In this document: piece by piece, positions 1-64,000 of the stretch
How the letters are laid out: the number at the start of each line of letters is the position of its first letter
Position numbering within the stretch: position 1 is the stretch's first letter
Virus record (IMG/VR): IMGVR_UViG_2974601178_000001
Location: 56,296 to 120,295 of that record
Reading direction: 5' to 3' (one strand)
Source: a virus
Taxonomy: Duplodnaviria > Caudoviricetes
Length of the DNA stretch: 64,000 nt
Position numbers and translations under genes: made by a program
The notes under the pieces: model-generated
Seen by the model: only the letters and a program-made list of their open reading frames with translations
Databases searched by the model: none
Told to the model about the DNA's origin: nothing

Positions 1-169
1 ATCAAAATATCCCACTTTAAAATATCATTATGGAATAAGGGTGTAACCTTTTGTTATAAGGTGTGTTGGGGATAGGGTGTTTTTGTTGAATGGGTAATTT
101 TATAAAAAATTTTAAATCTACTTCTCGAAATGGGGGTGTACCTTTGGTATATATCTGTGGGAAAATATT

Positions 170-182
170 TAACTACTTGATA
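170..182 (-). promoter_or_regulatory. IHF-binding consensus site
   Basis: Minus strand TATCAAGTAGTTA matches WATCAAnnnnTTR exactly. Confidence 0.5.
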
Positions 183-1218
183 TAAAAGGGGTTATAGGTT
201 GGAAAAGGTTATTTTGGGAAATATTAGAACTACTTCCGTTACTTGTTTAACGCTTCACCTCATACTAAAGTACCACTTCTGAGAATATCAAAATAATTTC
301 CCAATAGTCCACTTCCCACAATAATAACATCTTATTAACAAGTGATACCCTTATAACAAAACCTTTCAATAAATGGATTCCTTATTCCAAAAGGTAATTC
401 AACATAATATATCTTATAGGAAGTCATTACAATTGTTACAATATAACACTTCCCAAAGTATTATCCCCTTTTGTTTTATAATACCAATTACTACAATAAA
501 ACAAAGATTAACCCACTTTATGCAATTATTACATTGTGTTAAAAGTATTAACATTTAATCAATATTTATTCAATTAGTGTGGGAAGTGGGATAATTTTTG
601 TAAAGTGGGGTAACTTGTGTTACTTTGTAACAAAGGGATGAGGTAGTGGGGTAGTTTGTGGCATTGCGTTTTTAAGGGGTTAAAAACCTCAACCCCAAAA
701 TCAACCCCCCTTTCCCTCACATCCACCTATAACCTAATCAACTAACATTTGTTTACACGTAAACAAGAATAATCACCATTTGACACAACGTGTCGAAGTA
801 TCCCCTATATTGTTACTATGTAACAAAATCAAGCCCTATAAGCTTTTCAAGCTAATTGATAATCCTTATCATTACATAAAAACACCTTGATCAATGTAAT
901 AAAGGATCACCCTTTTGATATAACATAACATATCAATTTTTATTATGTATCTATCTTAATATATAACTAATGCTTATAAGCTATCATTAATTATTGTTAC
1001 ATTATTACATATTCTTATAATCAATATAGTGTATGTTTACTATAACTAGTTGTTATAATTATAAATCCTTGTAAATTGTTATATTATCACACTAAATTTT
1101 GTTGTTTAAGAGTGGCACAATCTTTGCTAATAGATACCCTTTTGTTGTATAGCAGATTAATACAACAAAGTAAACCCTTTAGCATAAATAAAAGCCTAAT
1201 TAAAATCTACTCACAATA

Positions 1219-1541
1219 TGAATATTTATTCAAAAATGGTGCATATTAGCTAAAACCCTCTTTGTTGATAACAATTATCATTTATTCATGATATTGCATA
1301 AATAAGCACATATTTGCATAAAAGTGGTGTATGCATACAACGTGCCATCTTGGTTTGTGTGGTTATTTGCTCCTGTGAGCCATTCTGAGAAGGGTTTATT
1401 TTAGCTAAACAAGTGTACTGGGTAGCATTGCATATGCTCACAGGGGTGATTCTGTTGATACAAGCTGGAGGCCTTTATTTATAAGGGATTCCGAGGGTGC
1501 AAGGTATTTTTAGGTGAAATGGTGTTATGCATAAAAGTGCA
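1219..1541. promoter_or_regulatory. ARG-box-like (ArgR) palindromes
   Basis: TGAATATTTATTCA (1219), TGCATAAATAAGCA (1295), TGCATAAAAGTGCA (1528). Confidence 0.5.
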
Positions 1542-1579
1542 TAGGATTTTGGCACGTGGTGGGGTAAATTTTAGGCAAT

Positions 1580-1610
1580 AAAAAGCCACCTTTTACAGTG
1601 GCTTTATTTT
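1580..1610. terminator. Rho-independent terminator of the leftmost early gene
   Basis: aaaagccac-cttttaca-gtggcttt hairpin flanked by A/T runs. Confidence 0.7.
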
Positions 1611-1641
1611 AAATCTGTTAACATTTTCGCTCAGGTAGTTT

Positions 1642-2007
1642 TTAAGCTAATTTTTCAATATCCCAGTTATCTTCCTCATAACTCGCATCTCTAGAAACAA
1701 CTAACGATTGACCACCCATTTTAACAACCCCGTACAAGTTGCCATCTTTTTCAACAATGTTTTTAACTGTTCGTTTTATCATATGTGTGTAATTATCCAC
1801 CTGTGGGAAAGAGTTAGTACTGATATTAAATTTAACCATTTCAGACCATGTTAAGCTAACCTCTTGATTTTTCATGTTAGTTGTTTTTACTTCAGTGTTA
1901 TTAATTTTACCGTGTTTATCTTCAAAAGCTTTTTTATTTGCTTCAAATTCTGCATTCATTTTAGCAATGTTTAATAGTGAATTGTGAGCTTGTGATAATA
2001 AATCCAT
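1642..2007 (-). CDS. Hypothetical early protein (start moved to ATG 2007)
   Basis: GGAG RBS precedes ATG 2007; the longer GTG start overlaps the promoter. Confidence 0.7.
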   Translation of the reverse strand: MDLLSQAHNSLLNIAKMNAEFEANKKAFEDKHGKINNTEVKTTNMKNQEVSLTWSEMVKFNISTNSFPQVDNYTHMIKRTVKNIVEKDGNLYGVVKMGGQSLVVSRDASYEEDNWDIEKLA

Positions 2008-2748
2008 GATATTCTCCAATTGATAATGATTCTCATTTAGAAGGTGCTTTTTGCCTTTTCCTTCCCACCCCTTAATAATAGCAAACCTGTAGAATAACAC
2101 AACCCCTTTTAAGCAAATAAATCACACTTTTATCAAATTAATTCCAATTGATAACTATTATCATTACCTCCCACCAATACACAATTTTTATAAGGTGTCA
2201 ACTTTTTGAAAAAGGATTAGATTTGCTAAAACGTCCTGTATGCAATTCTAAGAGGTGTTAACCTACAACCCTACCACTAGTATTAAAACATTTACTTTTT
2301 AGCATACAGCGATTTTATAAAAAGATGGCATTCTAATTGCATACAAAAATTTATGATATTCTGGCATACTATTTGCTACGTGTGCAACACTTTTGTAAAT
2401 GGTAACTGTTATCAAATGATAATAGTTCTCATCAACACATAAAAACATTATAACCAAAATCAAATCCTTTATAACAAAACGTTATATGTGAAAAATGGCT
2501 TTTGTGGTAGTGTTTACCCCCAGTTGAAAAGGTTACTTAGTTAAACAAGAATTACTCGCATTTGATAATAATTCTTATTTATAAAGATTTTTAACTATTT
2601 GATCAATGTGCCTAGTTCCCTCTATAAGCCCCGCTAAGCTCCTCAAATTAATATTAATACAATCGTATAACATTGTTATCAAAAACGCTTCCAGTTCCTT
2701 TACAATGAATATAACAGCCAGTTCAAACAAGTTTTAATAGTGTTAAAA

Positions 2749-2958
2749 TTATCTTTTAAAAGTGGTACAACTACGAGTATTTAATTCGCCTTTAAGTTTT
2801 ACCCACTTCGACCCACTTTCACACATAACTTTAGCCATTGCCATTCTATCAGATTCTATCTTTTTGCTAGCTTCAGATAATCCACTACCTATAAAAACCA
2901 ATACGATAATAGAAAGAGTAGTAATTGATAAAGTTGTGATTAAAGTTAAAGTTTTCAT
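2749..2958 (-). CDS. Small membrane-anchored hypothetical protein
   Basis: N-terminal hydrophobic helix; upstream promoter motif near 3041. Confidence 0.6.
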   Translation of the reverse strand: MKTLTLITTLSITTLSIIVLVFIGSGLSEASKKIESDRMAMAKVMCESGSKWVKLKGELNTRSCTTFKR

Positions 2959-3286
2959 AATAATAACGCCTTTAAATTAAAAGCCCTTGCACCATTGCCC
3001 GAGCCGATAAATAGATAGTAAACTAGCTAAATTTTAATAACAACCCTTTTGAGCAAATTAAATCAAACTTTTTAAAAAATCCAACTCAAGCGCACAACCC
3101 GCAGCCAATCCAACACAACAACCACCACCAAAGCACACGGCACCATTAACCACATTGCACTTTTAACAAAGTTTAGCCCTTTGTGTTTAAATGTTTTCTT
3201 TTTTATGTAATCTTTAGTACGTTTTGAATAAAATTCATTGTTTGTCATTGTCTTGGCCTATTGTTAAAAATTATCTGTTATATATA

Positions 3287-3568
3287 TTAATTTTGTTTTA
3301 AAAGTTGTTTTATATCTTTGTTGTCCAGTTTTAAGACATCTTCGAAAATTGTTTTATCATTGCCATAATAAGTATGATCTTTAAAAATTATAGAAGACTC
3401 TGAATAATTTAAATCAGTTTCGACTTCTATAACTTCTAGTTTTAAATCATAATTTAGTTTATGATCTTTCAATATATTATCAAAGTAGTTATAAAGCGCT
3501 TTTTCTACTTGTTTAAAGGTAAACTTATAATCGTTTTCTAATGGTAGTTTATTTTGAGTTGGTAACAT
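3287..3568 (-). CDS. Hypothetical early protein
   Basis: ORF with AGGTG RBS, co-oriented with neighbours. Confidence 0.6.
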   Translation of the reverse strand: MLPTQNKLPLENDYKFTFKQVEKALYNYFDNILKDHKLNYDLKLEVIEVETDLNYSESSIIFKDHTYYGNDKTIFEDVLKLDNKDIKQLLKQN

Positions 3569-3715
3569 AGCAACACCTATTTATTAAAAATTATCTCTTA
3601 AGGAATAACCCGTATATTACAGGCTATTAGTTTAAAAGTAAACTTTTATTTATGAGCTAAATACGATTACCCAAACGATCAACAACCCTTTTTTGCAAAT
3701 TAATTTAATTATTTT

Positions 3716-4003
3716 TTAAACACTCTCTTCTATTGACACAAGCGCCCCATTTTTAAACACCACTTTATAAAAAATATTATTTATATATAAACTATGCTCC
3801 CCTTCTGCGTTCAATTTTAACAAACTTTTAAAAGCGCTCAAGACACATTTAGCTTGTGTTTTACCCATTGCACTGAGTGAACGTTCTAAACCTTGCAAAC
3901 GTAGCTTAGTAAACGTATCGGCCTCATCTCGTTTTAATTGTGCTTTAGCTTGTGCAATTTGTTGATCTTGTTGACTAGGAAAAAATGCTTTGAATAAACT
4001 CAT
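3716..4003 (-). CDS. Hypothetical early protein
   Basis: ORF in leftward early cluster. Confidence 0.65.
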   Translation of the reverse strand: MSLFKAFFPSQQDQQIAQAKAQLKRDEADTFTKLRLQGLERSLSAMGKTQAKCVLSAFKSLLKLNAEGEHSLYINNIFYKVVFKNGALVSIEESV

Positions 4004-4016
4004 ATTTTGCGGCCTG

Positions 4017-4157
4017 TTATAACGATTTTAAAAATTGTTTAGCTTTGCGGGCATTCTTGCGTTCACGTTTTAAGGTGTCGTGATCCTGTTTAAGTTGATC
4101 ATTTTTTGTTTGTGGCTTGCCTTTTTTGGTTCGTGTCGTTTTGATAAAGTTTGTCAT
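4017..4157 (-). CDS. Small basic 46-aa protein (MTNFIKTTRTKKGKPQ...RKNARKAKQFLKSL), below ORF-track cutoff
   Basis: Translated by hand; fills the gap between co-oriented genes. Confidence 0.55.
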   Translation of the reverse strand: MTNFIKTTRTKKGKPQTKNDQLKQDHDTLKRERKNARKAKQFLKSL

Positions 4158-4212
4158 TTTTGGATGCCTTTTTTAAAGTTGGGAGGTGGCGGGAGTGTCC
4201 CGCCGTTGTTGG

Positions 4213-4653
4213 TTATTGATTGTCGTCTTCGTCATAATCAAAGTCTGTTTGCTCAAGTATTTCGCTTATTTCTTCCTGAACATCGGCATACATTGCATAA
4301 AAAGCTAGTGCCTGATGTAAACCAGTTAGCCCATCTTTTTTAAGAATACTTGATAAACTATCACCACAAAATATGTTATCAATTGCATATTCTGAATTAG
4401 CAGAATATTTAAGTATATCTAAGTGGTAATGGTAGTAAATTGCATACTGGCTACCGTCTATTGTTTCATGTAACAAACTATCATTTACCAATTCTTCGAT
4501 CTCATCCCTGTTAAAACTAATTTGATCGCAATCTAAAGCTTCATTAATTGCATAGATAACACTATCCGTTAATGATAACACCGCTTGATGGTAGTTAAAA
4601 TCAGAGTTTAAGTTTTCAACGTTTTCGTAAGATACAGTAGTTAAGTTTTTCAT
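4213..4653 (-). CDS. Acidic Ocr/gp0.3-like DNA-mimic anti-restriction protein (putative)
   Basis: Very D/E-rich, acidic tail DFDYDEDDNQ; LHETIDGSQYAIYY resembles the Ocr IHMAADNAVPHYY segment; early location. Confidence 0.5.
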   Translation of the reverse strand: MKNLTTVSYENVENLNSDFNYHQAVLSLTDSVIYAINEALDCDQISFNRDEIEELVNDSLLHETIDGSQYAIYYHYHLDILKYSANSEYAIDNIFCGDSLSSILKKDGLTGLHQALAFYAMYADVQEEISEILEQTDFDYDEDDNQ

Positions 4654-4761
4654 AATAATACTCTCTTTTAAAATGTAAATTTTGCCTTAATTGGCGTTTT
4701 GTTTCAATAATGTAATTCTAGGTTAATTGGTATTTGTTGTCAATAAAAATTTTTAATTTAT

Positions 4762-4983
4762 TTAAATTAATTTTGCAGCAATAGCGCTAACTTCAGTAGC
4801 AACCCCATTCACAACGTCAAAGCGCTTTTTATTAAGTGGCTTAACACTTGGCATAGTAGCCGCCCATTTTTCGCCTGTAGCCTTGCTGCGCTCGTTAGAT
4901 TCAATTTTAACAAGCTGATCCGCCTTAACTGATTTGATGAAATTGCGTAAAGCTGTACGTGTTGGGAAGGTGAAAGTTTTCAT
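4762..4983 (-). CDS. Hypothetical early protein
   Basis: ORF with AGGA RBS. Confidence 0.65.
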   Translation of the reverse strand: MKTFTFPTRTALRNFIKSVKADQLVKIESNERSKATGEKWAATMPSVKPLNKKRFDVVNGVATEVSAIAAKLI

Positions 4984-5073
4984 GATTTGATCCTAGTTTG
5001 TTTTTACTGGTCAACGGTATTGCTAACCAGTAATTTAATATTAATTGATAACGTTTAATATTGCAAGTAGTTT

Positions 5074-5451
5074 TTAAAAGTTTTCTGCAATTTGTTTTAA
5101 ATAAAAATAACACTGATCAGCGTGATCTGATTCACTGCCACCGATTAAACTGATCGCGGTGTTAATAGCTACCTTTTGATCCTGTGTTAATTCTACCGTT
5201 GTAAGTTTTGGCACAATTGGTAATAAATCGGACTCTTTAAAATCAAAACCAGATTCTTTTAATATATAATTATAAGCATTGTTTAAAATCGCTTGCTTAC
5301 TATCAAAAGGTAAACCGACTTGATCACCGTTAACCATCGCACCATGTTTGACATAGAATCGCCATAGTTTACCCCAGCGTACCGCACTGATATAAGTATC
5401 TTCATTATTTTTAGCTAGTGTGATTGATTGATCAAAATCTGATAATTTCAT
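5074..5451 (-). CDS. Hypothetical early protein
   Basis: ORF with upstream TTGACA promoter near 5520. Confidence 0.65.
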   Translation of the reverse strand: MKLSDFDQSITLAKNNEDTYISAVRWGKLWRFYVKHGAMVNGDQVGLPFDSKQAILNNAYNYILKESGFDFKESDLLPIVPKLTTVELTQDQKVAINTAISLIGGSESDHADQCYFYLKQIAENF

Positions 5452-5811
5452 AGTTTAAAACCTTTTTAATAATGTGATTGTTTGATTGAGTGTTAATTGT
5501 AACGGTTGGCGTTGGTGGTGTCAACCGCTTTTTATGGTTTATTTTACTAAGTGGTAAATTAGGTCTTCTATATCTATTATGGTAAAATCTTCACTAGGGA
5601 AAAGTCTACAAGCTATATTAAAAACATCTCTTGTGTTTTTGTTCCCTTTTATCAACTCATTTTTAACCAAATTAATAATACCAGTGTTTAATCCATAAGT
5701 TTTGCAAATATTGCCTTTCATAATCTTAAACCTTAATTTTAAGCCTTGGCGGTATTGCCTAGCCGATAAATACATAATAGCACAATGTTTTTAATTTGTG
5801 CAAGTGTTTTA

Positions 5812-6054
5812 TTAAATTAACTGAGAATTAATGATCTTTGATCTTTCCTTTTCATAGATGACAACGCTTGAAAAATCATTTTTCATAGTGCCTGTGTGGT
5901 TTAATCTATCCAGTTTACTAAGTGCTAACCATCCACTAACATAAGAATTTAAACGGTCTTTTAAAAGTTGACAATCTTTGTTTAAACTAACTTGATCTTT
6001 TAATTTGTCGATCTCTTTTTGGTAATGATCTTTTAACATCTGCAAATTATCCAT
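5812..6054 (-). CDS. Hypothetical early protein
   Basis: ORF with AAGGA RBS. Confidence 0.6.
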   Translation of the reverse strand: MDNLQMLKDHYQKEIDKLKDQVSLNKDCQLLKDRLNSYVSGWLALSKLDRLNHTGTMKNDFSSVVIYEKERSKIINSQLI

Positions 6055-6310
6055 TTTTAAGTCCTTATTTATTTATATTCAAAATCAACTTGATCAAACT
6101 CGTTTACCAATTGCACTTTATAAAATCCACCATTTAAGCCAACCTTATGAGCTTGATCCGCTGGTACGTTGTAACGTGTAAATGGTGCGCTTGTTTCATA
6201 TTCAAAAGTAATAACTGTAAACATATTTAAAAACCTTGTGTTAATTGTTCGTTGTTTCAATACGTACACATTATAAGGATATTTTATCCGCTGTCAACAA
6301 GTAAAAACAA

Positions 6311-6817
6311 TTATTTTAAATATTTTTTAAACCTTGTGCTATAAATTTGCCAGCTGTGATCATCATCTATAACATTTTTAAAAACACTATTCCTTATATT
6401 AGGGTATTTGATCACCGTTGTTAATGTGTAATCTTTTTTACGTAGATTAAACCGCTCTTGCAAACGTTCAATTAATAAAGCGTGATCCGTTGGTGTTGGT
6501 GTCCAGTCATTGCAACAAAGATCTTTTATACTTTTATCTAATTTGTATAATTCAACTTTAACATTTTTATCGTGCTTGATCCCTCTTGCTTTTAATTCAC
6601 GTTTTAAAAGTCGGTGTCGCTTGGCTAAGTATAACAATTTATTTCTAAAAAATTTAACATGCCCCGCATTTAATGTGTAATTTGCTGGTATATCCTTTTG
6701 TTTGAAGCGGTGCGGATGTGTTACTAATTCATTAACTATTCTAGGCAACTCGCGCCATTCTGCAATTAGCCATTGGTCGGTTAGATCGCTTGGATCAATC
6801 GTATTGATTCTAGTCAT
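6311..6817 (-). CDS. denV: Pyrimidine-dimer DNA glycosylase (T4 endonuclease V family)
   Basis: MTRIN N-terminus, LIAEWRELPRI and YTLNAGHVKFF motifs; start moved to MTRIN. Confidence 0.9.
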   Translation of the reverse strand: MTRINTIDPSDLTDQWLIAEWRELPRIVNELVTHPHRFKQKDIPANYTLNAGHVKFFRNKLLYLAKRHRLLKRELKARGIKHDKNVKVELYKLDKSIKDLCCNDWTPTPTDHALLIERLQERFNLRKKDYTLTTVIKYPNIRNSVFKNVIDDDHSWQIYSTRFKKYLK

Positions 6818-7001
6818 AATAAGCCTTTGTTTAAGTTGTTCCAACACGTACAAAGTTATATTATTTTTAAGGTAGTGTAAACAGTTTTATTAAAAGAATT
6901 ATTTTTGCAAATAGTTGGTGATCTTTGTTGACAGGTTAAAACTTTTTCTTATATAATAGCAGGACACAAACAGAGAATATTATTTATAAAGGGTATATAT
7001 T

Positions 7002-7220
7002 ATGAAAACTAAATTACCAATTAAACGCGGTGGATCTTTTATTGTTGGATCTGATTGCGAGCCGATGTTGTTTACTGAAGCACAAGCTAAAACTTTTATT
7101 AAAAAATGTATAGCTTATAGGAACAGACAATTTAAAAGGAATAACCCTAATAATACATATAGAGAAAAACTTTTATCAGTAGATAACAGAGGATCATACT
7201 TTTCATATTCTAGTATTTAA
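7002..7220 (+). CDS. Hypothetical protein with own sigma70 promoter (TTGACA 6928, TATAAT 6952) and terminator (7241-7270)
   Basis: ORF, promoter and hairpin all visible. Confidence 0.65.
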   Translation: MKTKLPIKRGGSFIVGSDCEPMLFTEAQAKTFIKKCIAYRNRQFKRNNPNNTYREKLLSVDNRGSYFSYSSI

Positions 7221-7447
7221 AAGTTTAAATTAATCCACAAAAGCCCTTGCAATTAAAAGTGTAAGGGCTTATACTTCCTAACATAGTAAATTGGATTGAT
7301 TGAAGATATACAGGCCCCCTGCTTGTCATTCCTGCGAGCGCCTGTATGCGATTTTAAGAGGGCGTTTTAATAAAGGTAGTTTTGCACAAGTGGATTGAGA
7401 TCACCTTATACGGTGTTATACATGCTGAAGGGTAGCGTTTAGAAGAG

Positions 7448-7495
7448 TTACACACAGGCTTATTTAGTTATCCACAGGTAGAAAAGTTATCCACA
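7448..7495 (+). promoter_or_regulatory. Three co-oriented DnaA boxes
   Basis: TTACACACA (7448), TTATCCACA (7468), TTATCCACA (7487), spaced 20 and 19 bp. Confidence 0.7.
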
Positions 7496-7562
7496 ATAAA
7501 ATTAATTTAATTTATTTTTAAAAAAGTATTGTAATCTTATATTAGGTGCGTATAATGGAATA

Positions 7563-7635
7563 CATAGAAACAAGCATGCGAACTTTAGCGAAAGCGGGAA
7601 CGGTGGAGAATAAAACACCGAGGCTGCGTGAAATT
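7563..7635 (+). ncRNA. Putative small structured RNA downstream of a sigma70 promoter
   Basis: TTGTAA-N16-TATAAT (7529-7556), no ORF; GC-GAAA-GC and CGGTG/CACCG hairpins closed by CATGCG/TGCGTG. Confidence 0.35.
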
Positions 7636-7803
7636 TAAAATGTTATGATATAACATAACAACTATTTTGCTATAATATAACATCTCATATATTTTGATAC
7701 AGTATAATATGGTATTGAAAATGTAATTCGGTTTTTGGGAGATGATTCTAAGTTTTATGAAAATTTTTTGGGTCTCGGGTAAATGATTTTTCTACCCAGT
7801 TCT

Positions 7804-7816
7804 TAAGTTGTTGATT
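7804..7816 (-). promoter_or_regulatory. IHF-binding consensus site
   Basis: AATCAACAACTTA on minus strand. Confidence 0.5.
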
Positions 7817-7915
7817 TTAAAGAATATTATTTTCGTATCGAGTTCTAAATGATTTTTCATAAAATTAGAAGAACCTGTTAACAAGAATGACTTCTATAAC
7901 AGGTTCTTATTTTAA

Positions 7916-9004
7916 CTACTTATAATGTAAAGTATGTAACTTACTCTTATATTCCTCTAAATTTTCTGGATGATTCAACGATGCAAACTCTCCAAATAAA
8001 TCTACAGCCATTAAATCTCTATACCAAGAGGCTTCTTCTTTGGTATGGAAAGCTTTAGCTCTGGAACGTTTGTTTATCATAATTTCTGCATACCACCTCT
8101 TATTCAATGTACCATCTTTAGCGTATTCATTTCTATGCCCTTTAAATTTTACACCCAGTACTCCGTTTTTGTTTTTAATTACACCTTTATTATAATTATT
8201 CTGTGCTATGGTGGCTAAGCGTAGATTTAACTTCCTGTTATCTACAATAACTCCGTTAACGTGGTCAGCTTTGTAATCCGTGTTATCTCCTAATCCTAAC
8301 ACACAACGGTGAAGGTGCAAAGTTAATTTCCTGCGGTCTTTAGGCGGGGTTATATCTAATCTCCTACAGTTATCTTTACTATAATTAGCTATCACATAAC
8401 CTGCAGGATTGTTTACCCACATTATCTTACTCCACACATTGTAGACTTCTTTGTCAACTAAACTAAAACCTATTATCCTCTCTCTTCCTACAATACCACT
8501 GAATATAGGTATCTTCTTCTCTAGTGTATTATCTGTGTCTGGGCACCAAGTCTCCATATGTTTCTCAAACAAGGAAGCGGATTCTTTATAAACTCGTTTA
8601 CCACTACCACACCCACAACTAGGACTATGTACCTTAATAACTTCCGTAGCTACCTTTTTAAAAGTATTACCACAATGACACTTGAAGAAGTACATAGATG
8701 TTTTACCCTTTTCACATAACCCTGCATAACCTAGTACACGACAACCTCCATAATCCAAATCTGGTAAGTCATTTTCAGGGTTTTGGTTGTCAATTTTTAC
8801 AAAGGTAGCTTTGTGCTTATTAATCCTATGTTTAATGTGATCAACATTCTCCGTTGTGTTTAATATCTCTTTCTTCGTGTATGTATTTTCATAACCTGTA
8901 CCCTTATAACGTATTTTATAACCCCTTCTAGGATTGAAACCAATAACAACAAAAGTATCACCTTCTCCATTCAAAAACTCATCACCTACTTCAATATCCT
9001 TCAA
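7916..9004 (-). CDS. HNH homing endonuclease with C-terminal AP2 domain
   Basis: LHR...ADHVNGVIVDNRKLNLRLAT..QN HNH motif, GV..W.AEI AP2 domain, CHCG/SCGC zinc motifs; TTG 9004 has a GAGGG RBS. Confidence 0.85.
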   Translation of the reverse strand: MKDIEVGDEFLNGEGDTFVVIGFNPRRGYKIRYKGTGYENTYTKKEILNTTENVDHIKHRINKHKATFVKIDNQNPENDLPDLDYGGCRVLGYAGLCEKGKTSMYFFKCHCGNTFKKVATEVIKVHSPSCGCGSGKRVYKESASLFEKHMETWCPDTDNTLEKKIPIFSGIVGRERIIGFSLVDKEVYNVWSKIMWVNNPAGYVIANYSKDNCRRLDITPPKDRRKLTLHLHRCVLGLGDNTDYKADHVNGVIVDNRKLNLRLATIAQNNYNKGVIKNKNGVLGVKFKGHRNEYAKDGTLNKRWYAEIMINKRSRAKAFHTKEEASWYRDLMAVDLFGEFASLNHPENLEEYKSKLHTLHYK

Positions 9005-9038
9005 AATTTTTACCCTCTTCTTATTTATTAATCCTTTA

Positions 9039-9377
9039 TCAATGAGTATGCACACTGTTAAACATCTTATTAACGCTTCTATTATACTTTCCGCAAACCA
9101 CTTCCACTTTCTTATAACCAACCCACTTATCACCTTGGTAAACCTTTACACGCTTGTTATAGGTGCATTTTGGATAAGATGAATGTCCACTATTCTTCCC
9201 ACTTAATTCAAAAATCCTTTGCGGCAATAGGAACTCTTTATTAACCGTGTTAATCTTTTGTGCAATTTCCTGTTGAATACTCTCAGGTACTTTGTATTCA
9301 AAATCATGTGGCGCACAAACCTCCATTGATAAAGTGGCTGTTACCATAATTGTAGTGATCACACCTTCGCAAATCAT
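9039..9377 (-). CDS. Hypothetical protein
   Basis: ORF with GGAG RBS. Confidence 0.65.
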   Translation of the reverse strand: MICEGVITTIMVTATLSMEVCAPHDFEYKVPESIQQEIAQKINTVNKEFLLPQRIFELSGKNSGHSSYPKCTYNKRVKVYQGDKWVGYKKVEVVCGKYNRSVNKMFNSVHTH

Positions 9378-9611
9378 AATCTTTCTCCTAATAATTAATT
9401 TATAAACAGGGTAGCTTAATATGAGAAGAGTGTCAAGTTCTTTTTGAAAAGGGTTTCTGTTTATGTTAAATGAAATTAGCCTCAGGGTGTCCTCTCACAA
9501 CACCTACCCTTCCAGAAGGTGATTATCCATCAGACAAAAGAAAACCCCTTGTACGCTCTGTGAAGGCGCAGAAGGGGCTGTTTTGTGATTAGGGTTATCC
9601 TTTGTGTAAAG

Positions 9612-10088
9612 CTACAGTTCGTAAATCGTTACACTAGCATAACACCCATCTAAACAATGGTCAATCAATTCTTTGATAATTTCTTGTTCACATCCACCAA
9701 GGCCAGCGCCAATCCAAGGAACACCAATTTTTAAATCTCGTGGATTCCTTGTGTCAATGTCCTGTAAATATGTGAACAAGTTACAAAACCCGCTTGCAAT
9801 AGCACCATAATTTGCATAACGTTTGCCACTTCTACCATAATACTCTTGACTGCAAAGGTTTATAACTTTTCCACCATTGGATAAATCTCCAAGAGGGATG
9901 TTCTTTTTACCAAAGTCAATCCATTGTTGGTGTTGTTTCATGTAGGCTTGGTATGCTTCTGGAATGCGTTTCCTAATTTCACCAGCGATCCCACTTTTGT
10001 ACACCCCTTTCGAATTCGTACCATGTACCAAGTAATCAATCTCACCATTTAATAGAGCGTCTACTGCATTACCCTTAATTATTTTCAT
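9612..10088 (-). CDS. Macrodomain (ADP-ribose-binding/hydrolase) protein
   Basis: IIKGN, VHGTN..G...SGIAG, PWIGAGLGG motifs. Confidence 0.85.
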   Translation of the reverse strand: MKIIKGNAVDALLNGEIDYLVHGTNSKGVYKSGIAGEIRKRIPEAYQAYMKQHQQWIDFGKKNIPLGDLSNGGKVINLCSQEYYGRSGKRYANYGAIASGFCNLFTYLQDIDTRNPRDLKIGVPWIGAGLGGCEQEIIKELIDHCLDGCYASVTIYEL

Positions 10089-10091
10089 AAA

Positions 10092-10496
10092 TTATTCTCC
10101 TTCCTCAAACATCCACTTATGCACAACACATCCTCTATCATAAATAAATCCCCCAGTCCCAACCCTTTCAGCGTTATCAACCTTTGGACAAGTGCAATCC
10201 TTGAAACCAAATTGATACGTCTGATAATTCTTATCATAAGGAAATCCCCATAACAATTGCAGAGTTGTCTCCAATGATTGAACACATTCTACAGCATCTT
10301 TATATGTTTCACAATAGTAGAGAGGTCGATTGTGGATAATATGAATCTTGTCCATAATGGTTTGTATTGCTGAAATTGTACTTTCTGATAAGTCCCTACT
10401 TCGTGCAAAAGAATCATTAACTTTTGGGAATGAATCTTGTGGCAGGGTGTACTCTTTATCAAAAGCTTCCCATCCCGAAAGTATACCTGTTGTCAT
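10092..10496 (-). CDS. Hypothetical phage protein with C-terminal Zn-binding motif
   Basis: CTCPK...C..H. Confidence 0.65.
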   Translation of the reverse strand: MTTGILSGWEAFDKEYTLPQDSFPKVNDSFARSRDLSESTISAIQTIMDKIHIIHNRPLYYCETYKDAVECVQSLETTLQLLWGFPYDKNYQTYQFGFKDCTCPKVDNAERVGTGGFIYDRGCVVHKWMFEEGE

Positions 10497-10705
10497 AACA
10501 TCACCTCCACACCCTTACCAACATTATCCATAATTTTCTCATGTACATCTGTACTCCAAATGGATTTCTCATTTACAATGTAAACACTTCCATTAAAAGG
10601 AAAACTCACTTCACAACAATGATCTTCTGCAAGTGTGACAGCGTTTGTCCAAATGTCATAGTGACTGCCCATTTGCCAATCCATTTCAATTCTTTTAATG
10701 TTCAT
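10493..10705 (-). CDS. Hypothetical protein
   Basis: Translationally coupled ORF. Confidence 0.6.
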   Translation of the reverse strand: MNIKRIEMDWQMGSHYDIWTNAVTLAEDHCCEVSFPFNGSVYIVNEKSIWSTDVHEKIMDNVGKGVEVML

Positions 10706-11169
10706 AAACCCACCTTAATAAAACCTTCGTCATCACAATCATCGTGGTCGTAGTATACATCTCCAAAAGGAGATAATGCAATGGCAACTTGATCCATAAT
10801 AGAATGATTTTTACCCCAGTGTCCTATTGAGAAAAGGATTTTATCACCTTGTACGATATCTTGGTAGTCTTCTGAACAATCAGGAAAAACTTTTAATGAG
10901 CGTTTGTAATCATCCCCACAACCAAACACTATACTAAGACAATCCATATTATAAGCATGAAGGTGTACTCCATTTGTGAAGGTTTCTGCTTGTGACTTGT
11001 AGTCCTCAGTAAACATAAAGTGCATTCTATTTACAGCATCCGTATGATTTTCCCAATAATAATCAAGTTCTTTTCTGGTGTAAATGTTCAACTGTTTAAT
11101 AACAGCATCTAACACACCCACAAGTTTATCTTTACCACATGTTACAAACATTTTTGAATCTACTGACAT
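10702..11169 (-). CDS. Hypothetical protein
   Basis: ORF with GGAG RBS. Confidence 0.7.
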   Translation of the reverse strand: MSVDSKMFVTCGKDKLVGVLDAVIKQLNIYTRKELDYYWENHTDAVNRMHFMFTEDYKSQAETFTNGVHLHAYNMDCLSIVFGCGDDYKRSLKVFPDCSEDYQDIVQGDKILFSIGHWGKNHSIMDQVAIALSPFGDVYYDHDDCDDEGFIKVGL

Positions 11170-11171
11170 AG

Positions 11172-11360
11172 TTATTCTCCTAATATTTCCGCTTTCATAA
11201 CAGCCATTTTACACGATAACCATTCTGATAAACGTTCCTCAGCATTAGCAAATATTGAATCCTTGTCAGAAGTTTCCCCTGATGCTAACACAAGTGTAGT
11301 AGATTCATCAATAATGTAAGATACAATGTGATCATCTTCTTCCCAGCTTTGAATTTTCAT
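11172..11360 (-). CDS. Hypothetical protein
   Basis: ORF with GAGGAG RBS. Confidence 0.6.
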   Translation of the reverse strand: MKIQSWEEDDHIVSYIIDESTTLVLASGETSDKDSIFANAEERLSEWLSCKMAVMKAEILGE

Positions 11361-11397
11361 ATCTTTCTCCTCAAAATTAAATCCTACCTACAATATA

Positions 11398-11850
11398 TCA
11401 CTTTTTAAACGAATTCAACACTTTTATAGAATTAATCACCTTGTTGTAATCCTCAACACTTTCTATAAAGTATTCATCTTCGTTCCACAGGAACACAACA
11501 CCCTCTTTATAGAAGCAGAGGGAGCCGTTCACAGTGTGGCAATCCTCTTTAATACAATGTATCATCTCATCTGAGAAAGTGGCTGAGATTGCGTTAAAAG
11601 TGGTTTCATTGTAGTTGCTAATGGTTTCCCCTTGGTTGATGTTATCATCTTCTAAAGGTATTTCTTCGAAGAATTGGAATTCATCTTCAGGTATTAAAAG
11701 CATACCTTCCTCAACACAAATCAACTCTCCGAAAGCATTTATATAACCCTCATAACAATTTTTTGAAAGGTAATAATCCTTATAATATCTTGAATTTGGA
11801 GAGGCTGCTGAAAAATACCCATCTTTATCAATCAAACAAAACTTTCTCAA
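11398..11850 (-). CDS. Hypothetical acidic protein
   Basis: ORF in operon. Confidence 0.6.
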   Translation of the reverse strand: MRKFCLIDKDGYFSAASPNSRYYKDYYLSKNCYEGYINAFGELICVEEGMLLIPEDEFQFFEEIPLEDDNINQGETISNYNETTFNAISATFSDEMIHCIKEDCHTVNGSLCFYKEGVVFLWNEDEYFIESVEDYNKVINSIKVLNSFKK

Positions 11851-11867
11851 TTTTGTTCACTCATAAT

Positions 11868-12191
11868 TTATTCTCCTTTTAATTTTACAGTAAGGTATTT
11901 GTAAAACGAGTGATGGATCTTAATACCAACATCAAACCCTTCTTTCTCTAGATAAGTTTGGATATCTCCAAGAGGAACTTCTCCAGAAGAATCTGTAAAA
12001 GGAAGTGCAGGTACAGTTTCTACATTTCCATATTTATTATATTGCATTTGTAAATCAACTTCTTGCCGATTATTAAACAAACTTGAGAACTCATAAGAAT
12101 TGAACCAAGAGTATACTTCTGGGTATCTGGCTTTAAACTCTTTAATAAAGTGTGCTTTCTTTTCCTGCTGGATCTTTTCTGATAAATTCAT
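11868..12191 (-). CDS. Hypothetical protein
   Basis: ORF with AGGAG RBS. Confidence 0.7.
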   Translation of the reverse strand: MNLSEKIQQEKKAHFIKEFKARYPEVYSWFNSYEFSSLFNNRQEVDLQMQYNKYGNVETVPALPFTDSSGEVPLGDIQTYLEKEGFDVGIKIHHSFYKYLTVKLKGE

Positions 12192-12328
12192 ATTATTCTC
12201 CTAAAAGTTTTAATATTTAGAAACGAAAAAAAAAAGCTTGCATTAAATTCACCTCCGTTTCAATAAGGTAATATTAATACAAGCTTTCTATTTGGTCAAG
12301 AGGTATTTTGAAAAATGTTGGATTATTT

Positions 12329-12994
12329 TTACAACAGGGTCTCATTTTCCTCATTTAAACTTTCTAAAAGTATATTTGCATGAAGTAGTAATCCGTTTTT
12401 GACACGGTCGTCCTCTTGTTCAGAAGCTACTTGCAGGATGAGTGCGTGTTTGTATGTGACATAGGCTTCGTATGCTTGTTGCTCTGTTGGGTATCTTCCT
12501 AAGTTCTTTTGTTGGCCTGAACCGTCGTTACATTGTGCTAAGAATTTACCCCTGTCTTTGTTAAAATGCACACCTTTCTTGTAACTACCTCTTTTTGCGC
12601 CTCTGTCTGTTAATAATTTATTAACTTTACTACTAACAAAAACACAAGCATCGGGAGAATACACTTTATTATTAGGTAGAATTATATCTTTGTCTAATTG
12701 TTTACCCTTCCGATCTTGGGTCTCCATCCATTGACGGAAGTTAGAGAATGTGTGCCATTCTTTGCAAACAGAAACCTCCTTGTAGGCAGGTTGTTTCTCC
12801 TTTGATTTAAGACAGTACCCTCTCTCAAGAATACCCATCCACCTCGTATAATAGGGGCAACGAGTATACTTTCCGTTTACTTTTTGTGAGGTCTTATACC
12901 AAGAATCATTCACCCCTACTCCATACAACAATGTTCTGTGAGCTAAATCTGATTTACTAGCAGTAACTCTCTGAAAATCATATTCTTCTTTCAT
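12329..12994 (-). CDS. HNH-like homing endonuclease with AP2 domain
   Basis: YGVGVND, VCKEWHTFSNF, LDKDIILPNNKVYSPDACVFV, GV...KFLAQC...LGRY. Confidence 0.8.
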   Translation of the reverse strand: MKEEYDFQRVTASKSDLAHRTLLYGVGVNDSWYKTSQKVNGKYTRCPYYTRWMGILERGYCLKSKEKQPAYKEVSVCKEWHTFSNFRQWMETQDRKGKQLDKDIILPNNKVYSPDACVFVSSKVNKLLTDRGAKRGSYKKGVHFNKDRGKFLAQCNDGSGQQKNLGRYPTEQQAYEAYVTYKHALILQVASEQEDDRVKNGLLLHANILLESLNEENETLL

Positions 12995-14257
12995 CTAAAA
13001 TTCTACCTTATAATTAAAATTATCTATATTACCCAAAACCTTTCTCCAAGAATCCCTCATTAAATTAATCAACTCGTCCTGTTGATCCTTCTTTACAATA
13101 AAACTGTCATGGTAACACAAACAGACCTCACCATTATTAGCAAAGTGCATCATAATATTAGTAGCTATCTGTGAATCTATAAATTGTGCAAGTTTCCAAT
13201 TCTCTTTGGTGTAGAAGTATTTGTGTAAAAAGAAGTTGTGCTCTTCTAAAGCCTCAAGGATATCCTTCTCATTAATATCTCCTACACATTCATCTTTTAA
13301 CAACCCCCTTATCTCGTATAAGGCTGTTCCACGATTACTTGCATAAAGAAGTGCCATCATTGCCACCTTACACAAGCTTCTCACCTCCTTTTCAGAAAGT
13401 GTAGTGTTGAGTAAGTGTTTTATGTTGTAAGGATCATACTCTTCTGCTAAAGTGATACCCTCAAGAGTGGCGAATATACTTGGATGGATAAACTTAAAAT
13501 CTACTTCTGTAGAAGCCTCATCATTAATTTCAATAGTATATCTTTTATCAGAAGATTCTGTTTGAAAACTTCCTACTACATACCACCTACCTCCTTGCTT
13601 GATGCAACTGTGAAATCTGCGTTTATAAACCACAGTGCACACCTCTCCTTCAAAGGTTATTTTGTTCTCTGATAATACTTTATTAACAAGTTTAATCTCC
13701 TTAGTCAAAGAACCTACCCCTTTAAATTTTGAATTAGTTTTAAATACGTTCTTGTTTTTAGTGGAGGCTTCTTCATCTATAATTTCCACAAATTGCATAC
13801 CATCTGTCTTATTGATAGCATATTTCTTGCATAAGTTTTTATCTAACATAGATAGGAGTTTTTCATGGAATACTAAGTAGGAAGGCATACTGTCATTGTC
13901 GTGTTTGAAATAACCTTTATATACTTTAAAGTATCCTTTCTCCTCCATAAGATCTAATAATCTTCTTGTCTTCCTATAACTGATCTTCTTGCCCGTTTTC
14001 TGCATCAAAGGTGTTGTAGAGGAGTATTCATTTGCGTTGAGTGGGAACATACAACCCTTATCGTTATACCTTCTCGCTTTAGCTGCTGCTGTAAGTATAA
14101 CTCTGATAGGTATTTCGTACTCTTTCCCAAACTCTTTTACTAAAGTGTTAACTGCTGAATCTTGCCATTTAGGTGATTTATAAGTAAGAAAGAATGGTTC
14201 ACATCCTCTTATTACAAAGTACCTTTCCCATTTATCTAGGCTGTCTAAATTTATCAT
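12995..14257 (-). CDS. Divergent family-A / T7-like polymerase (TV-Pol-like) with N-terminal wHTH, no exonuclease domain
   Basis: GGRWY...FQ, motif A EVDFKFIHP, motif B RSLCK...LLY, motif C YHDSF; ATG 14257 has AGAGGT RBS. Confidence 0.7.
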   Translation of the reverse strand: MINLDSLDKWERYFVIRGCEPFFLTYKSPKWQDSAVNTLVKEFGKEYEIPIRVILTAAAKARRYNDKGCMFPLNANEYSSTTPLMQKTGKKISYRKTRRLLDLMEEKGYFKVYKGYFKHDNDSMPSYLVFHEKLLSMLDKNLCKKYAINKTDGMQFVEIIDEEASTKNKNVFKTNSKFKGVGSLTKEIKLVNKVLSENKITFEGEVCTVVYKRRFHSCIKQGGRWYVVGSFQTESSDKRYTIEINDEASTEVDFKFIHPSIFATLEGITLAEEYDPYNIKHLLNTTLSEKEVRSLCKVAMMALLYASNRGTALYEIRGLLKDECVGDINEKDILEALEEHNFFLHKYFYTKENWKLAQFIDSQIATNIMMHFANNGEVCLCYHDSFIVKKDQQDELINLMRDSWRKVLGNIDNFNYKVEF

Positions 14258-14374
14258 TTCTGATACCTCTTCTGGTACTATCAAAACGGGTAAAAGAACT
14301 CTACCCGCTTATAAAATATTATTTAAAATTAATAACTTGTAGGTGAAAACTTACAATCCTGTAGGAAAACGTTA

Positions 14375-14557
14375 TTAAATACCTTTCCTCCCTAATATAT
14401 CCCCTTCTTCCCTTATAATCCTTTCCCTAATAATATCCCCTTCTTTAGAGTTAATACATTCTTTGATTAATAACTTTAGGTAGTACTGATTGGACTTACC
14501 TTTCCCAAACTCTTCTTCTATAAATTTAATCATCCAAGTGGGTAATTGTAGATTCAT
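14375..14557 (-). CDS. Small ribbon-helix-helix-like protein (putative)
   Basis: MNLQLP alternating strand then two helices (S..Y...LI.E). Confidence 0.4.
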   Translation of the reverse strand: MNLQLPTWMIKFIEEEFGKGKSNQYYLKLLIKECINSKEGDIIRERIIREEGDILGRKGI

Positions 14558-14587
14558 ATTATATCCTCAAAGGTTATACTTAGCTGT

Positions 14588-14782
14588 TCAGTCGAAACCT
14601 GCTTCTTTAGGGCTAAGGGGTATGCTCCGATCACCCAACACCCACCATCCTAACAAACAACAATAATCATAAGAGTCCATACTATAACGGGCTTCTTCAT
14701 CAATGTAATCATGCACCGAAGATAACTCTTCACCTGTCATGTTAGATTTATCTGAATAAAGTAATTTCGCTATTGATCTCAT
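14588..14782 (-). CDS. Hypothetical protein
   Basis: ORF with GAGGA RBS. Confidence 0.55.
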   Translation of the reverse strand: MRSIAKLLYSDKSNMTGEELSSVHDYIDEEARYSMDSYDYCCLLGWWVLGDRSIPLSPKEAGFD

Positions 14783-15336
14783 GACTTATCCTCGCTACTC
14801 TCAAAATTAAGTTTACCTTTAACCAAACACAAGGCTAAATACTCTTCATAATAACCTTTGGACTTGGCTCGGTATAGACGTTTATTAAGATTTTCTCTGG
14901 TAATATTTTTGTCTAAAAGCTTGTTTACTCTCACCCAATCTATATGTGTATAGTCCATGTTTATTCCTCTTTATGTATATTAAAATCTATTATAGCTTAA
15001 ATAAAGATGTTTGTCAAACCTTCTCTAACCCATCTGAAAGAACATAACATCTTCTAATAATTCTACCTTATCTTCTCCAGCATTCTCTGTAATATAGACA
15101 TCCCCGTTATGATAAGACACCCACTCTAAATCATTATCTAGATCTAAGTAAAGAGTGCCACCTCTCATATCAATCTTGTGTGTATAATTAATTATCATAA
15201 CACCTCCAATAAAACTTTATTATAACAGCTACCCTTTAACATAGGAAGCCTTCTGGATGGCTATAAATAAGCCTACTTGTCAACTTCGTATATTATACAA
15301 ATAGCCTTCTCTAACACTATACAAAACACGAACCAA

Positions 15337-15795
15337 TCAATAACACCTATCCACACTCCCATCCTTAAACTCAACACTTCCATGTTCAAAACAATCGAGG
15401 TACATTTCACCAAGGGTATTGCCACATTTACACAACAACTCTTCTCCCATATTATAATTGCAACAACCGTACCCTGATTGAAAAGGAGGAACTACCCCTT
15501 CTAATAAACTACGTTCTCCAACCACAAGGGTGTCCTTTGTTGCCTTAACTACTTTGTAATATCCTTCTATTCCGTGGTAATCGTATGTCCTGTTGAAAGA
15601 GGGAAGCCCTTTTCGAATATAGAATAACCCTTTCTTCATACGGTAACCACTTTGGTCATAAGGTATTCCATGATCGGTGGTCATCACCTTTTTCATAGAA
15701 TACGGTGTCAGGAAGTGGTATTTATCATAAGACACTTTTGCATAATACAAATCCTCTGTCAACAAAGTTTTACATTTTGAACATTTTAATTTCAT
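15337..15795 (-). CDS. Zn-binding hypothetical protein
   Basis: CSKC ... CKCG motifs. Confidence 0.65.
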   Translation of the reverse strand: MKLKCSKCKTLLTEDLYYAKVSYDKYHFLTPYSMKKVMTTDHGIPYDQSGYRMKKGLFYIRKGLPSFNRTYDYHGIEGYYKVVKATKDTLVVGERSLLEGVVPPFQSGYGCCNYNMGEELLCKCGNTLGEMYLDCFEHGSVEFKDGSVDRCY

Positions 15796-16013
15796 ATTAT
15801 CTCCTTAACTAAGAACAAAACAAACACCCCGCTCCAACCCTGAACCATTCCCACAAGAATAGCCTTTGAGGAACTGGAATACCACCCCTCACAATACCCT
15901 CTCATACCAAGGAAATCCACTTTCAATAAAATGAATAATGTCAAAAGGTTTACCACTGGACACCAGAATAAGAAGGCTTTGGTGAAGTGTTTTATAAATT
16001 TATTCATAATCAC
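15792..16013 (-). CDS. Small membrane protein
   Basis: Two hydrophobic segments. Confidence 0.55.
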   Translation of the reverse strand: MIMNKFIKHFTKAFLFWCPVVNLLTLFILLKVDFLGMRGYCEGWYSSSSKAILVGMVQGWSGVFVLFLVKEII

Positions 16014-16576
16014 TTCTCCACATAATATTCTCTACCATCTTCACAAGTGTTATCTGCTCCTAAAAAGATCCAATCCCCATCTAAATTCATAAATTCCCAA
16101 ACATCGTAAACCTTATTCCCTAAACCAGTTACTGTCTTGTAAGTTTTATTACCTCCCCTGTCAAAAGCAACCACCACATCACCAACAGATAACAACTCAT
16201 CCCAATTATTCAAAGTGATCCTTGTTAGTGGTGGTTCTGCCCTCTCACAGACTGTCTCAGAAGGTTTCTCACTATCCGAGGGTGATTGTGTAGGTGAAGT
16301 GTTATCATTGCTCACAGGCGCTGTTTCAGAAAGAGGTGAAGATTCAACAATCTCCTTACGTAGCTCAAATGTGATCCCGTTTCGGATACATATGTCAATA
16401 AACTCCACCATAGAAGTTTCCTCTGCTGAAAGAAGGATACTTTTGGCATTACCACCCACTTGTGTTAAAAGGGATTCCAGTTTAGAAATTTCTGTTTCTT
16501 CTAAAGTAGGAGCGCTCTTGTACATTTTATTGATTGTTTGCATAATGTTATTCTTCATAATTATTCTCATTCCCAA
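16010..16576 (-). CDS. Hypothetical protein
   Basis: ORF in operon. Confidence 0.6.
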   Translation of the reverse strand: MGMRIIMKNNIMQTINKMYKSAPTLEETEISKLESLLTQVGGNAKSILLSAEETSMVEFIDICIRNGITFELRKEIVESSPLSETAPVSNDNTSPTQSPSDSEKPSETVCERAEPPLTRITLNNWDELLSVGDVVVAFDRGGNKTYKTVTGLGNKVYDVWEFMNLDGDWIFLGADNTCEDGREYYVEK

Positions 16577-16791
16577 CGATCAGTAAACAATTCATCAATA
16601 TAATCTTCCCATTCTTGATGATAACTTGTAGGCTGTTGTTTATTACTTCGCATAAAGTTATCTATGCAGCAAACACCTCCTTCTTTCAACTCTTGTTTAC
16701 ATTCGTTGCAAAGGTATTCATTGCGCTCATTAGATACATTATCACACATAATATTTTCACAACCATTTCTATCACAAACTAATACGCCCAT
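16567..16791 (-). CDS. Cys-rich hypothetical protein
   Basis: CDRNGCENIMC...CNEC; AGGAG RBS. Confidence 0.65.
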   Translation of the reverse strand: MGVLVCDRNGCENIMCDNVSNERNEYLCNECKQELKEGGVCCIDNFMRSNKQQPTSYHQEWEDYIDELFTDRWE

Positions 16792-16905
16792 AATTATTCT
16801 CCTATTTTATAAAAGTTTATTTCAGATAAAAGAAAACCCCGTTTCCTCAATGTGACTAAGGATAACAGGGTTTTATGTTTGTGTCGAGGGGTAATTTTAT
16901 CTAAA

Positions 16906-17820
16906 TTAAAATTCTAACCAAGGATTACCTACATTCACAACATTCAAACCTAAATCATATTTGAACATTCTAGAAACTGTAGGGCGATCATCTAATACAA
17001 GTTTTACATTGTAATTGTGGTTTACATACCTGTTAAATAATTCTTTCTTGATAATAGTGTCTTTTCTACAATCTCCCTCTGGACGCATATATAAATGGAA
17101 ATGACCACCCAATTCAGTAAAATACTTTTCAATCCAAAGTTGGGTATCTTCCATACAAACAGAATCTCTTCCTGACATAAAGATAGGAACATAACCTTCG
17201 GCAATAAGACCTTTCGCCATGTGAATAATTTCTTCACGAGGTAAATCTTCTCCAACTTTATCCCATTCAAAAGGTGATCGGTTATGCATAGAGGCCAACG
17301 TACCATCAATATCTAGTATTACCGCAGAAGGAACATCCTCTTTATTAGGATCATGCCAGTTCTTCTTAAGGAAAACGTCTGCGTAATTTTTATATTGAGA
17401 AGTGATAACCTTATACCCAACGCCAGAAAGTCTCTTAGCGTCCCTTTCAAGGGCTTCTAGTAGGTCAATATGGAACACCTTCTTCTCAAAAGTATAGTTC
17501 TTTAAACAAGTCCAAGTCTTAAAGTAGTCTATGTATTTTGGGTTAAGGTTGGTGTCACTTATGATAATATTCTTACCCTTTTCAGTAGCATCCTTGATTA
17601 GATGGTGTTGCAATTCTGTCACTAAGGTTTCATTACCTTTTGTGAATTTGTACTTACCCCAATCAATAGTACCTCCTGTGAACAAGAAACCTCGGATATC
17701 ATCACGATTAATATTAACCCAAACGTTTTTATTGTTACCTTGGGAAAGGAAGTCATTAACCCAAGTGGTCTTTCCTGAACAGCTAACCCCTACTGTGTAA
17801 ATAAGTTTCTTACTTTTCAT
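16906..17820 (-). CDS. pseT: Polynucleotide 5'-kinase/3'-phosphatase
   Basis: GVSCSGKTT P-loop, NRDDIR, HAD motif DIDGTL, DDR. Confidence 0.92.
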   Translation of the reverse strand: MKSKKLIYTVGVSCSGKTTWVNDFLSQGNNKNVWVNINRDDIRGFLFTGGTIDWGKYKFTKGNETLVTELQHHLIKDATEKGKNIIISDTNLNPKYIDYFKTWTCLKNYTFEKKVFHIDLLEALERDAKRLSGVGYKVITSQYKNYADVFLKKNWHDPNKEDVPSAVILDIDGTLASMHNRSPFEWDKVGEDLPREEIIHMAKGLIAEGYVPIFMSGRDSVCMEDTQLWIEKYFTELGGHFHLYMRPEGDCRKDTIIKKELFNRYVNHNYNVKLVLDDRPTVSRMFKYDLGLNVVNVGNPWLEF

Positions 17821-18886
17821 CTAAATTCTCCAATGTTGCTTCTAATAACTTAATCTTATAAGAATCCTTCAGGTTATGCAACACTTTTAAAGGACAAATC
17901 CCACTATTTCTTGCTTGGAACATTACACCCGAATAAAACACTTTATTATTAAGGGCGAATTCCTTTTGATCAGTGATTCCTTTAGTTTTATTAAATTGGG
18001 CGGTACATAATGATTCTAAAATGTCCCATGCTTCTACAAATGGTGTGAAGTACTCTTTATCCTCAGGGAAGACTGCTAAGTACTCATCTAATTCACCTAT
18101 AACTACTAATTCTTTGGCTCGCTTAGGTGATAACCCTTCTCCTCTGAGCCGATGTGCCACAAGGTATTGCGGGGATTTGACCTTCACAACAGGGAGTCCA
18201 TCCTTGTAACCAACATAACCTTCTTCTAAATTAGGCAGGTGTTTTAAACTTTCTATACATTCTTGTGTTGTATTAAAAGAGTATTTTCGTGGAAGGTGGT
18301 ATTTAGTTGTAATAATTTCCGAATAATCCCCACTAAGGTTATGTCTAATTGCTAAAAGGTAAGCTCTGTCCTCAGGGTAATTAACCACAACACGATTCTC
18401 TCTTCCAACCACTTCAAAGATGTATGTACAAGACTTATCTAACCCCTTTATGTTATCCCAATCTAAAGCAGATTCTATTAAGTCTTTCCAAGTGCGATCC
18501 CATCCTTGAACAGATAGTAATGGCATTAACATACTTTTGGTGCGATACATCCAACCATATGACTCACAATAGAACACACTTATTAAACTCCCATCCACCT
18601 TTTCGTAAATGGTTAAATCTTCGAGTTCAAAATTAACATCGTTCTCTCCCTGATTAAAGAACCTATCAAAAGCACGACTTACAACAGAGTATGTCACACC
18701 ATCTAATTCTTCTTTTATTACAAGAGATCGACACTCTCGTACAATAGGGTGGTTTTTGGGGGAATCTATTTGGTTATAATTTAACACTCTTAGGTCAGGA
18801 AACCTTTTATCAATAGAAACTTTGATTGAAAATTCTTCTACTAATTTTTCTAAACCATATTTGTTCAAATAGTCTAACACTTTCAT
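17810..18886 (-). CDS. rnlA: RNA ligase 1 (T4 Rnl1 family)
   Basis: ECR, FDRFFN, EKVDGSL, EEGYV, VKVKS motifs; coupled to PNK. Confidence 0.88.
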   Translation of the reverse strand: MKVLDYLNKYGLEKLVEEFSIKVSIDKRFPDLRVLNYNQIDSPKNHPIVRECRSLVIKEELDGVTYSVVSRAFDRFFNQGENDVNFELEDLTIYEKVDGSLISVFYCESYGWMYRTKSMLMPLLSVQGWDRTWKDLIESALDWDNIKGLDKSCTYIFEVVGRENRVVVNYPEDRAYLLAIRHNLSGDYSEIITTKYHLPRKYSFNTTQECIESLKHLPNLEEGYVGYKDGLPVVKVKSPQYLVAHRLRGEGLSPKRAKELVVIGELDEYLAVFPEDKEYFTPFVEAWDILESLCTAQFNKTKGITDQKEFALNNKVFYSGVMFQARNSGICPLKVLHNLKDSYKIKLLEATLENLDEK

Positions 18887-18971
18887 AATAATCTTCCTTT
18901 AGATAAATAAAAAGCCTGCAAGGATTACTATCCTTGCAGGCTTTGGTGTCAACACTTTATTTTAAATATCA

Positions 18972-19223
18972 TTACAATGTAAAAGTAATAATATTCTTAG
19001 AAGCATCCATTGTAAAATCGACTCCCTCATTTGTCAAGTAGTTTTCAATCGCTCGGAATGGAATACTTTTTGTAACTTTATCCTTGTGCAATTGGATCAT
19101 TCTACCACTACCATTTCGTGCATGAGCAACCACCACATCTGTAATGTATGTTGAAATTGCATCAAGGGTTTCCTCTTCTGCTTCATTGAATGCTTCTGTT
19201 AGCTGTTGTGTAAACTTTGACAT
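18972..19223 (-). CDS. Hypothetical protein
   Basis: ORF with GAGGAG RBS. Confidence 0.65.
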   Translation of the reverse strand: MSKFTQQLTEAFNEAEEETLDAISTYITDVVVAHARNGSGRMIQLHKDKVTKSIPFRAIENYLTNEGVDFTMDASKNIITFTL

Positions 19224-19317
19224 TAGTTATTCTCCTCTTGTTTAAATTTATTTTGTTCAAGTTGTTGTTTGTACAATATGTTCCATGCTTTCGCTAAGTT
19301 ACTCATTATTTCTCCTG

Positions 19318-19941
19318 TTATTTAAAATTTGAACAACGTTTCAATATGTTCATATGATGCACCACCTTGTTGTAATAGTCAACACCTTTCTTCAAACTTT
19401 TATCATCTTTTTTATTACCGATATTATACGACATAATCATTTTCTTCCAATTACCTTTGTGAACCTTTTCAAAATGTTGTAACACATCCAGCGCAAGGTA
19501 TGCTCCTAGTGCATCATCCATCACCACCTTGGTAATCATTTCCTGCTTTTTCCAATAGGATGTCACTCCTAGGATATTGAATATATTTTTCTCATTGATT
19601 TGGAATAATCCGTAATCCTTTGATTTAATGTTGATTCGATATCTGCCACCATGTGATTCCATCCACGCTAATGATGCCATTGTCCACTGTTTATCATAAG
19701 GTTTGCCATAGTTGTAAGCATATTCTAAACGGTATTGCTGTTCAGCGGAAAGGGAGTTCCATTCTGAGCAATCATTCCCATATGCAGCATCAGACAAGAC
19801 GGCACAGAGGAGAATAACATTTATCCAAGCAAACATCTTCCAAAAGGATTTACGTCCCTCAGAGACCCTTCTACGCTGATTATTCTCACTGTAGTAATCT
19901 TCTTCTAAATGTTGGAATGGGTTGCTGGGATCATCTATCAT
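19318..19941 (-). CDS. Lytic transglycosylase (SLT/lysozyme-like) with N-terminal signal/TM segment
   Basis: WMES catalytic Glu, DYGLFQIN, SYNIG motifs. Confidence 0.8.
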   Translation of the reverse strand: MIDDPSNPFQHLEEDYYSENNQRRRVSEGRKSFWKMFAWINVILLCAVLSDAAYGNDCSEWNSLSAEQQYRLEYAYNYGKPYDKQWTMASLAWMESHGGRYRINIKSKDYGLFQINEKNIFNILGVTSYWKKQEMITKVVMDDALGAYLALDVLQHFEKVHKGNWKKMIMSYNIGNKKDDKSLKKGVDYYNKVVHHMNILKRCSNFK

Positions 19942-20177
19942 AAAAGTTTCACTCCTATGTAAGGATATTGTACACTGTGATCAAGGGAAACCTTATTTAT
20001 TTTATCAAGGTACAGCATTGTCCTGACCATACGTTGTGTGCAATCCAATTCCCAAACTGAGATTCTTTTCCTACCTTTTAAGTTTTTCAAAATCCACTTG
20101 TGTAAACGTTTACCTTTTAAATGTTTAGGATATTCGTCTAAAGGTTGTTTAAAATCCGAGAATGATGTGATTATCAT
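19938..20177 (-). CDS. Hypothetical protein
   Basis: Coupled ORF. Confidence 0.55.
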   Translation of the reverse strand: MIITSFSDFKQPLDEYPKHLKGKRLHKWILKNLKGRKRISVWELDCTQRMVRTMLYLDKINKVSLDHSVQYPYIGVKLL

Positions 20178-20418
20178 AATAAATCCTCATTCAATACTCT
20201 CATTGACATCATATCCCAATTGTTATCCATTACAAACTGGTTAATCAATTCCTTCTTAAAAGAATCCTCTTTAGTAAAGATACATTCAATTAGACAACGA
20301 GTGGTTGTTTGCATTTGGGCAAATTCTTCTGGTGTAATTGACATTTTCATAATATTTCCTCTTTTTAAATTAGTTAATGTCTATTTGTGCAGTCATTATA
20401 ATGTTATTGATTAAGTTG

Positions 20419-20625
20419 TCAAGTATTAATTTCAGGTACATCAATTAACACAGGAGGAAAATGCTTGATATCATGTTGCCTTCCCAGAATCCAACCCATA
20501 CCGAAAATGTTACATTTAACTAAGGTGTAATCACTCTTAAAATGTAGTTTTCCCTCTGAGTCAATAGTGTACTCATCTTCGGAAATATAAAACGCTTTTA
20601 TAAATTCTTTTTCAATTTGTGTCAT
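20419..20625 (-). CDS. Hypothetical protein
   Basis: GGAGG RBS, upstream TTGACA promoter. Confidence 0.6.
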   Translation of the reverse strand: MTQIEKEFIKAFYISEDEYTIDSEGKLHFKSDYTLVKCNIFGMGWILGRQHDIKHFPPVLIDVPEINT

Positions 20626-20786
20626 AGTACCTCCTGCTTAAATAATAATCTTATATTAAGGGTGTTGATTGTTTGTGTCAAGGGGTAATTTGGATAATTG
20701 GTAAGTTTTATAAAGTTTATTAAAAGGTGTTGACTTGTGGAGAAGGTGTGTTATCATTTGTGGAAATTGATTAAAGGAGAAGGTTA

Positions 20787-21116
20787 ATGTCAGATAGCAC
20801 TTTACAAAAAATTAGAAATCTTGAACAAGATATAATTGATTTGCAACAACTGTTGCGAGTAGAGTCATCTTTCCGTTCAAAATATGAATTGGAGATAGAT
20901 GCCATTTATAAAACGTTAATTAAAATGGGAATATTAGACACTTTTAAAGAGGGACATTTTTCAGAAGGAAGGGAAGATGATGTGGAAGATTTTACCCACT
21001 TTATGGGAGAGTCACCCTTGCTAGGAGAGGATATCTCTGTTAATATGAGTGGATATACATTGGAAGAACATAAACAGCGTGTAGCAGCGCTACGAGAGTT
21101 TAATGAAGGAGAGTGA
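20787..21116 (+). CDS. Hypothetical protein; first gene of rightward replication block
   Basis: TTGACT...TATCAT promoter at 20730, AGGAG RBS. Confidence 0.7.
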   Translation: MSDSTLQKIRNLEQDIIDLQQLLRVESSFRSKYELEIDAIYKTLIKMGILDTFKEGHFSEGREDDVEDFTHFMGESPLLGEDISVNMSGYTLEEHKQRVAALREFNEGE

Positions 21117-21741
21117 TATGAGAAGTTTTGGAATGACCATGTTTTATACAGAGGATTACGATGAAGCTATGTTAGATTTCATTGAGGAGCATTATAATGT
21201 AGATTATGTTAATGATTGGTATGTGAAAACTTCGCTTATATATAGCAATGAAGAATTTTTCGTATCTCGACATAGAGGTAAAAGTGGCTCTGTAGGTTTA
21301 ACAAAAGAAGAATTCAAGCGTAAAATTGGCATGATAGTAGAAGATGAGGAAGTTATGGATAATAGTACTTCTAGTAAAACTTTTAGTAAAAGTGATTTGG
21401 TGGATGGGATGATTGTGGAAATACGTGAACCTTTTGAAGAAGTATCTTTATATTTAGTAAAAGATGATCTCTTATTATCAAAGACAGGACATAACCACCT
21501 TGAAGATTATCAAGATGATTTAACTTTAACGGAAGAAGTATCTGAGTGGGATATTGTTAAGGTTTATACAGTTGATAAGTTTAGGTCACTAACACTTGAA
21601 GATTTGTCCAAAACTCTTGTATGGGCGCGTCCTCTTGAGAAAACACAATCACAACTTAAAATAGAAGCACTTCAACAGAAGATGGAATCCTTGCAAGAAG
21701 AAATGAACAGTTTACAAAAGTCAATTGAAGCAGGAGAATAA
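21103..21741 (+). CDS. Hypothetical protein with C-terminal coiled coil
   Basis: DL..GM.V...WDIVKVY pattern common in phage hypotheticals. Confidence 0.7.
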   Translation: MKESDMRSFGMTMFYTEDYDEAMLDFIEEHYNVDYVNDWYVKTSLIYSNEEFFVSRHRGKSGSVGLTKEEFKRKIGMIVEDEEVMDNSTSSKTFSKSDLVDGMIVEIREPFEEVSLYLVKDDLLLSKTGHNHLEDYQDDLTLTEEVSEWDIVKVYTVDKFRSLTLEDLSKTLVWARPLEKTQSQLKIEALQQKMESLQEEMNSLQKSIEAGE

Positions 21742-21913
21742 TTATGGTAGATTTATACAACAAGCCTCAAAAGGGTGATGAAGCTCAGGCAATGAAAGCA
21801 CGTATTGCACATTTAGGGGATTGTTTGGCAAGGGTGAGACAAGAGGAAAAGGATATACTTTTGGAGATGGAGCGTCTTGTGCAAGCGAGTACTTTTGGTG
21901 ATCAGGCGGGGGA

Positions 21914-22189
21914 TTGATTATGAGTTTTGATTATAGTTGGACATGTACTTACATCGACAAGGATATATCTTCTTTCAAGGAGGCTTCTTTTGAAACATGT
22001 AAATGGCTCTTGGAAGGAATTGTTGACGAATATGATATTGATATTTCCGAAGCGAACTTTAGTACAAAAGTGAGAGAATTTGCTGATGAGTTACAAACGG
22101 GTAGACAGGACGCAAAAAGGTTGTGTCATCAGATTAATTATACTTTTGACATGAGGGTATTTTTGATGGAAAGGTTTGACACTTTGTAG
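21914..22189 (+). CDS. Hypothetical protein
   Basis: ORF in operon. Confidence 0.5.
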   Translation: MIMSFDYSWTCTYIDKDISSFKEASFETCKWLLEGIVDEYDIDISEANFSTKVREFADELQTGRQDAKRLCHQINYTFDMRVFLMERFDTL

Positions 22190-22419
22190 AGGAGGTGGTA
22201 TCATTTGTGGACTGGGAGTTTATTTGGAGAAGCTAATGTATTATATAACTAATGGAACAGAATATTATGCAGGGAAGTGTTGTTCGGATAGTAGGATTCC
22301 TGTTTGGAAAAGTCATTACACAAGAGCAATATCTTTCAACAGCATGGAAGAGGCTATGGATGTGGCAAAAGCTGATCGATTGTTTTATTTAGGGATTGAG
22401 TTTATCTGCGAGGATTAAT

Positions 22420-22713
22420 ATGAAACCAGAAGTGATAAACAAGTATAAAGAAAAGGGTGGTGTCTATATTGGACGAGGTAGTTACTGGGGTAATCCTTAC
22501 CCAATAAATGAATCCATTGGTGACACACGGGAAGTGGTTATTGCAAAGTATAAACACCATCTTAGAAAGTTATATAAAGAAGACAAGGATAAATTTATGA
22601 AAGAGTTATCTAAACTTTCGGGAAATAAGTTATCCTGTTTTTGCAAACCTAAACCTTGCCACGGGGATATTATTGTTGAGGTGTGGGAGATTTTGATAGG
22701 AGGACATTCATGA
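22420..22713 (+). CDS. DUF4326-family protein
   Basis: VYIGRGSYWGNPY...L.CFCKPKPCHGD. Confidence 0.85.
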   Translation: MKPEVINKYKEKGGVYIGRGSYWGNPYPINESIGDTREVVIAKYKHHLRKLYKEDKDKFMKELSKLSGNKLSCFCKPKPCHGDIIVEVWEILIGGHS

Positions 22714-23006
22714 AGGTGTACAATTACACAGATGATTCATGGCGGGATGGAGATGAAGATTGCCCATGTTGTAGTGGACTTCTTTTCGAATGTTATAATG
22801 CACAAGGGTGGTCGCAGAATGGGAGTGCTTCTAGCTTATGGAATCTTTATGTAGATGCGATCGTTGCACACAAAGCGGAAGAAAGCGGAGATGATTATCA
22901 CCACTTAGCAGAACATTCATACTATTTATATGAGGGGTTTACTTTGGAAGAGTTAGCCACTTTGTGTGAAAGGTTGGGTATTGTTTTGGAGGAAGTATCC
23001 CTTTGA
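22710..23006 (+). CDS. Hypothetical protein
   Basis: GGAGG RBS, CPCC motif. Confidence 0.6.
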   Translation: MKVYNYTDDSWRDGDEDCPCCSGLLFECYNAQGWSQNGSASSLWNLYVDAIVAHKAEESGDDYHHLAEHSYYLYEGFTLEELATLCERLGIVLEEVSL

Positions 23007-23041
23007 AAAGAGGTGTAACATTTGCGGAAGATTGATTAAAT

Positions 23042-25087
23042 TTGAGGAGAAGTGGTTTGGGTGATGATGGTTTATTTATTGGAGAACACCAGTATTGTTT
23101 AGCGAAAGAGTTTCCTGTTAAATCGGATGGTACTCAGCGTAGAGCTTGTGGTTCTTCTGATGCTCTTGCTATATATGAGCATACTACTGGGGAAGGTGTT
23201 ACTTGGTACGATGGTACGTGCTTCTCTTGTAAACAAAAATTTGATAGAGAAGAAGTACATTCCAGCAGTCTTTCAGGTTTTTTAGGAGTAGGAGAAGGTA
23301 CTTTAGAAGTAGTAGAAAAGAAAGAGTTTGAAAATAAAGCTACTAAGAAGAAAAAGATAACACGAGAAGAAGTTCAAGAACTTTGGGTTAGAACAGGGGG
23401 AAAAGAAGGTAATTCTGGAAATGGATATAGGGGTCTTAGCGATTGGGTTTTAAGATTCTATGGTCACAGAATAGAGCATGATAACTTAGGTAAAGTTAAA
23501 GCTGTTTATTATCCAGAAACTTCGGCAGAAGATGGTAAACTTAATGGCTACAAGTCACGACACTTACCAAAGAAATTTGGTATTGGTAATGTAGGTAAAA
23601 CTGGTGTTATAAATCAACTATCAGGGCAACATAAATTTCCTAATGGAGGTAGGTACGCGTTAGTATGCGCAGGTGAAGAAGATAAATGTGCAGCCCAAGA
23701 TATGTTAAGAGAATATCAAAAGATGAAAGGTCAAGCGGATTATGACCCCTACGCAGTAGTATCTCCAACAACAGGAGAGCCGTCTGCAGCAAAACAGTGC
23801 CGACAACAATACGATTGGTTCGATAAGTTCGATATTATTATTATTGGAATGGATGTAGACGAAGTAGGTGAAGAAGCTGCACAAGAGATAGCAAAAGTAC
23901 TCCCTAGAGATAAAGTTCGTATTGCAAAGTGGTCAGGTAAAGATCCTAATCAGATGCTACTAGACGGTAAAAAGAAACAATTCTGGAGTGATTTCTTCGG
24001 TGCTAAAGAAGTTATTGATAGTGGGGTTTACAATGCTAATGATGACATGGTACAGGATGTTATAGACGTTTTAACAACACCTCGTATTCCGCTACCACCT
24101 TTTGCAAGTCAACTAGAGAAGATGACCAAAGGCTCAGGGTTGTTTACTAGATCTATATACTCTTTGATTGGAGATACGTCTGTGGGGAAATCAACGCACA
24201 TAGATGCATGGATATTCCACTGGATGTTTAATGTACCTGACCACAAGGTGGGTATTGTTAGTGTAGAAGCTACTAAAGGAGAATGGGTTGCTGGTATGCT
24301 ATCTACTTATCTAGAAAATAATCTTTGGTGGATACCTATTGACGAAATAGAAGATTACATGAACACACCTGAGGTTAAAGCTAAAATTAACAACTTCTTT
24401 TACAATGAGTATGGCGAAAGTCGCTTTGCTATTGTCGATGACAGGGAAGGTACAGTAGAATCGTTACAAAAGTGTATAGACAAATTAGAAAGGCAGTATG
24501 GTTGTACTATTATCGTTAATGATGTACTTACAGATATACTTCGTGTTGTAGATAATGAGGCACAAGCTCGACACTTCAACTGGCAAAGTAATTTTGTTAA
24601 GAATGGGGCTACTATTTTCAATATATTACACACACGTAAAAGTGGTGATAATCGAGGAGGTAAACCTACTTTCCCTAATGAGTTTGATGCCTACGGAAAT
24701 TCTATTTTTGTCCAGAAGGCCGCAGGTAACTTTGTAATAGCTCGTAATAAGGAAGCACCTAATGATGATATTATAGAACAAAACACTACTTACCTAAGAG
24801 TACCTAAACTTCGTAAAGGTGTGACAGGTAGTGGAGGTGCGTGGTATTATGATGGAGATACACGTAAAGTTTACGACAGGGATACTTATTTCAAAGATAA
24901 TCCTGAAAAACTCCCAGTAGGTTATGATTTAACTATTAGCAGTTTTGATAGAGCATATTGGGAAGAAGGTGGTCGTGGTTGGGATGGGGTTTCTAGTGGT
25001 AACAATGGCTTTAAGATGTCAAAACCTAAGGAAAAACCTGTAGAACCTGATTGGGAAATTGATGTTGGTGGTGATGTTAAGTTTTAA
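23042..25087 (+). CDS. DNA primase-helicase (T7 gp4-like)
   Basis: N-terminal Zn finger (CGSSD...CFSC), TOPRIM (GEED, MDVD, KDPN), Walker A GDTSVGKST, ILHTRK. Confidence 0.92.
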   Translation: MRRSGLGDDGLFIGEHQYCLAKEFPVKSDGTQRRACGSSDALAIYEHTTGEGVTWYDGTCFSCKQKFDREEVHSSSLSGFLGVGEGTLEVVEKKEFENKATKKKKITREEVQELWVRTGGKEGNSGNGYRGLSDWVLRFYGHRIEHDNLGKVKAVYYPETSAEDGKLNGYKSRHLPKKFGIGNVGKTGVINQLSGQHKFPNGGRYALVCAGEEDKCAAQDMLREYQKMKGQADYDPYAVVSPTTGEPSAAKQCRQQYDWFDKFDIIIIGMDVDEVGEEAAQEIAKVLPRDKVRIAKWSGKDPNQMLLDGKKKQFWSDFFGAKEVIDSGVYNANDDMVQDVIDVLTTPRIPLPPFASQLEKMTKGSGLFTRSIYSLIGDTSVGKSTHIDAWIFHWMFNVPDHKVGIVSVEATKGEWVAGMLSTYLENNLWWIPIDEIEDYMNTPEVKAKINNFFYNEYGESRFAIVDDREGTVESLQKCIDKLERQYGCTIIVNDVLTDILRVVDNEAQARHFNWQSNFVKNGATIFNILHTRKSGDNRGGKPTFPNEFDAYGNSIFVQKAAGNFVIARNKEAPNDDIIEQNTTYLRVPKLRKGVTGSGGAWYYDGDTRKVYDRDTYFKDNPEKLPVGYDLTISSFDRAYWEEGGRGWDGVSSGNNGFKMSKPKEKPVEPDWEIDVGGDVKF

Positions 25088-25130
25088 TGTCACCTTTTAA
25101 TTTAACTCTAATGAATTTATAGGAGAAATA

Positions 25131-27674
25131 ATGCAAGCAGAGTTTTTAAAAGATAAGAGTAAGTATACAGACAGAGTACTTCACTCTGATATAGAAGGTC
25201 GTGGCTTTCTAGATGTTATAAAATCAGACAAAGATGTTTGGTGTTTAGTATCAAGAGATGATGAAACAGATGAAGTATTTATATTTCATGATTACCCTGA
25301 GTTTGATAATGCAGAAGTGTTTGATCAAGGAGAGAAACATATCATACCTCCAAGAACAGGGACACTTTTAGATGGGGTTAGATTTTGGTACTTGGCAGGT
25401 AAGAACGGTAGTAAACTTTCGGTACACAACTGCTTCACATACGATAAACCTTTGGTTGAAAAGATTTGGCCTAAATGTACAATTGAAGATGATGTGTGGA
25501 TAGATACCTTCATACAAAGTAAAATACAATATTTTGACAGACCTCAGCGTAAAGGTGCTAAATCTCCTCATGGTTTGTTGAACTACTCTTTAATGGAAGG
25601 TAATAAGAAACCAGAAGTTGAAGACTTTAGTATAATGAATGCTTTTATGCTACATCGTTGTATCATAGATACAAAAACTCAAAAATTTGCATACAATTAC
25701 CTCAAGAAAGAAAGGGAAATGTTGAAAAGTAAATTAGGTATTTGTATGGAAGATGCTTATAAGGTGGAAGTAGAGTATACTAAGAATTGTCATGAACAAG
25801 AGATGGTAGGTGTCCTAGCTGATAAACCTCATATGGAAGCTTGTATATCTCTTTGGGATGAAAAGGCAGAAGAAATCCAGAAAGCAATAGAGCCTGTTTT
25901 ACCTCCTACTATAAAAGTTTCTGGTGGTAAAGTTTCTCGTGTAGAAATGGCTGCTTTATTTGGGTATGATACCTCTGGTATGAAAGATGCTATGGAGATG
26001 GTTAAGAAAGATGGGGAAATGGTTTCTCAACCAGTTAAACCCTACTACAAACCCACAACCAATTTTCATACTGTTAAAAAAGTCAATCAATATTCAGGTT
26101 TTAATATTTCCTACGGATATAGTCCTAAGTTCACTAAAAAGAATGATTTGACTAAATGGATTAAGTATCAACATCCTAAAGGTGACACTGCAAAAGTGAA
26201 AGAGTTATCAGACTTCGTAAAAGAGTGGGAAATTGAGAAAAACATTGAAGAAACTAAACTTTTAAATAAAAACACTTGTGACTATTTTGAATTAGAACCC
26301 GAAGATACAGATATAATTGCAGGTGCTCATACTAAAATTAAGTTCACTCCTAGTAAACTTACACAACATGAGGTAGTTAAAGGCTTTTTGATAAAAAATG
26401 GATTAAAAGAAGTATCCGAATGGAATTTTAAGAAAGATTCCGATGGAAGTTTTATAAAAGCAGATAAAGAACTTTTAGTGAGCTACCCACCTAAAGCTAC
26501 TAAAGAAAACCAGCTACATTACAAAGTTAAAAAGGGTGATATAATGGTTAGTAGTCCTAAGGTATCAGAAAAAGATTATGAAGGCTTAGAGAACGAAGAC
26601 GCTAAACGTATAGGAGAGTACAATACTACTGTACACCGTAGGAGATTCTTATCCAATGAAAAAGACCCCTCCAATAAAGGGTTAATGGCTTATATAAGAG
26701 AAGATGGGAGAATACCTTGTGGTATAAACAACTTCTCTACTAGCTCAGGAAGGGGTAGCCACAGAAAATGGGTTAATGCTGCGGGAGAAGGTAGCCTTTA
26801 CGGAGAAGAAATAAGGAAATGCTTGATAGCCCCAGAAGGTAGGAGATTAGTAGGTGCGGATATGGCATCAGCTCAGCTAGCTATACTGTCTTTCTACGCA
26901 AGAAATGAGGAATACTATGAAGCGGTTGCATCTGGATTAGAATTAGAAAAAGATGACAATGGAGTAGAAAAGTATGTAGGTATGAGCGCCCACTGTCATT
27001 CCGCCCGTAACTTTGGGATGGTTAGTATAGAAGAGTTTGAAAAAGCTGTAGAAACCCAAGACCCAGATTTAATACATAGTATTAGTCTTAGACGTAAGAA
27101 AAGTAAAGGGGCTTCTTTTGGAGTTTGTTTTGGATGTTCAGGTAAAAAACTTGCAGGGATGTTGGGTGTACCTGAGTCAGAAGGTAACGCTAAAAAAGAT
27201 ATGTTCTTATCACGAATGGGTTTACAGGGTATCATAGACTGGGGAGATAAGTATAAAGACCAGTTTAAAAGAGGTAAAGGGTTTTACCTACCATTACCAT
27301 TTGGATATTGGGCTTGGTGTGACTCTACCCATAAAATATGTAATTTTCTAGCTCAGGGTGCAGAAGCTGCATGTCAGAAAATAGCAGTAAACTATTTTAA
27401 TAGAGAAGTTGTTAAAAGAGGATTAGATGCTTTTAAAGTTCTAGATTATCATGATGAATTTTTGGTAGAAGCCTCTGATCAGGATGCGGAAGAAGCAGGT
27501 AAACTTATGTGCGAAGCTTACAAGTATGCTAGTGACCAGTGTTTTGAATGGTATAAAGAAAATCCTGACAAGTTTCCTAACATACACGGAGGGGTTTTAT
27601 TTGCATTTAATCTGGATGGAGGTTACAAGGTCTCTGAGTTAGGTAATAAAGGTAACTACCTACAAACACACTAA
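25131..27674 (+). CDS. DNA polymerase family A
   Basis: Exonuclease DIE/HN..YD; motif A DMASAQL, motif B RKKSKGASFG, motif C YHDEF. Confidence 0.95.
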   Translation: MQAEFLKDKSKYTDRVLHSDIEGRGFLDVIKSDKDVWCLVSRDDETDEVFIFHDYPEFDNAEVFDQGEKHIIPPRTGTLLDGVRFWYLAGKNGSKLSVHNCFTYDKPLVEKIWPKCTIEDDVWIDTFIQSKIQYFDRPQRKGAKSPHGLLNYSLMEGNKKPEVEDFSIMNAFMLHRCIIDTKTQKFAYNYLKKEREMLKSKLGICMEDAYKVEVEYTKNCHEQEMVGVLADKPHMEACISLWDEKAEEIQKAIEPVLPPTIKVSGGKVSRVEMAALFGYDTSGMKDAMEMVKKDGEMVSQPVKPYYKPTTNFHTVKKVNQYSGFNISYGYSPKFTKKNDLTKWIKYQHPKGDTAKVKELSDFVKEWEIEKNIEETKLLNKNTCDYFELEPEDTDIIAGAHTKIKFTPSKLTQHEVVKGFLIKNGLKEVSEWNFKKDSDGSFIKADKELLVSYPPKATKENQLHYKVKKGDIMVSSPKVSEKDYEGLENEDAKRIGEYNTTVHRRRFLSNEKDPSNKGLMAYIREDGRIPCGINNFSTSSGRGSHRKWVNAAGEGSLYGEEIRKCLIAPEGRRLVGADMASAQLAILSFYARNEEYYEAVASGLELEKDDNGVEKYVGMSAHCHSARNFGMVSIEEFEKAVETQDPDLIHSISLRRKKSKGASFGVCFGCSGKKLAGMLGVPESEGNAKKDMFLSRMGLQGIIDWGDKYKDQFKRGKGFYLPLPFGYWAWCDSTHKICNFLAQGAEAACQKIAVNYFNREVVKRGLDAFKVLDYHDEFLVEASDQDAEEAGKLMCEAYKYASDQCFEWYKENPDKFPNIHGGVLFAFNLDGGYKVSELGNKGNYLQTH

Positions 27675-27902
27675 TAAGGCTAAGGGCTTGTATAAAGCCC
27701 TTTTTAATGTTATAATAATCACTAAAGGAGTTAATTTTGTATAAAACCCCCGAAGATGTCTTAAATAAGCTTGTAAAAGGAGATATAAGTATAAGTACAG
27801 TAACAAGAAATATGAATAAACATTTACATAAAGGTAATATAAAGCAATGGTTACTATTTGCAGAAGCAAAAGCTTTGTATAGAATGAAGGAATTAGGTAT
27901 AG

Positions 27903-28949
27903 ATGTCAATAACTGAAGATAAAAATAAAGAAATACTTTATAAACTAGAAAATAAGTATCAACAAAGAGTTGTAGATTTGTTAGGACCCTCCGCCACTTT
28001 CTTAGAGTTTAAAGTAGTTAGTGAAAGGTTAGATAAAAACAAATGCAAACTTATTTGTAACACACATAAGGAAATATGTTACCCTCAAATAGCTAATGTA
28101 CTTCATAGAAAAAGAAGCGGATGTAAACATTGCGCTCAAGAATCTAGAAATAGAAAGAGTATAAAAGATGAAGATGTTTTCTTAGAAGAGCTGAGAGAAT
28201 CTTGTGATAAACATAACTGTACCTTTCTAGGCTACGTAGAAGGATACAAAGGTTCTTACCATACCGAAGTTAAACTAAAGTGTAATATACATACCGAAGA
28301 AGATGAATTTACATGTACAGGTAGAACACTGTCTAGACCCGCAAGAAAAACTTCAGGGTGTCCTTCCTGTTTTAATGAACATTTTTTACAACTATCTATA
28401 AAAAGAAATCAAAAACATATAAATATGTTTTTCGATACAGGTAAATTCCATCCCAATTCTACTTTCTGTAGAGATGAAGAAAGAAAAACTACACAAGGAG
28501 TTAGGAGTTACTGGAAGGTTGTTTGTGGTGATTGTGGTGAAAGCTACCCTTCCTGTACAGGAACTTTAAAAGCAGGTAGTAGGGGATGCAGTTGTGCTAA
28601 ACTAACTAACAATATGGGATTTTACCCAGATAGGGTGAATTGGGATGACACTCTTTACTTATTAAAACTGATATCTAAAAAGGATTGTGATGAAAAAGAG
28701 TGTTTCTATAAGATAGGTAGATCTTTTTGTTTTGACAAAAGACTTTCTAATTTAAAAGCTCATTATGATATAGATGTAATATCTACTATTACTAATAACC
28801 ATAAAGAAATTTTTGAAAAAGAGAAGCACCTTTTAAAAAGTAATAAACCCCATGCTTACTCTCCTCTTATCTCCTTCGGAGGTCAAGGAGAATGTTTCAC
28901 CAAAGAAATACTCAATCACCCAGAAATAATATCCACCTTCAACCTCTAA
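27903..28949 (+). CDS. Free-standing putative homing endonuclease (Zn-finger repeats plus GIY-YIG-like T5orf172-type domain)
   Basis: Repeated C..H / GC..C modules; LYLL...FYKIGRS...KRL...E...FGGQGECF. Confidence 0.75.
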   Translation: MSITEDKNKEILYKLENKYQQRVVDLLGPSATFLEFKVVSERLDKNKCKLICNTHKEICYPQIANVLHRKRSGCKHCAQESRNRKSIKDEDVFLEELRESCDKHNCTFLGYVEGYKGSYHTEVKLKCNIHTEEDEFTCTGRTLSRPARKTSGCPSCFNEHFLQLSIKRNQKHINMFFDTGKFHPNSTFCRDEERKTTQGVRSYWKVVCGDCGESYPSCTGTLKAGSRGCSCAKLTNNMGFYPDRVNWDDTLYLLKLISKKDCDEKECFYKIGRSFCFDKRLSNLKAHYDIDVISTITNNHKEIFEKEKHLLKSNKPHAYSPLISFGGQGECFTKEILNHPEIISTFNL

Positions 28950-29099
28950 TAACCAAAAAGCCCTCCCACGAGGGCATCCCCCTTCCCAACCAACCCCCTT
29001 TCCCCCAAATTTCCCCTTGACACCATCACACCTTTCCCTTAATATATCTACTATCGAAGCAACATTGCTTCACAATTAACCATTTTAGGAGAAATAATC

Positions 29100-29303
29100 A
29101 TGACCAAATCAATAACCCGCTCAGAATCAGCTACTCACTCATTCAGAATATCTTATGGCAGCAAAGGTAACTTTGAATTAAAGTACTCTCGCATCAAGAA
29201 GGGTGCTGGAAAAGGTAAACTTCGTACAAGAGTGTTTTATCGGAAAGGTAATACTTTTGAAAATTTAACTTGGGGTTTAAATGAAAACATACAATGTATT
29301 TAA
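29100..29303 (+). CDS. Small basic protein overlapping the tnpB start
   Basis: TTGACA promoter near 29017, AGGAG RBS, 23-nt overlap with next ORF. Confidence 0.6.
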   Translation: MTKSITRSESATHSFRISYGSKGNFELKYSRIKKGAGKGKLRTRVFYRKGNTFENLTWGLNENIQCI

Positions 29304-30732
29304 AACTTATAGGTTTGAACTAAGAGACCTATCTAAGAAGAAAATTAAATTACTAAATCAATCTTATAAACAAGCAGAGATGCTATATTATAAAGCACTA
29401 TCTCTATGTAAAGAAGATGCTGAGAAGATGTTATTAATTGATGATAAGAAAGAACGTAAGACGGAGAGTTACAAACTTGCCAAAAAGTTGCAAGCTATTG
29501 TTAAACCTTTACCGTATTCAAGTGCAATTAAATCATCTGTCATAGAAGGTGTTAAAGCACAGGTATTATCTTATGTAGAACTAACATTATATGGGCAAGA
29601 TGCAACTTATCCAGAGAAGTTTGATTTAGAATATGATTATGATTATTGGTTGAATGTCCTTATTAACAGCGATTCAAAAGATATAGAAGACTTAGCAAGA
29701 GATGAAATGTCCCGTACCAAAGTTAAAGACTTCAGGCCACTTACTTATGAAAAGTATAGAACTAATGACGGATTTATGATCCTTGATAATGGAGAAGGTC
29801 GTTTGTATGCAATGTTGAGTTTATGGGGTGCTAAAGATAAACGAGCAACACCATTAGATATTAACATGATTGATACACGGACAGGAGAAGAATTTAAGAA
29901 GAAAACTTCTTGTGGATTATTATTCCCATTGATGTGCTCTAATACTCAAAAACAAGCTCTTATAGATGGTCAAGCTAAGACAGCTAAACTTGTAAAACGT
30001 GGTGACAGGTATTTTCTAATGGTAAGTGTTGCCTTTGAAGTAGAGGCTAGGTCACCAAAATATACCCTTGGGGTTGATAGAGGTATAGAAGAAATAGCTA
30101 CATACGTTGTACGTGACGAATCAGGTAAAGTTGTTGATAAGGGGAGTTTCTCTGGTGTACAATTACGTAACCATCAAAGAAGAGTGGAACTAGCACAAAA
30201 GAATAATCAACGTGCAGGAAGAAAACGAGTGCAAGGTTGGAGTAATTACACAACAAACCTGATGCACAATTTATCTAATGAGATAGTGAAGGTAGCTGAT
30301 AAATATTGTTGTCAGGTTGTTATTGAGGATTTGAATAATATAAAGAATAATGCTAACATGAAACGTAAGAAAGGTGCAAGGAAGTCAAACTTTAGAAGAA
30401 TGTTATCTAGGCAACAGTATGGAAGGCTGGAGTTTATGTTAGAATATAAACTTAAAGCAAAAGGGTTACCTCCTTCTAAAAGTGTAAGGGCTGCCTACAC
30501 ATCAACAACCTGCCCTAAATGTGGTAATGTTGATAAAGAAAATCGTCTGACACGAGATACATTCTTATGTAAAGTGTGCGACTACACTGAACACGCTGAT
30601 ATTGTAGGTGCTATAAATATTGCTGGAAAACAGTTGCACTTTGAAAAGATTAAAGGTAAACTTAAGAAAGGGAAACCTTTACCATATGAATTGAAGTATT
30701 CAAATTGGTTGAAAGATAATTTAAAATTATAG
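29281..30732 (+). CDS. tnpB: TnpB/Cas12f-like RNA-guided RuvC nuclease, catalytic triad intact
   Basis: RuvC-I LGVDRG, RuvC-II VVIEDL, Zn finger CPKC...CKVC, RuvC-III HADIVGAINIA. Confidence 0.9.
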   Translation: MKTYNVFKTYRFELRDLSKKKIKLLNQSYKQAEMLYYKALSLCKEDAEKMLLIDDKKERKTESYKLAKKLQAIVKPLPYSSAIKSSVIEGVKAQVLSYVELTLYGQDATYPEKFDLEYDYDYWLNVLINSDSKDIEDLARDEMSRTKVKDFRPLTYEKYRTNDGFMILDNGEGRLYAMLSLWGAKDKRATPLDINMIDTRTGEEFKKKTSCGLLFPLMCSNTQKQALIDGQAKTAKLVKRGDRYFLMVSVAFEVEARSPKYTLGVDRGIEEIATYVVRDESGKVVDKGSFSGVQLRNHQRRVELAQKNNQRAGRKRVQGWSNYTTNLMHNLSNEIVKVADKYCCQVVIEDLNNIKNNANMKRKKGARKSNFRRMLSRQQYGRLEFMLEYKLKAKGLPPSKSVRAAYTSTTCPKCGNVDKENRLTRDTFLCKVCDYTEHADIVGAINIAGKQLHFEKIKGKLKKGKPLPYELKYSNWLKDNLKL

Positions 30733-30760
30733 TTGACTTCAAGTTTTAGTTAAGTATAAT
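30733..30760 (+). promoter_or_regulatory. sigma70 promoter immediately after tnpB stop
   Basis: TTGACT-N16-TATAAT. Confidence 0.7.
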
Positions 30761-30766
30761 GAACTG

Positions 30767-31010
30767 GGTAAATTGCTGAGTTACAATTAAAAATAACTTA
30801 GGGTGCATAGAGGTTTGTGAAGTGATTTATTAACCTCTTTATCTTACCACCCTTTTACTGAGGTTATCTTGTATGAGAGGATTTATCTTCCTTGAGTTAA
30901 CTTTGGTATAAAATCTTACCTTATATGTGAGTAAGCAAAGCTTATGATCGGAGATATGTAATCGTGAGGTGGTATGAGATATAACACATACGTGGTATGT
31001 AAGAACGGGG
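30767..31010 (+). ncRNA. Putative omegaRNA/guide RNA for the TnpB-like nuclease
   Basis: Non-coding; at least five consecutive helices with plus-strand G.U pairs and a possible pseudoknot. Confidence 0.6.
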
Positions 31011-31038
31011 AATATAATTTTAAAAAGGAAACCTTATT

Positions 31039-31434
31039 ATGAATATTTCACAACACTTTGGCAAATTTACCAACTTACCGCAAGCATCTCGCACAAGTTT
31101 ATTAGCTATTGCAGATGGGCACTTTCACTCAATTGATAACACTACTGGTCATGAGGTGTTTGCCATAAATAGAGGACTTGCACACTGGTTGCTACACAAT
31201 TGTGAACATGAAGTTCCTCCTTTGGAAAAGGCTCGTTCTGCAAGTATTCTTGCTCATCAATATTCAACTTCTGGTGCAAAAACCTCTTGGCCTAAGAAAC
31301 CAATTGTGATAAACTGTGATGAAGCTCGTATCGAAGACGGAGTTACACGATTGTACGCAATTGCTTATGCACAAACGGAAGGTGTCTGTATGCCAGTTGT
31401 GTTCAAAACTGAAATTAATGACGAGGAAGAATAA
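31039..31434 (+). CDS. Degenerate ParB/Sulfiredoxin-like domain protein
   Basis: PIVIN...IEDGVTRLYA resembles ParB-N DG.HRL.A. Confidence 0.45.
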   Translation: MNISQHFGKFTNLPQASRTSLLAIADGHFHSIDNTTGHEVFAINRGLAHWLLHNCEHEVPPLEKARSASILAHQYSTSGAKTSWPKKPIVINCDEARIEDGVTRLYAIAYAQTEGVCMPVVFKTEINDEEE

Positions 31435-31435
31435 T

Positions 31436-31744
31436 ATGTGTAAAAAGGATCAATGTCAGCAAAAGTGTAAATCCTGTATAAAAAACTACACTGACGCAGA
31501 AGCACCAATTAAACAATACAATATAACTTTAGAAGAAGGAAACCCTGCTATGAATTGGAAAGAACAACAGCGGCACGATGATATCATTCTTGAAATTGAA
31601 ACTTTGTGCAAAGGTATCACCTCTGCAGAGAAGGATAAGCGCCTAGAGGAAGTGTCTGAGCTTGTTAAAGAGTTGCAGGGTACATTGGCTTATGCTGCTA
31701 AGATTGGTGTTGTCACAGACGCTTACAAACACTTTGTACGATAG
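31436..31744 (+). CDS. Hypothetical protein
   Basis: GAGGA RBS before MCKKDQC. Confidence 0.55.
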   Translation: MCKKDQCQQKCKSCIKNYTDAEAPIKQYNITLEEGNPAMNWKEQQRHDDIILEIETLCKGITSAEKDKRLEEVSELVKELQGTLAYAAKIGVVTDAYKHFVR

Positions 31745-31964
31745 GTGTTATTTTTAAAATTGTAGAAAAAGCAAATAACATTTGACAACAACCCAAATTA
31801 TGTTACAATGTAACAATATAGAATAAACAAGCACGTTAACGGAATGCAATATTCCTAAAAAGCTACGAGAGTGGCAAGGAGAGAACCTAAAAATCAAACG
31901 GCATTTTCGCCAATTAATAAAACATTTCAGTCCAATTGGACATTTTTAATAAGGAATAATATTT

Positions 31965-33122
31965 ATGACATTTTCATTTACCCCTGAGACAGCTTCTTCT
32001 GGTAACACTGGTGGCGGTTCTGCAGTATCAGATGATCAATGGAAAGAATGGAACGATTATTACTACAGCTTACTTGATGGTAAGGAACAACCTCATAAGA
32101 ATAAGCAAGGTGATATTGTAGAAGGTCGATTTTATAAGAAGAAGAAACTTGTAGGTAAGCTTGCAATGTTGGTGGATTGTGGTTTACAGCCTCAACCTGA
32201 TTCTTCTTATGAGTGGAAAGGTGAAATTACAGAAGAGGAACATATTGCAAAGTATCCTGATAACTATTTCAAAACAGTTGATGGCAAACGTATGCAATTT
32301 AAACCTGAGCGTCCTACGCAAGAGTTTGCATTCTACTTCGACTTTACTAAGATTATCGTGGATTGGACTAAACATCCTATTGAAGCATTGCATAGTCTTG
32401 GTCAGAAGCCGTTACGTGTAAGCTATAATGGTTACTTTAAGAATAGTGGTATGGGTTTGGAAGGTTTTGCAAAACAGTTACGATTTGCCCCTAATTTCCG
32501 TACTGGTAAAGTCAGTCCAAATAACCCTATCTATAAGATTGCCACTGCGATGAATGTTGCAGATGAGTTTGAAAGTAGTAATTATGATTTCGGTAAACTG
32601 GCAGGTGGTCATTGTTTCTTCGATGTGTACATCACAAAGAATACCTACAACGGTAAATCTTACTATGATGCAGAAATTAAGAACTATTCTGAAATCACGG
32701 AAATTGAAGCAGGCGAGAACACTATCACAGTGGAACAACAAATTCCACAAAGTGATGTACCTTTTGTTGGTGTGACTCTTAACGGTGGTAATTATTCTGA
32801 TGAAGTATTGGATATGGTTGCACACAAGAAAGAGCTGATGGCAGTGTTACCTCGTGCAAAAGCGTTCCAACCAAATGCAACAAAGAATCCTGACTTCTGG
32901 TTGGGTTGTAATTGGAAGGATAGTGACCTTTGTAAAGCTTTAGGGGATCGTGCTCCGAAAGTGGATAAGAATGGTGACAAGGTTCCTGTTGCTGGTACGG
33001 AAGTGGTGAAACCAGAGGTTGTTCAGCAAAAGGATAAAGTTGTACCGAAGGAAGATCCTGTGGAGGAAAGTTTTACTCCTGCGGAAGATAATTTCGACTT
33101 CCAAGATGATGTGCCTTTTTGA
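31965..33122 (+). CDS. Putative single-stranded DNA-binding protein
   Basis: Acidic tail ending DFQDDVPF, own promoter, located in replication block. Confidence 0.6.
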   Translation: MTFSFTPETASSGNTGGGSAVSDDQWKEWNDYYYSLLDGKEQPHKNKQGDIVEGRFYKKKKLVGKLAMLVDCGLQPQPDSSYEWKGEITEEEHIAKYPDNYFKTVDGKRMQFKPERPTQEFAFYFDFTKIIVDWTKHPIEALHSLGQKPLRVSYNGYFKNSGMGLEGFAKQLRFAPNFRTGKVSPNNPIYKIATAMNVADEFESSNYDFGKLAGGHCFFDVYITKNTYNGKSYYDAEIKNYSEITEIEAGENTITVEQQIPQSDVPFVGVTLNGGNYSDEVLDMVAHKKELMAVLPRAKAFQPNATKNPDFWLGCNWKDSDLCKALGDRAPKVDKNGDKVPVAGTEVVKPEVVQQKDKVVPKEDPVEESFTPAEDNFDFQDDVPF

Positions 33123-33164
33123 GGTAAATCAATAACTTAGCTTAAACACTATTTATTGCACATA

Positions 33165-33205
33165 AGAAAGCCCCAAGAAACAATTAAGTTTCTTGGGGCT
33201 TTTTG
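33165..33205. terminator. Bidirectional terminator between replication and virion blocks
   Basis: aaagccccaagaaac/gtttcttggggcttt. Confidence 0.85.
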
Positions 33206-33324
33206 TTATTCTTTTAATAGTAAGGGAGTGTTAACCCTTTTATGAAAATTTTATTGTTATTGGGTAAGGGTGTTTGGTACAACTCGCAGTAGCGCGGATA
33301 AAACAAGGCTAATGATTAAGTAGC

Positions 33325-33427
33325 TTTTACTTTGCGGTTGATATTGGTAGTAAGATTAAAAAATAGGAGTGTTAAAAATGCCAGATTTACAAGCGATAAT
33401 TATTACAGTGATTTTAGTGTGTGGCCT
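33325..33427 (+). repeat. Bipartite direct repeat, copy 1 (partner 35836-36012)
   Basis: Shared ~42-nt block ttttactttgc.gttgatattggtagtaagattaaaaaatag and ~55-nt block aaaaatgccagatttacaagcg...gtgtggcct. Confidence 0.9.
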
Positions 33428-33461
33428 TTGTTATTTGCTATACAAAGACCACGTTAGTTGA
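33378..33461 (+). CDS. 27-aa hydrophobic peptide MPDLQAIIITVILVCGLCYLLYKDHVS
   Basis: AGGAG RBS; paralog at 35963. Confidence 0.5.
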   Translation: MPDLQAIIITVILVCGLCYLLYKDHVS

Positions 33462-33474
33462 GGTTAGCGTTTCG

Positions 33475-35754
33475 CTACTTTCTAAATAGCGACACTTTAT
33501 ACTCATTGTCTGCGCGTATGACCTGCCCGATAGTTACAGGTTCAGGTTTATCTGTGTTACTTCTAGCAAAGTACATTTTTCCTACCCAACTACTAAAACC
33601 ACTTGGTGTCACTGCTCCTGACAGGTTAGGGGCAATACTAGCTAATCTTGACCCGTATTCATAATCACCAACACCGTAATTAGATGCTGTTAGTGACATA
33701 ATGCAGTGATACTCACCATCGTCTGTTGATGGGACTCCTCCCGCACCGATAGGTCGGTAAATATCACCTATTGCTCGCATTTGTAAGTCGGTACTCGCTC
33801 CTACAAACGGGTTAACTATCCCAGCGTAATCTATTAAATCAACTCGACCAGTTTGTGCCAACTCCATTTGCGGACATACTAACTTAGCTGTAACACCGTT
33901 AAAGTGGACTACAGGCCACATAGCAGGATAGTGATATCCGAAGTTGCCATCGGATAGCATTTTGCTTTCGTGGCTTACAACAATTTTACCATTCCCGATG
34001 CTATGAGTCAGTGATGTATCACAAATGTCCGTTGACGTAGCAGTAACAATGCCATAGTACGCTCGGATCTTCTGATTCAAAATTAATTGATAACCTACTG
34101 CGTAACTTCCATTTTCCAAAGATTTTGTAAGACCGTCCGCTGAGATAGTCAAAGCAGATGTTAAGTATTCATTACCGTGGAGATTTCCTCCTACATCTTG
34201 ATACGGATCGCTTAGTGTCGGTCTAAACTCGTATGCGTACTCAAGCTGACTACCAGCAGCCTGTAGCGTATCAGATCTGTTTGAGTCGGTAACAAATGCT
34301 GAGCGCTTTATAAGTAACCAAGTCACATTCCCATCTGTTGCGCTACCGCTCGTATGGCTTGGTATTTCCGTACCAGACGTCCCAGCAACTGTACAAACAT
34401 AAATGCGACCACCACCACCTATCACTTCCTCGTACTGAGCATAAGCTGTAGTCGGCATCCAAACTTTAGGCCTTACACTGGGACTCCACGGGTTTCCGAA
34501 CGAATCCCCCTCAATTGTTAATCCTGAAAATATAAATCTATCCCCAGCCAAACTTGACTGGTTCTTAGCTGCTGACAGTGTGAATCTAACTAAGTACGGT
34601 GAAACTCTAGCGGGTAAACCAGACGCGACCAGTTTTGTCTGTCGATGCGTTAAATCAATGGGCGTGTATGTGTCAACTGTGGTCGCCTCATTAACTAATG
34701 CTGTTGATCCGTCGATGGTCACGTCAATAATATTCCCGTTGTTTCGACCCGTGAAATTCAACGTTATATCGGCCTCACCAGAGCCAACTTGCAAGCTTAC
34801 CTCCACGAACGCACCAACAGTAGTAGTTTGTGCAGCACGATGTCCTAAATATGGATTTGGGTCGCTAGAGCTAAGGTCTGTCCATGTACCAGAACCAGTC
34901 GTGACTTCTGCATCACCCCAAATTATAGACTCCGCAAAGTCCTGAATCATTGTCTGATTCCAGCCAAACGGTGTAGTGTTCCCAGCTGCGTCTAGTCCAC
35001 TGTTTGCAAAATCACTTACTTGCCAAGTTCTTCCGCCCAAGTGTAAGTAGCTGCGGTATTGCTCATCTGAGATTTTCAGTAATGCCGATTTTCTAGATGG
35101 TATTAGCCCAGTCATAATTGGGGGAGTTATTGACTTACCGCGCAGTACTGGTGCTATCATGTTGTTAGCGATGTCTCCCGCTGCTTCTCCACCAACTTGA
35201 GTATTGCTATCTGTGGCGGCTAGCTCCTGCCGCAGCACATCAACCTCAAAACTAATCTGAATAGAATCAACCTCAACATAATAATCACCATCAGCAATAT
35301 AAAAAGCAACAACTCCAGAGCTATCAGATACATTACTCGTACCATTCTGCAAAATCTCATTTGCACCATCTTTATCACTGTAAATAGTAGCTAGAGAATT
35401 ATCAGACGTTTTACGTACTTCATAAGCAACCCCTGCGCCACCTGCAAACGTTGTAACTTTGGTTAGGTTGTCGGTAGGCGATTGGAATATTTTTAGTGTA
35501 AGAGGCTCTTTAACAATACCACGAATAGCCTCTAAGTATTGACTGTTATTAGCATTATCAGCATTTCCAGAAGGAGTTAGACCCCCTTCCTTCAATAACG
35601 CTTGGAAGAAACCCCATTGATCATTAATGTAGTCTTCTTCAAATGGTGTACCATCTATTGCGGCAGGGGTACTTTTGTTACGGGCTTTACCTTGCGGGTA
35701 GTTGGCATCCGTTGCGACTTGATCGGGATACCTTTGTTTATAATCTATTGCCAT
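33475..35754 (-). CDS. Tail fibre/receptor-binding protein 2
   Basis: N-terminus paralogous to 36047-38554; CBM-like W...TAY...G.IY.C..AGTSG...P...DG.VTW module; elevated GC. Confidence 0.8.
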   Translation of the reverse strand: MAIDYKQRYPDQVATDANYPQGKARNKSTPAAIDGTPFEEDYINDQWGFFQALLKEGGLTPSGNADNANNSQYLEAIRGIVKEPLTLKIFQSPTDNLTKVTTFAGGAGVAYEVRKTSDNSLATIYSDKDGANEILQNGTSNVSDSSGVVAFYIADGDYYVEVDSIQISFEVDVLRQELAATDSNTQVGGEAAGDIANNMIAPVLRGKSITPPIMTGLIPSRKSALLKISDEQYRSYLHLGGRTWQVSDFANSGLDAAGNTTPFGWNQTMIQDFAESIIWGDAEVTTGSGTWTDLSSSDPNPYLGHRAAQTTTVGAFVEVSLQVGSGEADITLNFTGRNNGNIIDVTIDGSTALVNEATTVDTYTPIDLTHRQTKLVASGLPARVSPYLVRFTLSAAKNQSSLAGDRFIFSGLTIEGDSFGNPWSPSVRPKVWMPTTAYAQYEEVIGGGGRIYVCTVAGTSGTEIPSHTSGSATDGNVTWLLIKRSAFVTDSNRSDTLQAAGSQLEYAYEFRPTLSDPYQDVGGNLHGNEYLTSALTISADGLTKSLENGSYAVGYQLILNQKIRAYYGIVTATSTDICDTSLTHSIGNGKIVVSHESKMLSDGNFGYHYPAMWPVVHFNGVTAKLVCPQMELAQTGRVDLIDYAGIVNPFVGASTDLQMRAIGDIYRPIGAGGVPSTDDGEYHCIMSLTASNYGVGDYEYGSRLASIAPNLSGAVTPSGFSSWVGKMYFARSNTDKPEPVTIGQVIRADNEYKVSLFRK

Positions 35755-35835
35755 TATTAGTTGTCCTTGTGATAAAATGATTGCTATGTTTACATGAAAG
35801 ATGTTTTAGCCAATCCAATGACTTGGATATTGGGT

Positions 35836-36012
35836 TTTTACTTTGCCGTTGATATTGGTAGTAAGATTAAAAAATAGTTATAACATATAACAATTAGTTA
35901 TTAGCAATAAAAGCGAATATCGCATATTGTTAGTTCAACAACAAATTGAGAGGAGTAGAAAAATGCCAGATTTACAAGCGATAATTATTACAGTTGTTTT
36001 AGTGTGTGGCCT
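35836..36012 (+). repeat. Bipartite direct repeat, copy 2
   Basis: Same two blocks as 33325-33427 with ~75 nt extra between them. Confidence 0.9.
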
Positions 36013-36025
36013 GAATATACTGTAG
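35963..36025 (+). CDS. 20-aa hydrophobic peptide MPDLQAIIITVVLVCGLNIL
   Basis: GAGGAG RBS; paralog at 33378. Confidence 0.45.
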   Translation: MPDLQAIIITVVLVCGLNIL

Positions 36026-36046
36026 CAACTGAACCAGAAGATGTAA

Positions 36047-38554
36047 TTAACCCAGAAACGATACTGTAAACACCCTATCAGAACCTAAAAGATTTGTGAT
36101 GTTTAATTGTCCTTGCGCGTCAATCCACATGTTTATTTTACCGCTAACAGCGGGGTCACTACCTGTACCTAATTCATACGTGGAACTGAATGGGTTGGAC
36201 AATGGTGTTATACTGCCGCCAGCACCATTAGATGAGAATATGCCTGATGAGTTGCCGAAGGTGTTTGCAACTACAAATACATGAGAGCCAGCTATATAGC
36301 CCTTAGTTTCGAACGTTAATGTAGCACCATCAGCTATGCTCCCAGACTGCACCGTGAGCGCCCCTCCAGTTTTTCCTCCAGTTAGAGAATCCCCGTTCAG
36401 CGTCGGGTAAGCAACGTCTGAATTTTCCAAGAGGGTGGGCCTGCCCGAAATACCTTTGAAATTCCTGCCGCTGACAGACCCCCCAAAATTCCTTAATCCG
36501 CCCCCAAAGTTAGCGAAGAAAGGTACAGGCGCACCCCTCTGACTAACGTTGTTAACATCAAATGCAATATTATTACATGCATTACTAGCCCCAATCCAGC
36601 TTAGTTTAATTTCAGGTACATTTATGTTCTCAAGAATTACAGGCACCTCAGCGTCTGCGTAGTCTGTAAGTAACAAATGGTCAGTTGCACCCTTGGATAG
36701 AGTGATATTACTGATATTTATGCCACTCATATCAGTGTTTTGCACTGCCACCCCCACTGACAAGTCTATCAAATGCGTAAAGGCAGTAACAACCGAGTCG
36801 GGTAGATTATTATTTATTGTTATGTTGTCTATGTTAATCATTGTTTTATTAACATTGTACTCTGTACCATTGTAAAAACTAATTGGCACTAGCTTTTCTA
36901 GTAGTATATGCTGGCCGTTATCAGACCCTATGTTCCAAGTAATATCTTCAAATGTTCCGACACCCCATTGAGAATTCATATGGGTTGACTGCCCACCACC
37001 AGTAGTGAGACGGCCGCCGAACATGTTTATAGTCTCGTGGTGGCAGCATGGTATACACTGAAACTTAGCTGCTCTAACTATCGGATTATTGTAGGTATTA
37101 CCGTAGCTCTCAACGCTAGCGTCTGGATATACGTTAAATGTAGCATCGTCATTTTGAAAATGAAGTGGCTCTGGTAGTAGTATAGCTATCATGTCTACAT
37201 CTATGTCTTTTATACCAACCTCATTACTGTACATGCCTAGATAATAATTGTTTCTGTGTATAATATTTTTAGGGTAAAAGGTGTTGGCTGAGTGCACAAC
37301 TAAGAGACCGTTTGAGCCAGTTGAGCTAGGTACACCAGTGTTTGCCTCTCTACCTATTCTATCTATAACATTGCGCTCAAGCAACGCTAAGTTGAATGAC
37401 CCCTGTATTCTCGCACCCTCATTGCTGCCGTCCGTTCCGCCAGACTTATTTAGATTAATATACGCACCGCCAGACAGAATCGCGTCAGGCAGTTCACTGT
37501 CCATAGGAGTGTTGTTAAAAACCTTTAACCCGCTCGATATGGTGTCAGCCCCGTCGAACTTTATGGATGATTTAAAGCTGTTGCCATCACAATAAACGTC
37601 TAACATATGCGACCGAGACACACCGCCAGTCCAAACAAGCCCGCCGATACCTGTGAGTATTTTAGGTACGGTTAACGTCCCAGAGGTAGCTGTGGATAAA
37701 TCGTAGTACCTATCGAAATTAACACTCACAATCGGGCTTTCTATCAGCTCCGCTAGCACTACGCTATTATCCTGCCCCACCCTAAAACCTACCGCCTCCG
37801 CAGGCACTTCGCCATTTATAGCCAATTCAAGGGACAGCAAGGGGTCACTTATAGATTGTAAAATATACGAATTGTTTGGTGTTACAGAATTAGTCGGCAC
37901 AACTCTCCATGTAGTGTTTCCTCTGTCTTCAATACATATCGACATTCCGTTCACGATGTCATCTCTGCTTAACGCATGTTCTGTGGTTGGAGATGTCTTT
38001 TTTGTGTATATTGCATAGGCAGACCAGCTCGCAAGCACACTAAATCCCGCACTAACCCCACCAACCTCAATATAATAATCACCATCAGCCACATAAAAGC
38101 CAAGCTCACCTCTAGCGTTACTTTTATTGTCAATGCCATCTTGCGCAATCTCAGAAGCGCCGTCCTTGTCGCTGTAAATAGTAGCTAAAGAGTTATCAGA
38201 AGTTTTACGCACTTCGTACACTTCATTTGCATCAACTGTGCGGGTTTGTATTTCTGTTAACCCACCATAGGTAGGTGATTGAAATATCTTCAACGCAAGT
38301 GGCTCTCGGATAAGTTTATTCACCGCATCCAAATAATCACTTTGTCCAACTTGATCAGGTGTTCCAGAAGGGGTAATATCCGCAGCATCTAATAACGCTT
38401 GCAAAAAACCCCATTGATCATTAACCCAACTTGCACGAAGTGGTGTCCCTGTACCTTTCTCCCCGTTTACAATATCCTGTGCCTTTCCTAAAGGATAACC
38501 ACTATCACCAGTGACCACCCTTCCTGAATATAAATTACTTGCTACAATAGCCAT
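36047..38554 (-). CDS. Tail fibre/tailspike protein 1 (beta-helix-like)
   Basis: Follows baseplate genes; YPLGKA..GTP...NDQWGF anchor; N/I/G-rich body. Confidence 0.82.
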   Translation of the reverse strand: MAIVASNLYSGRVVTGDSGYPLGKAQDIVNGEKGTGTPLRASWVNDQWGFLQALLDAADITPSGTPDQVGQSDYLDAVNKLIREPLALKIFQSPTYGGLTEIQTRTVDANEVYEVRKTSDNSLATIYSDKDGASEIAQDGIDNKSNARGELGFYVADGDYYIEVGGVSAGFSVLASWSAYAIYTKKTSPTTEHALSRDDIVNGMSICIEDRGNTTWRVVPTNSVTPNNSYILQSISDPLLSLELAINGEVPAEAVGFRVGQDNSVVLAELIESPIVSVNFDRYYDLSTATSGTLTVPKILTGIGGLVWTGGVSRSHMLDVYCDGNSFKSSIKFDGADTISSGLKVFNNTPMDSELPDAILSGGAYINLNKSGGTDGSNEGARIQGSFNLALLERNVIDRIGREANTGVPSSTGSNGLLVVHSANTFYPKNIIHRNNYYLGMYSNEVGIKDIDVDMIAILLPEPLHFQNDDATFNVYPDASVESYGNTYNNPIVRAAKFQCIPCCHHETINMFGGRLTTGGGQSTHMNSQWGVGTFEDITWNIGSDNGQHILLEKLVPISFYNGTEYNVNKTMINIDNITINNNLPDSVVTAFTHLIDLSVGVAVQNTDMSGINISNITLSKGATDHLLLTDYADAEVPVILENINVPEIKLSWIGASNACNNIAFDVNNVSQRGAPVPFFANFGGGLRNFGGSVSGRNFKGISGRPTLLENSDVAYPTLNGDSLTGGKTGGALTVQSGSIADGATLTFETKGYIAGSHVFVVANTFGNSSGIFSSNGAGGSITPLSNPFSSTYELGTGSDPAVSGKINMWIDAQGQLNITNLLGSDRVFTVSFLG

Positions 38555-38608
38555 GTTCTAGTGTTCCTTAATTTATTATAATTGTTATTCTTTTATTAAG
38601 ACGATCTC

Positions 38609-39523
38609 CTAGAAAGGAGATTGATCCCTGTCCGTTAATAGTTCTGCTCTTTTACCACGATTGCCTACACTACTTTTAACAAATAGTCCCGATGCCAAAG
38701 CTCCCTCATCGCCTGCAAGCATTTTAGCATCTCCTGCTAAAGAGTAACCTATATCGTAAATGTCAGATAACTCTGGGTAAATCCCTTGACCAAGTAAAAA
38801 TTCTGTACCTACTAACGCAAAGGCTTTCTCTCCTTCAAAAGACTTCAACTCCATTGTACCAAGCTCTGCTCCTATTTGACCAAGAGATAATCCTGTGAAA
38901 GCAGCAGGGATAGCACATTCTATAAATGACCCTCCACATTCAGCATCCACACTTCCTGTATCGATATCTTCTGTTGCAGCATTTGGTACATAAGTGTACT
39001 CATTATCATAAGCAGTGGATAATTCTACGGGACGAAATCCATAGTTATCAATCAACACCATTATACCACCAGTGCGAACACCAGCAGGAGTAACATTATC
39101 TAAAGTGGAAGGTATTGCGGAGGGTATTGTTGTTCCGTTGGTCTCCAACACTGTACACGCAGGGTAATGTTCAAAGTACCTCACTTTTGTAGCGTTGGTA
39201 GCTATTGATAAATAATTGATCACATCCTCAGGTGTACCACTTCCAATATTAACACTTATTTTAAAAAGTATATAATTTCGGTAATCGGAGTCTGTTCTGC
39301 CTTTACGCTCAGCGCCAATCAATTTACCTATGAGGTCTAGTTGGTAACCTGTAGCAGTTTTAAAGTCTGTATTTATTGCTGATAAAGCTAGTTGTTCAAC
39401 GTTTAAATCTTCTACGGACTCTAAATAAATTCTTAAAAATTCTCTTAATTTATCACTGTTTTCATACTGTATAGGTAAGAGGTCGGTGTACTCTTCATAA
39501 TTTCTTTCTTTGATTACACTCAT
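38609..39523 (-). CDS. Baseplate wedge protein (DUF2612-like)
   Basis: ATGYQLDLIGKLIG..R...D.DYR, PAGV. Confidence 0.8.
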   Translation of the reverse strand: MSVIKERNYEEYTDLLPIQYENSDKLREFLRIYLESVEDLNVEQLALSAINTDFKTATGYQLDLIGKLIGAERKGRTDSDYRNYILFKISVNIGSGTPEDVINYLSIATNATKVRYFEHYPACTVLETNGTTIPSAIPSTLDNVTPAGVRTGGIMVLIDNYGFRPVELSTAYDNEYTYVPNAATEDIDTGSVDAECGGSFIECAIPAAFTGLSLGQIGAELGTMELKSFEGEKAFALVGTEFLLGQGIYPELSDIYDIGYSLAGDAKMLAGDEGALASGLFVKSSVGNRGKRAELLTDRDQSPF

Positions 39524-39524
39524 A

Positions 39525-40967
39525 TTACCTCTCGAAAACTGAAATCCTATCTAGTGAAAAGGATGCTTCTTCTAAAATACTTATATCAATCGGGGGAGAA
39601 GCTACTAACAAAGGTGTTGAATCTGTAGGACTATCAGTTGCACCAATGAGGACATCCACTTCCTGTAATCCAGTTATGTTTTGGAAAATATTACTCATTA
39701 TTCGCTGTTGAATAACATCTTCACCAACATTCAAACCTTCACCAAAAGATAACACTGTGTTGGCTATAGAGGTTTCTCCATCTTCAGGGAATTCTTCTTC
39801 ATCATACTTGGTGTAGAATATATTAACATGGATATACTTATCTTTAACTCTTGAATATGATATTGAATGTTGGATACCTTGACTATCAGTGATAATACCT
39901 TTGGAATCCCCATCAGAACGTATACCCGCAGGTTTAGTTAACCAAATGGTGTCTACTATTGCTTGAGAACCTCCACCTTTTACAACACATTTGAATGAGT
40001 TCGGGGAAATGTCATTTTCAGCATCATATTCACTTGAGTCATTTTCTAAAACTATTGCGTTTATAACACCAGATAAACTTAGTAAAGCTGATCTGATTGC
40101 CTCCACAGTACCTTTACCAGAACGTTCAGTGGCTTTATATCTTAACCTTAGGGTTTCATCATCTTCCCTACCACTACCACCTTGGATAGGGCGAGGGTTA
40201 TTTATAGACTGGATAGCTGTATACGTAGGAGCATTGATTACAGTGTTTTCTGAATAGGATTGAGTAGAAAGTACATCTGATGTAATCTGACCATATCCAA
40301 TGATTGTACCTAACTCTAAATATTGTCCAGTAGATATTGAAAATTGTAATGTATCTTCTACAGAAGCAATGATAATACTTTCCGTAAAAGGGGTCACTAA
40401 TAAATCGGGACGATCTGTTTCAATAGCAGACTTTAAGCTTTCTAACTTCTCACTATTAGGGATATTCAATGTATCAGAAGATAGGTAATTTATTCCGTCA
40501 ATGGTAACTACAAATTGTGCAGAAGGTAGGATATTATCCGCTAAATTATAAACAACTGTTGTGGCAAGGTCTTCACTTATGTTAATATTAGATTCATTGG
40601 TGAAAGTATTTCCATCCGAATCTGACCAAACACTTCCTGCAAGGATATTAACTGGTGCAGAAGCTGTTACATAGATATCACCGAAAGGATATGTACCATT
40701 TGACCGTTGTACACCTCTTAGTGCGACAAGGTTATCTAACCATACACCAGTGGCTTTATCTATGTCAAACATATTCTGTAAGCTTTGAGTATTAGCCCAC
40801 GCTTGAGAAAGAGGTAGAATATAAATATTGGTGATAACTTCTGCTACACTATCTGGGAGAGATGTGATATCAATTCCTAACTCGGTTTTAAGGTTTGCAG
40901 CAACCTCTGTCTTTATATCGTCAAACTTTTTAGCTTTGAAACCAGCATCGGTTACTCCAAATGCCAT
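39525..40967 (-). CDS. Baseplate J-like wedge protein
   Basis: ATGVWLD, G...EDDETLR.R, GTVEAIR, KPAGI. Confidence 0.88.
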   Translation of the reverse strand: MAFGVTDAGFKAKKFDDIKTEVAANLKTELGIDITSLPDSVAEVITNIYILPLSQAWANTQSLQNMFDIDKATGVWLDNLVALRGVQRSNGTYPFGDIYVTASAPVNILAGSVWSDSDGNTFTNESNINISEDLATTVVYNLADNILPSAQFVVTIDGINYLSSDTLNIPNSEKLESLKSAIETDRPDLLVTPFTESIIIASVEDTLQFSISTGQYLELGTIIGYGQITSDVLSTQSYSENTVINAPTYTAIQSINNPRPIQGGSGREDDETLRLRYKATERSGKGTVEAIRSALLSLSGVINAIVLENDSSEYDAENDISPNSFKCVVKGGGSQAIVDTIWLTKPAGIRSDGDSKGIITDSQGIQHSISYSRVKDKYIHVNIFYTKYDEEEFPEDGETSIANTVLSFGEGLNVGEDVIQQRIMSNIFQNITGLQEVDVLIGATDSPTDSTPLLVASPPIDISILEEASFSLDRISVFER

Positions 40968-40981
40968 ATTGTATCCTCCTC

Positions 40982-41338
40982 TTAAACTTCTAATGTCACA
41001 TTAGATAAATCTGCACCAACAAGGGTCTTCGCTGAAAAGGTAACTTTTAAAGTTGTACCTTCTAGGACACTTGTGTAATTTGTTATACTTGTTATGTTGT
41101 CGGTATTCTTGATTGCAGTTTTAATGTAAGTATCTGCTAAATCTTTAGTATCATTTCGACCAAAGATCTCTTGGTAATAAGGTATCCCGTTGTTTAAATC
41201 TAAAAACCAGTTACCTTGATAATTCTGTAATCTTATTTTAACAGCTTGTACTGTACCATCTTCAATAGTTTCAAAGAGTTTAATATCTTTTCCTTCTACC
41301 AAAAGATCATGTGAACTGGTTAATGTTATATCTGCCAT
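40982..41338 (-). CDS. Baseplate wedge subunit (gp25-like)
   Basis: Q...IRL...GNWFLD...GIPY. Confidence 0.8.
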   Translation of the reverse strand: MADITLTSSHDLLVEGKDIKLFETIEDGTVQAVKIRLQNYQGNWFLDLNNGIPYYQEIFGRNDTKDLADTYIKTAIKNTDNITSITNYTSVLEGTTLKVTFSAKTLVGADLSNVTLEV

Positions 41339-41354
41339 TGTTCAACCTTAAACT

Positions 41355-41546
41355 TTACGTTATTTTATAAACCCCTGCACTACTTCCACCTGTGACAGTA
41401 ACTTCCGCATTGGCTGTAATTTCATCTATAATTGCACCAACGAGTGCCTCAATAGCTTCTGTGTTATCCGTTTCACCATTTGTGTAATCTATTTGTGCAA
41501 GTGCTGCTTTCGCTGCTGCAACTATGTTAGCTTTCACCATAGGCAT
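41355..41546 (-). CDS. Small baseplate/spike-associated protein
   Basis: Position after spike gene. Confidence 0.55.
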   Translation of the reverse strand: MPMVKANIVAAAKAALAQIDYTNGETDNTEAIEALVGAIIDEITANAEVTVTGGSSAGVYKIT

Positions 41547-41551
41547 AATTG

Positions 41552-42271
41552 TTATCCTTTTAATGTATCCAATCTTGACTTAAGTGCTGTGAATGCAGGA
41601 AGGTTGTTGATTGGGGTGTTCGAACCATAGATAGTGTTAGTGGTGATTTTAGATATTTCTTCTAAGCATTCACTGAACAAATTCACCAACTCTTCGCCAC
41701 TATTCTGAATTTTAATTGTTGCAGCAGTGGTGATTTCTATGTTACCATCAGGTAATAATTTAACACTACTACCGCTTTCCGATGTTATGTCTACACTTTT
41801 ATCAGGTCGTTGTATAATACTTGATAAAGGGTTTCCTTGTTGGTCACGGAATTGTAACTCTACGTTCTCTGTGGAAGCGTTGACGCTGTTGTTTTTACTT
41901 TTTAATCCTAGTATAGCCACTGCATCTGAATAGTCGTTAAACCTCACTGTAGAGCTTAATGAAGGAGCTTTAGAAGTATTCCACCAAGTATCAAAATTAC
42001 GAGAGGACATAACCAACAAAACTTCATCATCTACATTAACAGGAAAAGTTAGAACACCACCACCACTCCCTGTTTGGATAAGAGGGCATTGTATATAAGC
42101 GTGTTCTTGAGATTCACCAGAAGTGTATGCTTCAAACATAACAGGTTGACATAGTACTCTTTGGGTAGTAGCATCATAGCTAATAACTTTAGCTGGAAGG
42201 GAACTATACATCTGAGCTTCATAATTATCCAAGTGGGAAATTATAGCTTGATTAAAACTATCTGTATCCAT
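41552..42271 (-). CDS. Baseplate central spike (Gp138-like)
   Basis: PAKVISYD, GGGVLTFPV..DEVL, SDAVAI.G. Confidence 0.85.
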   Translation of the reverse strand: MDTDSFNQAIISHLDNYEAQMYSSLPAKVISYDATTQRVLCQPVMFEAYTSGESQEHAYIQCPLIQTGSGGGVLTFPVNVDDEVLLVMSSRNFDTWWNTSKAPSLSSTVRFNDYSDAVAILGLKSKNNSVNASTENVELQFRDQQGNPLSSIIQRPDKSVDITSESGSSVKLLPDGNIEITTAATIKIQNSGEELVNLFSECLEEISKITTNTIYGSNTPINNLPAFTALKSRLDTLKG

Positions 42272-42320
42272 ATATTATAACCTTATTCTTATTATTTATC
42301 AAGGGAAGATGAAACCCAAG

Positions 42321-43409
42321 TTATTGAACAAGGGTTTGACATGTTAACACGGTATCCCATGCACCTAATTCATTATCTAGGTTATGAGTGGCTTGGATTA
42401 TTTTGTAAACACCTTCATACTTACCCTCAGTGATTTCAATCCTTTTATCAATGGACATCCTTGCGTCTAGGAATGTTGATATTGTGACACCAGTGATCTT
42501 ATCCTTTTTGTTATCCTTTACACCTTCGATAGATTTGATTAAATTATTATCCAAGGTGAATTGTTCAACAGATTTGGTGTACCCTCTTGGGTGGATGAAT
42601 AACCTTCCGTTAGCAATGTACCAAATGTACCCGCATTGTGCAGTAACTTTATCCAATGCTTGATGGAGGAACCCTGTAACACTATAACCATTCACCAAAG
42701 GAATATCATCAGGAGAGAATAATTGTACGTAGTCAACTCTATCTTCCTCAGATGCTCTCCCTACATATTGACCAAGAGGAACCCCGTTGTCACCATATAT
42801 ACCTATTAGATATTCGATCACTGTGCCAAGGGTGTTTCCTAAGTAAGATACACTTCCTCCTGTTAACTCTGTTAAAGCTGGAAACTCTGAGGAAGAATCA
42901 CTCTCAGGGAAATATTTGCTCACTCTTACAGAATCGTTAACAGCTTGGGCAGCAGTACATTCCATTACAGTTATTCTATCTTCTCCTGATTGGAGGGTTT
43001 TTACTTCCCTTATTTGACCTGTAAATAGCAAAGGGAGTGTTTTTTCTTCACCACTGAAATCTGAATAATAACCTGCTTCAAGTATAACCTGAGCGTTTTT
43101 TTGTTCTATTGTGGTTAAGCTATCTTCCGATAAATTATACAATTGGATAGTAGTATTACTACCTTTAGATCCCCCTGCTTTAGCCGAGGAGGTTACATCA
43201 GCTATCATACGTAACTCACGGAACTCCCTTGCCCGTAGTTTTTTACCACTTTCAGTTCTGAAATCATTTGTCAGGGATGTATCTAAACTTCCGATTATAG
43301 TACCTTGTTTAAAAACGTTAGGTTCTATGTAATCGTCATCGGGAACGGACACTATTTCTGGGGGTAATCCTATAACTAACCTATACTGTCTATTCAGTAG
43401 CTTCGTCAT
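42321..43409 (-). CDS. Baseplate hub protein
   Basis: IQLYNLS, VILEAGY, LFTG; synteny. Confidence 0.8.
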   Translation of the reverse strand: MTKLLNRQYRLVIGLPPEIVSVPDDDYIEPNVFKQGTIIGSLDTSLTNDFRTESGKKLRAREFRELRMIADVTSSAKAGGSKGSNTTIQLYNLSEDSLTTIEQKNAQVILEAGYYSDFSGEEKTLPLLFTGQIREVKTLQSGEDRITVMECTAAQAVNDSVRVSKYFPESDSSSEFPALTELTGGSVSYLGNTLGTVIEYLIGIYGDNGVPLGQYVGRASEEDRVDYVQLFSPDDIPLVNGYSVTGFLHQALDKVTAQCGYIWYIANGRLFIHPRGYTKSVEQFTLDNNLIKSIEGVKDNKKDKITGVTISTFLDARMSIDKRIEITEGKYEGVYKIIQATHNLDNELGAWDTVLTCQTLVQ

Positions 43410-43743
43410 ATTGATCTACCTCCGAGGCCGTCCAGTATAACAATTGGTATTGTTTGTCTGTGCCGAAATTATTTCTTCCTATGGGATCGTTACTACTCTG
43501 GTTGTCATAACACATTAAAGCGCCTCCTCCAAATACGTCCACTACATCTAAGTACTTTCTGGTAAGGAATTGGCTTGGTAAAACCTTAATGCCATTTACA
43601 ATATCATTATCATCCTTGTCAGAAAGATCTATATACCAAGAACCATCGCTTGTGTTGAAAGTAGTTCTTATATAAAAGGTAGTCTTATTTGCTGTGAAGA
43701 TTTTTTCTTGATAGGTAGCTTCTGTGATTTTTATTTGAAACAT
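43390..43743 (-). CDS. Baseplate/virion structural protein
   Basis: Synteny; FN....WYIDL. Confidence 0.7.
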   Translation of the reverse strand: MFQIKITEATYQEKIFTANKTTFYIRTTFNTSDGSWYIDLSDKDDNDIVNGIKVLPSQFLTRKYLDVVDVFGGGALMCYDNQSSNDPIGRNNFGTDKQYQLLYWTASEVDQYDEATE

Positions 43744-44364
43744 TTAACCCTCACTTGGTGTAACTAGATCTACGGAACTGACAGCAGCATTACCAACTGC
43801 TATTTGACTTGTTATAACTGCATTTTTGTCTATCTCAGTCATACCTTTTGTGGTTTGGTTATTCCCCGTTGTTTTGTCAGCCACGTCATCCTTGGTTTCT
43901 TCTGAGGGAGATTGTACCAGTACCAAAGAAGCTTTTGAAACAAAAGTAATATCTTGGAAAGATAGAGAAACTCTCCACCCTCCCAAACCTTCTGCCTTAC
44001 TTTTACTTGCTGTGAAATTGGTAATAATACAATTCTCAATAACAATATTATCAGCTACCACTGTCAGAGGTCGAATAGGGGTTTCTTCTCTGAGATTATT
44101 AACTTGGCTAATCCAATCGGAAGTTTCTAAAAAGGTATTACCTTCCTTGTAAATACCTACATTAGTAATAACACCATCAAAAGAAATATCCCAGTTATCT
44201 AAGTGGTAATTATCTGTTAGACTTTTACCAGATTCTACCCTAGATCTGGTTGCTCTCGCTGAACGGGATATTCTTATATCTGTGGTAGCTGCCATGCGGT
44301 ACAAAGCAGATTCCTTGTCTTCTACCGCTGGAGCTATAAAGTAAAATACGCTCTGCTTTGCCAT
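43744..44364 (-). CDS. Tail tube initiator / Dit-like protein
   Basis: VESG...TDN, SFQDI; follows tape measure. Confidence 0.7.
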   Translation of the reverse strand: MAKQSVFYFIAPAVEDKESALYRMAATTDIRISRSARATRSRVESGKSLTDNYHLDNWDISFDGVITNVGIYKEGNTFLETSDWISQVNNLREETPIRPLTVVADNIVIENCIITNFTASKSKAEGLGGWRVSLSFQDITFVSKASLVLVQSPSEETKDDVADKTTGNNQTTKGMTEIDKNAVITSQIAVGNAAVSSVDLVTPSEG

Positions 44365-44365
44365 T

Positions 44366-47300
44366 TTATTTTCCTCTTGCTTGGGTTGCTACGGACTCTT
44401 TGCCAGCAAGTGCTCGCTTGAGTTCATCCATTTGACCGTTATTTATCACAATATTATTGGTAACTGTAGTACCAGTTGGAGAACCTGCTCTACCTACTAA
44501 AAGATCTCCTACCAGCCCTCCTCTACCTTCTGTGGTAGCTCCTACAAAAGCACCTCGTACCATCTTATTCTGCATACTACCTATAGCTTTAAGTTTATCC
44601 CACCAACCTAGTTTATCAAACTGTTCTTCGGTCATGTTTCTCATATCTAAGTTATTACCTTTAGGTTTAAGGTTATCCTTCCTGTAAAACTTATCACCTA
44701 TTCTAGTAAAATCACTTGTAGTACCATCGAGAATGTTTATTTGCTTGCCATAAGATGCTTCCAGTGCCCCTATCTTGGTATCATCCATCATAGAATATAA
44801 TTCATCCATTGCTGCAAGTGCTAAAGTTACAGGCAAAAACATTCTTGTCCATGCTGCAGCAGCAAGGTAGCTTTGTGTGGTTAGTGCCCCTACAAAACTT
44901 CTAACCATAAATATAGCCTTTACACCAACTAAAGTATAGAAGTTATCTATGGCAAGTTTCATAACAGGTTCTAATATTTTCAACCCTGTGGCAATAGCAT
45001 TAAACACATCACCAAATATTTTACCTAGTTTCTTAAGTTGTGATCCTGAGTTTTCAAAGATTTCAGATAATGTTCCGTAAAGGTTAGATAACCCCTCTTC
45101 AAAACCTGAGTTGAAAATAGTTTTGCCAGCGCGTTGCATTCCAGTCATAAATTGACCTTCTTTAACACGTAACCCTTGTAAGGCTAGTGCATATGCTCCG
45201 CCTTCAAGGGCAGCTTTACGGAATTCTTTAGCTACTTTAGGAAGTACTTCTGATGAGGCTAGTTGCCCTTGTTCCATAAGCTTAAATAGTTCTGCTTCAG
45301 TGACTCCTAAAGCCCTAGTGAATATTTGTACCGCCGTTGTATTCAAGTGTGATCGTTACTCACACCCCGCACCACTATGTGCAGCTTACACTTTCATGTA
45401 AGACTAGATCATATCATAACCTTCAACACTATTTGTTAAGGTCTCTACCGTTTCGAAGTCACTTGACCCCTACGCTTATGCTGATCGTTGAACGCTAATC
45501 CCAATTGTAATTTTTACTAACATGTTTAAATGTTTTTCTCTGTTTAATAAAGCGTAATACACCTTGTCCTAATGAGTATTTACTATCGATAACCTTGTCA
45601 CTTAAGCCTTCTTGCAAGTCCTTGCATATCAAGTGTACAGTATCCGAGTCCAAACTCTTATTAACAGGTTTTATGTTGTATAGATCACTTATCTCGCACC
45701 AAGTTGTTTTTGATCTAACATCATAAACCAAGGACTTTTTAATCCCAAGTTGTTTTGTTATCTTAACTTGTGATAGCCCTTTTTCAAGGAGAGAACAAAT
45801 ATTATGTATCAGTTCTTCTGGGTGCACGTTATTAGGGTTACCTTCCCCTTTACGTCCTACACAAATATCACCGTATAATAACCCATGTAAATTATTTTCA
45901 GCTACAGTACACCACTCTAGATTATCTAGGTCATTGTTTTGTCTGTTACAGTCTTTATGATTTACACAAGGCTTGTTTTCTGGGTTTGGGATGAAAGCTT
46001 TTGCTTTTGCTCTATGTACAGATACGCTCTTATTTTTACCTTCCTCTGGATTCCAGCTACTTACTCTGAGGTATCCATCCTTATCTGAGTAAGGTTTTAA
46101 TACATTACCTGAATAACACGATTTAATAACACCTTCCGTATTAATCATAATAAATTCATAATCTGGTACTACTTTAAACATTTAGAATCTCCTATTATTG
46201 GAGATTGGGATTCTTCGCTGCGGATTACCCAATCTTTACAAATTTTTACTATACCTAACACATTACTGTTAGCCCTATCGTATGTTACCATCAATAGTTA
46301 GTATTGTAAAGCTTAAGGGTGTTCCCGCAATTAGATAGATTTTCTGTAAGAGTTTCCTACTTACAGGGGCTACATTATTAACCCGGCAAACTGTCGCCTA
46401 GCTGATTTTTGAGTTCCTCCAGTAAAGCTAATAAAATCAATAACTTAGCTAAACACCTACACCTTCTCAGGGTAGCCTGATCATATCATAACCCTCGCCA
46501 CTCTACGTTAGGGTTCCTGCCGTTTCTTCCTATAAATAGGTTCTACTATACTCGCTTACCAAAACTAATCTTTGTTAGTTTATCTGCTTTCTATGATCGA
46601 TGAACGCTAATCTACTTACATTGCAGATCATTCGCTGCTGATTGTCAATATTTTCAGAATTTTAAGGGGTCGCTACTATGTCACCATGTAGTATCCTATC
46701 TGAAACCTAGCTTGAGTTCCCAGCAATTAAACAGGTTTTTCGATAATAATTTCTTATTAAAGGGCCAAAGAACTTTTAGCCATTACTTTCCCTTTTGACA
46801 TCCAATACCTTCGAACAAGTACGTTACCTCTTGCCCCGCAAATCCTTATTGCAGCTCTATATCGCTATAGAAGTTGAGACCATATCTTCACCCTCAGCCT
46901 TACCTGTTTGGGGTTGTGCGCTTCCACTCACTTGAGTGTACAGATTTCATAAACCTCTAAGGTTCGTTTATCTTGGTCGTTACACCTTGGAAAGAATTAC
47001 TTCTAACCCTTGGCTCGGTATAATCTACAGGAGACTTCCGCCGAATTCACACAATTTGTTCATGCTTATTACTAAGCAGCCAGACAATAATCGTCTATCT
47101 GGATCAAGGCTTTCTGACTTCGCTTCATGCTTTCATCATCTACCTTCAATGCTGTCCCGAACATACTCAATCCTGTGAATAAGTCCTCTTGTTCCGTTTG
47201 GGAAATTTTACCTTTTGATGCAAACTTAAACTTAACGAAAGCGTCTGTAGTATCTTTTAAACTAAGACCCATTTCATCAACTATTCCATTTATGAACATC

Positions 47301-48430
47301 ATATCCTTTGCAGCAGCTTCCGAACTACCACTTGCAGCCAACATAGAAGCTTCCATCCCCTGAAAGTCTTGCCCTACCCGCTTAATAGCACCCGTACCTT
47401 CAAAAATAGCATACAAGCTTGCATAGCTGCGGATCATATTCCTTGTCGAATCGGCTAAACCCTTTTGTGCAATGTTCGTTTTCTTTAAGCTTTTCCTGTA
47501 ACGCGCCATACTCTCTCGTGTATCAGACATTGACTTACGTAAGTTCTGCAATCCTTTAAGATCCTTCTTATCGACTAAACTTTGTATCTCCCTTTCATAC
47601 TTGCCGCTTTCACCCATACGCACTGCAAGTTTAAACCCTGCTGACCTACGAATTCTTTCCGCTTGTGTTTCCATTGCAGCGTTATGCTTCTTTAAGGCTT
47701 TCGCTCTTTTTTGCAAAGACTCTCGGATAGAAGCTTCCTCTTTCCTACGATCATCTTCTCGTTGTTTACGATTGGCAGCTCTTCTCTTTTGAGCGTCTTC
47801 CCAAGCCTTTCTTTTTTGTTGGGGAGAGGATGAAAGCTGTCCTATAGGATCGGAAGTCTTAGTATTCTGCTTTTCAAGAGATTTATAATAACCTCTCATA
47901 TCCTTTATTTCTTTATTCTCTTTTCCATAAGAATCTAGGATATGTTTTCTAGTTTTAAGCATCTCCTTTCTTTGAGAGAGTTCACTTGCTTTCTTGGCGG
48001 CTGCGGTGTTCTTTTGAACCTTTGCTAAATCCAATTCCCTTTTTAGTTCTTTATCCTGCCTAGATGAGATAGCTTTCTCTATTGCTGCTTGTTCTCTTTG
48101 CGACTTAGACAGATTACTATAACCCCTTAGTCGATCCTTTTCCTTTTTGTCCTTTTTGTAGAGAGAAACCCTTTTATCAAAATCCTTTTTTAAATTATTC
48201 TCTTGTTTGACTCTTAATGCTTCCATTTCCTTTTGAGTCTTAGCTTTACGTTTCTGAGAATTCTCCCAAGATTTCCTTTTATCCTTTTCACTTTTTACAA
48301 GTTTCTCGTCCCTTTTTATCTGTTTCTTACCTACACTTTCTAAAAACTTGTCTAAATCATTAGCACCCTTTTTAGCTTCCTTAGAATCAGTGAGGAACTT
48401 TATTACGAATTCTTCAATTATATTAGACAT
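44366..48430 (-). CDS. Tape measure protein, spliced: join(48430-47097, 46802-46778, 46419-46381, 45334-44366), 788 aa
   Basis: Removing three introns restores ALIQ-MMSKGKVMA-EELKNQLGDSLPG-AVQIF, the conserved tape-measure motif, in frame. Confidence 0.92.
45335..46380 (-). mobile_element. Group I intron 3 of tape measure gene (1046 nt, HNH-encoding)
   Basis: Exon ends in U, intron ends in G; P1 U.G; P AAUUGCGGGAA, Q AAUCCGCAGC, P7 GAUCA/UGAUC. Confidence 0.92.
45495..46181 (-). CDS. Intron-encoded HNH homing endonuclease
   Basis: VHR..A.AFIPNPENKPCVNHKD...NN...NLEWCT..EN. Confidence 0.92.
   Translation of the reverse strand: MFKVVPDYEFIMINTEGVIKSCYSGNVLKPYSDKDGYLRVSSWNPEEGKNKSVSVHRAKAKAFIPNPENKPCVNHKDCNRQNNDLDNLEWCTVAENNLHGLLYGDICVGRKGEGNPNNVHPEELIHNICSLLEKGLSQVKITKQLGIKKSLVYDVRSKTTWCEISDLYNIKPVNKSLDSDTVHLICKDLQEGLSDKVIDSKYSLGQGVLRFIKQRKTFKHVSKNYNWD
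46420..46777 (-). mobile_element. Group I intron 2 of tape measure gene (358 nt, no ORF)
   Basis: U|...G boundaries; P AAUUGCUGGGAA, Q AAUCAGCAGC, P7 GAUCA/UGAUC. Confidence 0.9.
46803..47096 (-). mobile_element. Group I intron 1 of tape measure gene (294 nt, no ORF)
   Basis: P1 CCAGAU/GUCUGG; P7 GACCA/UGGUC; terminal G. Confidence 0.9.
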
Positions 48431-48489
48431 TCATACTAACACCTTTTGTTGAAAAGAGACCTTACCTAAATAAGATCCCTTTTTGTTAA

Positions 48490-48756
48490 TTATTCTTTTG
48501 GCTTGGAATCTTCATATTGTGCAATTTCATAATCTTGATTCATGAGCATCTCCTCTTCAAAATGGAAATACTCTTTTATATCAGATTCGTGCATCAATTC
48601 CTTGAAACTTATTCCATAATTCTTCCATGTGTACTTGATAACCATATTTTGGTATAGTCTTTCTGGGTCTAAAGTGGATTCCTTTTCAACATGTTTATCT
48701 ACTATTCCTCGGTAGATTGACCTGTTTGCATCACTTTCTTCAACACTCCTCCCCAT
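48490..48756 (-). CDS. Tail assembly chaperone, second (GT-like) frame
   Basis: In -1 frame overlapping 48702-49166, upstream of tape measure. Confidence 0.6.
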   Translation of the reverse strand: MGRSVEESDANRSIYRGIVDKHVEKESTLDPERLYQNMVIKYTWKNYGISFKELMHESDIKEYFHFEEEMLMNQDYEIAQYEDSKPKE

Positions 48757-49166
48757 GACTTGGTTATAACGTTTTCTGTAAAAAAATCTTTAAAATTCTC
48801 CTCGAACAAGAAGAAGATGAATTCCATGAAAAGTGCTGGCTTGCCTCGGAAATCTTTATCCAAATCTTCAAAGCTATTAAATTGAACACCTTCATCATTT
48901 GTTGAACCCATCAACATTTTAGCAATCAGCTTATCAATTTCAGGCTTTTCCATATCCTCTGCAATAAGGCTCATGATATCTTTGAAAGTGTTTACTTTGT
49001 TAAATGTAGCGTAATCTTCATCAACATTCTTACTATCCAAAACTTCACCCATGATTGGTGCGATTGTTTTCAACAGTACACGACTACCCTTAAAGCATTC
49101 CCATGTACTCAATACTGTGATTGTGTAAGTCTTATCTCCGATTGTTTTCTTTCTCGTTGGTAACAT
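48702..49166 (-). CDS. Tail assembly chaperone
   Basis: Between tube and tape measure genes. Confidence 0.75.
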   Translation of the reverse strand: MLPTRKKTIGDKTYTITVLSTWECFKGSRVLLKTIAPIMGEVLDSKNVDEDYATFNKVNTFKDIMSLIAEDMEKPEIDKLIAKMLMGSTNDEGVQFNSFEDLDKDFRGKPALFMEFIFFLFEENFKDFFTENVITKSWGGVLKKVMQTGQSTEE

Positions 49167-49251
49167 GATTATCTCTTCCTCATATTTTATTGTTTTACAA
49201 AAAGAAAAAGCACCTACCCATGTAGGTAAGTGCTTTTATGTTTATTACTTA

Positions 49252-49764
49252 TTAAGATGTTAAATCTTGTAAGTTTTGTGCTTGCTCTGAAATAAAGTCT
49301 ACAAAGTTATTTGCATTTAACACTTCAGAAGCAGTTTCAGAAATACCTTCTGCTGCTGGTAAGTATTGAACATTATCAACATGGAACATGTGAGTACGAG
49401 TACCCGCTTCTGCTGCCAATGCTTGTGGTGCCATCTTACGTAAGTGTACATCTTTAAGGTTAACTAATTCACTGCCTGAACGGTCTGTGATAGTGATATC
49501 AAAGAATAACAAATCATTTGTAGTTTTAGTTTTTAAATCTAGTGCTGCAACACACATGTTAAATTCTGAATTATGTTGCTGTAATTCAATTTCAAAAGTA
49601 CCTGTGTTATCTGCAATAACCGTGTGAGCTGGCACACCATCTGCTGAAACGATTGTACTTGAGTTATCAGAATTACGATCTACTGTAATTGAAGTCCAAC
49701 CAGATACATCTTGGAAACCACCAACTACTATTTTAACGTCCTTTGGACTATAAGTTTTAGCCAT
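49252..49764 (-). CDS. Tail tube protein (DUF3277-like)
   Basis: TYSPKDV, ADG, GT.EIELQQ, ITDRSG. Confidence 0.85.
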   Translation of the reverse strand: MAKTYSPKDVKIVVGGFQDVSGWTSITVDRNSDNSSTIVSADGVPAHTVIADNTGTFEIELQQHNSEFNMCVAALDLKTKTTNDLLFFDITITDRSGSELVNLKDVHLRKMAPQALAAEAGTRTHMFHVDNVQYLPAAEGISETASEVLNANNFVDFISEQAQNLQDLTS

Positions 49765-49775
49765 TGTTTTATTCC

Positions 49776-51152
49776 TTAATTACCTAGTGTACCAGTGATT
49801 TCAATCATGTGGATAGCGCCTCGAAGGGTTCCTTTGAAACTCACTTGTTTAAATACGTTTGCAGCTTTATCGGCAGCGTTAATCTCAGATACACGAGGTA
49901 TTGTGATAGAAGTATTTGGTAAAAGGAAGTTATGGAAATCTTCTGACTCATATTGATTAAGTACTGTACGAACAGCACCACGAACTTTGTTCAAGCTTGT
50001 TTCATCAAATGCAAGACGACCATTCTTCTGACGTATCATCAGCTCAGTAGTAGTTGCTTCTAAATCAACTTGAAGGTTATCACGAGTAACAATATTCATT
50101 GTAAGCTCACCACTTGCCACTTTACCACCATAAGTGATAGAAGGGTTTGTGCTAAATGATGCACCGCTGATTTGAACCTTGTCGTAGAAGTTAACTTCAT
50201 TACTCTTCATGTTAGACACTTGAGTTGCTGTTAAATTTCCACCTGTTGCATTAAGTGCTGCTGGAACACCTGAAACAATACGAGCATGGTAAGTAACACG
50301 ACCAGTTGTAAATGTAGCAATCTCTGCTAAAGCTGCAACTTCTGGGTAAGTGTCTTCTGCTAAGTGGTGATACTCTGGCATAGTACGGAAGTATTGATTA
50401 TCTTTGACAGTTTTAACACTACCAGATAATACTGCTGCGTAAGCACCTTCTTCCTTTGTGGTATAACGGAATAGTTTGAAACGAGCTTCTACTTCAGCAG
50501 CTAACTCTTCAATAAAGGTTACACTCTTTTCTTCACTAGTTATATAGTACCATGAATCATCTTCAATTGCAATAGCTGCCAACATCTCTGCTGCAGACTC
50601 TTCAACCGCACCCGCAGAAGTAGATAAATTTAGAAGGTTGGTCACTGTGAACCAATCATCACCTACTTTATGAGAAAGAGTTAATATTGCGTCATTACCA
50701 GTACCTGTTACAGAAGCTGTAATTTTTGCATTAAGGTCTGCATTACCTGTGATAGCAGTGACTACTTGGTCAAGGATATCTTGCTTGGTTTCACCAGTAC
50801 CTGCTGTAACACTGATTTCTAATGCAGCGAGAGAACCTAGTGCATTAACTGTTACATTGTATTCTAAACCGTCTACAACGTCCTCTGTTACGTTTAAAAC
50901 AGTAGAAGCATTAGCACGACCTACTTTAATTGATTGTGGTCGAGGTGTCTGTGAGAAGCCGCCACGTAAAGCTTTATAAGCTGCATCATCTGCTGAAAAA
51001 CCATCTTCAAGCAAAGCATCTGCATCAGTGTAAGTACGAATACGTTCAGACCATAAATTGTGTTTTGCCGCAAACATGATACCTTGGAAACCTTGACGAC
51101 CTACTGTTGCCGTTTCCAAAGAAATATTCGCAATGGCTAATTGTACACTCAT
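49776..51152 (-). CDS. Tail sheath protein (DUF3383-like)
   Basis: FSQTPRP..IKVGR, GAIH...ITG. Confidence 0.88.
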   Translation of the reverse strand: MSVQLAIANISLETATVGRQGFQGIMFAAKHNLWSERIRTYTDADALLEDGFSADDAAYKALRGGFSQTPRPQSIKVGRANASTVLNVTEDVVDGLEYNVTVNALGSLAALEISVTAGTGETKQDILDQVVTAITGNADLNAKITASVTGTGNDAILTLSHKVGDDWFTVTNLLNLSTSAGAVEESAAEMLAAIAIEDDSWYYITSEEKSVTFIEELAAEVEARFKLFRYTTKEEGAYAAVLSGSVKTVKDNQYFRTMPEYHHLAEDTYPEVAALAEIATFTTGRVTYHARIVSGVPAALNATGGNLTATQVSNMKSNEVNFYDKVQISGASFSTNPSITYGGKVASGELTMNIVTRDNLQVDLEATTTELMIRQKNGRLAFDETSLNKVRGAVRTVLNQYESEDFHNFLLPNTSITIPRVSEINAADKAANVFKQVSFKGTLRGAIHMIEITGTLGN

Positions 51153-51167
51153 TGATTATTCCTTAGT

Positions 51168-51911
51168 TTAATTGTTATTTGTTGTTCTAAAGGTTACAGC
51201 CATAGGAGTAGGGTCATCTTCATAATGATCCAATTCTCCGCCTTCTGAGGCTTCTTGCGAGGGTAGTCCACTATCAGGTGGAACAGGGGGTAAAATATTC
51301 AAATCACTGTCAACCACTATTTGGTCAAAGTAACCTAAAACATCCGTTGATATGGTATACTCATCTACTACAGATAAGAATATATCAAAAGAACGCATTT
51401 CTATATAAGTGTCTTGGTAAACAACATTAGAGGGAACTACATCAGATTTATTTCTAACTGCAACCTCTTGACCATAAAATTTTTCCAATAACACTCTAAA
51501 GTTTTCAACTTCCCAACTCATATGCATTCTGTTAGCAATACTATCTGCTGAATTCTTTCTGTTACCATAAAATTTAACATTCATGGAAACTATTTTATTA
51601 GTTTGGTAAACTTGTTCATTATCTCTTAAAAAGATATTGACTACTTCCGAAACATCATCTACTATTCTATTATGAGTTACACTACAATAAGGATAATCTG
51701 GTATGTTAGGTTTACGATGTGATCCATCTTTCTCAAAGTTTCTTTCCAATACAACAGCGGGGATATTCCCATTACCATCATCTGGTACATCTGCGAGAGA
51801 GCCTTCTATTGTTGCAAGCATATCCCCTACTGAAAGAGAAACTACTTTGGCAACAGACTTTTCTAATCTATCTATATCAATCAACTTTATCTCTCCTGTA
51901 AAATAGGCCAA
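51168..51911 (-). CDS. Tail terminator / neck protein
   Basis: Synteny; P.YPY motif. Confidence 0.65.
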   Translation of the reverse strand: MAYFTGEIKLIDIDRLEKSVAKVVSLSVGDMLATIEGSLADVPDDGNGNIPAVVLERNFEKDGSHRKPNIPDYPYCSVTHNRIVDDVSEVVNIFLRDNEQVYQTNKIVSMNVKFYGNRKNSADSIANRMHMSWEVENFRVLLEKFYGQEVAVRNKSDVVPSNVVYQDTYIEMRSFDIFLSVVDEYTISTDVLGYFDQIVVDSDLNILPPVPPDSGLPSQEASEGGELDHYEDDPTPMAVTFRTTNNN

Positions 51912-52257
51912 GATAATGATTGGGGATTAAGCTCACACCACCTGTAGAATGTCCTGTCCAATTGGCAACATCTAAACAGTAGAATGTACGTCCTTCGTAA
52001 ACAATCTCATCTGCCATCCATTCTTCTAATTCGTCATTGGCACGTAGTTCAGAATGTGTTCTTATTTCAATAGCGTAAACACTTCTAAAACCATCAGGAA
52101 GCTTTAAGTTATTCTTACCATCACGATAAGGTTGGATATTACATTCTATCTCAACTAGGTAATCTTCTGCTGGAACCACTTCAAAATCGATATACTGTGT
52201 ACCACCGTCATTTCTACTAATAGTTTCCACCCTGTTAAATAAAGATATAATGCTCAT
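51877..52257 (-). CDS. Head closure / head-tail joining protein
   Basis: NIQP...LPDGFR...ADEIVYEG. Confidence 0.7.
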   Translation of the reverse strand: MSIISLFNRVETISRNDGGTQYIDFEVVPAEDYLVEIECNIQPYRDGKNNLKLPDGFRSVYAIEIRTHSELRANDELEEWMADEIVYEGRTFYCLDVANWTGHSTGGVSLIPNHYLGLFYRRDKVD

Positions 52258-52751
52258 AAGTATTTTATCTCCATTGCCATTGAGGTTTTGTAACCAAAGT
52301 GATCCATTAGTTCACCTTCGTCTATTAGTGGGGTGGGGTTGGTAGTGACTTCTAGATAAGCTGAGTTTCCGAATATTCCTTTTCCATCTTGCATATACTT
52401 TCTACCAATATCATTCAATGCATTATTAATACTATAAGTAGTTTTAACATTGAGGTAATTTTTGAATATATTGCAGAAGAATTTAGTTTGATTTAAGCTT
52501 CCACCCACAATAGGTTTTATTGGAGCAAAAACATCCCTTTTAGGAAAGCTTACGTTTAAAGCATCAGCATTAGCGTGGATAAAGGCAAGGTTGGCAAATG
52601 TCATGTTGTTCCTATCATCCCATGCACCAAATCCTGATGCATTAGAAGGGTAACCTACATCAACACGTTTATTATCAAGTTCTTGAATCTTCTTCTTTAA
52701 CTTCTTCCAAACTTGATTGTTCTTGTTCTTTCTTATTATTTTTGCTTGCAC
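52254..52751 (-). CDS. Neck / tail completion protein
   Basis: VDVGY, A.IH, P.R, PLIDEGEL. Confidence 0.7.
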   Translation of the reverse strand: MQAKIIRKNKNNQVWKKLKKKIQELDNKRVDVGYPSNASGFGAWDDRNNMTFANLAFIHANADALNVSFPKRDVFAPIKPIVGGSLNQTKFFCNIFKNYLNVKTTYSINNALNDIGRKYMQDGKGIFGNSAYLEVTTNPTPLIDEGELMDHFGYKTSMAMEIKYL

Positions 52752-52842
52752 GAGATTTCCTCCGTGGAGCTTTCTTTTCGGGAAGAATCACTTCTTCTTT
52801 TGTTCCATCTGGAAACACTTTAGTAACTTTCAAAGTTGCCAT
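52675..52842 (-). CDS. Small hypothetical protein
   Basis: AGGAG RBS before MATLKV. Confidence 0.45.
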   Translation of the reverse strand: MATLKVTKVFPDGTKEEVILPEKKAPRRKSRASKNNKKEQEQSSLEEVKEEDSRT

Positions 52843-52919
52843 TAATGTTCTCCTTTCTATTACACTAATTATATAGGTAATCCAACAATTTGTCAAATTA
52901 CCTATTGTCAAGGGAAGTT

Positions 52920-53468
52920 TTATAAATCGTAATACTTTTTGTTCTTTCGTCTATTGGAAAAACAACTGTAAGGTGATTTCCTGTACTCTGTTTCAACGTC
53001 ATATCCATTTCGAGAATCAGGGTTATCTTTTACCCTTTTGTATTCTGATTGAGATACTCCACCAAATAAAGCATAACCAAGATCACTTTTTGCGAGGTAA
53101 GCCAACGACTCACAAACTAATGTAGGGTCGGTGTTAAACTTTTCAAGAAGGTTTTCCCACCCTGAGGACTCTCCTGAAGCTGAACTTGTGTATTCTACTT
53201 GAATTTCTACATCTCCAACCTTTTCACGTTTTTTGGATATTAGTCCAGATCCGCTTCCATTGGTGGCTTGCTCCTTGTTAACCAACCATTGCAAAGTAGA
53301 TAAAATACTTTCATACGTTACTATACAAAAGTCTTCATCTTCTAACGAGTGGTTGTCTACACTTCGCTGAATAAACCTATTCAAATTATCATCAGATATC
53401 GCAGAAGTGGATAAATCTCCTAATAGGAATCTCACTTCACTGTTAACATCTGCTATTGTAAATGCCAT
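52920..53468 (-). CDS. Head-tail adaptor protein
   Basis: VRFLLGD, KREKVGDVEIQVEY. Confidence 0.75.
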   Translation of the reverse strand: MAFTIADVNSEVRFLLGDLSTSAISDDNLNRFIQRSVDNHSLEDEDFCIVTYESILSTLQWLVNKEQATNGSGSGLISKKREKVGDVEIQVEYTSSASGESSGWENLLEKFNTDPTLVCESLAYLAKSDLGYALFGGVSQSEYKRVKDNPDSRNGYDVETEYRKSPYSCFSNRRKNKKYYDL

Positions 53469-53547
53469 CTATTTCTCCTAATTCTTTATTGTTGACACCA
53501 AGGTCATTCTATTGTTAAAATACCCTCTTTAAAATTAAGGAGTATTT

Positions 53548-53895
53548 ATGCGATTTGATATTGATAATTGTGGATTCACTTTCGACAAAACAATCCAAGT
53601 ATCTAAAGGAGAGAAAACTTTCCCATTTGTTACTTTAATGAAAGTGGACGATGTTTGCTTTATAGTTAACCACGCTAAACAGAAACTACCTTTCAAAAAG
53701 GAATTATTATCCGATAATGGGTATAATTCTGAAAGAGGTTACTCTTGGCAATATACACCTTCAAATGATTATAATATTATCAGCAAAGGTATCACCTGCT
53801 TACAATGTAACCCTTGTTCAGGTGTTATAACCTTTAGCTATTTGTTAGGTTATTGCGAGGCAATGGGTGTTGATTTAACAGATTACCTAGATTAA
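53548..53895 (+). CDS. Counter-oriented hypothetical gene with own promoter and terminator
   Basis: TTGACA near 53492, AAGGAG RBS, hairpin 53902-53940. Confidence 0.65.
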   Translation: MRFDIDNCGFTFDKTIQVSKGEKTFPFVTLMKVDDVCFIVNHAKQKLPFKKELLSDNGYNSERGYSWQYTPSNDYNIISKGITCLQCNPCSGVITFSYLLGYCEAMGVDLTDYLD

Positions 53896-53961
53896 AAACA
53901 AAAAGACCGCCTAAGAGAGAATGTCCCTTGGCGGTCTTTAAACTCTTAACTTTTAATTATA

Positions 53962-54447
53962 TTAAGCTGAGTATTCGTCTTTAAACTTTTTCTTCATGTT
54001 ATCAAGTTTAGCATTCTTAGCTAATGTCACTTTGAAAGATTCAGCATAATCTGCTAATTCATCTTTACTTTTCATAGCATCAACTTTGTCCCAATCAGGA
54101 GTATCCACTTCTAAAGTAATTAACTCTTCTGCTGGTTCGTCTATTTCAACATGAGCTTCTTCTACAATAGTTTCTTTTTCTGAAACAGTGTTTTTGAAGA
54201 ATAACATGATTGCAACTTGACCTTTGATACGAGAAGCCACTTCATCAAGTTGTACTTCTTTTGGTAAAAAGGTGTTTAACTTTTCACACATGATTCTCAT
54301 ATTAGGGCAATGGTAGAAATCTTTTCCTACAAAGAATGAGAATCGTGAGCTAGTGATACTCTTGTTGAAATCTAAATCTTCGATGTAAAATTGTAACCAT
54401 TTGTAGAAAAGTTTCTTTGATTTAAAAAGTTTGTATTGTTCTTTCAT
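53962..54447 (-). CDS. Hypothetical protein (possible C-terminal HeH-like domain)
   Basis: GAGG RBS before MKEQY; SKDELADYA.SF.V.L. Confidence 0.6.
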   Translation of the reverse strand: MKEQYKLFKSKKLFYKWLQFYIEDLDFNKSITSSRFSFFVGKDFYHCPNMRIMCEKLNTFLPKEVQLDEVASRIKGQVAIMLFFKNTVSEKETIVEEAHVEIDEPAEELITLEVDTPDWDKVDAMKSKDELADYAESFKVTLAKNAKLDNMKKKFKDEYSA

Positions 54448-54476
54448 TTTGTTTCCTCTCTGGGGATAGTTGTAAG

Positions 54477-55922
54477 TCACATTCCGTGTAATGACTTTTG
54501 GTATTCTTGTTGTAAGATATCCTTTATCTTATTGTAATCTGTATGACTGTAACATTCTGTCCAACCATCACTGAATTTTTCTCTATCAACTGTAACTCTA
54601 TCGAACAAGGGTTTCAACATAGCTTCAATTGCAGGGGGAGTTTCTCCATTTTCGAAATGATATTCATCTAGGATAACACCTTCGTAATCTGTACTATTTC
54701 TACTTTGATTTTCTAATCGGGTAATTGCACCAAGATTGGTTATACCTACTTTCAGGAAACTGGGTTCACCTGTTAAAGTGTTCAACCATATAGAAATGTA
54801 AATACTTCCTGAGATGTGAGATTTGTAACCGTTGGCTTTGCAACAAGGGCAACCTTTACCTAGTCTTACGTTGCTATAAGCAATAGGGAACGGTTTATTA
54901 GTAACAGGGCAGAGGAATCTTATAGGAGTGGTGTTATTGACATAGTCATCAATTCTTGTATAAAGCACACCCTTTGCTTTTAATTCAGCATCCACTTCTT
55001 CATTGGTGAGTCTTTGTCTTTCACCAGAAAGTTTAAAACTGCATTTCGAACAGAAGTGTTTCTTTAAGTGTAGGTTTGCTGTCCCCATTGGAACAATACC
55101 GTGTTCTTCACAAAAGACTTTAACCGACTTATTATGATAATCTTCTTGAGTTATGTGTTCTGTAGGGTAACCTAAATCTTCTACTCTAGATAGGAACTCT
55201 TTATAAAATCTTTCTTTTGTTTTGGCCTTTTTGATACATCCACAAGAAGATTTATGTATTTGAGTGGCTTCTTTTATAAAGTAAATCTTATTTTTACATT
55301 TACATTCCACAAAGTAACCTTCTACTCCTTCTCTAGACAAACCCCTACCTAAGATTAAATTTCCATTTACCAAATCACCAGAATAATATTTTAAACGTCT
55401 ACCTTCTTCAGGTAAAAATTCTATATCTTCCAATTTATAAAACCTATCTACTCTTGTGTGGTCTCTTTCTTTAAAGGTTTTTAATCTTTGCTTTTGGGCA
55501 CAAACTTGGCATCCAGCTCCGTGTTGATGGTGATCTGCTACAATAGGGAAATAATCTTTGCATGTATTACAAAACACTTGAATGGTTTCCCTTACACCGT
55601 TTAAAGATATGACTTTATTATAATCATACTTATCACCGTGGATGGATTTACATTTGTGAATAAAGTCTTCTACTTTTAAACGTCTCTTTGATGCCCTAAT
55701 AACCAAGTTACACTGCTTGCAAGGTGTGGCTGTTTTAGTAAATAAAGACTTGTAGTAAACCGTACCAACCACTCCGTGTTCCTTACAAGCAACCTTTAAA
55801 TCTTTATCCAACCACTTATAGATATCTACATCGTATAAAGGGTAATCTGGGAAAGTATCTTCATACTTTTGTAAAAACTTCTTGTATCTGGTAGGGTGAT
55901 TGTGTAATAATTCTCTCTTCAA
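54477..55922 (-). CDS. Free-standing putative homing endonuclease (Zn-finger repeats plus GIY-YIG-like domain)
   Basis: C..HG / GC..C repeats, HGDKYDY, IY...FLKVGITN...R...IE...DGWTEC. Confidence 0.8.
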   Translation of the reverse strand: MKRELLHNHPTRYKKFLQKYEDTFPDYPLYDVDIYKWLDKDLKVACKEHGVVGTVYYKSLFTKTATPCKQCNLVIRASKRRLKVEDFIHKCKSIHGDKYDYNKVISLNGVRETIQVFCNTCKDYFPIVADHHQHGAGCQVCAQKQRLKTFKERDHTRVDRFYKLEDIEFLPEEGRRLKYYSGDLVNGNLILGRGLSREGVEGYFVECKCKNKIYFIKEATQIHKSSCGCIKKAKTKERFYKEFLSRVEDLGYPTEHITQEDYHNKSVKVFCEEHGIVPMGTANLHLKKHFCSKCSFKLSGERQRLTNEEVDAELKAKGVLYTRIDDYVNNTTPIRFLCPVTNKPFPIAYSNVRLGKGCPCCKANGYKSHISGSIYISIWLNTLTGEPSFLKVGITNLGAITRLENQSRNSTDYEGVILDEYHFENGETPPAIEAMLKPLFDRVTVDREKFSDGWTECYSHTDYNKIKDILQQEYQKSLHGM

Positions 55923-56035
55923 AACTTAGATTCTCCTTTTAGTAATATACTCTTAATCTTCTATAGTATACTATTAAAAGGAGAAGCGCAAGGCTTCTCT
56001 CTTTAAAATGTTTAATCGATTTTTTCAATCGTTTA

Positions 56036-57076
56036 TTAAACTGTGAACGAATATCTTGCGATTAACTGATCTTGTGTCACACAGGCTACCAGCGATGATT
56101 CACTTTCTATCACTTCTTTACGCTCATCACCTTTAATGAAAAGGTAACCATCTGAGATAGCTTCTTCACGATTTGCACCAGCAATAGTATCTGAATGACC
56201 GTACACTAGTTTAAACATGTCATCCATACCACGAGGGAAGATATAACCTTTGTTAGCTTCAACTTCACCACTTACGTCTTCAAGGTAAGTGATACCCTGC
56301 CAGCGAAGAACACGACCAGTAGAAAGACCACCTAAGCGTTGACGTAGAGGCTCTTCTTGTGATGCGTAGTTAGCGAATGCTTCAACGTAATCAGTGTGGT
56401 TCTTAAGTGCTGTGAAAGCATCAGTACCAAGGATAGCTACGATTTCATAGTTATCACCTAAATCACCAGCTTTAGCAAATACATGCTTACGAACTTTTTC
56501 AAATTCATCTGCTGGGTTACTTGCTTGGTCAGTTAAGTCGTAAGTTGCCGCACCACCTGCCGCACCATTGTACATGTCAGCATTTGGAATTTCAAACATT
56601 GACTGGAATGAACGTTGTAAGTTAGGACGAGGATTACCATTTGCATCTACTGCATAAGTAGAACCTTTAAGCGCTTGGTACATAACTTTCTGGTGAAGTT
56701 TAGCATGAGACTTTTGGATACGTGCAATAACACGAGCAGCCTTTGAGCGAACTGTTTCAGGATCTTGTGCTGTAGCAAACTCACGAAGAGATTGTACATC
56801 TTTTGGCTTGATAATTTTATCTAATGTGAAGAATGGTAATTCAACCCACGCTGTACGCGCTTCATCATCACCAGCTGCCTGACGGTCCGCACCACGAGCA
56901 ACTGAATACATATTATCCATACCAGAAACGATACGTTCAAATGCAACAACACTCTCATCAGAATATTCTACATCGAATAAACCCATCTTCTCAAGCATGT
57001 TCTCAACACGTGGTACAAGTGTCATTAGTGGTGTAAAGTTCTGTAAACCTTGTTCACCTAAGCGTAAATCTGCCAT
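56036..57076 (-). CDS. Major capsid protein (phage cap E-like)
   Basis: Synteny after protease and decoration genes; ARGA, LPFF, QALKG, ESES. Confidence 0.88.
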   Translation of the reverse strand: MADLRLGEQGLQNFTPLMTLVPRVENMLEKMGLFDVEYSDESVVAFERIVSGMDNMYSVARGADRQAAGDDEARTAWVELPFFTLDKIIKPKDVQSLREFATAQDPETVRSKAARVIARIQKSHAKLHQKVMYQALKGSTYAVDANGNPRPNLQRSFQSMFEIPNADMYNGAAGGAATYDLTDQASNPADEFEKVRKHVFAKAGDLGDNYEIVAILGTDAFTALKNHTDYVEAFANYASQEEPLRQRLGGLSTGRVLRWQGITYLEDVSGEVEANKGYIFPRGMDDMFKLVYGHSDTIAGANREEAISDGYLFIKGDERKEVIESESSLVACVTQDQLIARYSFTV

Positions 57077-57110
57077 TATTTATTTTCCTTTTATTCTTAT
57101 TATTTGAGGA

Positions 57111-57476
57111 TTAAGCTGAAACTTCTTGAGAAGCTTGAGTCTTTTTACCGAAAGTTGTAAGTTGAGCACCAGTTAGCGGAGTAGAACCTAGTTTAAGTTC
57201 TTCAGCTCGGAAGATAACCCAATCAAGTTCAGCAACAGCACGAATTGTAGCTGCGTCACCAGTAGAAACAGCGTCAATCAAATGATCATCAATTACATAA
57301 GCAACAGCAGATGCAAGGTCAGCTTCTACAGCTTCTGTGAAGTCAGCTTTAAGCAAAGTACCGTTTGTCATAGTTGCAGTTTTAGTAACTTGCAGAGTAG
57401 TGTTGATCATTGCATCGCCAGTACCTTCGCCTTGAAGAGCACGTAATACAACTTGGTTACGAGATAATGTAGCCAT
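57111..57476 (-). CDS. Head decoration protein
   Basis: Between protease and capsid genes. Confidence 0.7.
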   Translation of the reverse strand: MATLSRNQVVLRALQGEGTGDAMINTTLQVTKTATMTNGTLLKADFTEAVEADLASAVAYVIDDHLIDAVSTGDAATIRAVAELDWVIFRAEELKLGSTPLTGAQLTTFGKKTQASQEVSA

Positions 57477-57523
57477 TATATTTTTCCTTTATTTATAATT
57501 ATTATGTTCTGCTAATGCAGGGA

Positions 57524-58981
57524 TTACTTGTTAGCGTTTAACTTCTTAAGGTTAATTGCTAGTTGCTCTTCGATACTTAATGATGTAGTATCTGTTTGAG
57601 GTAATGCTTCTTCAGTAGTTTGAGGAGCAGCACCAAATTCTTCTTGAATAGTATTCATTTCAGCTTTAAGTGATTCTTCTTTAGCTGAGAACTCTGATTG
57701 AGCGGTAGCAAGTGCAGAAGTAGCTTCTTCAACTTTACCAGTTAACTCATTAACAGCCATGTCAGCAGAAGCGATAACAGTGTTTAAAAGTTCTTTATAT
57801 GTACCAGATACTTCATCAGAAAGTAATACTGACACTAAAGAATCTTTACAATCAGCAGCCCATGCGCTAGAATCTAATTTAGCTTCAAGTGCTTCTTTTG
57901 CAGCAAGTGCTTCTTTAGCTTTATAATTTGCCAATTCTGTAGAAGCTTGTTCTTTTTCTGCTTCAAGAGCGGCTAGTTTTGTTTGAAGTGTTTCAAGTTC
58001 TTGAAGTTGAGCTAACTGTGCAGCATCAACACTAGAAGCTTGCTCTGTGTTCTTCGACATTAAGATTTCCTCATCAGTCTTAGTTAATTTTGCAGCTACT
58101 TGTGTAGTGCCTTGTGTTTGCTCATAAGAGGCAGAATAGCCACCTAGGTAAGCTTGGAATTCATCTTCTTCCATGATTTTATCAATTAAACCTAGTTGTA
58201 AAGCTTTCTCTGCTTTGAACATTCTGGCTTGTGTATCACGGACAGTTTGAACAGGAATATTTCGCATTGTTGCAATGTGGGTAGTAAACTTAGCATATAA
58301 GTCATCTACGTTTTCCTGTAAGTCTTCTAAGAAACCTTTACGGAAACTACCATCATCTTCAAATGGAACCTTTTCGCTGCCAGCGGTAATGAATGTACGT
58401 TCAATACCTTCTTTCTCAAGTTGCTTACTGTTGTTAGCAAGAGAAATAACCACACCAATAGAACCTGCTTCTGCTTCTGGATTAGCAATCAACTCATGAC
58501 AAGCTGCAGCCAGACCCATACCAGCTGATGCTGCCATACCATCAATATAACCTATTAAACGGATTTTATTCTCATCTGCAATCTTACGTAACTGGGTTGC
58601 CGTAAAAATCATGCGGTACGCCTGCCCTCCTGAACTCTCTATCTTCATGAGTACAGTTTTAACACCTTCGTCAGCAAACTCTTGCATTTGAGAAAGTAAA
58701 CTTGTATAACTGCAACCACCGCATAAAGCTTCAAATCCACTCGGCTTATAAGTTGTCGGACCTTCTACTCTAAGAATACCAATGTCTTCCGAAATGTTTA
58801 GATACTCTTTTCCTTCATTGAAATCCTCTGATAAAAGAAGTTCTTCTTTATATGCATTAAGGTTTTCTCTGTTTTCAAGAACTTCTGATATTTCTCGGAA
58901 TTTAGATTCTAATATAAGTTGAGGTTTTTCTAGGATTGATTTACTAAAGCGGGGGAGTTGATGAGCTTTCTTTTTAGCCAT
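57524..58981 (-). CDS. Prohead protease (S49) fused to scaffold
   Basis: ESSGG, GMAASAG, AGSIGV, AG.EK, GLIDKI; coiled-coil C-terminus. Confidence 0.9.
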   Translation of the reverse strand: MAKKKAHQLPRFSKSILEKPQLILESKFREISEVLENRENLNAYKEELLLSEDFNEGKEYLNISEDIGILRVEGPTTYKPSGFEALCGGCSYTSLLSQMQEFADEGVKTVLMKIESSGGQAYRMIFTATQLRKIADENKIRLIGYIDGMAASAGMGLAAACHELIANPEAEAGSIGVVISLANNSKQLEKEGIERTFITAGSEKVPFEDDGSFRKGFLEDLQENVDDLYAKFTTHIATMRNIPVQTVRDTQARMFKAEKALQLGLIDKIMEEDEFQAYLGGYSASYEQTQGTTQVAAKLTKTDEEILMSKNTEQASSVDAAQLAQLQELETLQTKLAALEAEKEQASTELANYKAKEALAAKEALEAKLDSSAWAADCKDSLVSVLLSDEVSGTYKELLNTVIASADMAVNELTGKVEEATSALATAQSEFSAKEESLKAEMNTIQEEFGAAPQTTEEALPQTDTTSLSIEEQLAINLKKLNANK

Positions 58982-59096
58982 TACTCTTCCTTTTTATTAT
59001 TAGTGGAGACAAAGCAATTAATAAGAATTAATCCACTCTATCTCCTTTATTGTTACATTATAACATAGCATTGCAAATAACACAACACTTAATATA

Positions 59097-60647
59097 TTAT
59101 GCCGCATTTTCATTGTTAACATCTGAGTTATCTTGTGCATTATCCCCAGATCCTGATGTACCACCATTATCTTCCCCTTGATTATCTTCAATCTGGAAAA
59201 GCATTTCTCTTAACACTTCCGCAGGTGTATCAATTGGAACACGGTAATCTACATCCATCATATCAAGAACATAGTTTATAACGTCTGGGTGTGCTGGAAG
59301 TATACTCTTTGTACGTGAAACAAGCTTACCTGCCTCATCAGCAGATATCTTCTGAACATTACCCGCTTTCCACTTAGGCATGTCCGAAGCTTTATAATCC
59401 CAATTGTTAAGTTTCATCAACTTAGGGAAAATCTGCTTATTCCACATATCATCTATGATCATAGTGTCTAGTTCAACAAAGTGTGCTTGGATAGAAGATT
59501 GCCCTTCTAAAAGGTTGTAACTTCCTCCACCGTTTTCCCCTGATAGCATATTCTGACATGCGAAACAGTTGTATATTGCACGTTTACGTTGTTCAACTAA
59601 CTCTATGATATTAAAGGCTTTTCCGCTTCCCTCAATACCTAAGAATTGAAGTTTAAACTGTGCAGCACCAGAACCATTTTCAGAATGTGTATCTGTTGGG
59701 AGAACGCAATAACTTTGATCACCAGCATGTAAGTTGGCAAGATTATCTTTTAATTGTTCAACCATCCTAGCTTCTGGTCCCGTTGGATTATCAGAGGCCG
59801 CAGCTAACAATGAACTTGGAGCACCAAGAACAGGCATACCAGCCATATCCTTTTGAACACCAATCAATGTTAAATCTTGTAAAAGTTGTTTTTCTTTCCA
59901 AGGAATATACGCTGAATCAAATACTGAGATTCCAGCAGGTTGTGTTGGGGTAGATGAATATGAACAATAAGCCACTCGGTTAAATGGTATAGTTTGTACA
60001 CCTGAGTTACCTTTGAATCCATTGAACCCTATTGAACGAACACCATCAACACCTTCAAAAGCTGATTGCGATTGATTCAAAGAGGTTATTCTATCTCCAT
60101 TAGGTGTAGTTGCCCAAGGAGTGATCTTATCTAAAGTGAGAGGATGAATATAAGCAAGTTTTTTAAGCTTCCACTTATCATTCCATTCTGCATCACCATT
60201 TTCAAACACCATCTCAAAAGGAGACCATCCATCACGGATCATTGCAGCAGAACACATACCTATCACTAAAGGGGTTTGTCCAAATAAGTTTTCCATGTTA
60301 TATTCAAGGAACTCTTTGATGCGAAGTGATTCTTCTGAGTTTACATCGTATTTGAATTTACCCTTAGCTTGAGCTTTTGCAACAGCCATACTTCTTGCAG
60401 AAAAACAAGTAGCTATTGCATCATCGTTTAACATTTGCTGGTATGTGGTTAGTCGTTGCGTCCGACTGAGTTCCCAAGGTTTAAGGATATCAATTTGACG
60501 CTTGACAAACTCTATTGCTGCAGTGGATAATTGTTTATTAGCGGAACGTTGTTCCCGAGTTGAATTAGGGGGAGTGGCATTTGTTGCAGCCATGTTAGCA
60601 CGTTTAGAAGAATTTTTCTTCCTTCTGCGCCTAGTCTTATTAGCCAT
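59097..60647 (-). CDS. Portal protein
   Basis: YQQM..D, GWSPFEMV, Y.PW.EK, DMAGMP; follows terL. Confidence 0.85.
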   Translation of the reverse strand: MANKTRRRRKKNSSKRANMAATNATPPNSTREQRSANKQLSTAAIEFVKRQIDILKPWELSRTQRLTTYQQMLNDDAIATCFSARSMAVAKAQAKGKFKYDVNSEESLRIKEFLEYNMENLFGQTPLVIGMCSAAMIRDGWSPFEMVFENGDAEWNDKWKLKKLAYIHPLTLDKITPWATTPNGDRITSLNQSQSAFEGVDGVRSIGFNGFKGNSGVQTIPFNRVAYCSYSSTPTQPAGISVFDSAYIPWKEKQLLQDLTLIGVQKDMAGMPVLGAPSSLLAAASDNPTGPEARMVEQLKDNLANLHAGDQSYCVLPTDTHSENGSGAAQFKLQFLGIEGSGKAFNIIELVEQRKRAIYNCFACQNMLSGENGGGSYNLLEGQSSIQAHFVELDTMIIDDMWNKQIFPKLMKLNNWDYKASDMPKWKAGNVQKISADEAGKLVSRTKSILPAHPDVINYVLDMMDVDYRVPIDTPAEVLREMLFQIEDNQGEDNGGTSGSGDNAQDNSDVNNENAA

Positions 60648-60792
60648 TGTATCTCCTGTTGGAAAAGGAGAACATTTCTCCTAAATGTAGATGTTTCCGC
60701 AATGTTATATTATTACGGAAACTTTATTAATTCTTGTTATAAGAGATATTATAACACAAGGGGTTTATTTTGGCAACAGAACCCACTTCCCG

Positions 60793-63560
60793 TCATCGGA
60801 TAGACTTGCGGTAAGATGTGTATGCTGTTGGGGAAGTGGTGTCTGGGAGGCTGTAGGCGCGGATTACCTTGTTGGAATTTAACACAGAGAAGGCATCACT
60901 GGTTGCATCTAACATATCATCCTTAGATCTTCTCATGTCTTTAGGTATCCCAGTGAAATTTTCAAGTTCCCCGAAGTAATCTTTATTCCAATCTGCCCTT
61001 ACATACTTAACTAGACCCGTTTCAGCGGCAATAGAGAAAGGCTGGAACCTGTCTACTTTCGCTTTATTGGTTTTTGTTGTAGTAGCCCTAAAACCTAAAC
61101 TAGTTAGTTCTGAAATGAAACCTTTTATATATCTTTGGGACGCAGGGTTGGGGTCTGTCGGTAAGTATATAACTACGCTATCTCCATACTGCTCTTTATC
61201 TTCGTATGCAGTCTTTATAATAAGATCTTCCACTTTCGCAGCAGAGAATCTTTCTCTTACTACATCTTCTACTACGTATTGCCAAGTTTTATCTAAAGAG
61301 GATTCTTGACTTTTACTCATAAGTACTCCTGCGGTATAATCAGGATTTCTAGCGTAACTACCTGAAGGAGAAGACGGATCATATTCTGTCCCAGCCAAAT
61401 CCCATGCTCTACACCTAGAGGCATTAGCAGGTAATTTATCTACAGGAGATAACCATTCTCGGTTAAAGTACATACAACCTGTTTCAGTGTTATGCCAACA
61501 ACCAAGAAGTAATTGCTTACGTTTTGCTTCTGGTAAAGAGTCAAGAGAGGACTTATAATCGATTTCAAGGTCTTGGAGAATTTTATTGTCTTCGATCGTA
61601 GACGGGATTAACGTATAAGTCTTAGCGTTCTTGTCAGGGAACTTTTTCTTCAACTCTTCTCTATCCCAATCGGAATGTAATACCCCACCAACCATAACAA
61701 AATATCTTATCTTACAGGCGAGTTCTTTATCAGGGTAGCCTTCCTCGTTAAGAAAAGGTTTTACCCAGTCGTACACAAAATGTCCACCGTCTGGATTAAG
61801 CGTCATACGAGCACAAGATTTAACTTTAGCTTTAGATCTAAGACGAGAACGTATTACATCGAAACAATACTCACTCTGTCTTTGAAATTCATCAAAGTAC
61901 ACTCTTGAAAGCTCAGCTCCGTACCCTATAATCATTTCAGATTATCAGACTATAACATCACTATCACTAGTGTCAGAAGATTTAGTCGTTGCGGGTGTAG
62001 TATTCATATTTTGCAGTGTTTTGTGAAGTATTAGATTAGATTCAAAAGTGGCTCCGTACCTTTTTAAATTAGTTTGGTTAGCTATGATATTTATAATAAA
62101 GTCGTATTGATCTTTCTTCAAAACTAAATGTTTCCCGAAGTAACTTAATTTATCTCTGGAAGAATAGTTAAGAGTAAGGGCATATCTTATACAATTTTTA
62201 TCTTTATGCACCCTACCACCAAAACATTTATGTATAAGGTTTATAGCAGTAGCTTGTGTTTCATGACTTACTATAGATAATCTAAATTCGACTAGACCTG
62301 TTTTCTTATTGAAGTAAGAGTTTAAACTTCCATCTCCATCAATATAACCTGCCATCCATTTCCTAGAAGGGAAATTTCTCTCTGGTGAGGTTTGTAATCT
62401 AGCTAACTGTATCTGTTTTCTTATAAGTTTTGTTTCTTCTTTAGTACAAAAAACTTTATCTAATTCTAATACTTTTTCTGCAACAGGTTTCTTTATTATT
62501 AAGTGATTCTTCACTTGTTGAATAAATTTTATAGCTTTTGAGCAGTTTAGTGTAACACAAAGGCAGCCTTTAGATTCAGTAACTTTAACATTGAATTCTT
62601 TAGCTAAATCATCTAAAACTTTCCTTCTTTTCTCTATCTGGTAGAGAGTGCATCTAATTTGTGAATAGTAACTATTTTCTGATCTTTTTGTGAATTGAAC
62701 ATCAAACGTACCATCTGCATCAAACAAACCTGCATAATATTTTATATTTTTAATCATCTTGAACTTCTGTCCTGTATTGGATTAATTTTCTACTTCCCTC
62801 GTGTTGCAAGAACAAGTCTTGTTTCCACGTTATTTACTTCTGATTTTACATTCCCAGTTATGTTAAGGAATCGGCATCTTTATCATGTTGTAGGTATGAG
62901 AAAGTTGATTTGGCTCCCGATGGGAAAGTTATCACGTGCTTTTGATAGTTTATGTGGGCCTTCCCTATAAACTTCCCTTCTTTTTTATGTCCTTGCGGAT
63001 ATTTTAAAAAAGGTTCGTACATTTTCAAGGCTTCTGGCCATAAATTTGTTTCTAGCTCTATAGTGGTATTACGAAAAAATACACTGAAGTAGAGTGGGTC
63101 ACCTACATACTTGAGATTATCAAATAGTATCGCCCATGTTTTACCCTTTATAATTTTATACTCGCTACAGTATTTCCACAGTTTCCTGTGTAATTGGACT
63201 ATATCTTCATCTTTTAAAAGATGCCTACCGTTTCAAACCACCAATAGCTTGTGGTCTTACAGAGCTACACTCATCACTCTTAGTCTCTTGACACAACGAT
63301 CATTAATCGCCTTTGTAACGGATTGCCTTGGAGTAGATACTCTTTAGGTTTCCCATTTTAGATAGGTTATTGTCATTCGTATCACTACGAAAGGGAGGCA
63401 ATAATTAACAACCTCCGCCGCCTCCACCGTAAAATATGAAATCTATTTCTTCACCTTTACCGTAAGCTAAGCCTTCCTCTGATAAGCCATCTGTTTTTAT
63501 AGAAACAAATTGTTGTTGCCTACCTTCCTGAGGTTTCATAACATTATTTTTCTTTGTCAT
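60793..63560 (-). CDS. terL: Terminase large subunit, spliced: join(63560-63411, 63145-62866, 61925-60793), 520 aa
   Basis: Splicing rebuilds Walker A FYGGGGGG|GKT and DADS-W-YGAELSRVYFDE; AWDLA and DDMLDA nuclease motifs. Confidence 0.92.
61926..62865 (-). mobile_element. Group I intron 2 of terL (940 nt, LAGLIDADG-encoding)
   Basis: P1 UUCCU/GGGAA with U.G; P7 GACUA/UAGUC; terminal G. Confidence 0.88.
61945..62757 (-). CDS. Intron-encoded double-motif LAGLIDADG homing endonuclease
   Basis: YYAGLFDADG and WMAGYIDGDG. Confidence 0.9.
   Translation of the reverse strand: MIKNIKYYAGLFDADGTFDVQFTKRSENSYYSQIRCTLYQIEKRRKVLDDLAKEFNVKVTESKGCLCVTLNCSKAIKFIQQVKNHLIIKKPVAEKVLELDKVFCTKEETKLIRKQIQLARLQTSPERNFPSRKWMAGYIDGDGSLNSYFNKKTGLVEFRLSIVSHETQATAINLIHKCFGGRVHKDKNCIRYALTLNYSSRDKLSYFGKHLVLKKDQYDFIINIIANQTNLKRYGATFESNLILHKTLQNMNTTPATTKSSDTSDSDVIV
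63146..63410 (-). mobile_element. Group I intron 1 of terL (265 nt, no ORF) inside Walker A
   Basis: P1 GGAGGU/GCCUCC; P7 GACUA/UAGUC; terminal G. Confidence 0.9.
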
Positions 63561-64000
63561 TATCTTTCCCGTTCATTAATCTATTATATTTCATACCTAA
63601 TTCTTTCCTTTTGCTTTGTACTGTTGTTCTTGATAAGTTTAGTAAAGATGAAACCTGTTTAGTGGTTAAACTTGTATCTTTTATTAAAGACAATTCATCT
63701 TCTGTCCACTCTCTTTTGGAAACCCAAGACCCTTGTTTTACAGAAGGAATATTAAGTTCACTTCTTTTACTAGTTACACGAGTTAAAGGAACATTGAATT
63801 TTTCTGATAAACTGGAGTCACTTTCTTTACCTAGTAAGTTTACAAGTTCTTTAGGAAGGTCATAGTCGGGGTTTTTAAATCTAGGTATACCTAATAGCTT
63901 TCTTCGGTCACTTATAGAGGAAGTGGATATACTGATCGCGTTAGATAGGTCTTTATCAGACATAGTACCTAGTAGACTATCATGATCTGTCCAATCGAAC
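63544..64000 (-). CDS. HTH-repeat DNA-binding protein, 5' end beyond window edge
   Basis: Three W/L..LLG..SD..LS....V..KR..LGI repeats; frame stays open to the edge (FDWTDHDSLLGT-M). Confidence 0.6.
   Translation of the reverse strand, partial: FDWTDHDSLLGTMSDKDLSNAISISTSSISDRRKLLGIPRFKNPDYDLPKELVNLLGKESDSSLSEKFNVPLTRVTSKRSELNIPSVKQGSWVSKREWTEDELSLIKDTSLTTKQVSSLLNLSRTTVQSKRKELGMKYNRLMNGKDNDKEK

Follow-up and report, generated by a model that had tools for sequence, protein, structure and literature searches.

The 120-kb genome of a marine, virulent-type Pseudoalteromonas myovirus was found to carry a conserved cluster of near-consensus sites for unrelated host factors in largely gene-free DNA. 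These sites look like host-sensing switches rather than a sponge for proteins located at the end of the genome. The region is tentatively read, at a probability judged to be a little under even, as a set of exchangeable control cassettes that sense the state of the host, together with a DnaA-box module serving as origin or promoter. The window, meaning the whole 64,000-nt stretch that was analysed, corresponds to G000:C1:56296-120295, and the G000 record is circularly closed through a 119-bp end overlap. Site counts were compared with 300 dinucleotide-preserving shuffles and with the remainder of the 120-kb genome. For Fur, ArgR and sigma-54 the consensus sequences were of the E. coli type and did not come from a Pseudoalteromonas matrix. 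Searches of the phage genome revealed no sigma-54 activator (PF00158), Fur or D12-class Dam gene, so that host proteins are the likely readers of the sites.

According to ORF calls, no gap without ORFs in the genome is larger than the one from -475 to 1641 (negative coordinates are bases upstream of window position 1), and the stretches 2008-2748 and 7221-7915 are also ORF-poor. The gene-free stretches of the original prediction were therefore real, the left one being larger than claimed. Its premise that this is terminal, first-injected DNA was not upheld, as the window begins 56 kb inside the closed assembly and contigs of relatives cross the gap. A T5-type genome-end or injection-control region, in which repeats and host-factor sites at a physical terminus would hold or pause entering DNA or protect the end, is accordingly considered very unlikely. 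The resemblance to T5 Repeat Region 3, which is likewise large, untranslated and furnished with palindromes and DnaA boxes (bioRxiv 10.1101/866236), speaks for it, as do the linearisation of the HM1 GenBank record inside the left gap and the presence of a module of E element, sigma-54 box and DnaA box inside the 8-kb terminal repeat of the unrelated phage G003. The nearest large terminase relatives are those of FelixO1-, PAK_P1- and rV5-like phages, several of which have short terminal repeats. Against this, the only repeat found in the G000 record is the 119-bp assembly overlap, the PH357, H101, HM1-like and L246 contigs are continuous across the gap, the DnaA boxes lie 6 kb from it, and the gene content is not T5-like.

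The T5 injection stop and Repeat Regions in the left terminal repeat (Davison, bioRxiv 10.1101/866236) are nevertheless alike in being a large untranslated early region of a lytic phage, with dense repeats and palindromes, consensus DnaA boxes proposed to engage a host protein, better conservation than the neighbouring ORFs, and homing-endonuclease genes nearby. The DnaA boxes of the T5 injection stop region have already been proposed to pause genome entry, so this idea is not new (bioRxiv 10.1101/866236). T5 differs in having a mapped 10-kb terminal repeat and DnaA boxes paired at a distance of 3 bp within long inverted repeats, whereas the G000 pair is direct, spaced by 10 bp and upstream of a promoter, in a region internal to a circular assembly. 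Sigma-54 and Fur boxes dominate in G000, and the T5 paper describes neither.

Table 1. Positions of sites and other features in the window
Feature	Position	Strand	Remarks
Left ORF-free gap	1-1300, reaching ~300-475 bases upstream of position 1		No credible ORF
IHF consensus match (chance level)	170-182	-	Second match at 7804-7816
Conserved core of left gap	394-425		30/32 identical in PH357; recognisable in H101 and HM1-like contig
ARG box, 1 mismatch	557-574		660 bp from perfect box
F1 Fur-type palindrome	857-871		1 mismatch to 7-1-7; 14/15 conserved in L246
P54a sigma-54 -24/-12 box	1113-1128	+	Exact core; 16/16 identical in L246
ARG box, perfect, single	1217-1234		0 mismatches to 18-mer consensus; 18/18 identical in L246
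F2 Fur-type palindrome	1266-1280		~+41 to +55 from inferred P54b start
P54b sigma-54 box	1332-1347	-	-12 element ATGCA; 1 mismatch; 16/16 identical in L246
E1 element	1373-1445	+	Core CTGTAnGCnATTCTnAG, closed by 9-bp inverted repeat; directly upstream of P54b; fold z = -2.6
Hairpin terminator	1582-1605		End of early-gene block
Orphan gene, 121 aa	1642-2007	-	No family assignment; homologues only in related phage contigs
F3 Fur-type palindrome	2021-2035		5' leader, adjoins ribosome-binding site of gene 1642-2007
D1 promoter-like box	2099-2117	-	Copies at 3039-3057 and 3681-3699; 80-113 nt upstream of - strand gene starts
F4 Fur-type palindrome	2149-2163		Immediately upstream of D1 promoter of gene 1642-2007
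E2 element	2236-2310	+	Upstream of P54c and P54d
P54c sigma-54 box	2326-2341	+	Exact core; 16/16 identical in L246
P54d sigma-54 box	2362-2377	+	Exact core; 16/16 identical in L246
F5 Fur-type palindrome	2417-2431		~+29 to +43 from inferred P54d start; arm of inverted repeat I1
F6 Fur-type palindrome	2563-2577		Second arm of inverted repeat I1
GATC island	3677-7401 (about)		Over small early genes, mostly TGATC; from GATC counts
E3 core	7342-7358	+	Conserved in H101 and HM1-like contig
Two perfect DnaA boxes	7468-7495	+	Direct, 10 bp apart; same pair and spacing in H101
AT-rich tract, then sigma-70-type promoter	7496-7556	+	TTGTAA, 16-nt spacer, TATAAT; putative ~300-nt transcript without ORF

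The sigma-54 core TGGCAY-N5-TTGCW occurs exactly at three sites (starting at 1113, 2326 and 2362), all on the + strand and the only matches in the genome, compared with about 0.01 expected from shuffles (the consensus being of the E. coli type); the reversed control pattern had no match in the genome. Together with one 1-mismatch site, the entire set of the genome lies within 1.3 kb. As putative promoters the boxes follow TGGCACG-N4-TTGCW, with the -24 GG and -12 GC at fixed spacing. This consensus match is shared with bacterial sigma-54 promoters and the non-canonical sites of Salmonella ChIP-chip work (PMC3844500), where sites away from operon starts exist and many can act as promoters. The phage boxes differ in being clustered in non-coding DNA of a virulent-type phage without an activator gene, and a literature search found no paper on sigma-54 promoter clusters in lytic phages. 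Three of the four promoters are oriented against the early genes, and an ORF search of G000 and L246 found no credible ORF downstream of any box; in L247/L248 and in L052 a transcription unit does stand downstream. The E elements stand 16-25 nt ahead of P54b and P54c, in variable orientation and with none at P54a; only two of the four boxes have one upstream. No known activator motif or enhancer-binding-protein site was recognised. E1 is a conserved block also in PH357.

The Fur consensus (19-bp / 7-1-7 palindrome, E. coli type), with up to two mismatches allowed, was matched by six sites, compared with 0.09-0.15 expected and with none of the 300 shuffles reaching this number. The sites span 1.7 kb (starting at 857, 1266, 2021, 2149, 2417 and 2563), in which six of the ten Fur-type sites of the 120-kb genome fall; four have one mismatch and two have two. 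All six are candidate Fur boxes by their match to the palindrome, and F2, F3 and F5 also by their position relative to promoters. From starts inferred from the sequence, F2, F5 and F3 lie at about +29 to +55 behind P54b, P54d and D1, respectively. The cassette of L247/L248 has the order E, sigma-54 box, Fur-type box (about +15 to +29), sigma-70 promoter and two co-directional ORFs, giving a range of 15-55 nt downstream of promoters, and the box after its sigma-54 box is an identical copy of the F2 15-mer. F3 and F4 bracket the D1 promoter and the leader of gene 1642-2007, and F3 lies within 1996-2039, the best-conserved stretch and the only 40/40-identical one in common with L246. The L246 copy of F1 is a perfect consensus. 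A host iron repressor reading an operator on phage DNA has a parallel in the phage-carried, Fur-repressed Shiga toxin 1 promoter. That system comprises one operator at one cargo-gene promoter of a temperate phage, unlike the six boxes in 1.7 kb of G000, several of them downstream of sigma-54 promoters.

ArgR gave one perfect and one 1-mismatch box to an E. coli-type consensus (two, compared with 0.05-0.11 expected), with no clear excess over shuffles when two mismatches were allowed. The paired-box operator was absent, there being no second box 3 bp from 1217-1234. An IHF-site cluster was rejected, as three matches compared with 1.27 expected is at chance level (39 of 300 shuffles reach this count). 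Thus, the proposed clustering of unrelated host-factor sites, and their density above shuffles and the rest of the genome, held for Fur, sigma-54, DnaA and the GATC island but not for IHF, and ArgR contributes to the cluster a single perfect box. What survives of the landing-pad interpretation is a selectively kept, non-random cluster for at least three unrelated host factors, without the genome-end location, IHF or an ArgR operator.

In the diverged relative L246 the adjacent gene is 75% identical, yet not one base differs in the four sigma-54 boxes (64/64) or in the ARG box (18/18); 64/64 was equalled by 3 of 5000 random placements. Identity was 0.93 over the pooled site positions, compared with 0.81-0.82 in the non-coding DNA around them and 0.75 in the neighbouring gene. 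Judging from this comparison, the sites are under purifying selection. PH357 and H101 each have one perfect - strand sigma-54 box in the syntenic gap, and the closest relative, the HM1-like contig, lacks the entire segment 903-2746, which is therefore dispensable. That indel, the sharing of cassettes between unrelated phages and the direction of the promoters away from genes are what might be seen if recombination in a hyperplastic region had left control cassettes stranded, without any present function. Such debris is highly improbable, as the sites outdo the neighbouring coding sequence in conservation and all four sigma-54 boxes are kept in L246.

Conservation would be equally expected of a decoy. 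A DNA sponge, in which the sites titrate host Fur, sigma-54 holoenzyme, ArgR and DnaA during replication and reprogram host regulons without controlling phage transcription, would suit near-consensus, clustered and conserved sites and the three of four sigma-54 boxes with no gene to drive. Sigma-54 is a low-abundance factor, against which four sites in about 100 genome copies could matter. The holoenzyme also binds stably in closed complexes when no activator is present, and many of its sites on the chromosome are not at operon starts (PMC3844500). The sponge is nonetheless quite unlikely, for there are only 4-6 sites per factor, the HM1-like relative has none of these sites, and cis-regulation is favoured by the recurring spacing from promoter to Fur box and by the cassettes that L247 and L052 have ahead of ORFs. 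Fur is an abundant protein, and its titration would need a very high copy number. Cis-regulation is a better fit to the site geometry than position-free titration, because Fur boxes follow promoters by 15-55 nt, relatives have the cassette ahead of ORFs, and the DnaA pair precedes a conserved promoter. The original view that the majority of sites stand in no position to control an ORF was only partly correct: no credible ORF follows the sigma-54 boxes, but many sites have a promoter-operator layout.

Exchange of the cassettes is suggested by a 71% identity over 106 nt between window positions 2225-2330 and a control region of the unrelated phage contig L052, where sigma-54 promoters of a cassette homologous to E2-P54 face an operon. 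The D1 search gave six matches compared with 0.58 expected, the good copies in the window being three only. D1 resembles the Mot-box type, with a TGCTT-like box followed by a -10 element. The three D1 copies at gene boundaries, the 903-2746 indel and the E2-P54 cassette in common with L052 are consistent with mobile cassettes of the PeSL type. The PeSL/PmSL cassettes of T4-type phages (PMC2839356, PMC4122927) are likewise short conserved promoter and hairpin units at gene boundaries in hyperplastic regions, linked to indels between close relatives and shared between phages. PeSLs carry sigma-70 or MotA-type promoters with a terminator hairpin, whereas some G000 cassettes carry sigma-54 promoters with Fur-type operators.

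The left gap contains short box units (CCCTTTTG / AGTGGGG type) that are specific to the phage family and grouped in blocks whose orientation alternates, with variable palindromes that have a 3-nt spacer. Perfect palindromes (stem of at least 6, spacer of 3) numbered 22 and 19 in the syntenic gaps of PH357 and H101, compared with about 1 in shuffles, at spacings of 29-32 bp; those of G000 are weak (4 compared with 1.2). These phased arrays of about 30 bp, specific to the phage family and at a conserved position, might indicate a nucleoprotein platform, in which a phage factor binds the left-gap units, and perhaps also Fur-like palindromes that only resemble host sites. One candidate binder would be the 59-aa product encoded at the left edge of the gap, which is always flanked by a small conserved gene; the platform would be of use in replication, packaging or autoregulation. 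The Fur-like boxes do have the same 6-3-6 layout as the array palindromes, but they fit the host consensus (E. coli type) far above chance. The palindromes differ between units, and between relatives they show paired compensatory changes, which argues for structure and not for one sequence-specific protein; the platform is judged unlikely.

The second gap contains two perfect DnaA boxes (7468 and 7487), compared with 0.09 expected. A third box of the original prediction has one mismatch, lies within a gene and is not significant. The pair is adjoined by a 33-nt AT tract, and pair, tract and promoter are conserved with H101, which has extra boxes too. Clustered consensus boxes beside an AT-rich tract, conserved in relatives, are what a candidate origin or DnaA-regulated promoter would present; GC skew tracked gene orientation and gave no origin signal. 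GATC occurs 38 times, compared with 9.6 in shuffles, which agrees with the predicted island. It is unique in the genome, with 32 sites in two 2-kb bins compared with an average of about 3.6, and lies at the syntenic place in PH357, H101, HM1 and L246. Origins of the oriC type and iteron/DnaA-box origins also combine perfect DnaA boxes with an AT-rich tract beside them and GATC enrichment nearby. In G000 there are two boxes only, and GATC is spread over 4 kb of genes and not packed in the origin.

The host-state-sensing reading would make the region a control zone inside the genome, bordering the early-gene block on its downstream side and built of exchangeable cis-regulatory cassettes that tie the phage to the physiological state of its host. 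The four host-type sigma-54 promoters would fire only with an active host enhancer-binding protein, and iron-loaded Fur would block promoters via the palindromes 15-55 nt downstream. Since three of the four sigma-54 promoters run counter to the early genes, what they make would be non-coding or antisense RNAs, or else transcripts reading through into the helicase operon, and may tune early expression. The second gap would be a separate module of DnaA pair, AT-rich tract and strong promoter with the GATC island alongside, and would be an origin of replication or else a promoter under DnaA control. The analysis shows that the sites are there, clustered, conserved and in this arrangement; binding of host proteins to them and the identity of the transcripts are what we infer from the sequence. 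A wider proposal, that lytic marine phages carry Fur-gated, activator-dependent sigma-54 promoter clusters in gene-free DNA as a decoy or a regulatory-RNA sensor, is speculative and on balance rather doubtful. If true, the decoy would tie up scarce sigma-54 holoenzyme (and Fur) in the course of genome replication, and the sensor would produce regulatory RNAs only in hosts under iron and nitrogen stress. Either version would be a so far undescribed coupling of infection to host physiology.

The phage is a member of the large Pseudoalteromonas myoviruses, with DNA matches to HM1, H101 and PH357. Its genome encodes endonuclease V, a T4-type polynucleotide kinase and RNA ligase, a primase-helicase, a DNA polymerase, a tail sheath, a portal and a major head protein. 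The largest ORF-free stretch of the genome, the left gap, is bounded on one side by a perfect-consensus sigma-70 promoter, which leads into a leftward operon for a 59-aa protein and a 526-aa DEAD/ResIII-like protein, and on the other by a hairpin terminator closing the early block, a leftward run of small genes, most of them orphans, that starts at endonuclease V. Matching synteny, with a gap of 1.9-2.2 kb, was present in PH357, H101 and the contig L246. No further loci were found with the flanking helicase-like protein, used alone or as an alignment of three sequences. A tRNA scan gave no tRNA, and in an Rfam search (E-value mode) of window positions 1-10000 and four related loci no element matched any family. 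Numerous HNH/homing endonuclease genes were observed, one directly adjoining the DnaA-box gap, and a TnpB/IS605-type transposase-like ORF of 483 aa (phrog_506) lies between replication genes. The large terminase gene is apparently split: the match of a 380-aa ORF is confined to the C-terminal two thirds of the profile, and directly ahead of this ORF is one for an HNH endonuclease.

Coordinates of features in the region and in related loci (window positions unless a locus or contig is named)
Feature	Position	Strand	Number	Expected	Remark
Fur 7-1-7 palindrome, <=2 mismatches	857-2577		6	0.1	0/300 shuffles; whole genome 10
Sigma-54 core, TGGCAY-N5-TTGCW	1113-2377	+	3	about 0.01	
Fourth sigma-54 box	1332-1347	-	1		one mismatch
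DnaA box, perfect	7468, 7487		2	0.09	
GATC	170-7816		38	9.6	single island, unique in genome
ARG box			2	0.05-0.11	one perfect, unpaired; one with one mismatch
IHF consensus			3	1.3	count reached in 39/300 shuffles
E motif	1373, 2236, 7342	+	3		
D2 repeats	913-949, 7643-7701				
Left gap	about -475 to 1641				
Hairpin terminator	1582-1605				
Orphan gene	1642-2007	-			adjoins second gap
Second gap	2008-2748				
Third gap	7221-7915				beyond early block
59-aa gene	L004 9502-9681	-			about 320-500 bases left of window position 1
Perfect 13-19-bp palindromes, 3-nt spacer, then G-rich box	PH357 L005 9250-11300		22	about 1	shuffles
Same	H101 L008 3900-5250		19	about 1	shuffles
DnaA/sigma-54 box modules	G003 (L054/L243) 562-594, 3942-3971				
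Same	G002 75922-75956				
Methyltransferase gene	L004 6471-6992; L246 10248-10348; L008 225-1010				
HNH/homing endonuclease genes	7916-9133, 27903-28949, 54477-55922; L004 585-1397				
TnpB/IS605-type ORF	29281-30732				between replication genes
Large terminase, split	60793-62757				

The genome was scanned with consensus patterns against a background of 300 dinucleotide-preserving shuffles. Compared with these shuffles and with the rest of the genome, the clustering of host-factor sites named in the original prediction held for Fur, sigma-54, DnaA and GATC, was marginal for ArgR and was not found for IHF. The three sigma-54 core matches were the only ones in the genome, and the reversed control pattern gave none. 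Judged from the sequences compared, the site cluster is real and has been selected.

A homologue search with the orphan protein led to L246, a contig of 140.9 kb, at 70% protein identity, with the whole segment in mirror orientation. In the pairwise alignment, DNA identity was 75% for the orphan gene and 81-82% for the flanking non-coding sequence, and the sole 40/40-identical stretch common to both was at 1996-2039. Each of the four sigma-54 boxes was identical at 16/16 positions, spacers included, which was equalled by 3/5000 random placements; the ARG box (18/18) and the Fur-type palindrome F3 (15/15) were also identical, and of the pooled host-factor positions 160/172 were identical (equalled by 6/5000 random placements). 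L246 also carries six Fur-type boxes, one a perfect consensus. PH357 and H101 each have one perfect sigma-54 box in the syntenic gap, and H101 keeps the DnaA pair at equal spacing with its AT tract and promoter, together with further DnaA boxes. A GATC island was present at the corresponding place in PH357, H101, HM1 and L246. In the closest relative, an HM1-like contig that continues unbroken through the region, about 475 bp stand in place of 903-2746, and none of these sigma-54 or Fur sites was found. Since the sites are selected elsewhere and replaced in this contig, the segment would be functional where present, yet accessory.

No gene for a sigma-54 activator domain, for Fur or for a D12-class Dam was found in the phage genome, so binding of these sites would be by host proteins. 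RpoN, Fur, ArgR, DnaA and Dam are probably all present in Pseudoalteromonas, as in other Gammaproteobacteria of its group. All relatives have a gene for a DNA adenine/N4-N6 methyltransferase a few kb to the left of the gap; in the phage studied here only a 173-aa piece was called.

The sites showed a recurrent placement relative to promoters. A promoter-like box, D1, occurs in three copies confined to this region, all on the minus strand. A gene start follows each copy at a distance of 80-113 nt, and the box resembles a promoter class of the phage's own. The Fur-type palindrome F4 is located just upstream of the D1 copy serving the orphan gene, and F3 is in the leader of that gene, beside the ribosome-binding site. 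Two other palindromes lie downstream of the inferred starts of sigma-54 boxes, F2 at about +41 to +55 from P54b and F5 at about +29 to +43 from P54d. In a further relative, L247/L248, the order is E motif, sigma-54 box, Fur-type box, sigma-70 promoter and two small same-direction ORFs; the Fur-type box, placed at about +15 to +29, is identical to F2. The orphan gene there is preceded by four DnaA boxes and by a box like F3. The stretch 2225-2330, comprising the E2 copy of the E motif and the sigma-54 box P54c, shares 71% identity over 106 nt with the divergent control region of L052, an unrelated phage contig of higher GC, where predicted sigma-54 promoters face an operon amid a LexA-type palindrome and DnaA boxes. 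In that group of phage contigs, of 110-128 kb, a perfect DnaA box either follows a sigma-54 box at a distance of 8-11 nt or directly precedes one.

Because this promoter-operator geometry repeats, and because the same cassettes precede genes elsewhere, cis-regulation is favoured over position-free titration, and it is unlikely that the sites serve as a sponge titrating host factors. The region is best read, tentatively, as a mosaic of exchangeable, host-dependent control cassettes with a DnaA-box origin or promoter module, a reading that is plausible from the arrangement of sites. In both this phage and L246, three of the four sigma-54 boxes are directed against the early genes, and no ORF lies downstream of any box; their output would be non-coding RNA, antisense RNA or read-through. 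A literature search on sigma-54 promoters in phages gave nothing relevant.

The window covers bases 56296-120295 of an IMG/VR virus record of 120,295 bp. The two ends of this record share a 119-bp overlap, which indicates a circularly closed assembly, so that window position 1 is an arbitrary internal point and not a genome end. The proposal of terminal, first-injected DNA was therefore unsupported, and the composite landing pad at a genome end was supported in part, through the real and selected cluster. This goes against the assumption that the region is a genome end. Weak hints of a genome end or of injection-control DNA are that the break point of the HM1 GenBank record falls within the gap, that the unrelated contig G003 carries an E/sigma-54/DnaA module within its 8-kb direct terminal repeat, and that FelixO1-, PAK_P1-, rV5- and ICP1-type phages have the nearest counterparts of the large terminase; given the circular closure, such a role seems very improbable. 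A published analogue of the suggestion that genome entry is paused here is the injection stop region of T5, where membrane-bound DnaA is proposed to retain the DNA by way of DnaA boxes within a large untranslated repeat region (bioRxiv 10.1101/866236). The papers on HM1, PH357 and H101 are silent on the region and on the genome ends.

In the third gap, a strong promoter after the DnaA pair is followed by about 300 nt without an ORF (7565-7915). Blocks of this stretch are kept in H101. Among them is a hairpin near 7780-7800 whose stem shows a compensatory change (GGTA/TACC versus GCAG/CTGC). The stretch may be an ncRNA or a leader. The D2 repeat family (TGATATAACATAACA type) links the left and right gaps, and its core is kept in H101 and the HM1-like contig.

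The genome has exactly three copies of the E motif (CTGTAnGCnATTCTnAG), all of them in this region, and the motif is kept in H101 and the HM1-like contig. Besides the window copies, a 17-nt E motif, in some copies with a conserved 27-nt flank, is common to unrelated marine phages, a Vibrio Mu-like prophage and Pectobacterium (loci L052, L054, L051, L164 and L187). A scan of bacterial genomes with the E core gave mostly chance matches; an extended flank accompanied four of them, one in the Vibrio prophage, two in Pectobacterium and one in an uncultured contig. The motif and an identical 27-nt flank directly follow gene ends in the Vibrio prophage, immediately behind the stop codon of a Mu F-like gene, and in the Pectobacterium chromosome, where two tandem copies follow a serine recombinase gene. 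RNA folding of E1, E2, E3 and homologues gave a closing stem in E1 and E2 alone (z about -2.6). As this stem was not common to the homologues, a structured RNA was unsupported; the motif also had no Rfam match. The E motif probably acts as a site on DNA; it may mark the boundary of a mobile cassette or be bound by a protein.

The left gaps of this phage family contain repeated units, each made up of a variable palindrome (stem 5-8, spacer 3) and a G-rich box; the units are phased at 29-32 bp and form blocks whose orientation alternates. These arrays were striking in PH357 and H101 and weak in the phage studied here (1-1300). Palindrome sequences differ from unit to unit, with compensatory change between relatives; in one orthologous palindrome, two compensatory pairs distinguish this phage from the HM1-like contig. 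Such pairs point to a hairpin or cruciform rather than to one sequence-specific protein. N4-type hairpin promoters were rejected, as an ORF for the giant virion RNA polymerase is absent, and the sizes and motifs of integron attC sites and IS200/605 ends did not fit. The 59-aa gene flanks the gap in this phage, PH357 and H101. Its product has a basic N-terminus and then helices in a ribbon-helix-helix-like pattern, and had no Pfam match. An AlphaFold model (pLDDT 74) showed an unstructured N-terminus and three helices, and Foldseek against the PDB gave nothing significant, the top match being a ribbon-helix-helix regulator (E = 4); assignment of the predicted protein to this class is unconfirmed.

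With HM1, PH357 and H101 as three cultured relatives, a stretch of about 2 kb makes a small testable system, which could address the recurring clusters of sigma-54 boxes in phage non-coding DNA. Should the sigma-54 polymerase and Fur of the host indeed read the sites, the early programme of a virulent marine phage would be tied to host iron and nitrogen signals with no regulator encoded by the phage itself. If true, this would bear on the course of infections in nutrient-limited seawater.

What the first reader, a model, noticed from the sequence alone, without database searches (positions are those of the whole stretch)
12995..14560. Second, minimal family-A polymerase (TV-Pol-like) with an RHH gene and short repeats upstream
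Seen: a ~420-aa protein with palm motifs A/B/C (EVDF..IHP, R..CK, YHDSF) and an N-terminal wHTH-like segment but no proofreading domain. It is present in addition to the full replicative PolA at 25131. Upstream are an RHH-like ORF containing two copies of CCCTAATA(A)TATCCCCTTCTT (14390-14445) and a CGGGTA/TACCCG hairpin (14286-14307). Known: this divergent PolA/T7-RNAP-related family from mobile elements was proposed to act as primase-polymerases and is poorly characterised. Inference: an origin-specific primase or RNA polymerase module resembling a plasmid cop-rep-ori unit.
Basis: partly seen in the sequence, partly recalled or inferred. Interest (0 to 1): 0.7.

Follow-up and report, generated by a model that had tools for sequence, protein, structure and literature searches.

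The report
Winged-helix minimal family-A polymerase cassette
A marine Pseudoalteromonas phage that already has a full DNA polymerase and primase also carries, in two copies, a stripped-down polymerase fused to a DNA-docking domain; it belongs to a very large, unnamed phage family and is most likely a site-specific starter enzyme for DNA replication, though this is inferred only from sequence.

Summary
Window 12995-14257 (-) encodes a 420-aa protein. An N-terminal winged-helix-like domain is fused to a family-A (Klenow/T7-RNAP type) polymerase core with no exonuclease. The AF2 model has pLDDT 91, and the best structural match is apPol at Z 14.2. The catalytic Asp, Arg and Lys residues are invariant in 185 relatives. 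The family has no Pfam, NCBIfam or PADLOC model (PHROG 4756, "unknown") and at least 2,753 clusters at 50% identity.

New findings:
- The gene ends a self-contained early cassette: a consensus sigma70 promoter, three small ORFs, then the polymerase.
- A small ORF starting "LxLP" sits directly upstream of the polymerase in divergent relatives, including Vibrio phage ICP1.
- The phage has a second paralogous cassette outside the window.
- The closest phage, HM1, has a 22%-identical allele in the same slot.
- The ICP1 homologue (ORF100) is transcribed by 4 min and lies within a few kb of the mapped theta origin.

The upstream 13-mer repeats are an in-frame coding duplication. Neither they nor the hairpin are conserved, so they are not iterons. 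The RHH fold of the small ORF could not be verified.

Best reading (about 0.4): a site-directed primer-making polymerase. TV-Pol membership fits by motifs but is weak by sequence. This scan noted the same stretch once before, on the same genome only.

The parts
12995..14257 (-). Gene for the 420-aa minimal polymerase (stop codon 12995-12997; true start ATG at 14257)
   Evidence: PHROG 4756 at E 8e-139. AF2 model pLDDT 90.8.
13820..14170 (-). N-terminal winged-helix-like domain (residues about 30-146)
   Evidence: Domain model pLDDT 93.5. The VIA top 50 are nearly all winged-helix proteins (CodY, MarR, PadR, Cdc6 WH, RTP), Z 4.2-5.2. Foldseek E is 0.04 or worse.
12998..13810 (-). Family-A polymerase core (residues about 150-420): reduced thumb, palm, fingers
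   Evidence: VIA: apPol Z 14.2, Aquifex Pol I 13.4, yeast mtRNAP 13.1, Klenow 12.9, T7 RNAP 12.3. Foldseek E 2e-6, probability 1.0.
13586..13591 (-). G223-R224 of the beta-hairpin (the TxxGR motif of PolA and T7 RNAP)
   Evidence: R224 is present in 185 of 185 relatives. hhalign places it on T7 RNAP DWRGR.
13484..13501 (-). Motif A: D253 to H258 (DFKFIH). His occupies the position of the Klenow steric-gate Glu710.
   Evidence: D253 in 185 of 185. H258 in 166 of 185, Gln in 15. Glu in the HM1 allele.
13343..13381 (-). Motif B: R293xxxK297 ... Y305 (RSLCKVAMMALLY)
   Evidence: K297 in 185 of 185; R293 in 181 of 185. At K+8: Asn 103, Tyr 54, Phe 26. Compare T7 RNAP RSVTKRSVMTLAY.
13103..13111 (-). 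Motif C: H383-D384-S385
   Evidence: D384 in 185 of 185; H383 in 184 of 185. The phage's own PolA motif C (YHDEF) matches the family profile at E 0.002-0.009.
14287..14307 (-). Hairpin CGGGTA-N9-TACCCG followed by TTTT, in the 117-nt spacer before the polymerase gene. It may be a weak terminator or attenuator, or nothing.
   Evidence: Not called by the terminator scan. Not conserved in L006.
14375..14557 (-). 60-aa ORF directly upstream, with a ribbon-helix-helix-like residue pattern (LQLPTWMIKFIEEEFGKGKSNQYYLKLLIKECI)
   Evidence: Counterparts occupy the same position in L006, L004, L007, L018, L008, L011, L010 and ICP1. The fold is not verified.
14397..14445 (-). Two exact 13-mers 36 nt apart: an in-frame duplication in the tail of the 60-aa ORF
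   Evidence: 2 found, 0.10 expected. The second copy is partly deleted in L006.
14588..14782 (-). 64-aa ORF of the cassette (PHROG 25183, unknown function)
   Evidence: Conserved in L004, L006 and L007 at 52-73%.
14779..14958 (-). 59-aa ORF, first gene of the cassette (PHROG 24300, unknown function)
14989..15017 (-). Perfect sigma70 consensus promoter, TTGACA-17-TATAAT
   Evidence: 12 of 12 matches. L006 has TTGATT ... TGGTATAAT at the same place.
12845..15043 (.). Exchangeable cassette: the segment with no DNA homology to phage HM1, between flanks of 78-92% identity
   Evidence: blastn break points. The HM1 allele in this slot is 22% identical.
12329..12994 (-). HNH/AP2 homing-endonuclease gene abutting the polymerase stop codon
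   Evidence: PHROG 953 at E 1e-85; AP2 domain. Also present after the alleles in HM1 and L006.

Best explanation
**What it is.** The gene encodes an active, low-processivity nucleotide polymerase of the Klenow/T7-RNAP superfamily. It is reduced to thumb stub, palm and fingers, and is fused to an N-terminal winged-helix domain.

**Operon.** It is expressed from its own strong early promoter, in an operon with small putative DNA-binding proteins.

**Proposed mechanism (inferred).**
1. The winged helix docks the enzyme at a particular DNA site. The small upstream protein may help or may regulate.
2. The core makes a short primer, or extends a transcript or nick.
3. The phage's T7-type replisome (gp4-like primase-helicase plus PolA) takes over.

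This would be the role that T7 RNA polymerase plays at the T7 primary origin. Mitochondrial RNA polymerase plays it for mtDNA, ColE2 Rep at its origin, and CCPol-MP for SCCmec.

**Shown here.**
- Fold and invariant catalytic residues.
- Operon synteny.
- Paralogy.
- Cassette exchange.
- Coexistence with a full replisome.

**Inferred.**
- DNA docking.
- Priming.
- A link to an origin.
- The nature of the product (RNA or DNA).
For: **Fold and residues.**
- Family-A fold: VIA Z 14.2-12.3 to PolAs and T7/mitochondrial RNAPs; Foldseek probability 1.0.
- R224, R239, D253, K297 and D384 are invariant in 185 relatives.
- The N-terminal domain matches only winged-helix DNA binders.

**Genome context.**
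- The phage has a primase/helicase and a PolA.
- No T7-type RNAP was found.
- No initiator was noticed among the ORFs scanned.
- The same coexistence is seen in ICP1, PWH3a-P1, M1, KASIA and Barba8S.

**Operon and paralogy.**
- The order small LxLP-ORF then polymerase is conserved, with an XRE-HTH ORF before it in the paralogue, L008, L011 and ICP1.
- A second cassette lies at G000:7052-8320, beside the divergent-transcription node that is also the cumulative GC-skew minimum.
- The same first-operon-at-a-divergence position is seen in ICP1, Barba8S and M1.

**Local action.**
- The whole 2.2-kb unit is replaced in HM1 by a 22%-identical allele while the flanks stay 78-92% identical. This fits a protein whose DNA target travels with it, not one that reads sites all over the genome.

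**ICP1.**
- ORF100 lies at 58,951-60,618, or 56,043-57,710 in the engineered genome.
- The theta-origin coverage peak is 'near the 60 kb position' (PMC7145576).
- ORF98-100 are transcribed by 4 min, before replication at 8 min.

**Precedent.**
- CCPol-MP shows that a truncated A-family polymerase can be a primase (PMC7581432).
Against: - No iterons, AT-rich unwinding element or other origin-like DNA in or beside either cassette.
- Two perfect DnaA boxes at 7468 and 7487 are a rival origin candidate 5.5 kb away.
- The phage already has a primase.
- Ability to start chains de novo cannot be read from sequence.
- The ICP1 coincidence is at kb resolution. In the engineered coordinates the peak may be 2-4 kb to the right, and it also coincides with divergent transcription.
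- Early expression, rapid allele turnover, multiple paralogues and neighbouring homing endonucleases fit a counter-defence or selfish gene equally well.
- The small partner ORF is not conserved in the distant members Barba8S and KASIA.
Confidence: 0.4

Rival explanations
1. **Counter-defence or inter-phage competition enzyme.** An early accessory polymerase makes a nucleic-acid product, or copies or consumes a substrate, to blunt a host defence or exclude rival phages. The winged helix and small partners regulate or target it.
For: - It lies in the early region among many small unknown ORFs.
- It has a strong early promoter.
- There are 1-3 divergent paralogues per genome.
- The allele is replaced wholesale between near-identical phages.
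- A Thioclava plasmid relative sits among AbiE, methyltransferase and helicase genes.
Against: - No PADLOC or other defence-family match.
- The catalytic core is under strict conservation across at least 2,753 clusters.
- It is kept in every ICP1 record that matched the search, which looks more like a core function.
- No known counter-defence uses a family-A polymerase (own knowledge).
Confidence: 0.2
2. **Accessory DNA polymerase.** It serves repair, lesion bypass, gap filling or recombination-dependent synthesis, working beside the replicative PolA as Pol nu or Pol theta do in animals.
For: - Family-A fold without proofreading.
- Two database records call relatives 'DNA polymerase'.
- The HM1 allele has Glu at the steric-gate position, as DNA polymerases do.
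Against: - A sequence-specific-looking winged helix and small DNA-binding partners are not expected for a repair polymerase.
- 90% of the family has His instead of the steric-gate Glu, and none of the 185 has it. The Phe/Tyr of motif B is absent in almost all (11 of 185 have it), whereas CCPol keeps both.
- The thumb is very short, so synthesis would be very distributive.
Confidence: 0.15
3. **Miniature phage RNA polymerase.** It transcribes a subset of phage genes, with the winged helix as promoter reader and the two paralogues serving two gene classes.
For: - Motifs B and C resemble T7 RNAP (RSLCK..Y versus RSVTK..Y; HDSF versus HDSF).
- T7 and mitochondrial RNAPs give the longest structural alignments: 336-341 residues over residues 26-417.
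- One relative has a faint PF00940 hit.
- An Atlas neighbour cluster is auto-named 'DNA-directed RNA polymerase family protein'.
- No T7-type RNAP was found in the phage.
Against: - At 420 aa it has no room for the promoter-melting and specificity elements of T7 RNAP.
- The Tyr at K+8 is not conserved: Asn in 56%.
- Swapping a 22%-identical allele into an otherwise 80-90% identical genome would orphan every promoter.
- Shewanella phage KASIA has a separate 880-aa RNAP next to its copy.
Confidence: 0.1
4. **Selfish TV-Pol-type mobile cassette.** The polymerase serves the spread of the cassette itself, together with the adjacent HNH endonuclease, and not the phage.
For: - TV-Pols were described as genes of mobile elements, one of them inside phage Ma-LMM01 (PMC2579912).
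- The cassette has sharp exchange boundaries.
- An HNH gene abuts both copies in this phage.
Against: - No recombinase, transposase or terminal repeats in the cassette.
- The HNH gene stays while the polymerase allele changes.
- The gene occupies the same genomic slot in distant relatives and is present in all matching ICP1 isolates.
Confidence: 0.1

Closest known systems
TV-Pol family (Iyer, Abhiman & Aravind 2008, Biol Direct 3:39; PMC2579912)
   Same: - Minimal family-A catalytic unit without any nuclease.
- Invariant beta-hairpin Arg, two palm Asp, and fingers RxxxK plus Asp.
- Found in viruses and mobile DNA alongside a normal replicase.
- Predicted primase-polymerase.
- The Ma-LMM01 candidate ORF lines up motif for motif: GxRxY..Q..R, D....H, KxAxLxxIN, HDG.
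   Different: - The sequence link is statistically weak (E 0.005 among 118 ORFs; hhalign probability 1%).
- No D5-like helicase fusion or neighbour, and no resolvase, integrase or transposase.
- The N-terminal domain is an alpha/beta winged helix, not the all-helical domain described.
- The thumb in the model has one helix.
- It sits in the early operons of large lytic phages, with small DNA-binding-type partners.
CCPol-MP primase of SCCmec (Bebel et al. 2020, eLife 9:e55478; Rice 2023, PMC10061031)
   Same: - A truncated A-family polymerase encoded next to a small partner gene on a mobile genome.
- It is the only biochemically proven case in which such an enzyme primes DNA synthesis.
   Different: - CCPol keeps the Glu and Phe that exclude ribonucleotides, and uses dNTPs. 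This family has His (or Gln) and Met/Leu there.
- The CCPol partner MP is an OB-fold ssDNA binder bound to exonuclease-domain remnants. Here the partner looks ribbon-helix-helix-like, and the N-terminus is a winged helix.
- No Cch2-type helicase is adjacent.
T7 RNA polymerase at the T7 primary origin, and mitochondrial RNA polymerase as mtDNA primase
   Same: - Same superfamily fold (Z 12.3 and 13.1).
- HDS motif C and an RxxxK..Y motif B.
- Partner replisome of gp4-like primase-helicase plus PolA.
- Proposed use of a site-specific polymerase to start the leading strand.
   Different: - Half the size.
- No Pfam RNA_pol match.
- No recognisable promoter-specificity loop or intercalating hairpin.
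- The Tyr of motif B is not conserved in the family.
- The product is unknown.
Canonical family-A DNA polymerases (Pfam PF00476; 19 clusters of Czernecki et al. 2023, PMC10201439)
   Same: Palm, fingers and thumb topology. Motifs A, B and C are in order. The phage's own PolA motif C matches the family profile (E 0.002-0.009).
   Different: - No PF00476 hit at E up to 1.
- No exonuclease domain, not even a vestigial one.
- The steric-gate Glu and the motif B Phe/Tyr are replaced.
- I found it in none of the parts of the 2023 reclassification that I read.
Plasmid cop-rep units and ColE2 Rep (origin-specific primase-initiator)
   Same: A small putative repressor-type gene precedes the gene of a DNA-synthesis enzyme, in one promoter-led, exchangeable unit. 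The concept is an initiator that both binds a site and makes the primer.
   Different: - No origin repeats were found in or next to the unit.
- The enzyme fold differs: ColE2 Rep is an archaeo-eukaryotic-primase-type protein (own knowledge).
- The RHH fold of the small ORF is unverified.

Membership tests
TV-Pol (Iyer et al. 2008) | Minimal family-A catalytic core with no fused nuclease domain | tested here: met
   The 420-aa model has the polymerase core at residues 150-420 and a winged helix at the N-terminus.
TV-Pol (Iyer et al. 2008) | [quoted passage not shown] | tested here: met
   R224 in 185 of 185 and G223 in 183 of 185, on strands 210-228 of the model.
TV-Pol (Iyer et al. 2008) | Two conserved metal-binding Asp in the RRM-like palm | tested here: met
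   D253 and D384 in 185 of 185.
TV-Pol (Iyer et al. 2008) | Fingers module with an RxxxK motif and a conserved Asp | tested here: met
   R293 in 181 of 185; K297 in 185 of 185; D361 in 177 of 185, Glu in the other 8.
TV-Pol (Iyer et al. 2008) | Thumb centred on two antiparallel helices | tested here: inconclusive
   The model shows one 16-residue helix (181-196) plus short elements between residues 132 and 200. I had no coordinates to inspect.
TV-Pol (Iyer et al. 2008) | Sequence-detectable kinship to a named member (Microcystis phage Ma-LMM01) | tested here: inconclusive
   - The genome search found nothing.
- Local hmmsearch --max ranks ORF L024:3749-5293(-) top with two of three profiles, at E 0.005 among 118 ORFs.
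- hhalign gives E 0.04, probability 1%, with colinear motifs.
- That this ORF is the published TV-Pol is my inference.
TV-Pol (Iyer et al. 2008) | Typical context: D5-like helicase fusion or neighbour, or resolvase, integrase or transposase | tested here: not met
   None in the cassette or its flanks. No relatives of 985-2810 aa were found. This is an association, not a strict criterion.
Family-A DNA polymerase (Pfam DNA_pol_A, PF00476) | Match to the Pfam model above its cut-off | tested here: not met
   No Pfam hit at E up to 1 for the protein. None of 48 relatives hit PF00476.
Family-A DNA polymerase (Pfam DNA_pol_A, PF00476) | Klenow-type palm, fingers and thumb fold | tested here: met
   VIA Z 14.2 (apPol; 239 aligned, rmsd 4.5) and 12.9 (Klenow). 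Foldseek E 2e-6.
Family-A DNA polymerase (Pfam DNA_pol_A, PF00476) | Sugar-selecting Glu (Klenow E710) in motif A and Phe/Tyr (F762) in motif B | tested here: not met
   By motif alignment, D+5 is His in 166 and Gln in 15 of 185, and K+4 is Met or Leu in 169 of 185. Glu appears only in the HM1 allele. Equivalence rests on motif alignment, not on superposed coordinates.
T7-like single-subunit RNA polymerase (Pfam RNA_pol, PF00940) | Match to the Pfam model | tested here: not met
   None for the protein. 1 of 48 relatives hits at E 0.0046, below the cut-off.
T7-like single-subunit RNA polymerase (Pfam RNA_pol, PF00940) | Promoter-recognition and melting elements (N-terminal domain, specificity loop, intercalating hairpin) | tested here: inconclusive
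   The protein is 420 aa against 883. VIA aligns 341 residues to T7 RNAP at rmsd 8.8. The individual elements could not be inspected.
CCPol-MP type primase | Adjacent small OB-fold partner, helicase neighbour, and retained Glu and Phe | tested here: not met
   Adjacent small ORFs have a helix-rich or RHH-like pattern. There is no helicase in the cassette. Glu and Phe are replaced. The partner's fold was not modelled.
Ribbon-helix-helix proteins (for the 60-aa ORF) | Match to an RHH family or structure | tested here: inconclusive
   - No Pfam hit at E up to 5 for 8 small ORFs, except a faint HicB hit (E 0.069) for one.
- The profile of 10 small ORFs finds no RHH in the PDB.
- The Atlas is uninformative.
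- Only the pattern strand-LP-helix-G.S-helix fits.

The most novel reading that the evidence does not exclude
Large lytic phages with a T7-type replisome but no phage RNA polymerase (ICP1, PWH3a-P1, Felix-O1-like phages, this Pseudoalteromonas phage) would carry the missing third member of the T7/mitochondrial replication triad in miniature. This would be a winged-helix-guided, 420-aa RNAP/primase-like enzyme that fires the theta origin. Each exchangeable cassette would be an initiator travelling with its own start site. ICP1 ORF100 would then be the unknown initiator of the mapped ICP1 origin.
Probability: 0.3. Interest if true: 0.8.

Novelty: new variant of a known kind. Interest (0 to 1): 0.62.

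Why it matters
This is a very large protein family with no family model, no name and no experiment: at least 2,753 clusters at 50% identity, and 235 sequenced phages matched by one query.

If it is a site-directed starter polymerase, three things would follow.
- It would explain how phages with a T7-like replisome but no phage RNA polymerase begin replication.
- It would give the well-studied cholera phage ICP1 a candidate initiator beside its mapped origin.
- It would add a second experimental case, after CCPol-MP, of a family-A polymerase that primes.

The family also defines how far the Klenow/T7-RNAP core can be reduced. It has an unusual His at the sugar-gate position, which makes its nucleotide choice an interesting enzymological question.

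If it is instead an accessory or selfish gene, it is still a compact natural polymerase scaffold with a built-in DNA-targeting domain.

Tried and rejected
**Searches that found nothing or little.**
- PDB by sequence, with the single protein and with a 23-sequence profile: no polymerase hit.
- hhalign of the family profile against single T7 RNAP and the phage's own PolA: only short motif-level matches.
- Pfam, NCBIfam and PADLOC: nothing for the polymerase or the three small ORFs.
- Pfam on ten longer relatives: only one fusion, to a T4 baseplate domain, which is probably a gene-calling artefact.
- Fused long forms: none.
- BFVD: family members first, then PolAs. Sputnik V13 is not among the top 50, so there is no structural link to that TV-Pol.
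- Literature searches for the family, ICP1 gp100, and A-family primases in phages found nothing on this family.

**Tools unavailable.**

**Weak or uninformative leads.**
- Plasmid collection: two weak Rhodobacterales hits, one cut by IS21.
- The idea that the HNH-like ORF after the paralogue shares the polymerase's winged helix: not supported (hhalign probability 2%).

**Rejected.**
- Iterons or an origin in either cassette: none. The repeats are a coding duplication.
- TTG at 14284 as the start.
Full report
**1. What is there**

- The window is the right 64 kb of a 120,295-bp phage genome. Its nearest sequenced relative is Pseudoalteromonas phage HM1.
- The finding's ORF is real. The ORF listing gives 12995-14284 (-) from a TTG.
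- All homologues start MIEL/MINL, and AGAGG lies 8 nt before the ATG at 14257. The product is therefore 420 aa.
- Pfam, NCBIfam and PADLOC find nothing.
- PHROGs places it in family 4756, "unknown function" (E 8e-139).

**2. Fold**

- An AlphaFold2 model built on 23 homologues has mean pLDDT 90.8.
- Foldseek against the PDB gives family-A DNA polymerases at E 2e-6, probability 1.0.
- The exhaustive VIA search gives the following:

| Match | Z | Aligned residues | rmsd (Å) |
|---|---|---|---|
| P. falciparum apicoplast Pol | 14.2 | 239 | 4.5 |
| Aquifex Pol I | 13.4 | | |
| Yeast mitochondrial RNAP | 13.1 | 336 | |
| Klenow | 12.9 | | |
| T7 RNAP | 12.3 | 341 | |

- The DNA polymerases align to residues 150-420 only.
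- The N-terminal 154 residues were modelled alone (pLDDT 93.5). They match almost only winged-helix proteins: CodY, MarR, PadR, Cdc6 WH, RTP and TFE.
- Those matches are weak: Z 4.2-5.2 and Foldseek E 0.04 or worse. "Winged-helix-like" is therefore supported as a fold class, not as a family.
- There is no exonuclease domain.

**3. Catalytic residues**

- I aligned 185 relatives.
- R224, R239, D253, K297 and D384 are invariant. H383 is in 184, R293 in 181 and D361 in 177.
- By motif alignment, motif A reads DFKFIH258P against Klenow DYSQIE710L. The steric-gate position is His in 90% and Gln in 8%.
- It is Glu only in the HM1 allele.
- Motif B has no Phe at K+4 (Met or Leu instead). K+8 is Tyr here but Asn in 56% of the family.
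- Motif C is HDS, as in T7 RNAP.
- CCPol, the one characterised relative of this kind, keeps Glu and Phe and uses dNTPs (PMC7581432).
- The nucleotide choice of this family is therefore open.

**4. Size and range of the family**

- A profile search of 1.84 billion representatives finds 9,095 clusters at E 1e-3 or better and 2,753 at 1e-30 or better. Nearly all are 400-460 aa. The weakest tail may include ordinary PolAs.
- tblastn finds it in 235 phage records: Rheinheimera, Vibrio (including ICP1), Aeromonas, Pseudoalteromonas, Shewanella and Pseudomonas.
- No long fused forms exist.
- Every carrier examined also has a full DNA polymerase and a primase.
- KASIA also has a separate 880-aa RNA polymerase beside its copy.

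**5. The cassette**

- A perfect TTGACA-17-TATAAT promoter lies at 15017-14989.
- It precedes ORFs of 59, 64 and 60 aa, a 117-nt spacer with the hairpin, the polymerase, and an abutting HNH/AP2 endonuclease gene.
- The 60-aa ORF has a strand-LP-helix-G.S-helix pattern like ribbon-helix-helix proteins.
- No tool confirms that fold.
- A small ORF with the same N-terminal pattern sits directly upstream of the polymerase in L006, PWH3a-P1, L007, L008, L010, L011, the paralogue and ICP1.
- In the paralogue, L008, L011 and ICP1 it is preceded by an XRE-type HTH ORF. ICP1 ORF98 hits HTH_37 at E 1e-5.
- The small ORF is absent in the distant members Barba8S and KASIA.

**6. Repeats and hairpin**

- The exact 13-mer occurs twice in 64 kb against 0.10 expected, so the repeat is real.
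- The copies are 36 nt apart, in frame, inside the ORF's tail.
- In L006 the polymerase is 73% identical. There the second copy is partly deleted and the first has diverged.
- The hairpin is not conserved in L006 either.
- No iteron array is present in either cassette.
- These elements are therefore not evidence of an origin or operator.

**7. Paralogy and exchange**

- The genome holds a second copy at G000:7052-8320 (32% identical).
- That copy has HTH and LxLP ORFs upstream and an HNH-like ORF downstream.
- It lies next to a divergent-transcription node that is the cumulative GC-skew minimum.
- HM1 and PWH3a-P1 also have two copies. ICP1, M1 and Barba8S have one.
- In HM1, DNA homology stops at window 12845 and resumes at 15044. 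The allele in between is only 22% identical and lacks the three small ORFs.
- The unit is therefore exchanged as a block.

**8. ICP1**

- The homologue is ORF100: 58,951-60,618 in ICP1_2006_E, or 56,043-57,710 in the engineered strain.
- Barth et al. (PMC7145576) place the early bidirectional origin "near the 60 kb position", using 1-kb bins.
- ORF98-100 reads are abundant by 4 min.
- The review PMC9040626 states that ICP1 has a T7-like PolA and gp4-type helicase-primase, and no predicted RNA polymerase.
- The co-location holds to within a few kb only.

**9. Interpretation**

- The facts fit best a locally acting, DNA-docked starter polymerase for the T7-type replisome (about 0.4).
- Rivals are counter-defence (0.2), accessory DNA polymerase (0.15), gene-specific RNAP (0.1) and selfish cassette (0.1).
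- Against the favoured reading:
  - No origin DNA was found.
  - The phage already has a primase.
  - Two perfect DnaA boxes at 7468 and 7487 are another origin candidate.
  - The turnover pattern also suits accessory genes.

**10. Comparison with known families**

- The protein meets the four motif features that define TV-Pol (PMC2579912).
- The only sequence test possible here was against phage Ma-LMM01. It gives a colinear but statistically weak match.
- The typical TV-Pol contexts are absent.
- It fails the Pfam models of both PolA and T7-type RNAP.
- I did not find it in the parts of the 2023 PolA reclassification that I read (PMC10201439).
- I file it as a new variant of the TV-Pol / A-family primase-polymerase kind.

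**11. Limits**

Noticed in passing
G000:C1:7052-8809 (outside the window; locus L018:1498-3258): A second, 32%-identical copy of the minimal polymerase. It has its own LxLP small ORF and an XRE-HTH ORF upstream, and sits beside the divergent node at about 9 kb, which is the genome's cumulative GC-skew minimum.
   Followed up: partly
window 12329-12994 (-) and L018:325-1380 (-): HNH-type homing-endonuclease genes abut the 3' end of both polymerase copies. The one in the window (HNH plus AP2 domain) is kept in HM1 although the polymerase allele next to it is replaced.
   Followed up: partly
window 7468-7476 and 7487-7495 (+): Two perfect DnaA boxes (TTATCCACA) 19 nt apart. One-mismatch boxes are twice as frequent in the window as in shuffles (46 against 23). 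This is a possible host-DnaA site or origin candidate.
   Followed up: no
window 16906-18886 (-): Polynucleotide kinase/phosphatase and RNA ligase genes (a tRNA-repair pair) lie in the same leftward early arm, 3-4 kb upstream of the cassette.
   Followed up: no
window 15189-15821: A segment absent from HM1. It holds a 152-aa Cys-rich ORF (15337-15795, several CxxC pairs), so it is a second indel next to the swapped cassette.
   Followed up: no
L033 (Shewanella phage KASIA, MZ568826.1 53617-59773): The family member lies three genes from an annotated 880-aa phage RNA polymerase and an AAA ATPase, so the two polymerase types coexist in one phage.
   Followed up: no
L021 (Thioclava plasmid NZ_CP053563.1, 34925-35860): A bacterial relative of the polymerase core is truncated by an IS21 insertion. 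It sits between an AbiE toxin-antitoxin pair and a methyltransferase/helicase block.
   Followed up: no
L024:3749-5293 (-) of Microcystis phage Ma-LMM01: A 515-aa ORF, the likely TV-Pol of that phage. It shares this family's D....H motif A and KxAxLxxIN motif B, but appears to lack the Arg of RxxxK.
   Followed up: partly

Follow-up and report, generated by a model that had tools for sequence, protein, structure and literature searches.

The window analyzed here is a 64,000-nt stretch of the 120-kb genome of a large marine phage. It appears to contain a mobile cassette of 1.7 kb (~29272-31003), which would consist of a nuclease gene and a separately promoted guide RNA. The features of the locus are as follows.

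29017..29045, plus strand: phage backbone promoter TTGACA-17-TAATAT (10/12 in the promoter scan)
29100..29303, plus strand: small phage gene of 67 aa, independent of the cassette, with its last codons replaced by the left junction
29254..29272, no strand: left junction zone of the mobile unit, with microhomology AAAATTTAAC
29281..30732, plus strand: Cas12f-like nuclease gene of 483 aa, type V-F1/V-U3-like, with RuvC residues D266/E349/D440 and a CxxC..CxxC zinc ribbon
30733..30760, plus strand: putative guide-RNA promoter TTGACT-16-TATAAT (11/12 in the promoter scan, the best in the region)
30761..30987, plus strand: scaffold RNA, homologous to the tracrRNA of relatives, with eight conserved helices and the 3' end GAUAUAACAC
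30843..30847, plus strand: pseudoknot arm CUUAC, located in a scaffold internal loop that is invariant in alignment A2
30988..31003, plus strand: 3' half of a CRISPR repeat, ATACGTGGTATGTAAG, fused to the scaffold, with one mismatch to the repeat consensus
30999..31003, plus strand: second pseudoknot arm GUAAG, the last five bases of the half repeat
31004..31035, plus strand: predicted guide segment, consisting of phage backbone DNA, the first ~20-32 nt of which are identical to the target in cassette-free relatives
31039..31434, plus strand: downstream conserved phage gene of 131 aa (ORF list)

The protein encoded at 29281-30732 matched the Pfam family Cas12f1-like_TNB (PF07282) with an E-value of 1.9e-16, and matches to OrfB_IS605 and RuvC_1 were weaker. 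The initial annotation had described a 483-aa RuvC protein with all three catalytic acids and a zinc finger. Indeed, D266, E349, and D440 as well as C411, C414, C430, and C433 are present and were kept across 43 homologues. A RuvC-like D/E/D triad together with a C-terminal zinc ribbon (TNB) is the arrangement of the 400-700-aa Cas12f class. The top PADLOC profile was Cas12u3 (3.4e-33), covering residues 14-455 and thus nearly the full length, and AsCas12f ranked first in a profile search of the PDB. The best solved relatives and fold matches were AsCas12f, OsCas12f, and CnCas12f (E 7e-17, TM 0.58/0.66), to which the identity in sequence is only ~18%. With Foldseek, AsCas12f was found at an E-value of 7e-17 as opposed to 1.6e-9 and 4e-7 for TnpB. 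Matches to Cas12p (Foldseek E 2.4e-7) and to LaTranC (sequence-profile E 7e-4, Foldseek E 1e-6) were likewise far weaker than those to Cas12f. Among the NCBIfam models, Cas12f2 gave 106 bits, far under its cut-off of 450 bits, and guided_TnpB gave 111 bits at a cut-off of 100. Sequence and fold both lie nearer to Cas12f than to TnpB or to other Cas12 subtypes; on these grounds the nuclease is closest to Cas12f (type V-F1/V-U3) and not to a transposon TnpB. Comparison with the related locus L166 yielded a dN/dS of 0.10 at a dS of 0.23, showing that the gene is under purifying selection. Judged by its conserved residues, the enzyme should be catalytically intact and is predicted to cleave DNA.

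Neither a Y1 TnpA nor Cas1 nor a second copy of the nuclease gene was found in the whole 120-kb genome, and neither the window nor the whole genome contained a full CRISPR repeat or array. The previously noted absence of TnpA, cas1, and an array was thus borne out, with the exception that half a CRISPR repeat sits at 30988-31003. The possibility of an IS element with intact ends or with multiple copies elsewhere was rejected, since the nuclease gene is single-copy and TnpA is absent from the genome.

The promoter at 29017-29045 lies upstream of the 67-aa gene and the nuclease gene but outside the cassette, and its sequence is common to the cassette-free genomes HM1 and L221. The two genes had initially been regarded as a two-gene unit. 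This grouping had to be given up. The 67-aa ORF is a phage gene in its own right, with its 3' end clipped by the cassette junction. Homologues with 60-93% identity were found in contigs without the nuclease, other genes come next in L221, L222, and L223, and the gene is not kept beside the nuclease at other loci. The adjacency of the two genes is coincidental.

The guide-RNA promoter begins at the first base past the nuclease stop codon, exactly where the initial annotation had placed it, and a -35/-10 pair was kept at the same position in six relatives (L166, L003, L083, L212, L211, and L215). It is followed by the scaffold RNA of ~225 nt. In an alignment of seven homologous loci (A2), RNAalifold produced a consensus fold with 58 pairs, 26 of which showed compensatory changes. 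In this fold 95% of the cells were paired compared with 40-50% when the partners were slid, and the covariation score was 0.47 compared with 0.07-0.11. Covariance model R1 gave 199.9 bits at the scaffold. The sequence differs from that of L166 at only ~1 of 221 nt despite the dS of 0.23 in the protein gene. The densely pairing stretch originally noticed past the stop codon therefore corresponds to a conserved, covarying fold, and many of its pairs are G-U on the plus strand, again as first described. From the five pairings proposed at that time, ctgagtta/taacttag, gggtg..agaggtt/aacctct..caccc, and tactgaggtta/taactttggta were recovered; cttac/gtaag as a local hairpin and cttatgat/atcgtgag fall outside the conserved structure.

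An Rfam scan of 28500-31500 at E-values up to 1 returned no family, and exact scans of IMG/VR with the scaffold motif and the repeat led only to the already known contig. With filters off, a second scaffold copy was not found near the gene in the window or in L166; in relatives, up to two copies lie upstream, and up to three paralogous scaffold RNA genes surround the nuclease gene. On comparative grounds, the scaffold is a real, separately promoted, structured plus-strand RNA, and the guide RNA is presumably expressed.

The scaffold terminates at its 3' side in GAUAUAACAC, which can pair with the 5' part of the repeat. It may be a true anti-repeat, given that this complementarity extends over 10 nt in the phages and has an 8-nt counterpart in Motilimonas. 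It may instead be a vestigial half repeat, to which it is 9/12 similar in register. Both readings agree with the phage sequences.

Directly downstream follows ATACGTGGTATGTAAG, which has one mismatch to the repeat consensus of L166, L003, L083, L211, and L212 and is the sole such sequence in the genome. Its terminal GUAAG pairs with the scaffold arm CUUAC. When the scaffold arm was compared with the end of the repeat or tail in paralogues and bacterial relatives, the pseudoknot was found to covary in four versions: CUUAC:GUAAG, GUAGA:UCUAC or UCUGC, GUCAC:GUGAC, and CUUCU:GGAAG. At locus L215, one and the same 25-nt guide occurs with two different scaffold paralogues, each time beginning right past the respective pseudoknot arm. 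The pseudoknot CUUAC/GUAAG thus sets the predicted start of the guide at 31004. With the tracrRNA running into a repeat that lacks its 5' half, the pseudoknot of the scaffold ends at the right edge of the cassette, and the combination would constitute a natural single-guide RNA. Such fused forms recur in relatives that retain several RNA genes. The short hairpin ahead of the pseudoknot arm contains an A-G mismatch in the fused form, and hence the fusion could impair function.

An adjoining CRISPR array with spacers, lacking in the window, is found in relatives. Nuclease homologues with 30-41% identity are followed by full arrays. The sister phage loci consist of promoter, RNA, and then 2-3 repeats of 28 nt with a 60-nt period; Motilimonas has a tracrRNA plus 8 repeats, metagenome relatives have many repeats, and L213/L214 have no downstream RNA at all. 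The tree joins the window to L166 as its sister (support 99/95) and nests it within array-bearing loci, from which it is deduced that the fused, array-less state is derived; the same nesting rules out the fused form as ancestral. The array was apparently lost here through a deletion, whereby the tracrRNA became joined to half a repeat. The origin first suggested, a domesticated IS200/IS605 TnpB with a decoupled omegaRNA, does not fit a Cas12f-type effector whose relatives have tracrRNA and arrays. Protospacers for the internal spacers of the relatives were sought by blastn against 50,697 phage records, by blastn-short against HM1 and the window's genome, and by three exact IMG/VR scans, and nothing convincing was obtained.

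Related phages without the locus were then compared at the insertion point (site A). The match to HM1, L221, and L223 sets in again precisely at position 31004, and all four cassette-free phages (HM1, L221, L223, and L225) have TTCC directly followed by AACGGGG.. at this position. The empty alleles thus carry TTCC immediately ahead of a sequence identical to the guide, the predicted target AACGGGGAATATAATTTT. HM1 is a cultured relative with a Pseudoalteromonas host. The L166 cassette, 94% identical to that of the window, occupies a different site (site B) in a syntenic sister phage. At this site, the first base past the terminal repeat is also where the match to HM1 sets in again, and HM1 has TTCC followed by AATGAGC.., while H101 has TTGCC. 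Related phages thus differ in whether a nuclease gene lies between their conserved genes, as expected of a homing endonuclease. TTCC is a candidate PAM based on only two independent sites, because searches of the phage collection with the flanks of L003, L083, and L211 gave no empty-site match. In the occupied allele of the window, GTAAG stands in the position of TTCC.

The left edge is less sharp. The match to the cassette-free allele L221 stops at ~29271, and the match to the L166 cassette starts at 29254. TTCC does not adjoin the left end, where the cassette took the place of 1.3-1.6 kb of other genes rather than being simply inserted. On the right, the 131-aa gene has its own TTGACT..TAATAT promoter in HM1, L221, L223, and L225, ending just ahead of TTCC. 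No terminator was found between the scaffold and this gene in the window, and the gene is probably transcribed by read-through from the promoter of the guide RNA, in place of its native promoter.

The protein family, the RNA structure with its pseudoknot, the junction geometry, the empty alleles with TTCC and target, and the two cassette sites invoked the idea of a free-standing nuclease that serves in homing or exclusion, is directed by RNA with a flank-derived guide, and is encoded on a 1.7-kb cassette without a transposase. We consider this interpretation likely, if far from certain. The guide would be transcribed out of the adjoining phage DNA from 31004 onwards. In the cassette-bearing genome the PAM would be replaced by GTAAG, and the phage would therefore spare its own DNA. 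Upon co-infection, the nuclease would cut the cassette-free allele, and repair off the cassette-bearing genome would copy the cassette in, as in the homing or marker exclusion of T4 Seg and Mob; alternatively, the rival genome would simply be destroyed. Of the roles proposed at the outset, homing and inter-phage warfare are those favored by the comparative evidence.

The loss of the array could equally signal the onset of decay. The locus would then be a relic in which the array was deleted, the fused RNA is a by-product or the leader of the downstream mRNA, and the nuclease is heading to loss. The imperfect fusion hairpin with its A-G mismatch and the relative L213/L214 without any downstream RNA agree with such a course, but the protein is under purifying selection with its catalytic residues intact, the scaffold remained nearly identical to that of L166 in spite of the dS of 0.23, and the pseudoknot arm is intact. 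Moreover, the guide matches cassette-free alleles with a common 5' motif, and fused single guides recur in relatives with several RNA genes. We regard decay as unlikely, though worth keeping in mind. Far less probable is a cis regulator, i.e. an RNA-protein complex that binds its own flank, the 5' UTR of the 131-aa gene, and controls transcription. The guide does match DNA directly upstream of the ribosome-binding site of this conserved gene, the native promoter of which was replaced, and TldR, Cas12m, and Cas12c-like proteins are RNA-guided repressors of transcription. The known repressors of this type are nuclease-dead or impaired, whereas the RuvC residues are all intact here. In addition, type V effectors such as Cas12 and TnpB require a PAM for DNA opening, and TTCC, present in all of the empty alleles, is missing from the self allele.

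IS200/IS605 omegaRNAs normally overlap the tnpB 3' end and are processed from the tnpB mRNA. The guide of the cassette equals the right flank in an omegaRNA-like manner, a 4-nt motif lies 5' of the empty-site target, and the guided_TnpB score exceeds its cut-off, so that a non-autonomous element of this type, served in trans by a TnpA of the host or another element and using TTCC as TAM, was considered. It is very improbable in view of the single copy and the missing TnpA, the left end away from TTCC with 1.3-1.6 kb of genes replaced, the RNA with its own promoter past the stop codon and without overlap with the gene 3' end, the relatives with CRISPR arrays, and the fold nearer to Cas12f. We give equally little credence to a weapon against host DNA, a satellite, or an unrelated phage, in which the match between guide and flank would be the unused tail of a former array. 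The relatives carry internal spacers for which the searches gave no convincing target, and an action against other mobile elements has been published for type V systems of phages (Cas12r, 10.64898/2026.04.20.719267), but the flank is the sole spacer in the window and has a perfect target with the shared 5' motif in related phages.

If the homing or exclusion mechanism holds, the cassette would be a natural CRISPR-type homing endonuclease of a virulent-type phage that works without a transposase, with the choice of target residing in RNA and self-protection arising because the PAM is lost where the cassette is inserted. Such a cassette would connect the free-standing homing endonucleases of phages with transposon homing driven by TnpB and with CRISPR carried by viruses. 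It would also show that the split of omegaRNA into tracrRNA and crRNA can be undone in nature. More tentatively, and with the odds against it, the cassettes might be reprogrammable, transposase-free, RNA-guided gene drives of lytic phages, in which a mini-array spacer serves both as guide and as right homology arm. If the crossover fell inside the spacer-protospacer match, the cassette would come to lie precisely between PAM and protospacer, with the former spacer now part of the flank. Right junctions that are exact to the base at two different sites would be explained in this way, as would the small size of the arrays and the repeated reduction to single guides resembling omegaRNA. Such a reduction would amount to a CRISPR-to-omega reversal. 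In practical terms, the locus offers a compact 483-aa nuclease, a natural single-guide design, and the candidate PAM TTCC.

Among known systems, type V-F1 (former V-U3) Cas12f (AsCas12f, PDB 8J12, 7WJU, and 8DZJ; OsCas12f; CnCas12f1) shares with the locus a miniature effector with RuvC and zinc ribbon, a long gene-adjacent tracrRNA that pairs with the repeat via an anti-repeat and via a pseudoknot to the repeat 3' end right ahead of the guide, and the lack of an adaptation module; relatives of the window protein also have arrays. Cas12f effectors act as asymmetric homodimers, two subunits sharing a single guide RNA. The window differs from Cas12f in the absence of an array, the natural fusion of tracrRNA and half repeat, the identity of ~18%, a guide taken from the flanking genome rather than from an acquired spacer, the location in a large phage, and the up to three paralogous scaffold RNA genes of its relatives. 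With IS200/IS605 TnpB in its role as an omegaRNA-guided homing nuclease (Meers et al., 10.1101/2023.03.14.532601; Karvelis et al., PMC8612924), it has in common a single-molecule guide RNA, a scaffold ending at the right edge, a guide equal to the right flank and a short 5' motif at the empty site (both at sites A and B), the predicted immunity of the occupied site, and the predicted copying of the element via break-induced recombination. It differs in having neither TnpA nor transposon ends, in its single copy, in an RNA with its own promoter and without gene overlap, and in a left end not beside the motif; its fused guide appears to descend from CRISPR tracrRNA plus repeat, and its protein is nearer to Cas12f.

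Phage-borne compact Cas12 proteins are also known from the Cas12p "hacker" (10.1101/2025.01.20.633832), which has a tracrRNA pseudoknot architecture, and from Cas12r of Thermus phages, which is used in mobile-element conflicts (10.64898/2026.04.20.719267). The TranC concept (PDB 9JFO) is relevant because the family of the window uses both omegaRNA-like single guides and CRISPR RNAs. Cas12p, Cas12r, and TranC belong to different protein families and keep arrays, and none has been described with a flank-derived guide at a cassette edge. The T4 Seg and Mob free-standing endonucleases, which mediate intronless homing and marker exclusion (review, PMC13565253), resemble the cassette in that a nuclease gene lies between conserved genes of a large phage and is present or absent among close relatives, and in that the rival allele is predicted to be cut near the insertion point, with spread of the gene together with neighboring DNA. 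In contrast to T4 Seg and Mob, recognition by the cassette would depend on RNA and a PAM and not on protein.

The nuclease gene and the RNA gene behind it form a cassette (about 29272 to 31003; its place in the window is termed site A). Its main features, and a repeated sequence from a relative (L215), are as follows.

29254-29272: left junction, located in 10 nt of microhomology where a small conserved phage gene ends
29281-30732, plus strand: nuclease ORF, 483 aa
30843-30847 and 30999-31003, plus strand: pseudoknot arms, by complementarity, CUUAC (invariant loop) and GUAAG (last five bases of the repeat)
L215, 272-296 (minus strand) and 2519-2543 (plus strand): 25-nt copies of TCTTGCTAATATTCTCTTACACAAA, inverted, on opposite sides of the cassette

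Pfam analysis of the 483-aa protein revealed a Cas12f1-like TNB zinc ribbon (1.9e-16) and weaker OrfB_IS605 and RuvC matches. The PADLOC Cas12u3 profile covered residues 14-455 (3.4e-33), with all other Cas12 models scoring behind, and AsCas12f was the top hit of a PDB profile search (4.6e-23). A fold search with an AlphaFold model (pLDDT 84) retrieved AsCas12f, OsCas12f, CnCas12f1, and SpCas12f1 at E values of 7e-17 to 6e-12 (TM 0.58/0.66 to Cas12f structures); TnpB structures ranked far below (1.6e-9 and 4e-7). The NCBIfam label was 'guided_TnpB' (111 bits; cut-off 100), and the NCBIfam Cas12f2 model scored far under its own cut-off. Thus, within the TnpB/Cas12 superfamily, the nuclease is Cas12f-like and divergent, with an identity of about 18% to Cas12f proteins of known structure. 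The active site and zinc finger, initially annotated as intact, were indeed complete (D266, E349, and D440; C411, C414, C430, and C433). Across 43 aligned homologues, E349, D440, C411, C430, and C433 did not vary, and D266 and C414 hardly varied. The initial annotation had also reported no transposase and no cas1 or CRISPR array nearby. This held well beyond the neighbourhood: neither Y1 transposase nor Cas1, a full CRISPR repeat, or a second copy of the nuclease gene was found in the complete 120,295-bp virus record, which has direct terminal repeats and of which the window is the right-hand 64 kb.

About 45 homologues at 31-96% identity were retrieved from 5.8 billion proteins; they came from phage-like contigs and from Vibrio, Photobacterium, Veronia, and Motilimonas. 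Nearly all homologues at 30-41% identity were followed, 200-270 nt past the stop codon, by a CRISPR array with 36-nt repeats and a period of 65-67 nt. The close phage relatives (protein identity 96% for L166, the closest locus, 82% for L211 and L003, 79% for L083, and 78% for L212) shared one order: the same promoter, the same RNA of about 225 nt (the scaffold), a hairpin, about 120 nt, and a mini-array with 2-3 copies of the 28-nt repeat GTGTTATATCACATACGTGATATGTAAG at a period of 60 nt. In Motilimonas eburnea (L084:3158-3960), the same tracrRNA family preceded eight 28-nt repeats, 5' of the nuclease gene. The phage scaffold ends 3' in GAUAUAACAC, which is perfectly complementary to the first ten repeat bases; the Motilimonas counterpart ends, AUAGUGCA and UGCACUAU, differ in sequence and keep the complementarity. 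Because relatives carrying the same RNA have arrays, it was deduced that the structured RNA is a tracrRNA homologue. The M. eburnea nuclease, encoded on the chromosome, was 56% identical; its locus is a bacterial form of the system with a conventional layout, and a PAM could be derived from the seven spacers there.

The window and L166 were identical through ...GAGATATAACAC and then diverged. L166 continued with a terminator-like hairpin and the array, the window directly with ATACGTGGTATGTAAG, which is the 3' half of the repeat with one mismatch, and then phage backbone. Evidently, a deletion joined the tracrRNA end (..ATAACAC) to the similar repeat 5' arm (..ATATCAC). In the protein tree, the window was sister to L166 (support 99/95) and nested among loci with tracrRNA and array, and outgroups had arrays too, so the fused, array-less state is derived.

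The separate promoter reported for the RNA was found as TTGACT-16-TATAAT (30733-30760); it starts at the first base past the stop codon, and no other promoter-like site in the region is as strong. An Rfam scan of the non-coding stretch returned no family. Seven loci were aligned (69-98% identical, 232 columns), and the RNAalifold consensus comprised eight helices with 58 pairs, 26 of them with compensatory changes. When the 3' partners were slid by 1-3 columns, paired cells fell from 95% to 40-50%, doubly changed pairs from 26 to 2-4, and the covariation score from 0.47 to 0.07-0.11. Of five pairings proposed initially, two were absent from the conserved fold, and the first helix is an alternative one, itself supported (89.5% paired, two compensated pairs). 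The proposed plus-strand RNA agreed with the many G-U pairs, the promoter, and the covariance-model orientation.

In Cas12f, Cas12p, and TnpB RNAs generally, a pseudoknot such as that of CUUAC with GUAAG lies directly 5' of the guide (bioRxiv 10.1101/2025.01.20.633832). With a covariance model of the seven scaffold RNAs (R1), additional paralogous scaffolds were detected in relatives; they lie 5' of the nuclease gene and occupy both strands. Loop and tail had changed together in these, giving GUAGA:UCUAC (L213, L086), GUAGA:UCUGC (L215), and GUCAC:GUGAC (L003), and in Veronia CUUCU pairs with the repeat end GGAAG; four versions of one 5-bp loop-tail interaction were thus observed. L215 has two distinct scaffold paralogues, each with the same 25-nt sequence right after its own pseudoknot arm, which fits the positions after the arms being guides. 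Because the window arm ends at 31003, its guide is predicted to begin at 31004. The extra scaffold RNA genes, one or two per locus and divergent, lie at L213:124-577, L086:61-539, L215:302-749, and L003:622-828. Minus-strand copies face out of the cassette's left edge with their own pseudoknot sequence, suggesting cassettes with guides at both ends. In L166, some 550 nt directly 5' of the nuclease gene (L166:3450-4000) contain no called gene, and the scaffold model found no match in them.

Homology of the window to three related phages without the cassette (HM1, L221, and L223) restarted exactly at 31004, and site A of the L166 phage (L225) showed the same junction. All four empty alleles read ...TTATTCC|AACGGGG.... 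The window guide matched HM1 at 31/31 positions, L221 perfectly over 32 nt, and L223 over at least 22 nt. L225:7180-7215 keeps TTCC and lacks 1 nt at guide position 8, a deletion that could confer resistance to the site-A guide. In all four, TTCC lies just past the native promoter of a 131-aa gene; in the window, the cassette replaces this promoter and two to three small genes (1.3-1.6 kb), and transcription from the guide-RNA promoter probably extends into the downstream gene as well, making up for the lost promoter. The L166 phage is syntenic and of the same group, and its unit, 94% identical over 29254-30988, resides elsewhere (site B). There, homology to HM1 and a further phage, H101, restarted with the base that follows the terminal repeat, a point within the 3' end of a gene for an HNH endonuclease (HM1, ...TTTCC|AATGAGCAAGAGGA...; H101, TTGCC). 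Two independent sites show a base-exact junction at the scaffold/repeat end and, in their empty alleles, TTCC on the 5' side of the target; once the first site is given, we estimate the chance of the same 4-mer at the second as about 1/256 at equal base frequencies. The window genome's own site B (about 12330-12424, minus strand; 68625-68719 of the complete record), at the 3' end of an HNH endonuclease-like gene, reads AGCT|TCTGAACAAG and not TTCC|AATGAGCAAG. Motif and first guide positions are altered, and this copy could be an escape allele from the L166 terminal guide.

We propose that the cassette would yield a Cas12f-like nuclease together with a natural single-guide RNA, in which the backbone next to the cassette serves as the guide. 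Cassette-free rivals, carrying TTCC (the putative PAM) and the target, would be cut; the carrier, with GTAAG and the target, would be spared, and repair templated by its genome would convert the rival allele. The same logic applies to TnpB homing (10.1101/2023.03.14.532601) and T4 Seg/Mob intronless homing (PMC13565253). Alternatively, the locus might be what is left of a phage CRISPR system in decay. We regard this as rather improbable, since the nuclease is under purifying selection (dN/dS 0.10) and the scaffold has stayed near-identical despite a dS of 0.23, which argues that both parts are in use. A cis-regulatory role, for which the PAM is missing in cis, is unlikely in view of the intact catalytic residues. 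The left end, the separate RNA promoter, the arrays of relatives, and the fold all contradict the reading as an IS605-type element mobilized in trans. Phage miniature type V systems, Cas12f tracrRNAs, TnpB homing, and free-standing homing endonucleases are already known. A literature search found no Cas12f-type system with a naturally repeat-fused tracrRNA, a flank guide, and two-site PAM-junction geometry in related lytic-type phages.

Pseudoalteromonas phage HM1 (Qingdaovirus, 129 kb; L001) is the nearest cultured relative of the window phage, and near the cassette the two share blocks of 87-93% identity. The whole neighbourhood is a patchwork of small cassettes that have been swapped and that each have a promoter of their own. 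The gene 5' of the shared promoter was unlike in the two phages, encoding 239 aa in HM1 (L001:3278-3997) versus 348 aa in the window (27903-28949), the latter with a weak CapR-domain match.

Follow-up and report, generated by a model that had tools for sequence, protein, structure and literature searches.

The closest described counterpart of the locus reported here is the tape measure protein (TMP) gene of phage ICP1, whose transcript comprises four exons and three introns and whose splicing was demonstrated with RNA-seq, RT-PCR, and Sanger sequencing (Barth et al. 2023; PMC10448857). The middle TMP intron of ICP1 usually codes an HNH-3 HEG, and isolate M4 carries different HEGs in TMP introns 1 and 3 (PMC10448857). 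TMP introns have also been described in prophages of the B. cereus group, where the group I introns TMP-IVS1, IVS2, and IVS3a/b occupy three sites, and in L. delbrueckii phage JCL1032 (PMC2504315). Staphylococcus phage Twort has three group I introns in one ORF and displays exon skipping (Landthaler and Shub 1999, as cited in PMC3073962 and PMC11878797). The TMP introns of PMC2504315 and PMC10448857 make outdated the view, adopted in an earlier sequence-only reading of the locus, that phage introns mostly sit in genes of nucleotide metabolism or replication. In phages Moonbeam and KASIA, the genes with introns are terminase and polymerase, and TMP has none. We found no mention of TMP introns of Pseudoalteromonas phages in the literature, including PMC5498523, PMC10232697, and PMC10612066.

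The window (the whole stretch of DNA analysed) covers the rightmost 64 kb of a phage genome from IMG/VR that is 120,295 bp long and has direct terminal repeats. Its nearest cultured relatives are the Pseudoalteromonas phages HM1 (92% identity), H101, and PH357. Pfam matches and synteny reveal a tail module on the minus strand in the order tube, Phage_TAC_15, interrupted TMP, and Dit-like protein. The TMP gene was read from the sequence as four exons and three group I introns. The same sheath-tube-TAC-TMP-Dit-like order is found in the annotated Alteromonas phage PT11-V22 and in Felixounavirus JH2, and the putative sheath ORF of the window, which matched no Pfam family, was assigned by this shared gene order alone. 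The features of the locus are as follows, in the direction of transcription.

49776-51152, minus strand: putative sheath ORF, upstream of tube
48702-49166, minus strand: tail assembly chaperone (Phage_TAC_15, Pfam), just upstream of TMP
47097..48430, minus strand: TMP exon 1, 444 codons plus 2 nt (ORF list and translation)
46803..47096, minus strand: intron 1, group I, 294 nt, without an ORF (RF00028, 50.8 bits)
46778..46802, minus strand: TMP exon 2, 25 nt, coding (M)MSKGKVMA
46420..46777, minus strand: intron 2, group I, 358 nt, without an ORF (RF00028, 64.2 bits)
46381..46419, minus strand: TMP exon 3, 39 nt, coding EELKNQLGDSLPG
45335..46380, minus strand: intron 3, group I, 1046 nt, its ORF looped out of P6
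45495..46181, minus strand: putative HNH_3 homing endonuclease ORF in intron 3, 228 aa (Pfam HNH_3)
44366..45334, minus strand: TMP exon 4, 322 codons plus stop (translation)
43744-44364, minus strand: Dit-like tail protein, downstream of TMP exon 4

The sequence-only reading had given the coordinates, the intron lengths (294, 358, and 1046 nt), and the two micro-exons (25 and 39 nt) exactly to the base. Joining the exons yields a single ORF of 788 aa (88 kDa, pI 9.8) containing ..QMMSKGKVMAEELKNQLGDSLPGA.., in agreement with the proposal that splicing restores a conserved motif, and the reading frame upholds the claimed need for triple splicing, as the full-length 788-aa TMP requires all three introns to be removed. 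The predicted spliced junctions read CCAGAT|GATG, ATGGCT|GAGG, and CCGGGT|GCGG, and the predicted tryptic peptides spanning them in the TMP are ALIQMMSK, VMAEELK, and NQLGDSLPGAVQIFTR. A conservation ranking of the protein placed the intron cluster in its top-ranked 22-aa segment. If exon 1 is left unspliced, its ORF continues until a TAG at 47072 and encodes 452 aa with a pI of 9.9. In-frame stops lie 8 codons into intron 1, 6 codons into intron 2, and 0 codons into intron 3, which begins with TAA. Phage group I introns usually have such early stops in frame. The TMP introns described by Tourasse and Kolsto have the same habit (PMC2504315). An intein could be ruled out by the stop codons present in all relevant frames of the intervening sequences, and an assembly artefact by the recurrence of the same arrangement in independent isolates.

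We compared the introns with the Rfam covariance model for group I introns (RF00028), which has a gathering score of 50. Intron 2 scored 64.2 bits (E 5.7e-14), above the gathering score, and intron 1 scored 50.8 bits (E 6e-10), barely over it; these two were the sole matches in a gathering-threshold scan of the whole window. A permissive scan recovered the 5′ half (25.8 bits) and the 3′ half (24.4 bits) of intron 3 on either side of its ORF, both sub-threshold, and with the ORF deleted the core of this intron folds into a group I architecture like that of introns 1 and 2. The P1 pairings between exon and guide are CCAGAU/GUCUGG for intron 1, GGCU/GGCC for intron 2, and GGGU/GCCC for intron 3. 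The 5′ exon ends in a U opposite a guide G, and the intron ends in G, in all three window introns and in 12 of 12 introns across four phages; the exon-U/intron-G arrangement and the U.G pair in P1 noted in the sequence-only reading can thus be read directly in each of the three introns. The P7 strands are also as they had been described (GACCA/UGGUC in intron 1, GAUCA/UGAUC in introns 2 and 3). The 3′ ends of the introns run 37-52 nt beyond the end of the Rfam model, forming extra P9.x hairpins. Rfam alignments place inserts of 51-69 nt between P7 and the 3′ strand of P3, the position expected for P7.1/P7.2 of subgroup IA, and an alignment of intron 2 homologues has two conserved hairpins within this insert (columns 216-245 and 263-276). 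Judging by these scores, folds, and splice-site features, the three TMP introns are genuine group I introns, and they appear subgroup-IA-like.

All three junctions can be fixed from relatives in which the corresponding site is empty. PH357, in which the middle site alone is occupied, has contiguous DNA at junctions 1 and 3 (..CCAGAT-GATGTC.. and ..CCCGGT-GCAGTG..), and in IMG/VR locus L014, which shares intron 1 with the window at 98% identity, the DNA runs on across an empty site at junction 2 (..ATGGCA-GAAGAG..). The boundaries cannot slide because the flanking bases differ at each side. A 76-aa spliced peptide covering all three junctions was matched in one piece in 1,202 phage records, and these uninterrupted TMP matches include PT11-V22 (58% identity) and Felixounaviruses, in which the genes are annotated as tape measure genes. 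The same peptide gave a contiguous match to Pfam TMP_3 (PF20155) of 51.9 bits against a cut-off of 41, whereas the exons alone scored 32.4 and 18.7 bits. Exon 1 covers positions 4-99 of the profile and exon 4 covers positions 122-159; the 22 uncovered positions correspond to the 22 residues coded by the micro-exons, which supports the spliced product. The gene can be identified as a tape measure gene by its TMP_3 score, above the cut-off, and by its location between the chaperone and the distal tail genes.

Sequence variation among relatives points to selection on the introns and on the exons between them. Among four phage homologues of intron 2 (82-97% identical), 20 base pairs have compensatory double changes. 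Intron 1 has compensatory changes at 7 base pairs relative to its H101 homologue, and the ORF-deleted core of intron 3 shares 96 pairs with H101 intron E, of which 8 are compensatory and 0 are broken. In the micro-exon region of four phages, 9-14 of 66 nt differ between the more distant pairs (the window and HM1 differ at just 2), and the 22 encoded residues vary by at most one change, V to I. Nearly all of these differences are synonymous, suggesting selection on the spliced reading frame.

The loci of relatives were collected with an alignment query, as exon 4 alone matched only an HM1-like contig. Close relatives have six insertion sites within the same 64 coding nt, and ICP1 has a seventh. 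The six sites lie after CCAGAT (site a), ATGGCT (site b), GAAGAGCT (site c), AATCAGT (site d), TTACCT (site e), and CCGGGT (site f), and are occupied as follows.

Window: sites a, b, and f
HM1: sites a (with a 176-aa HNH ORF), b, and e
H101: sites a, b, c, d, and f (five introns)
PH357: site b and no other
L012: sites a and b (the latter with an ORF)
L013: site b (with an ORF)
L014: sites a, c (with an ORF), and e
L017: site b, holding a different intron
L019 and L020 (more distant): site f
L018 and L022-L024: no site occupied

The window is less extreme than H101 (L002, NC_029094; 3872-6361), in which TMP exons of 25, 8, 11, and 20 nt separate the introns and splicing gives one 738-aa ORF. 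The intron families at sites a, b, and c are each found with and without an endonuclease ORF. HM1 intron 3, at site e, is 73-80% identical to site-b introns over about 150-170 nt of the 5′ core; its site-b-like core is combined with a different guide, which indicates retargeting. Other group I introns of the same genome had no blastn similarity to the TMP introns and so gave no indication of spread within the genome. In multi-locus searches, Rfam passed over the PH357 intron (3526-3867 of L003), though it is 82% identical to window intron 2, and also the site-b introns of L012 and L013. We read these misses as filter losses and not as absence, since blastn and covariation show the introns to be intact, and intron counts from Rfam alone would undercount the TMP hotspot.

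The intron-3 ORF has a match to Pfam HNH_3 (PF13392, I-HmuI-like) at residues 60-97, scoring 31.7 bits where the cut-off is 24.8. It shares 61% identity with an H101 protein that carries the annotation "HNH homing endonuclease" and 34% with ICP1 hdgA, and on these grounds is a putative HNH_3 homing endonuclease. Its Shine-Dalgarno sequence, GGAG, sits in the 3′ strand of the P6a hairpin, where it would delay translation of the endonuclease. The HM1 copy of intron 1 (L001 2791-3321) contains a 176-aa HNH/HNH_5 endonuclease ORF that the window copy does not have. The 3′ 219 nt of the two copies are 99.5% identical, which suggests recent gain or loss of the ORF.

The TMPs of ICP1 and the window are homologous (43% identity over exon 4), and the order of the tail genes is the same; in both, the same conserved motif holds three group I introns, one of which carries an HNH_3 endonuclease. 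The three ICP1 introns are detected by Rfam in its TMP (gp81/gp79). By our reading of the ICP1 sequence, its intron 1 lies at site b, where the window has intron 2, and these two introns are 80-83% identical over about 110-130 nt. Unlike in the window, the other two ICP1 introns are placed after GAAGAACT (intron 2, site c) and CAACTGGGT (intron 3, the seventh site), the internal exons measure 8 and 16 nt compared with 25 and 39 nt, and the HEG is in the middle intron and not in intron 3. HEG content varies between ICP1 isolates, as it does among the relatives of the window. Splicing has been demonstrated experimentally for ICP1, whereas for the window it is deduced from sequence. The B. cereus prophage TMPs resemble the window in having several IA-type introns per gene, in frame, with early stops and conserved targets; their introns were retargeted by a changed P1 (compare HM1 site e), and one site can hold different introns. 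They differ in belonging to Gram-positive prophages with a different, larger TMP, and in having sites that are spread and not packed in 64 nt. Twort, as described in the papers that cite the original work, likewise carries three self-splicing introns of group I in one late gene, but they are mutually similar and exon skipping was observed, whereas the window introns are largely dissimilar (introns 2 and 3 are alike over just 48 nt, at 79% identity).

We propose that the TMP gene of the window contains three independently folding self-splicing introns, all of which are probably removed to make the tape measure protein (a probability of roughly 0.9). Mobile introns would have colonised the 22 most conserved codons of TMP in this Pseudoalteromonas myophage of ~120 kb. 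Each intron would fold alone within the late transcript of the tail genes, its guide sequence pairing with the last 4-6 nt of the upstream exon to form P1, with U.G at the splice site. Free guanosine would cut at the 5′ splice site, after which the 3′ U of the exon would attack past the terminal G of the intron. Only RNA without any of the three introns would code the 788-aa TMP, and the stops 0-8 codons into each intron would keep ribosomes off the ribozyme cores. In mixed infections, the HNH_3 enzyme of intron 3 may cut intron-less TMP alleles of related phages; repair would copy intron 3 into the recipient, and the two ORF-less introns within 64 nt could follow by co-conversion. The pile-up of introns may reflect conservation: no other TMP sequence is conserved across many phages, which would make this short stretch the best target for several independent lineages of introns and endonucleases. 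The case for homing, co-conversion, and clustering on a conserved target draws on the occupancy mosaic and on established knowledge of homing.

The same mosaic might be understood as an arms race of co-infecting marine phages, in which each intron destroys the recognition site of a rival TMP-targeting endonuclease. Introns, the ORF-less ones included, would then be kept as armour as well as being passengers, and the six to seven sites would represent successive rounds of attack and immunisation. We consider this conceivable but rather unlikely. It is far harder to credit that the triple interruption is regulatory or diversifying, whether because splicing times tail assembly, because the 39-nt exon is skipped, or because the 452-aa product has its own role. 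Skipping of this exon had been put forward as a source of isoforms in the sequence-only reading; 39 nt is indeed divisible by three, and exon skipping was reported between the three Twort introns of one gene (cited in PMC3073962), but the arithmetic conceals a cost, as the 13 residues lost lie in the family's most conserved stretch, and intron 2 does not closely resemble intron 3, unlike the similar introns of Twort. The 452-aa ORF does exist and is basic, as had been described, but nothing hints at a function, and a basic pI is common to it and the full-length TMP. Close relatives also vary freely, with 0, 1, 2, 3, or 5 introns at six sites, which makes a fixed regulatory design unlikely.

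We give the least credence of all to the idea that at least one intron no longer splices, leaving either a pseudogene or exon 1 and exon 4 polypeptides that act separately. In its favour, GenBank lists a pair of distinct proteins for the gene in both H101 and PH357, and the score of intron 1 is just at threshold; however, the helices are preserved by compensatory changes, and the micro-exons are in frame and near-synonymous in four phages, including cultured, plaque-forming isolates. Exon 4 has just a TTG start, located within the intron, and no evident ribosome-binding site for separate expression, and the homologous ICP1 transcript undergoes splicing (PMC10448857).

The GenBank records of H101, PH357, and HM1 split the essential TMP gene into a truncated "tape measure" protein and a "hypothetical protein"; in H101, the record has two small or HNH ORFs besides the truncated TMP and the hypothetical protein. 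Until splicing is taken into account, any analysis of tail length or of the proteome in these three phages will be wrong.

Further interruptions were observed elsewhere. The large terminase gene of the window looks split, at 63146-63417 and at 61945-62860 (both minus strand). Its glycine-rich Walker A region (..YGGGGGG / GKT..) is interrupted by a group I intron of 71 bits that the Rfam scan of the whole window had not detected, and a second intervening stretch has a LAGLIDADG ORF (61945-62757) ahead of a Terminase_6N/6C exon (60793-61935). The terL gene of ICP1 is likewise spliced (PMC10448857). Outside the window, the same genome has a group I intron of 90.7 bits at G000:C1:34890-35109 (plus strand; locus L005). 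The ORFs flanking it match the ribonucleotide reductase large-subunit barrel at profile positions 1-211 and 241-522, indicating that nrdA is also interrupted. In the IMG/VR relative L017, a group I intron of 88 bits lies at 2559-2848, about 4 kb upstream of TMP.

The window is a fresh example of a known TMP intron hotspot with an experimentally validated homologue in ICP1. With it, the hotspot extends to an entire group of Pseudoalteromonas and Alteromonas-type marine phages, with at least six interchangeable sites in 64 nt and up to five introns per phage. As a compact natural system, the locus lends itself to the study of how introns are retargeted, how homing endonucleases turn over, and how co-conversion proceeds.
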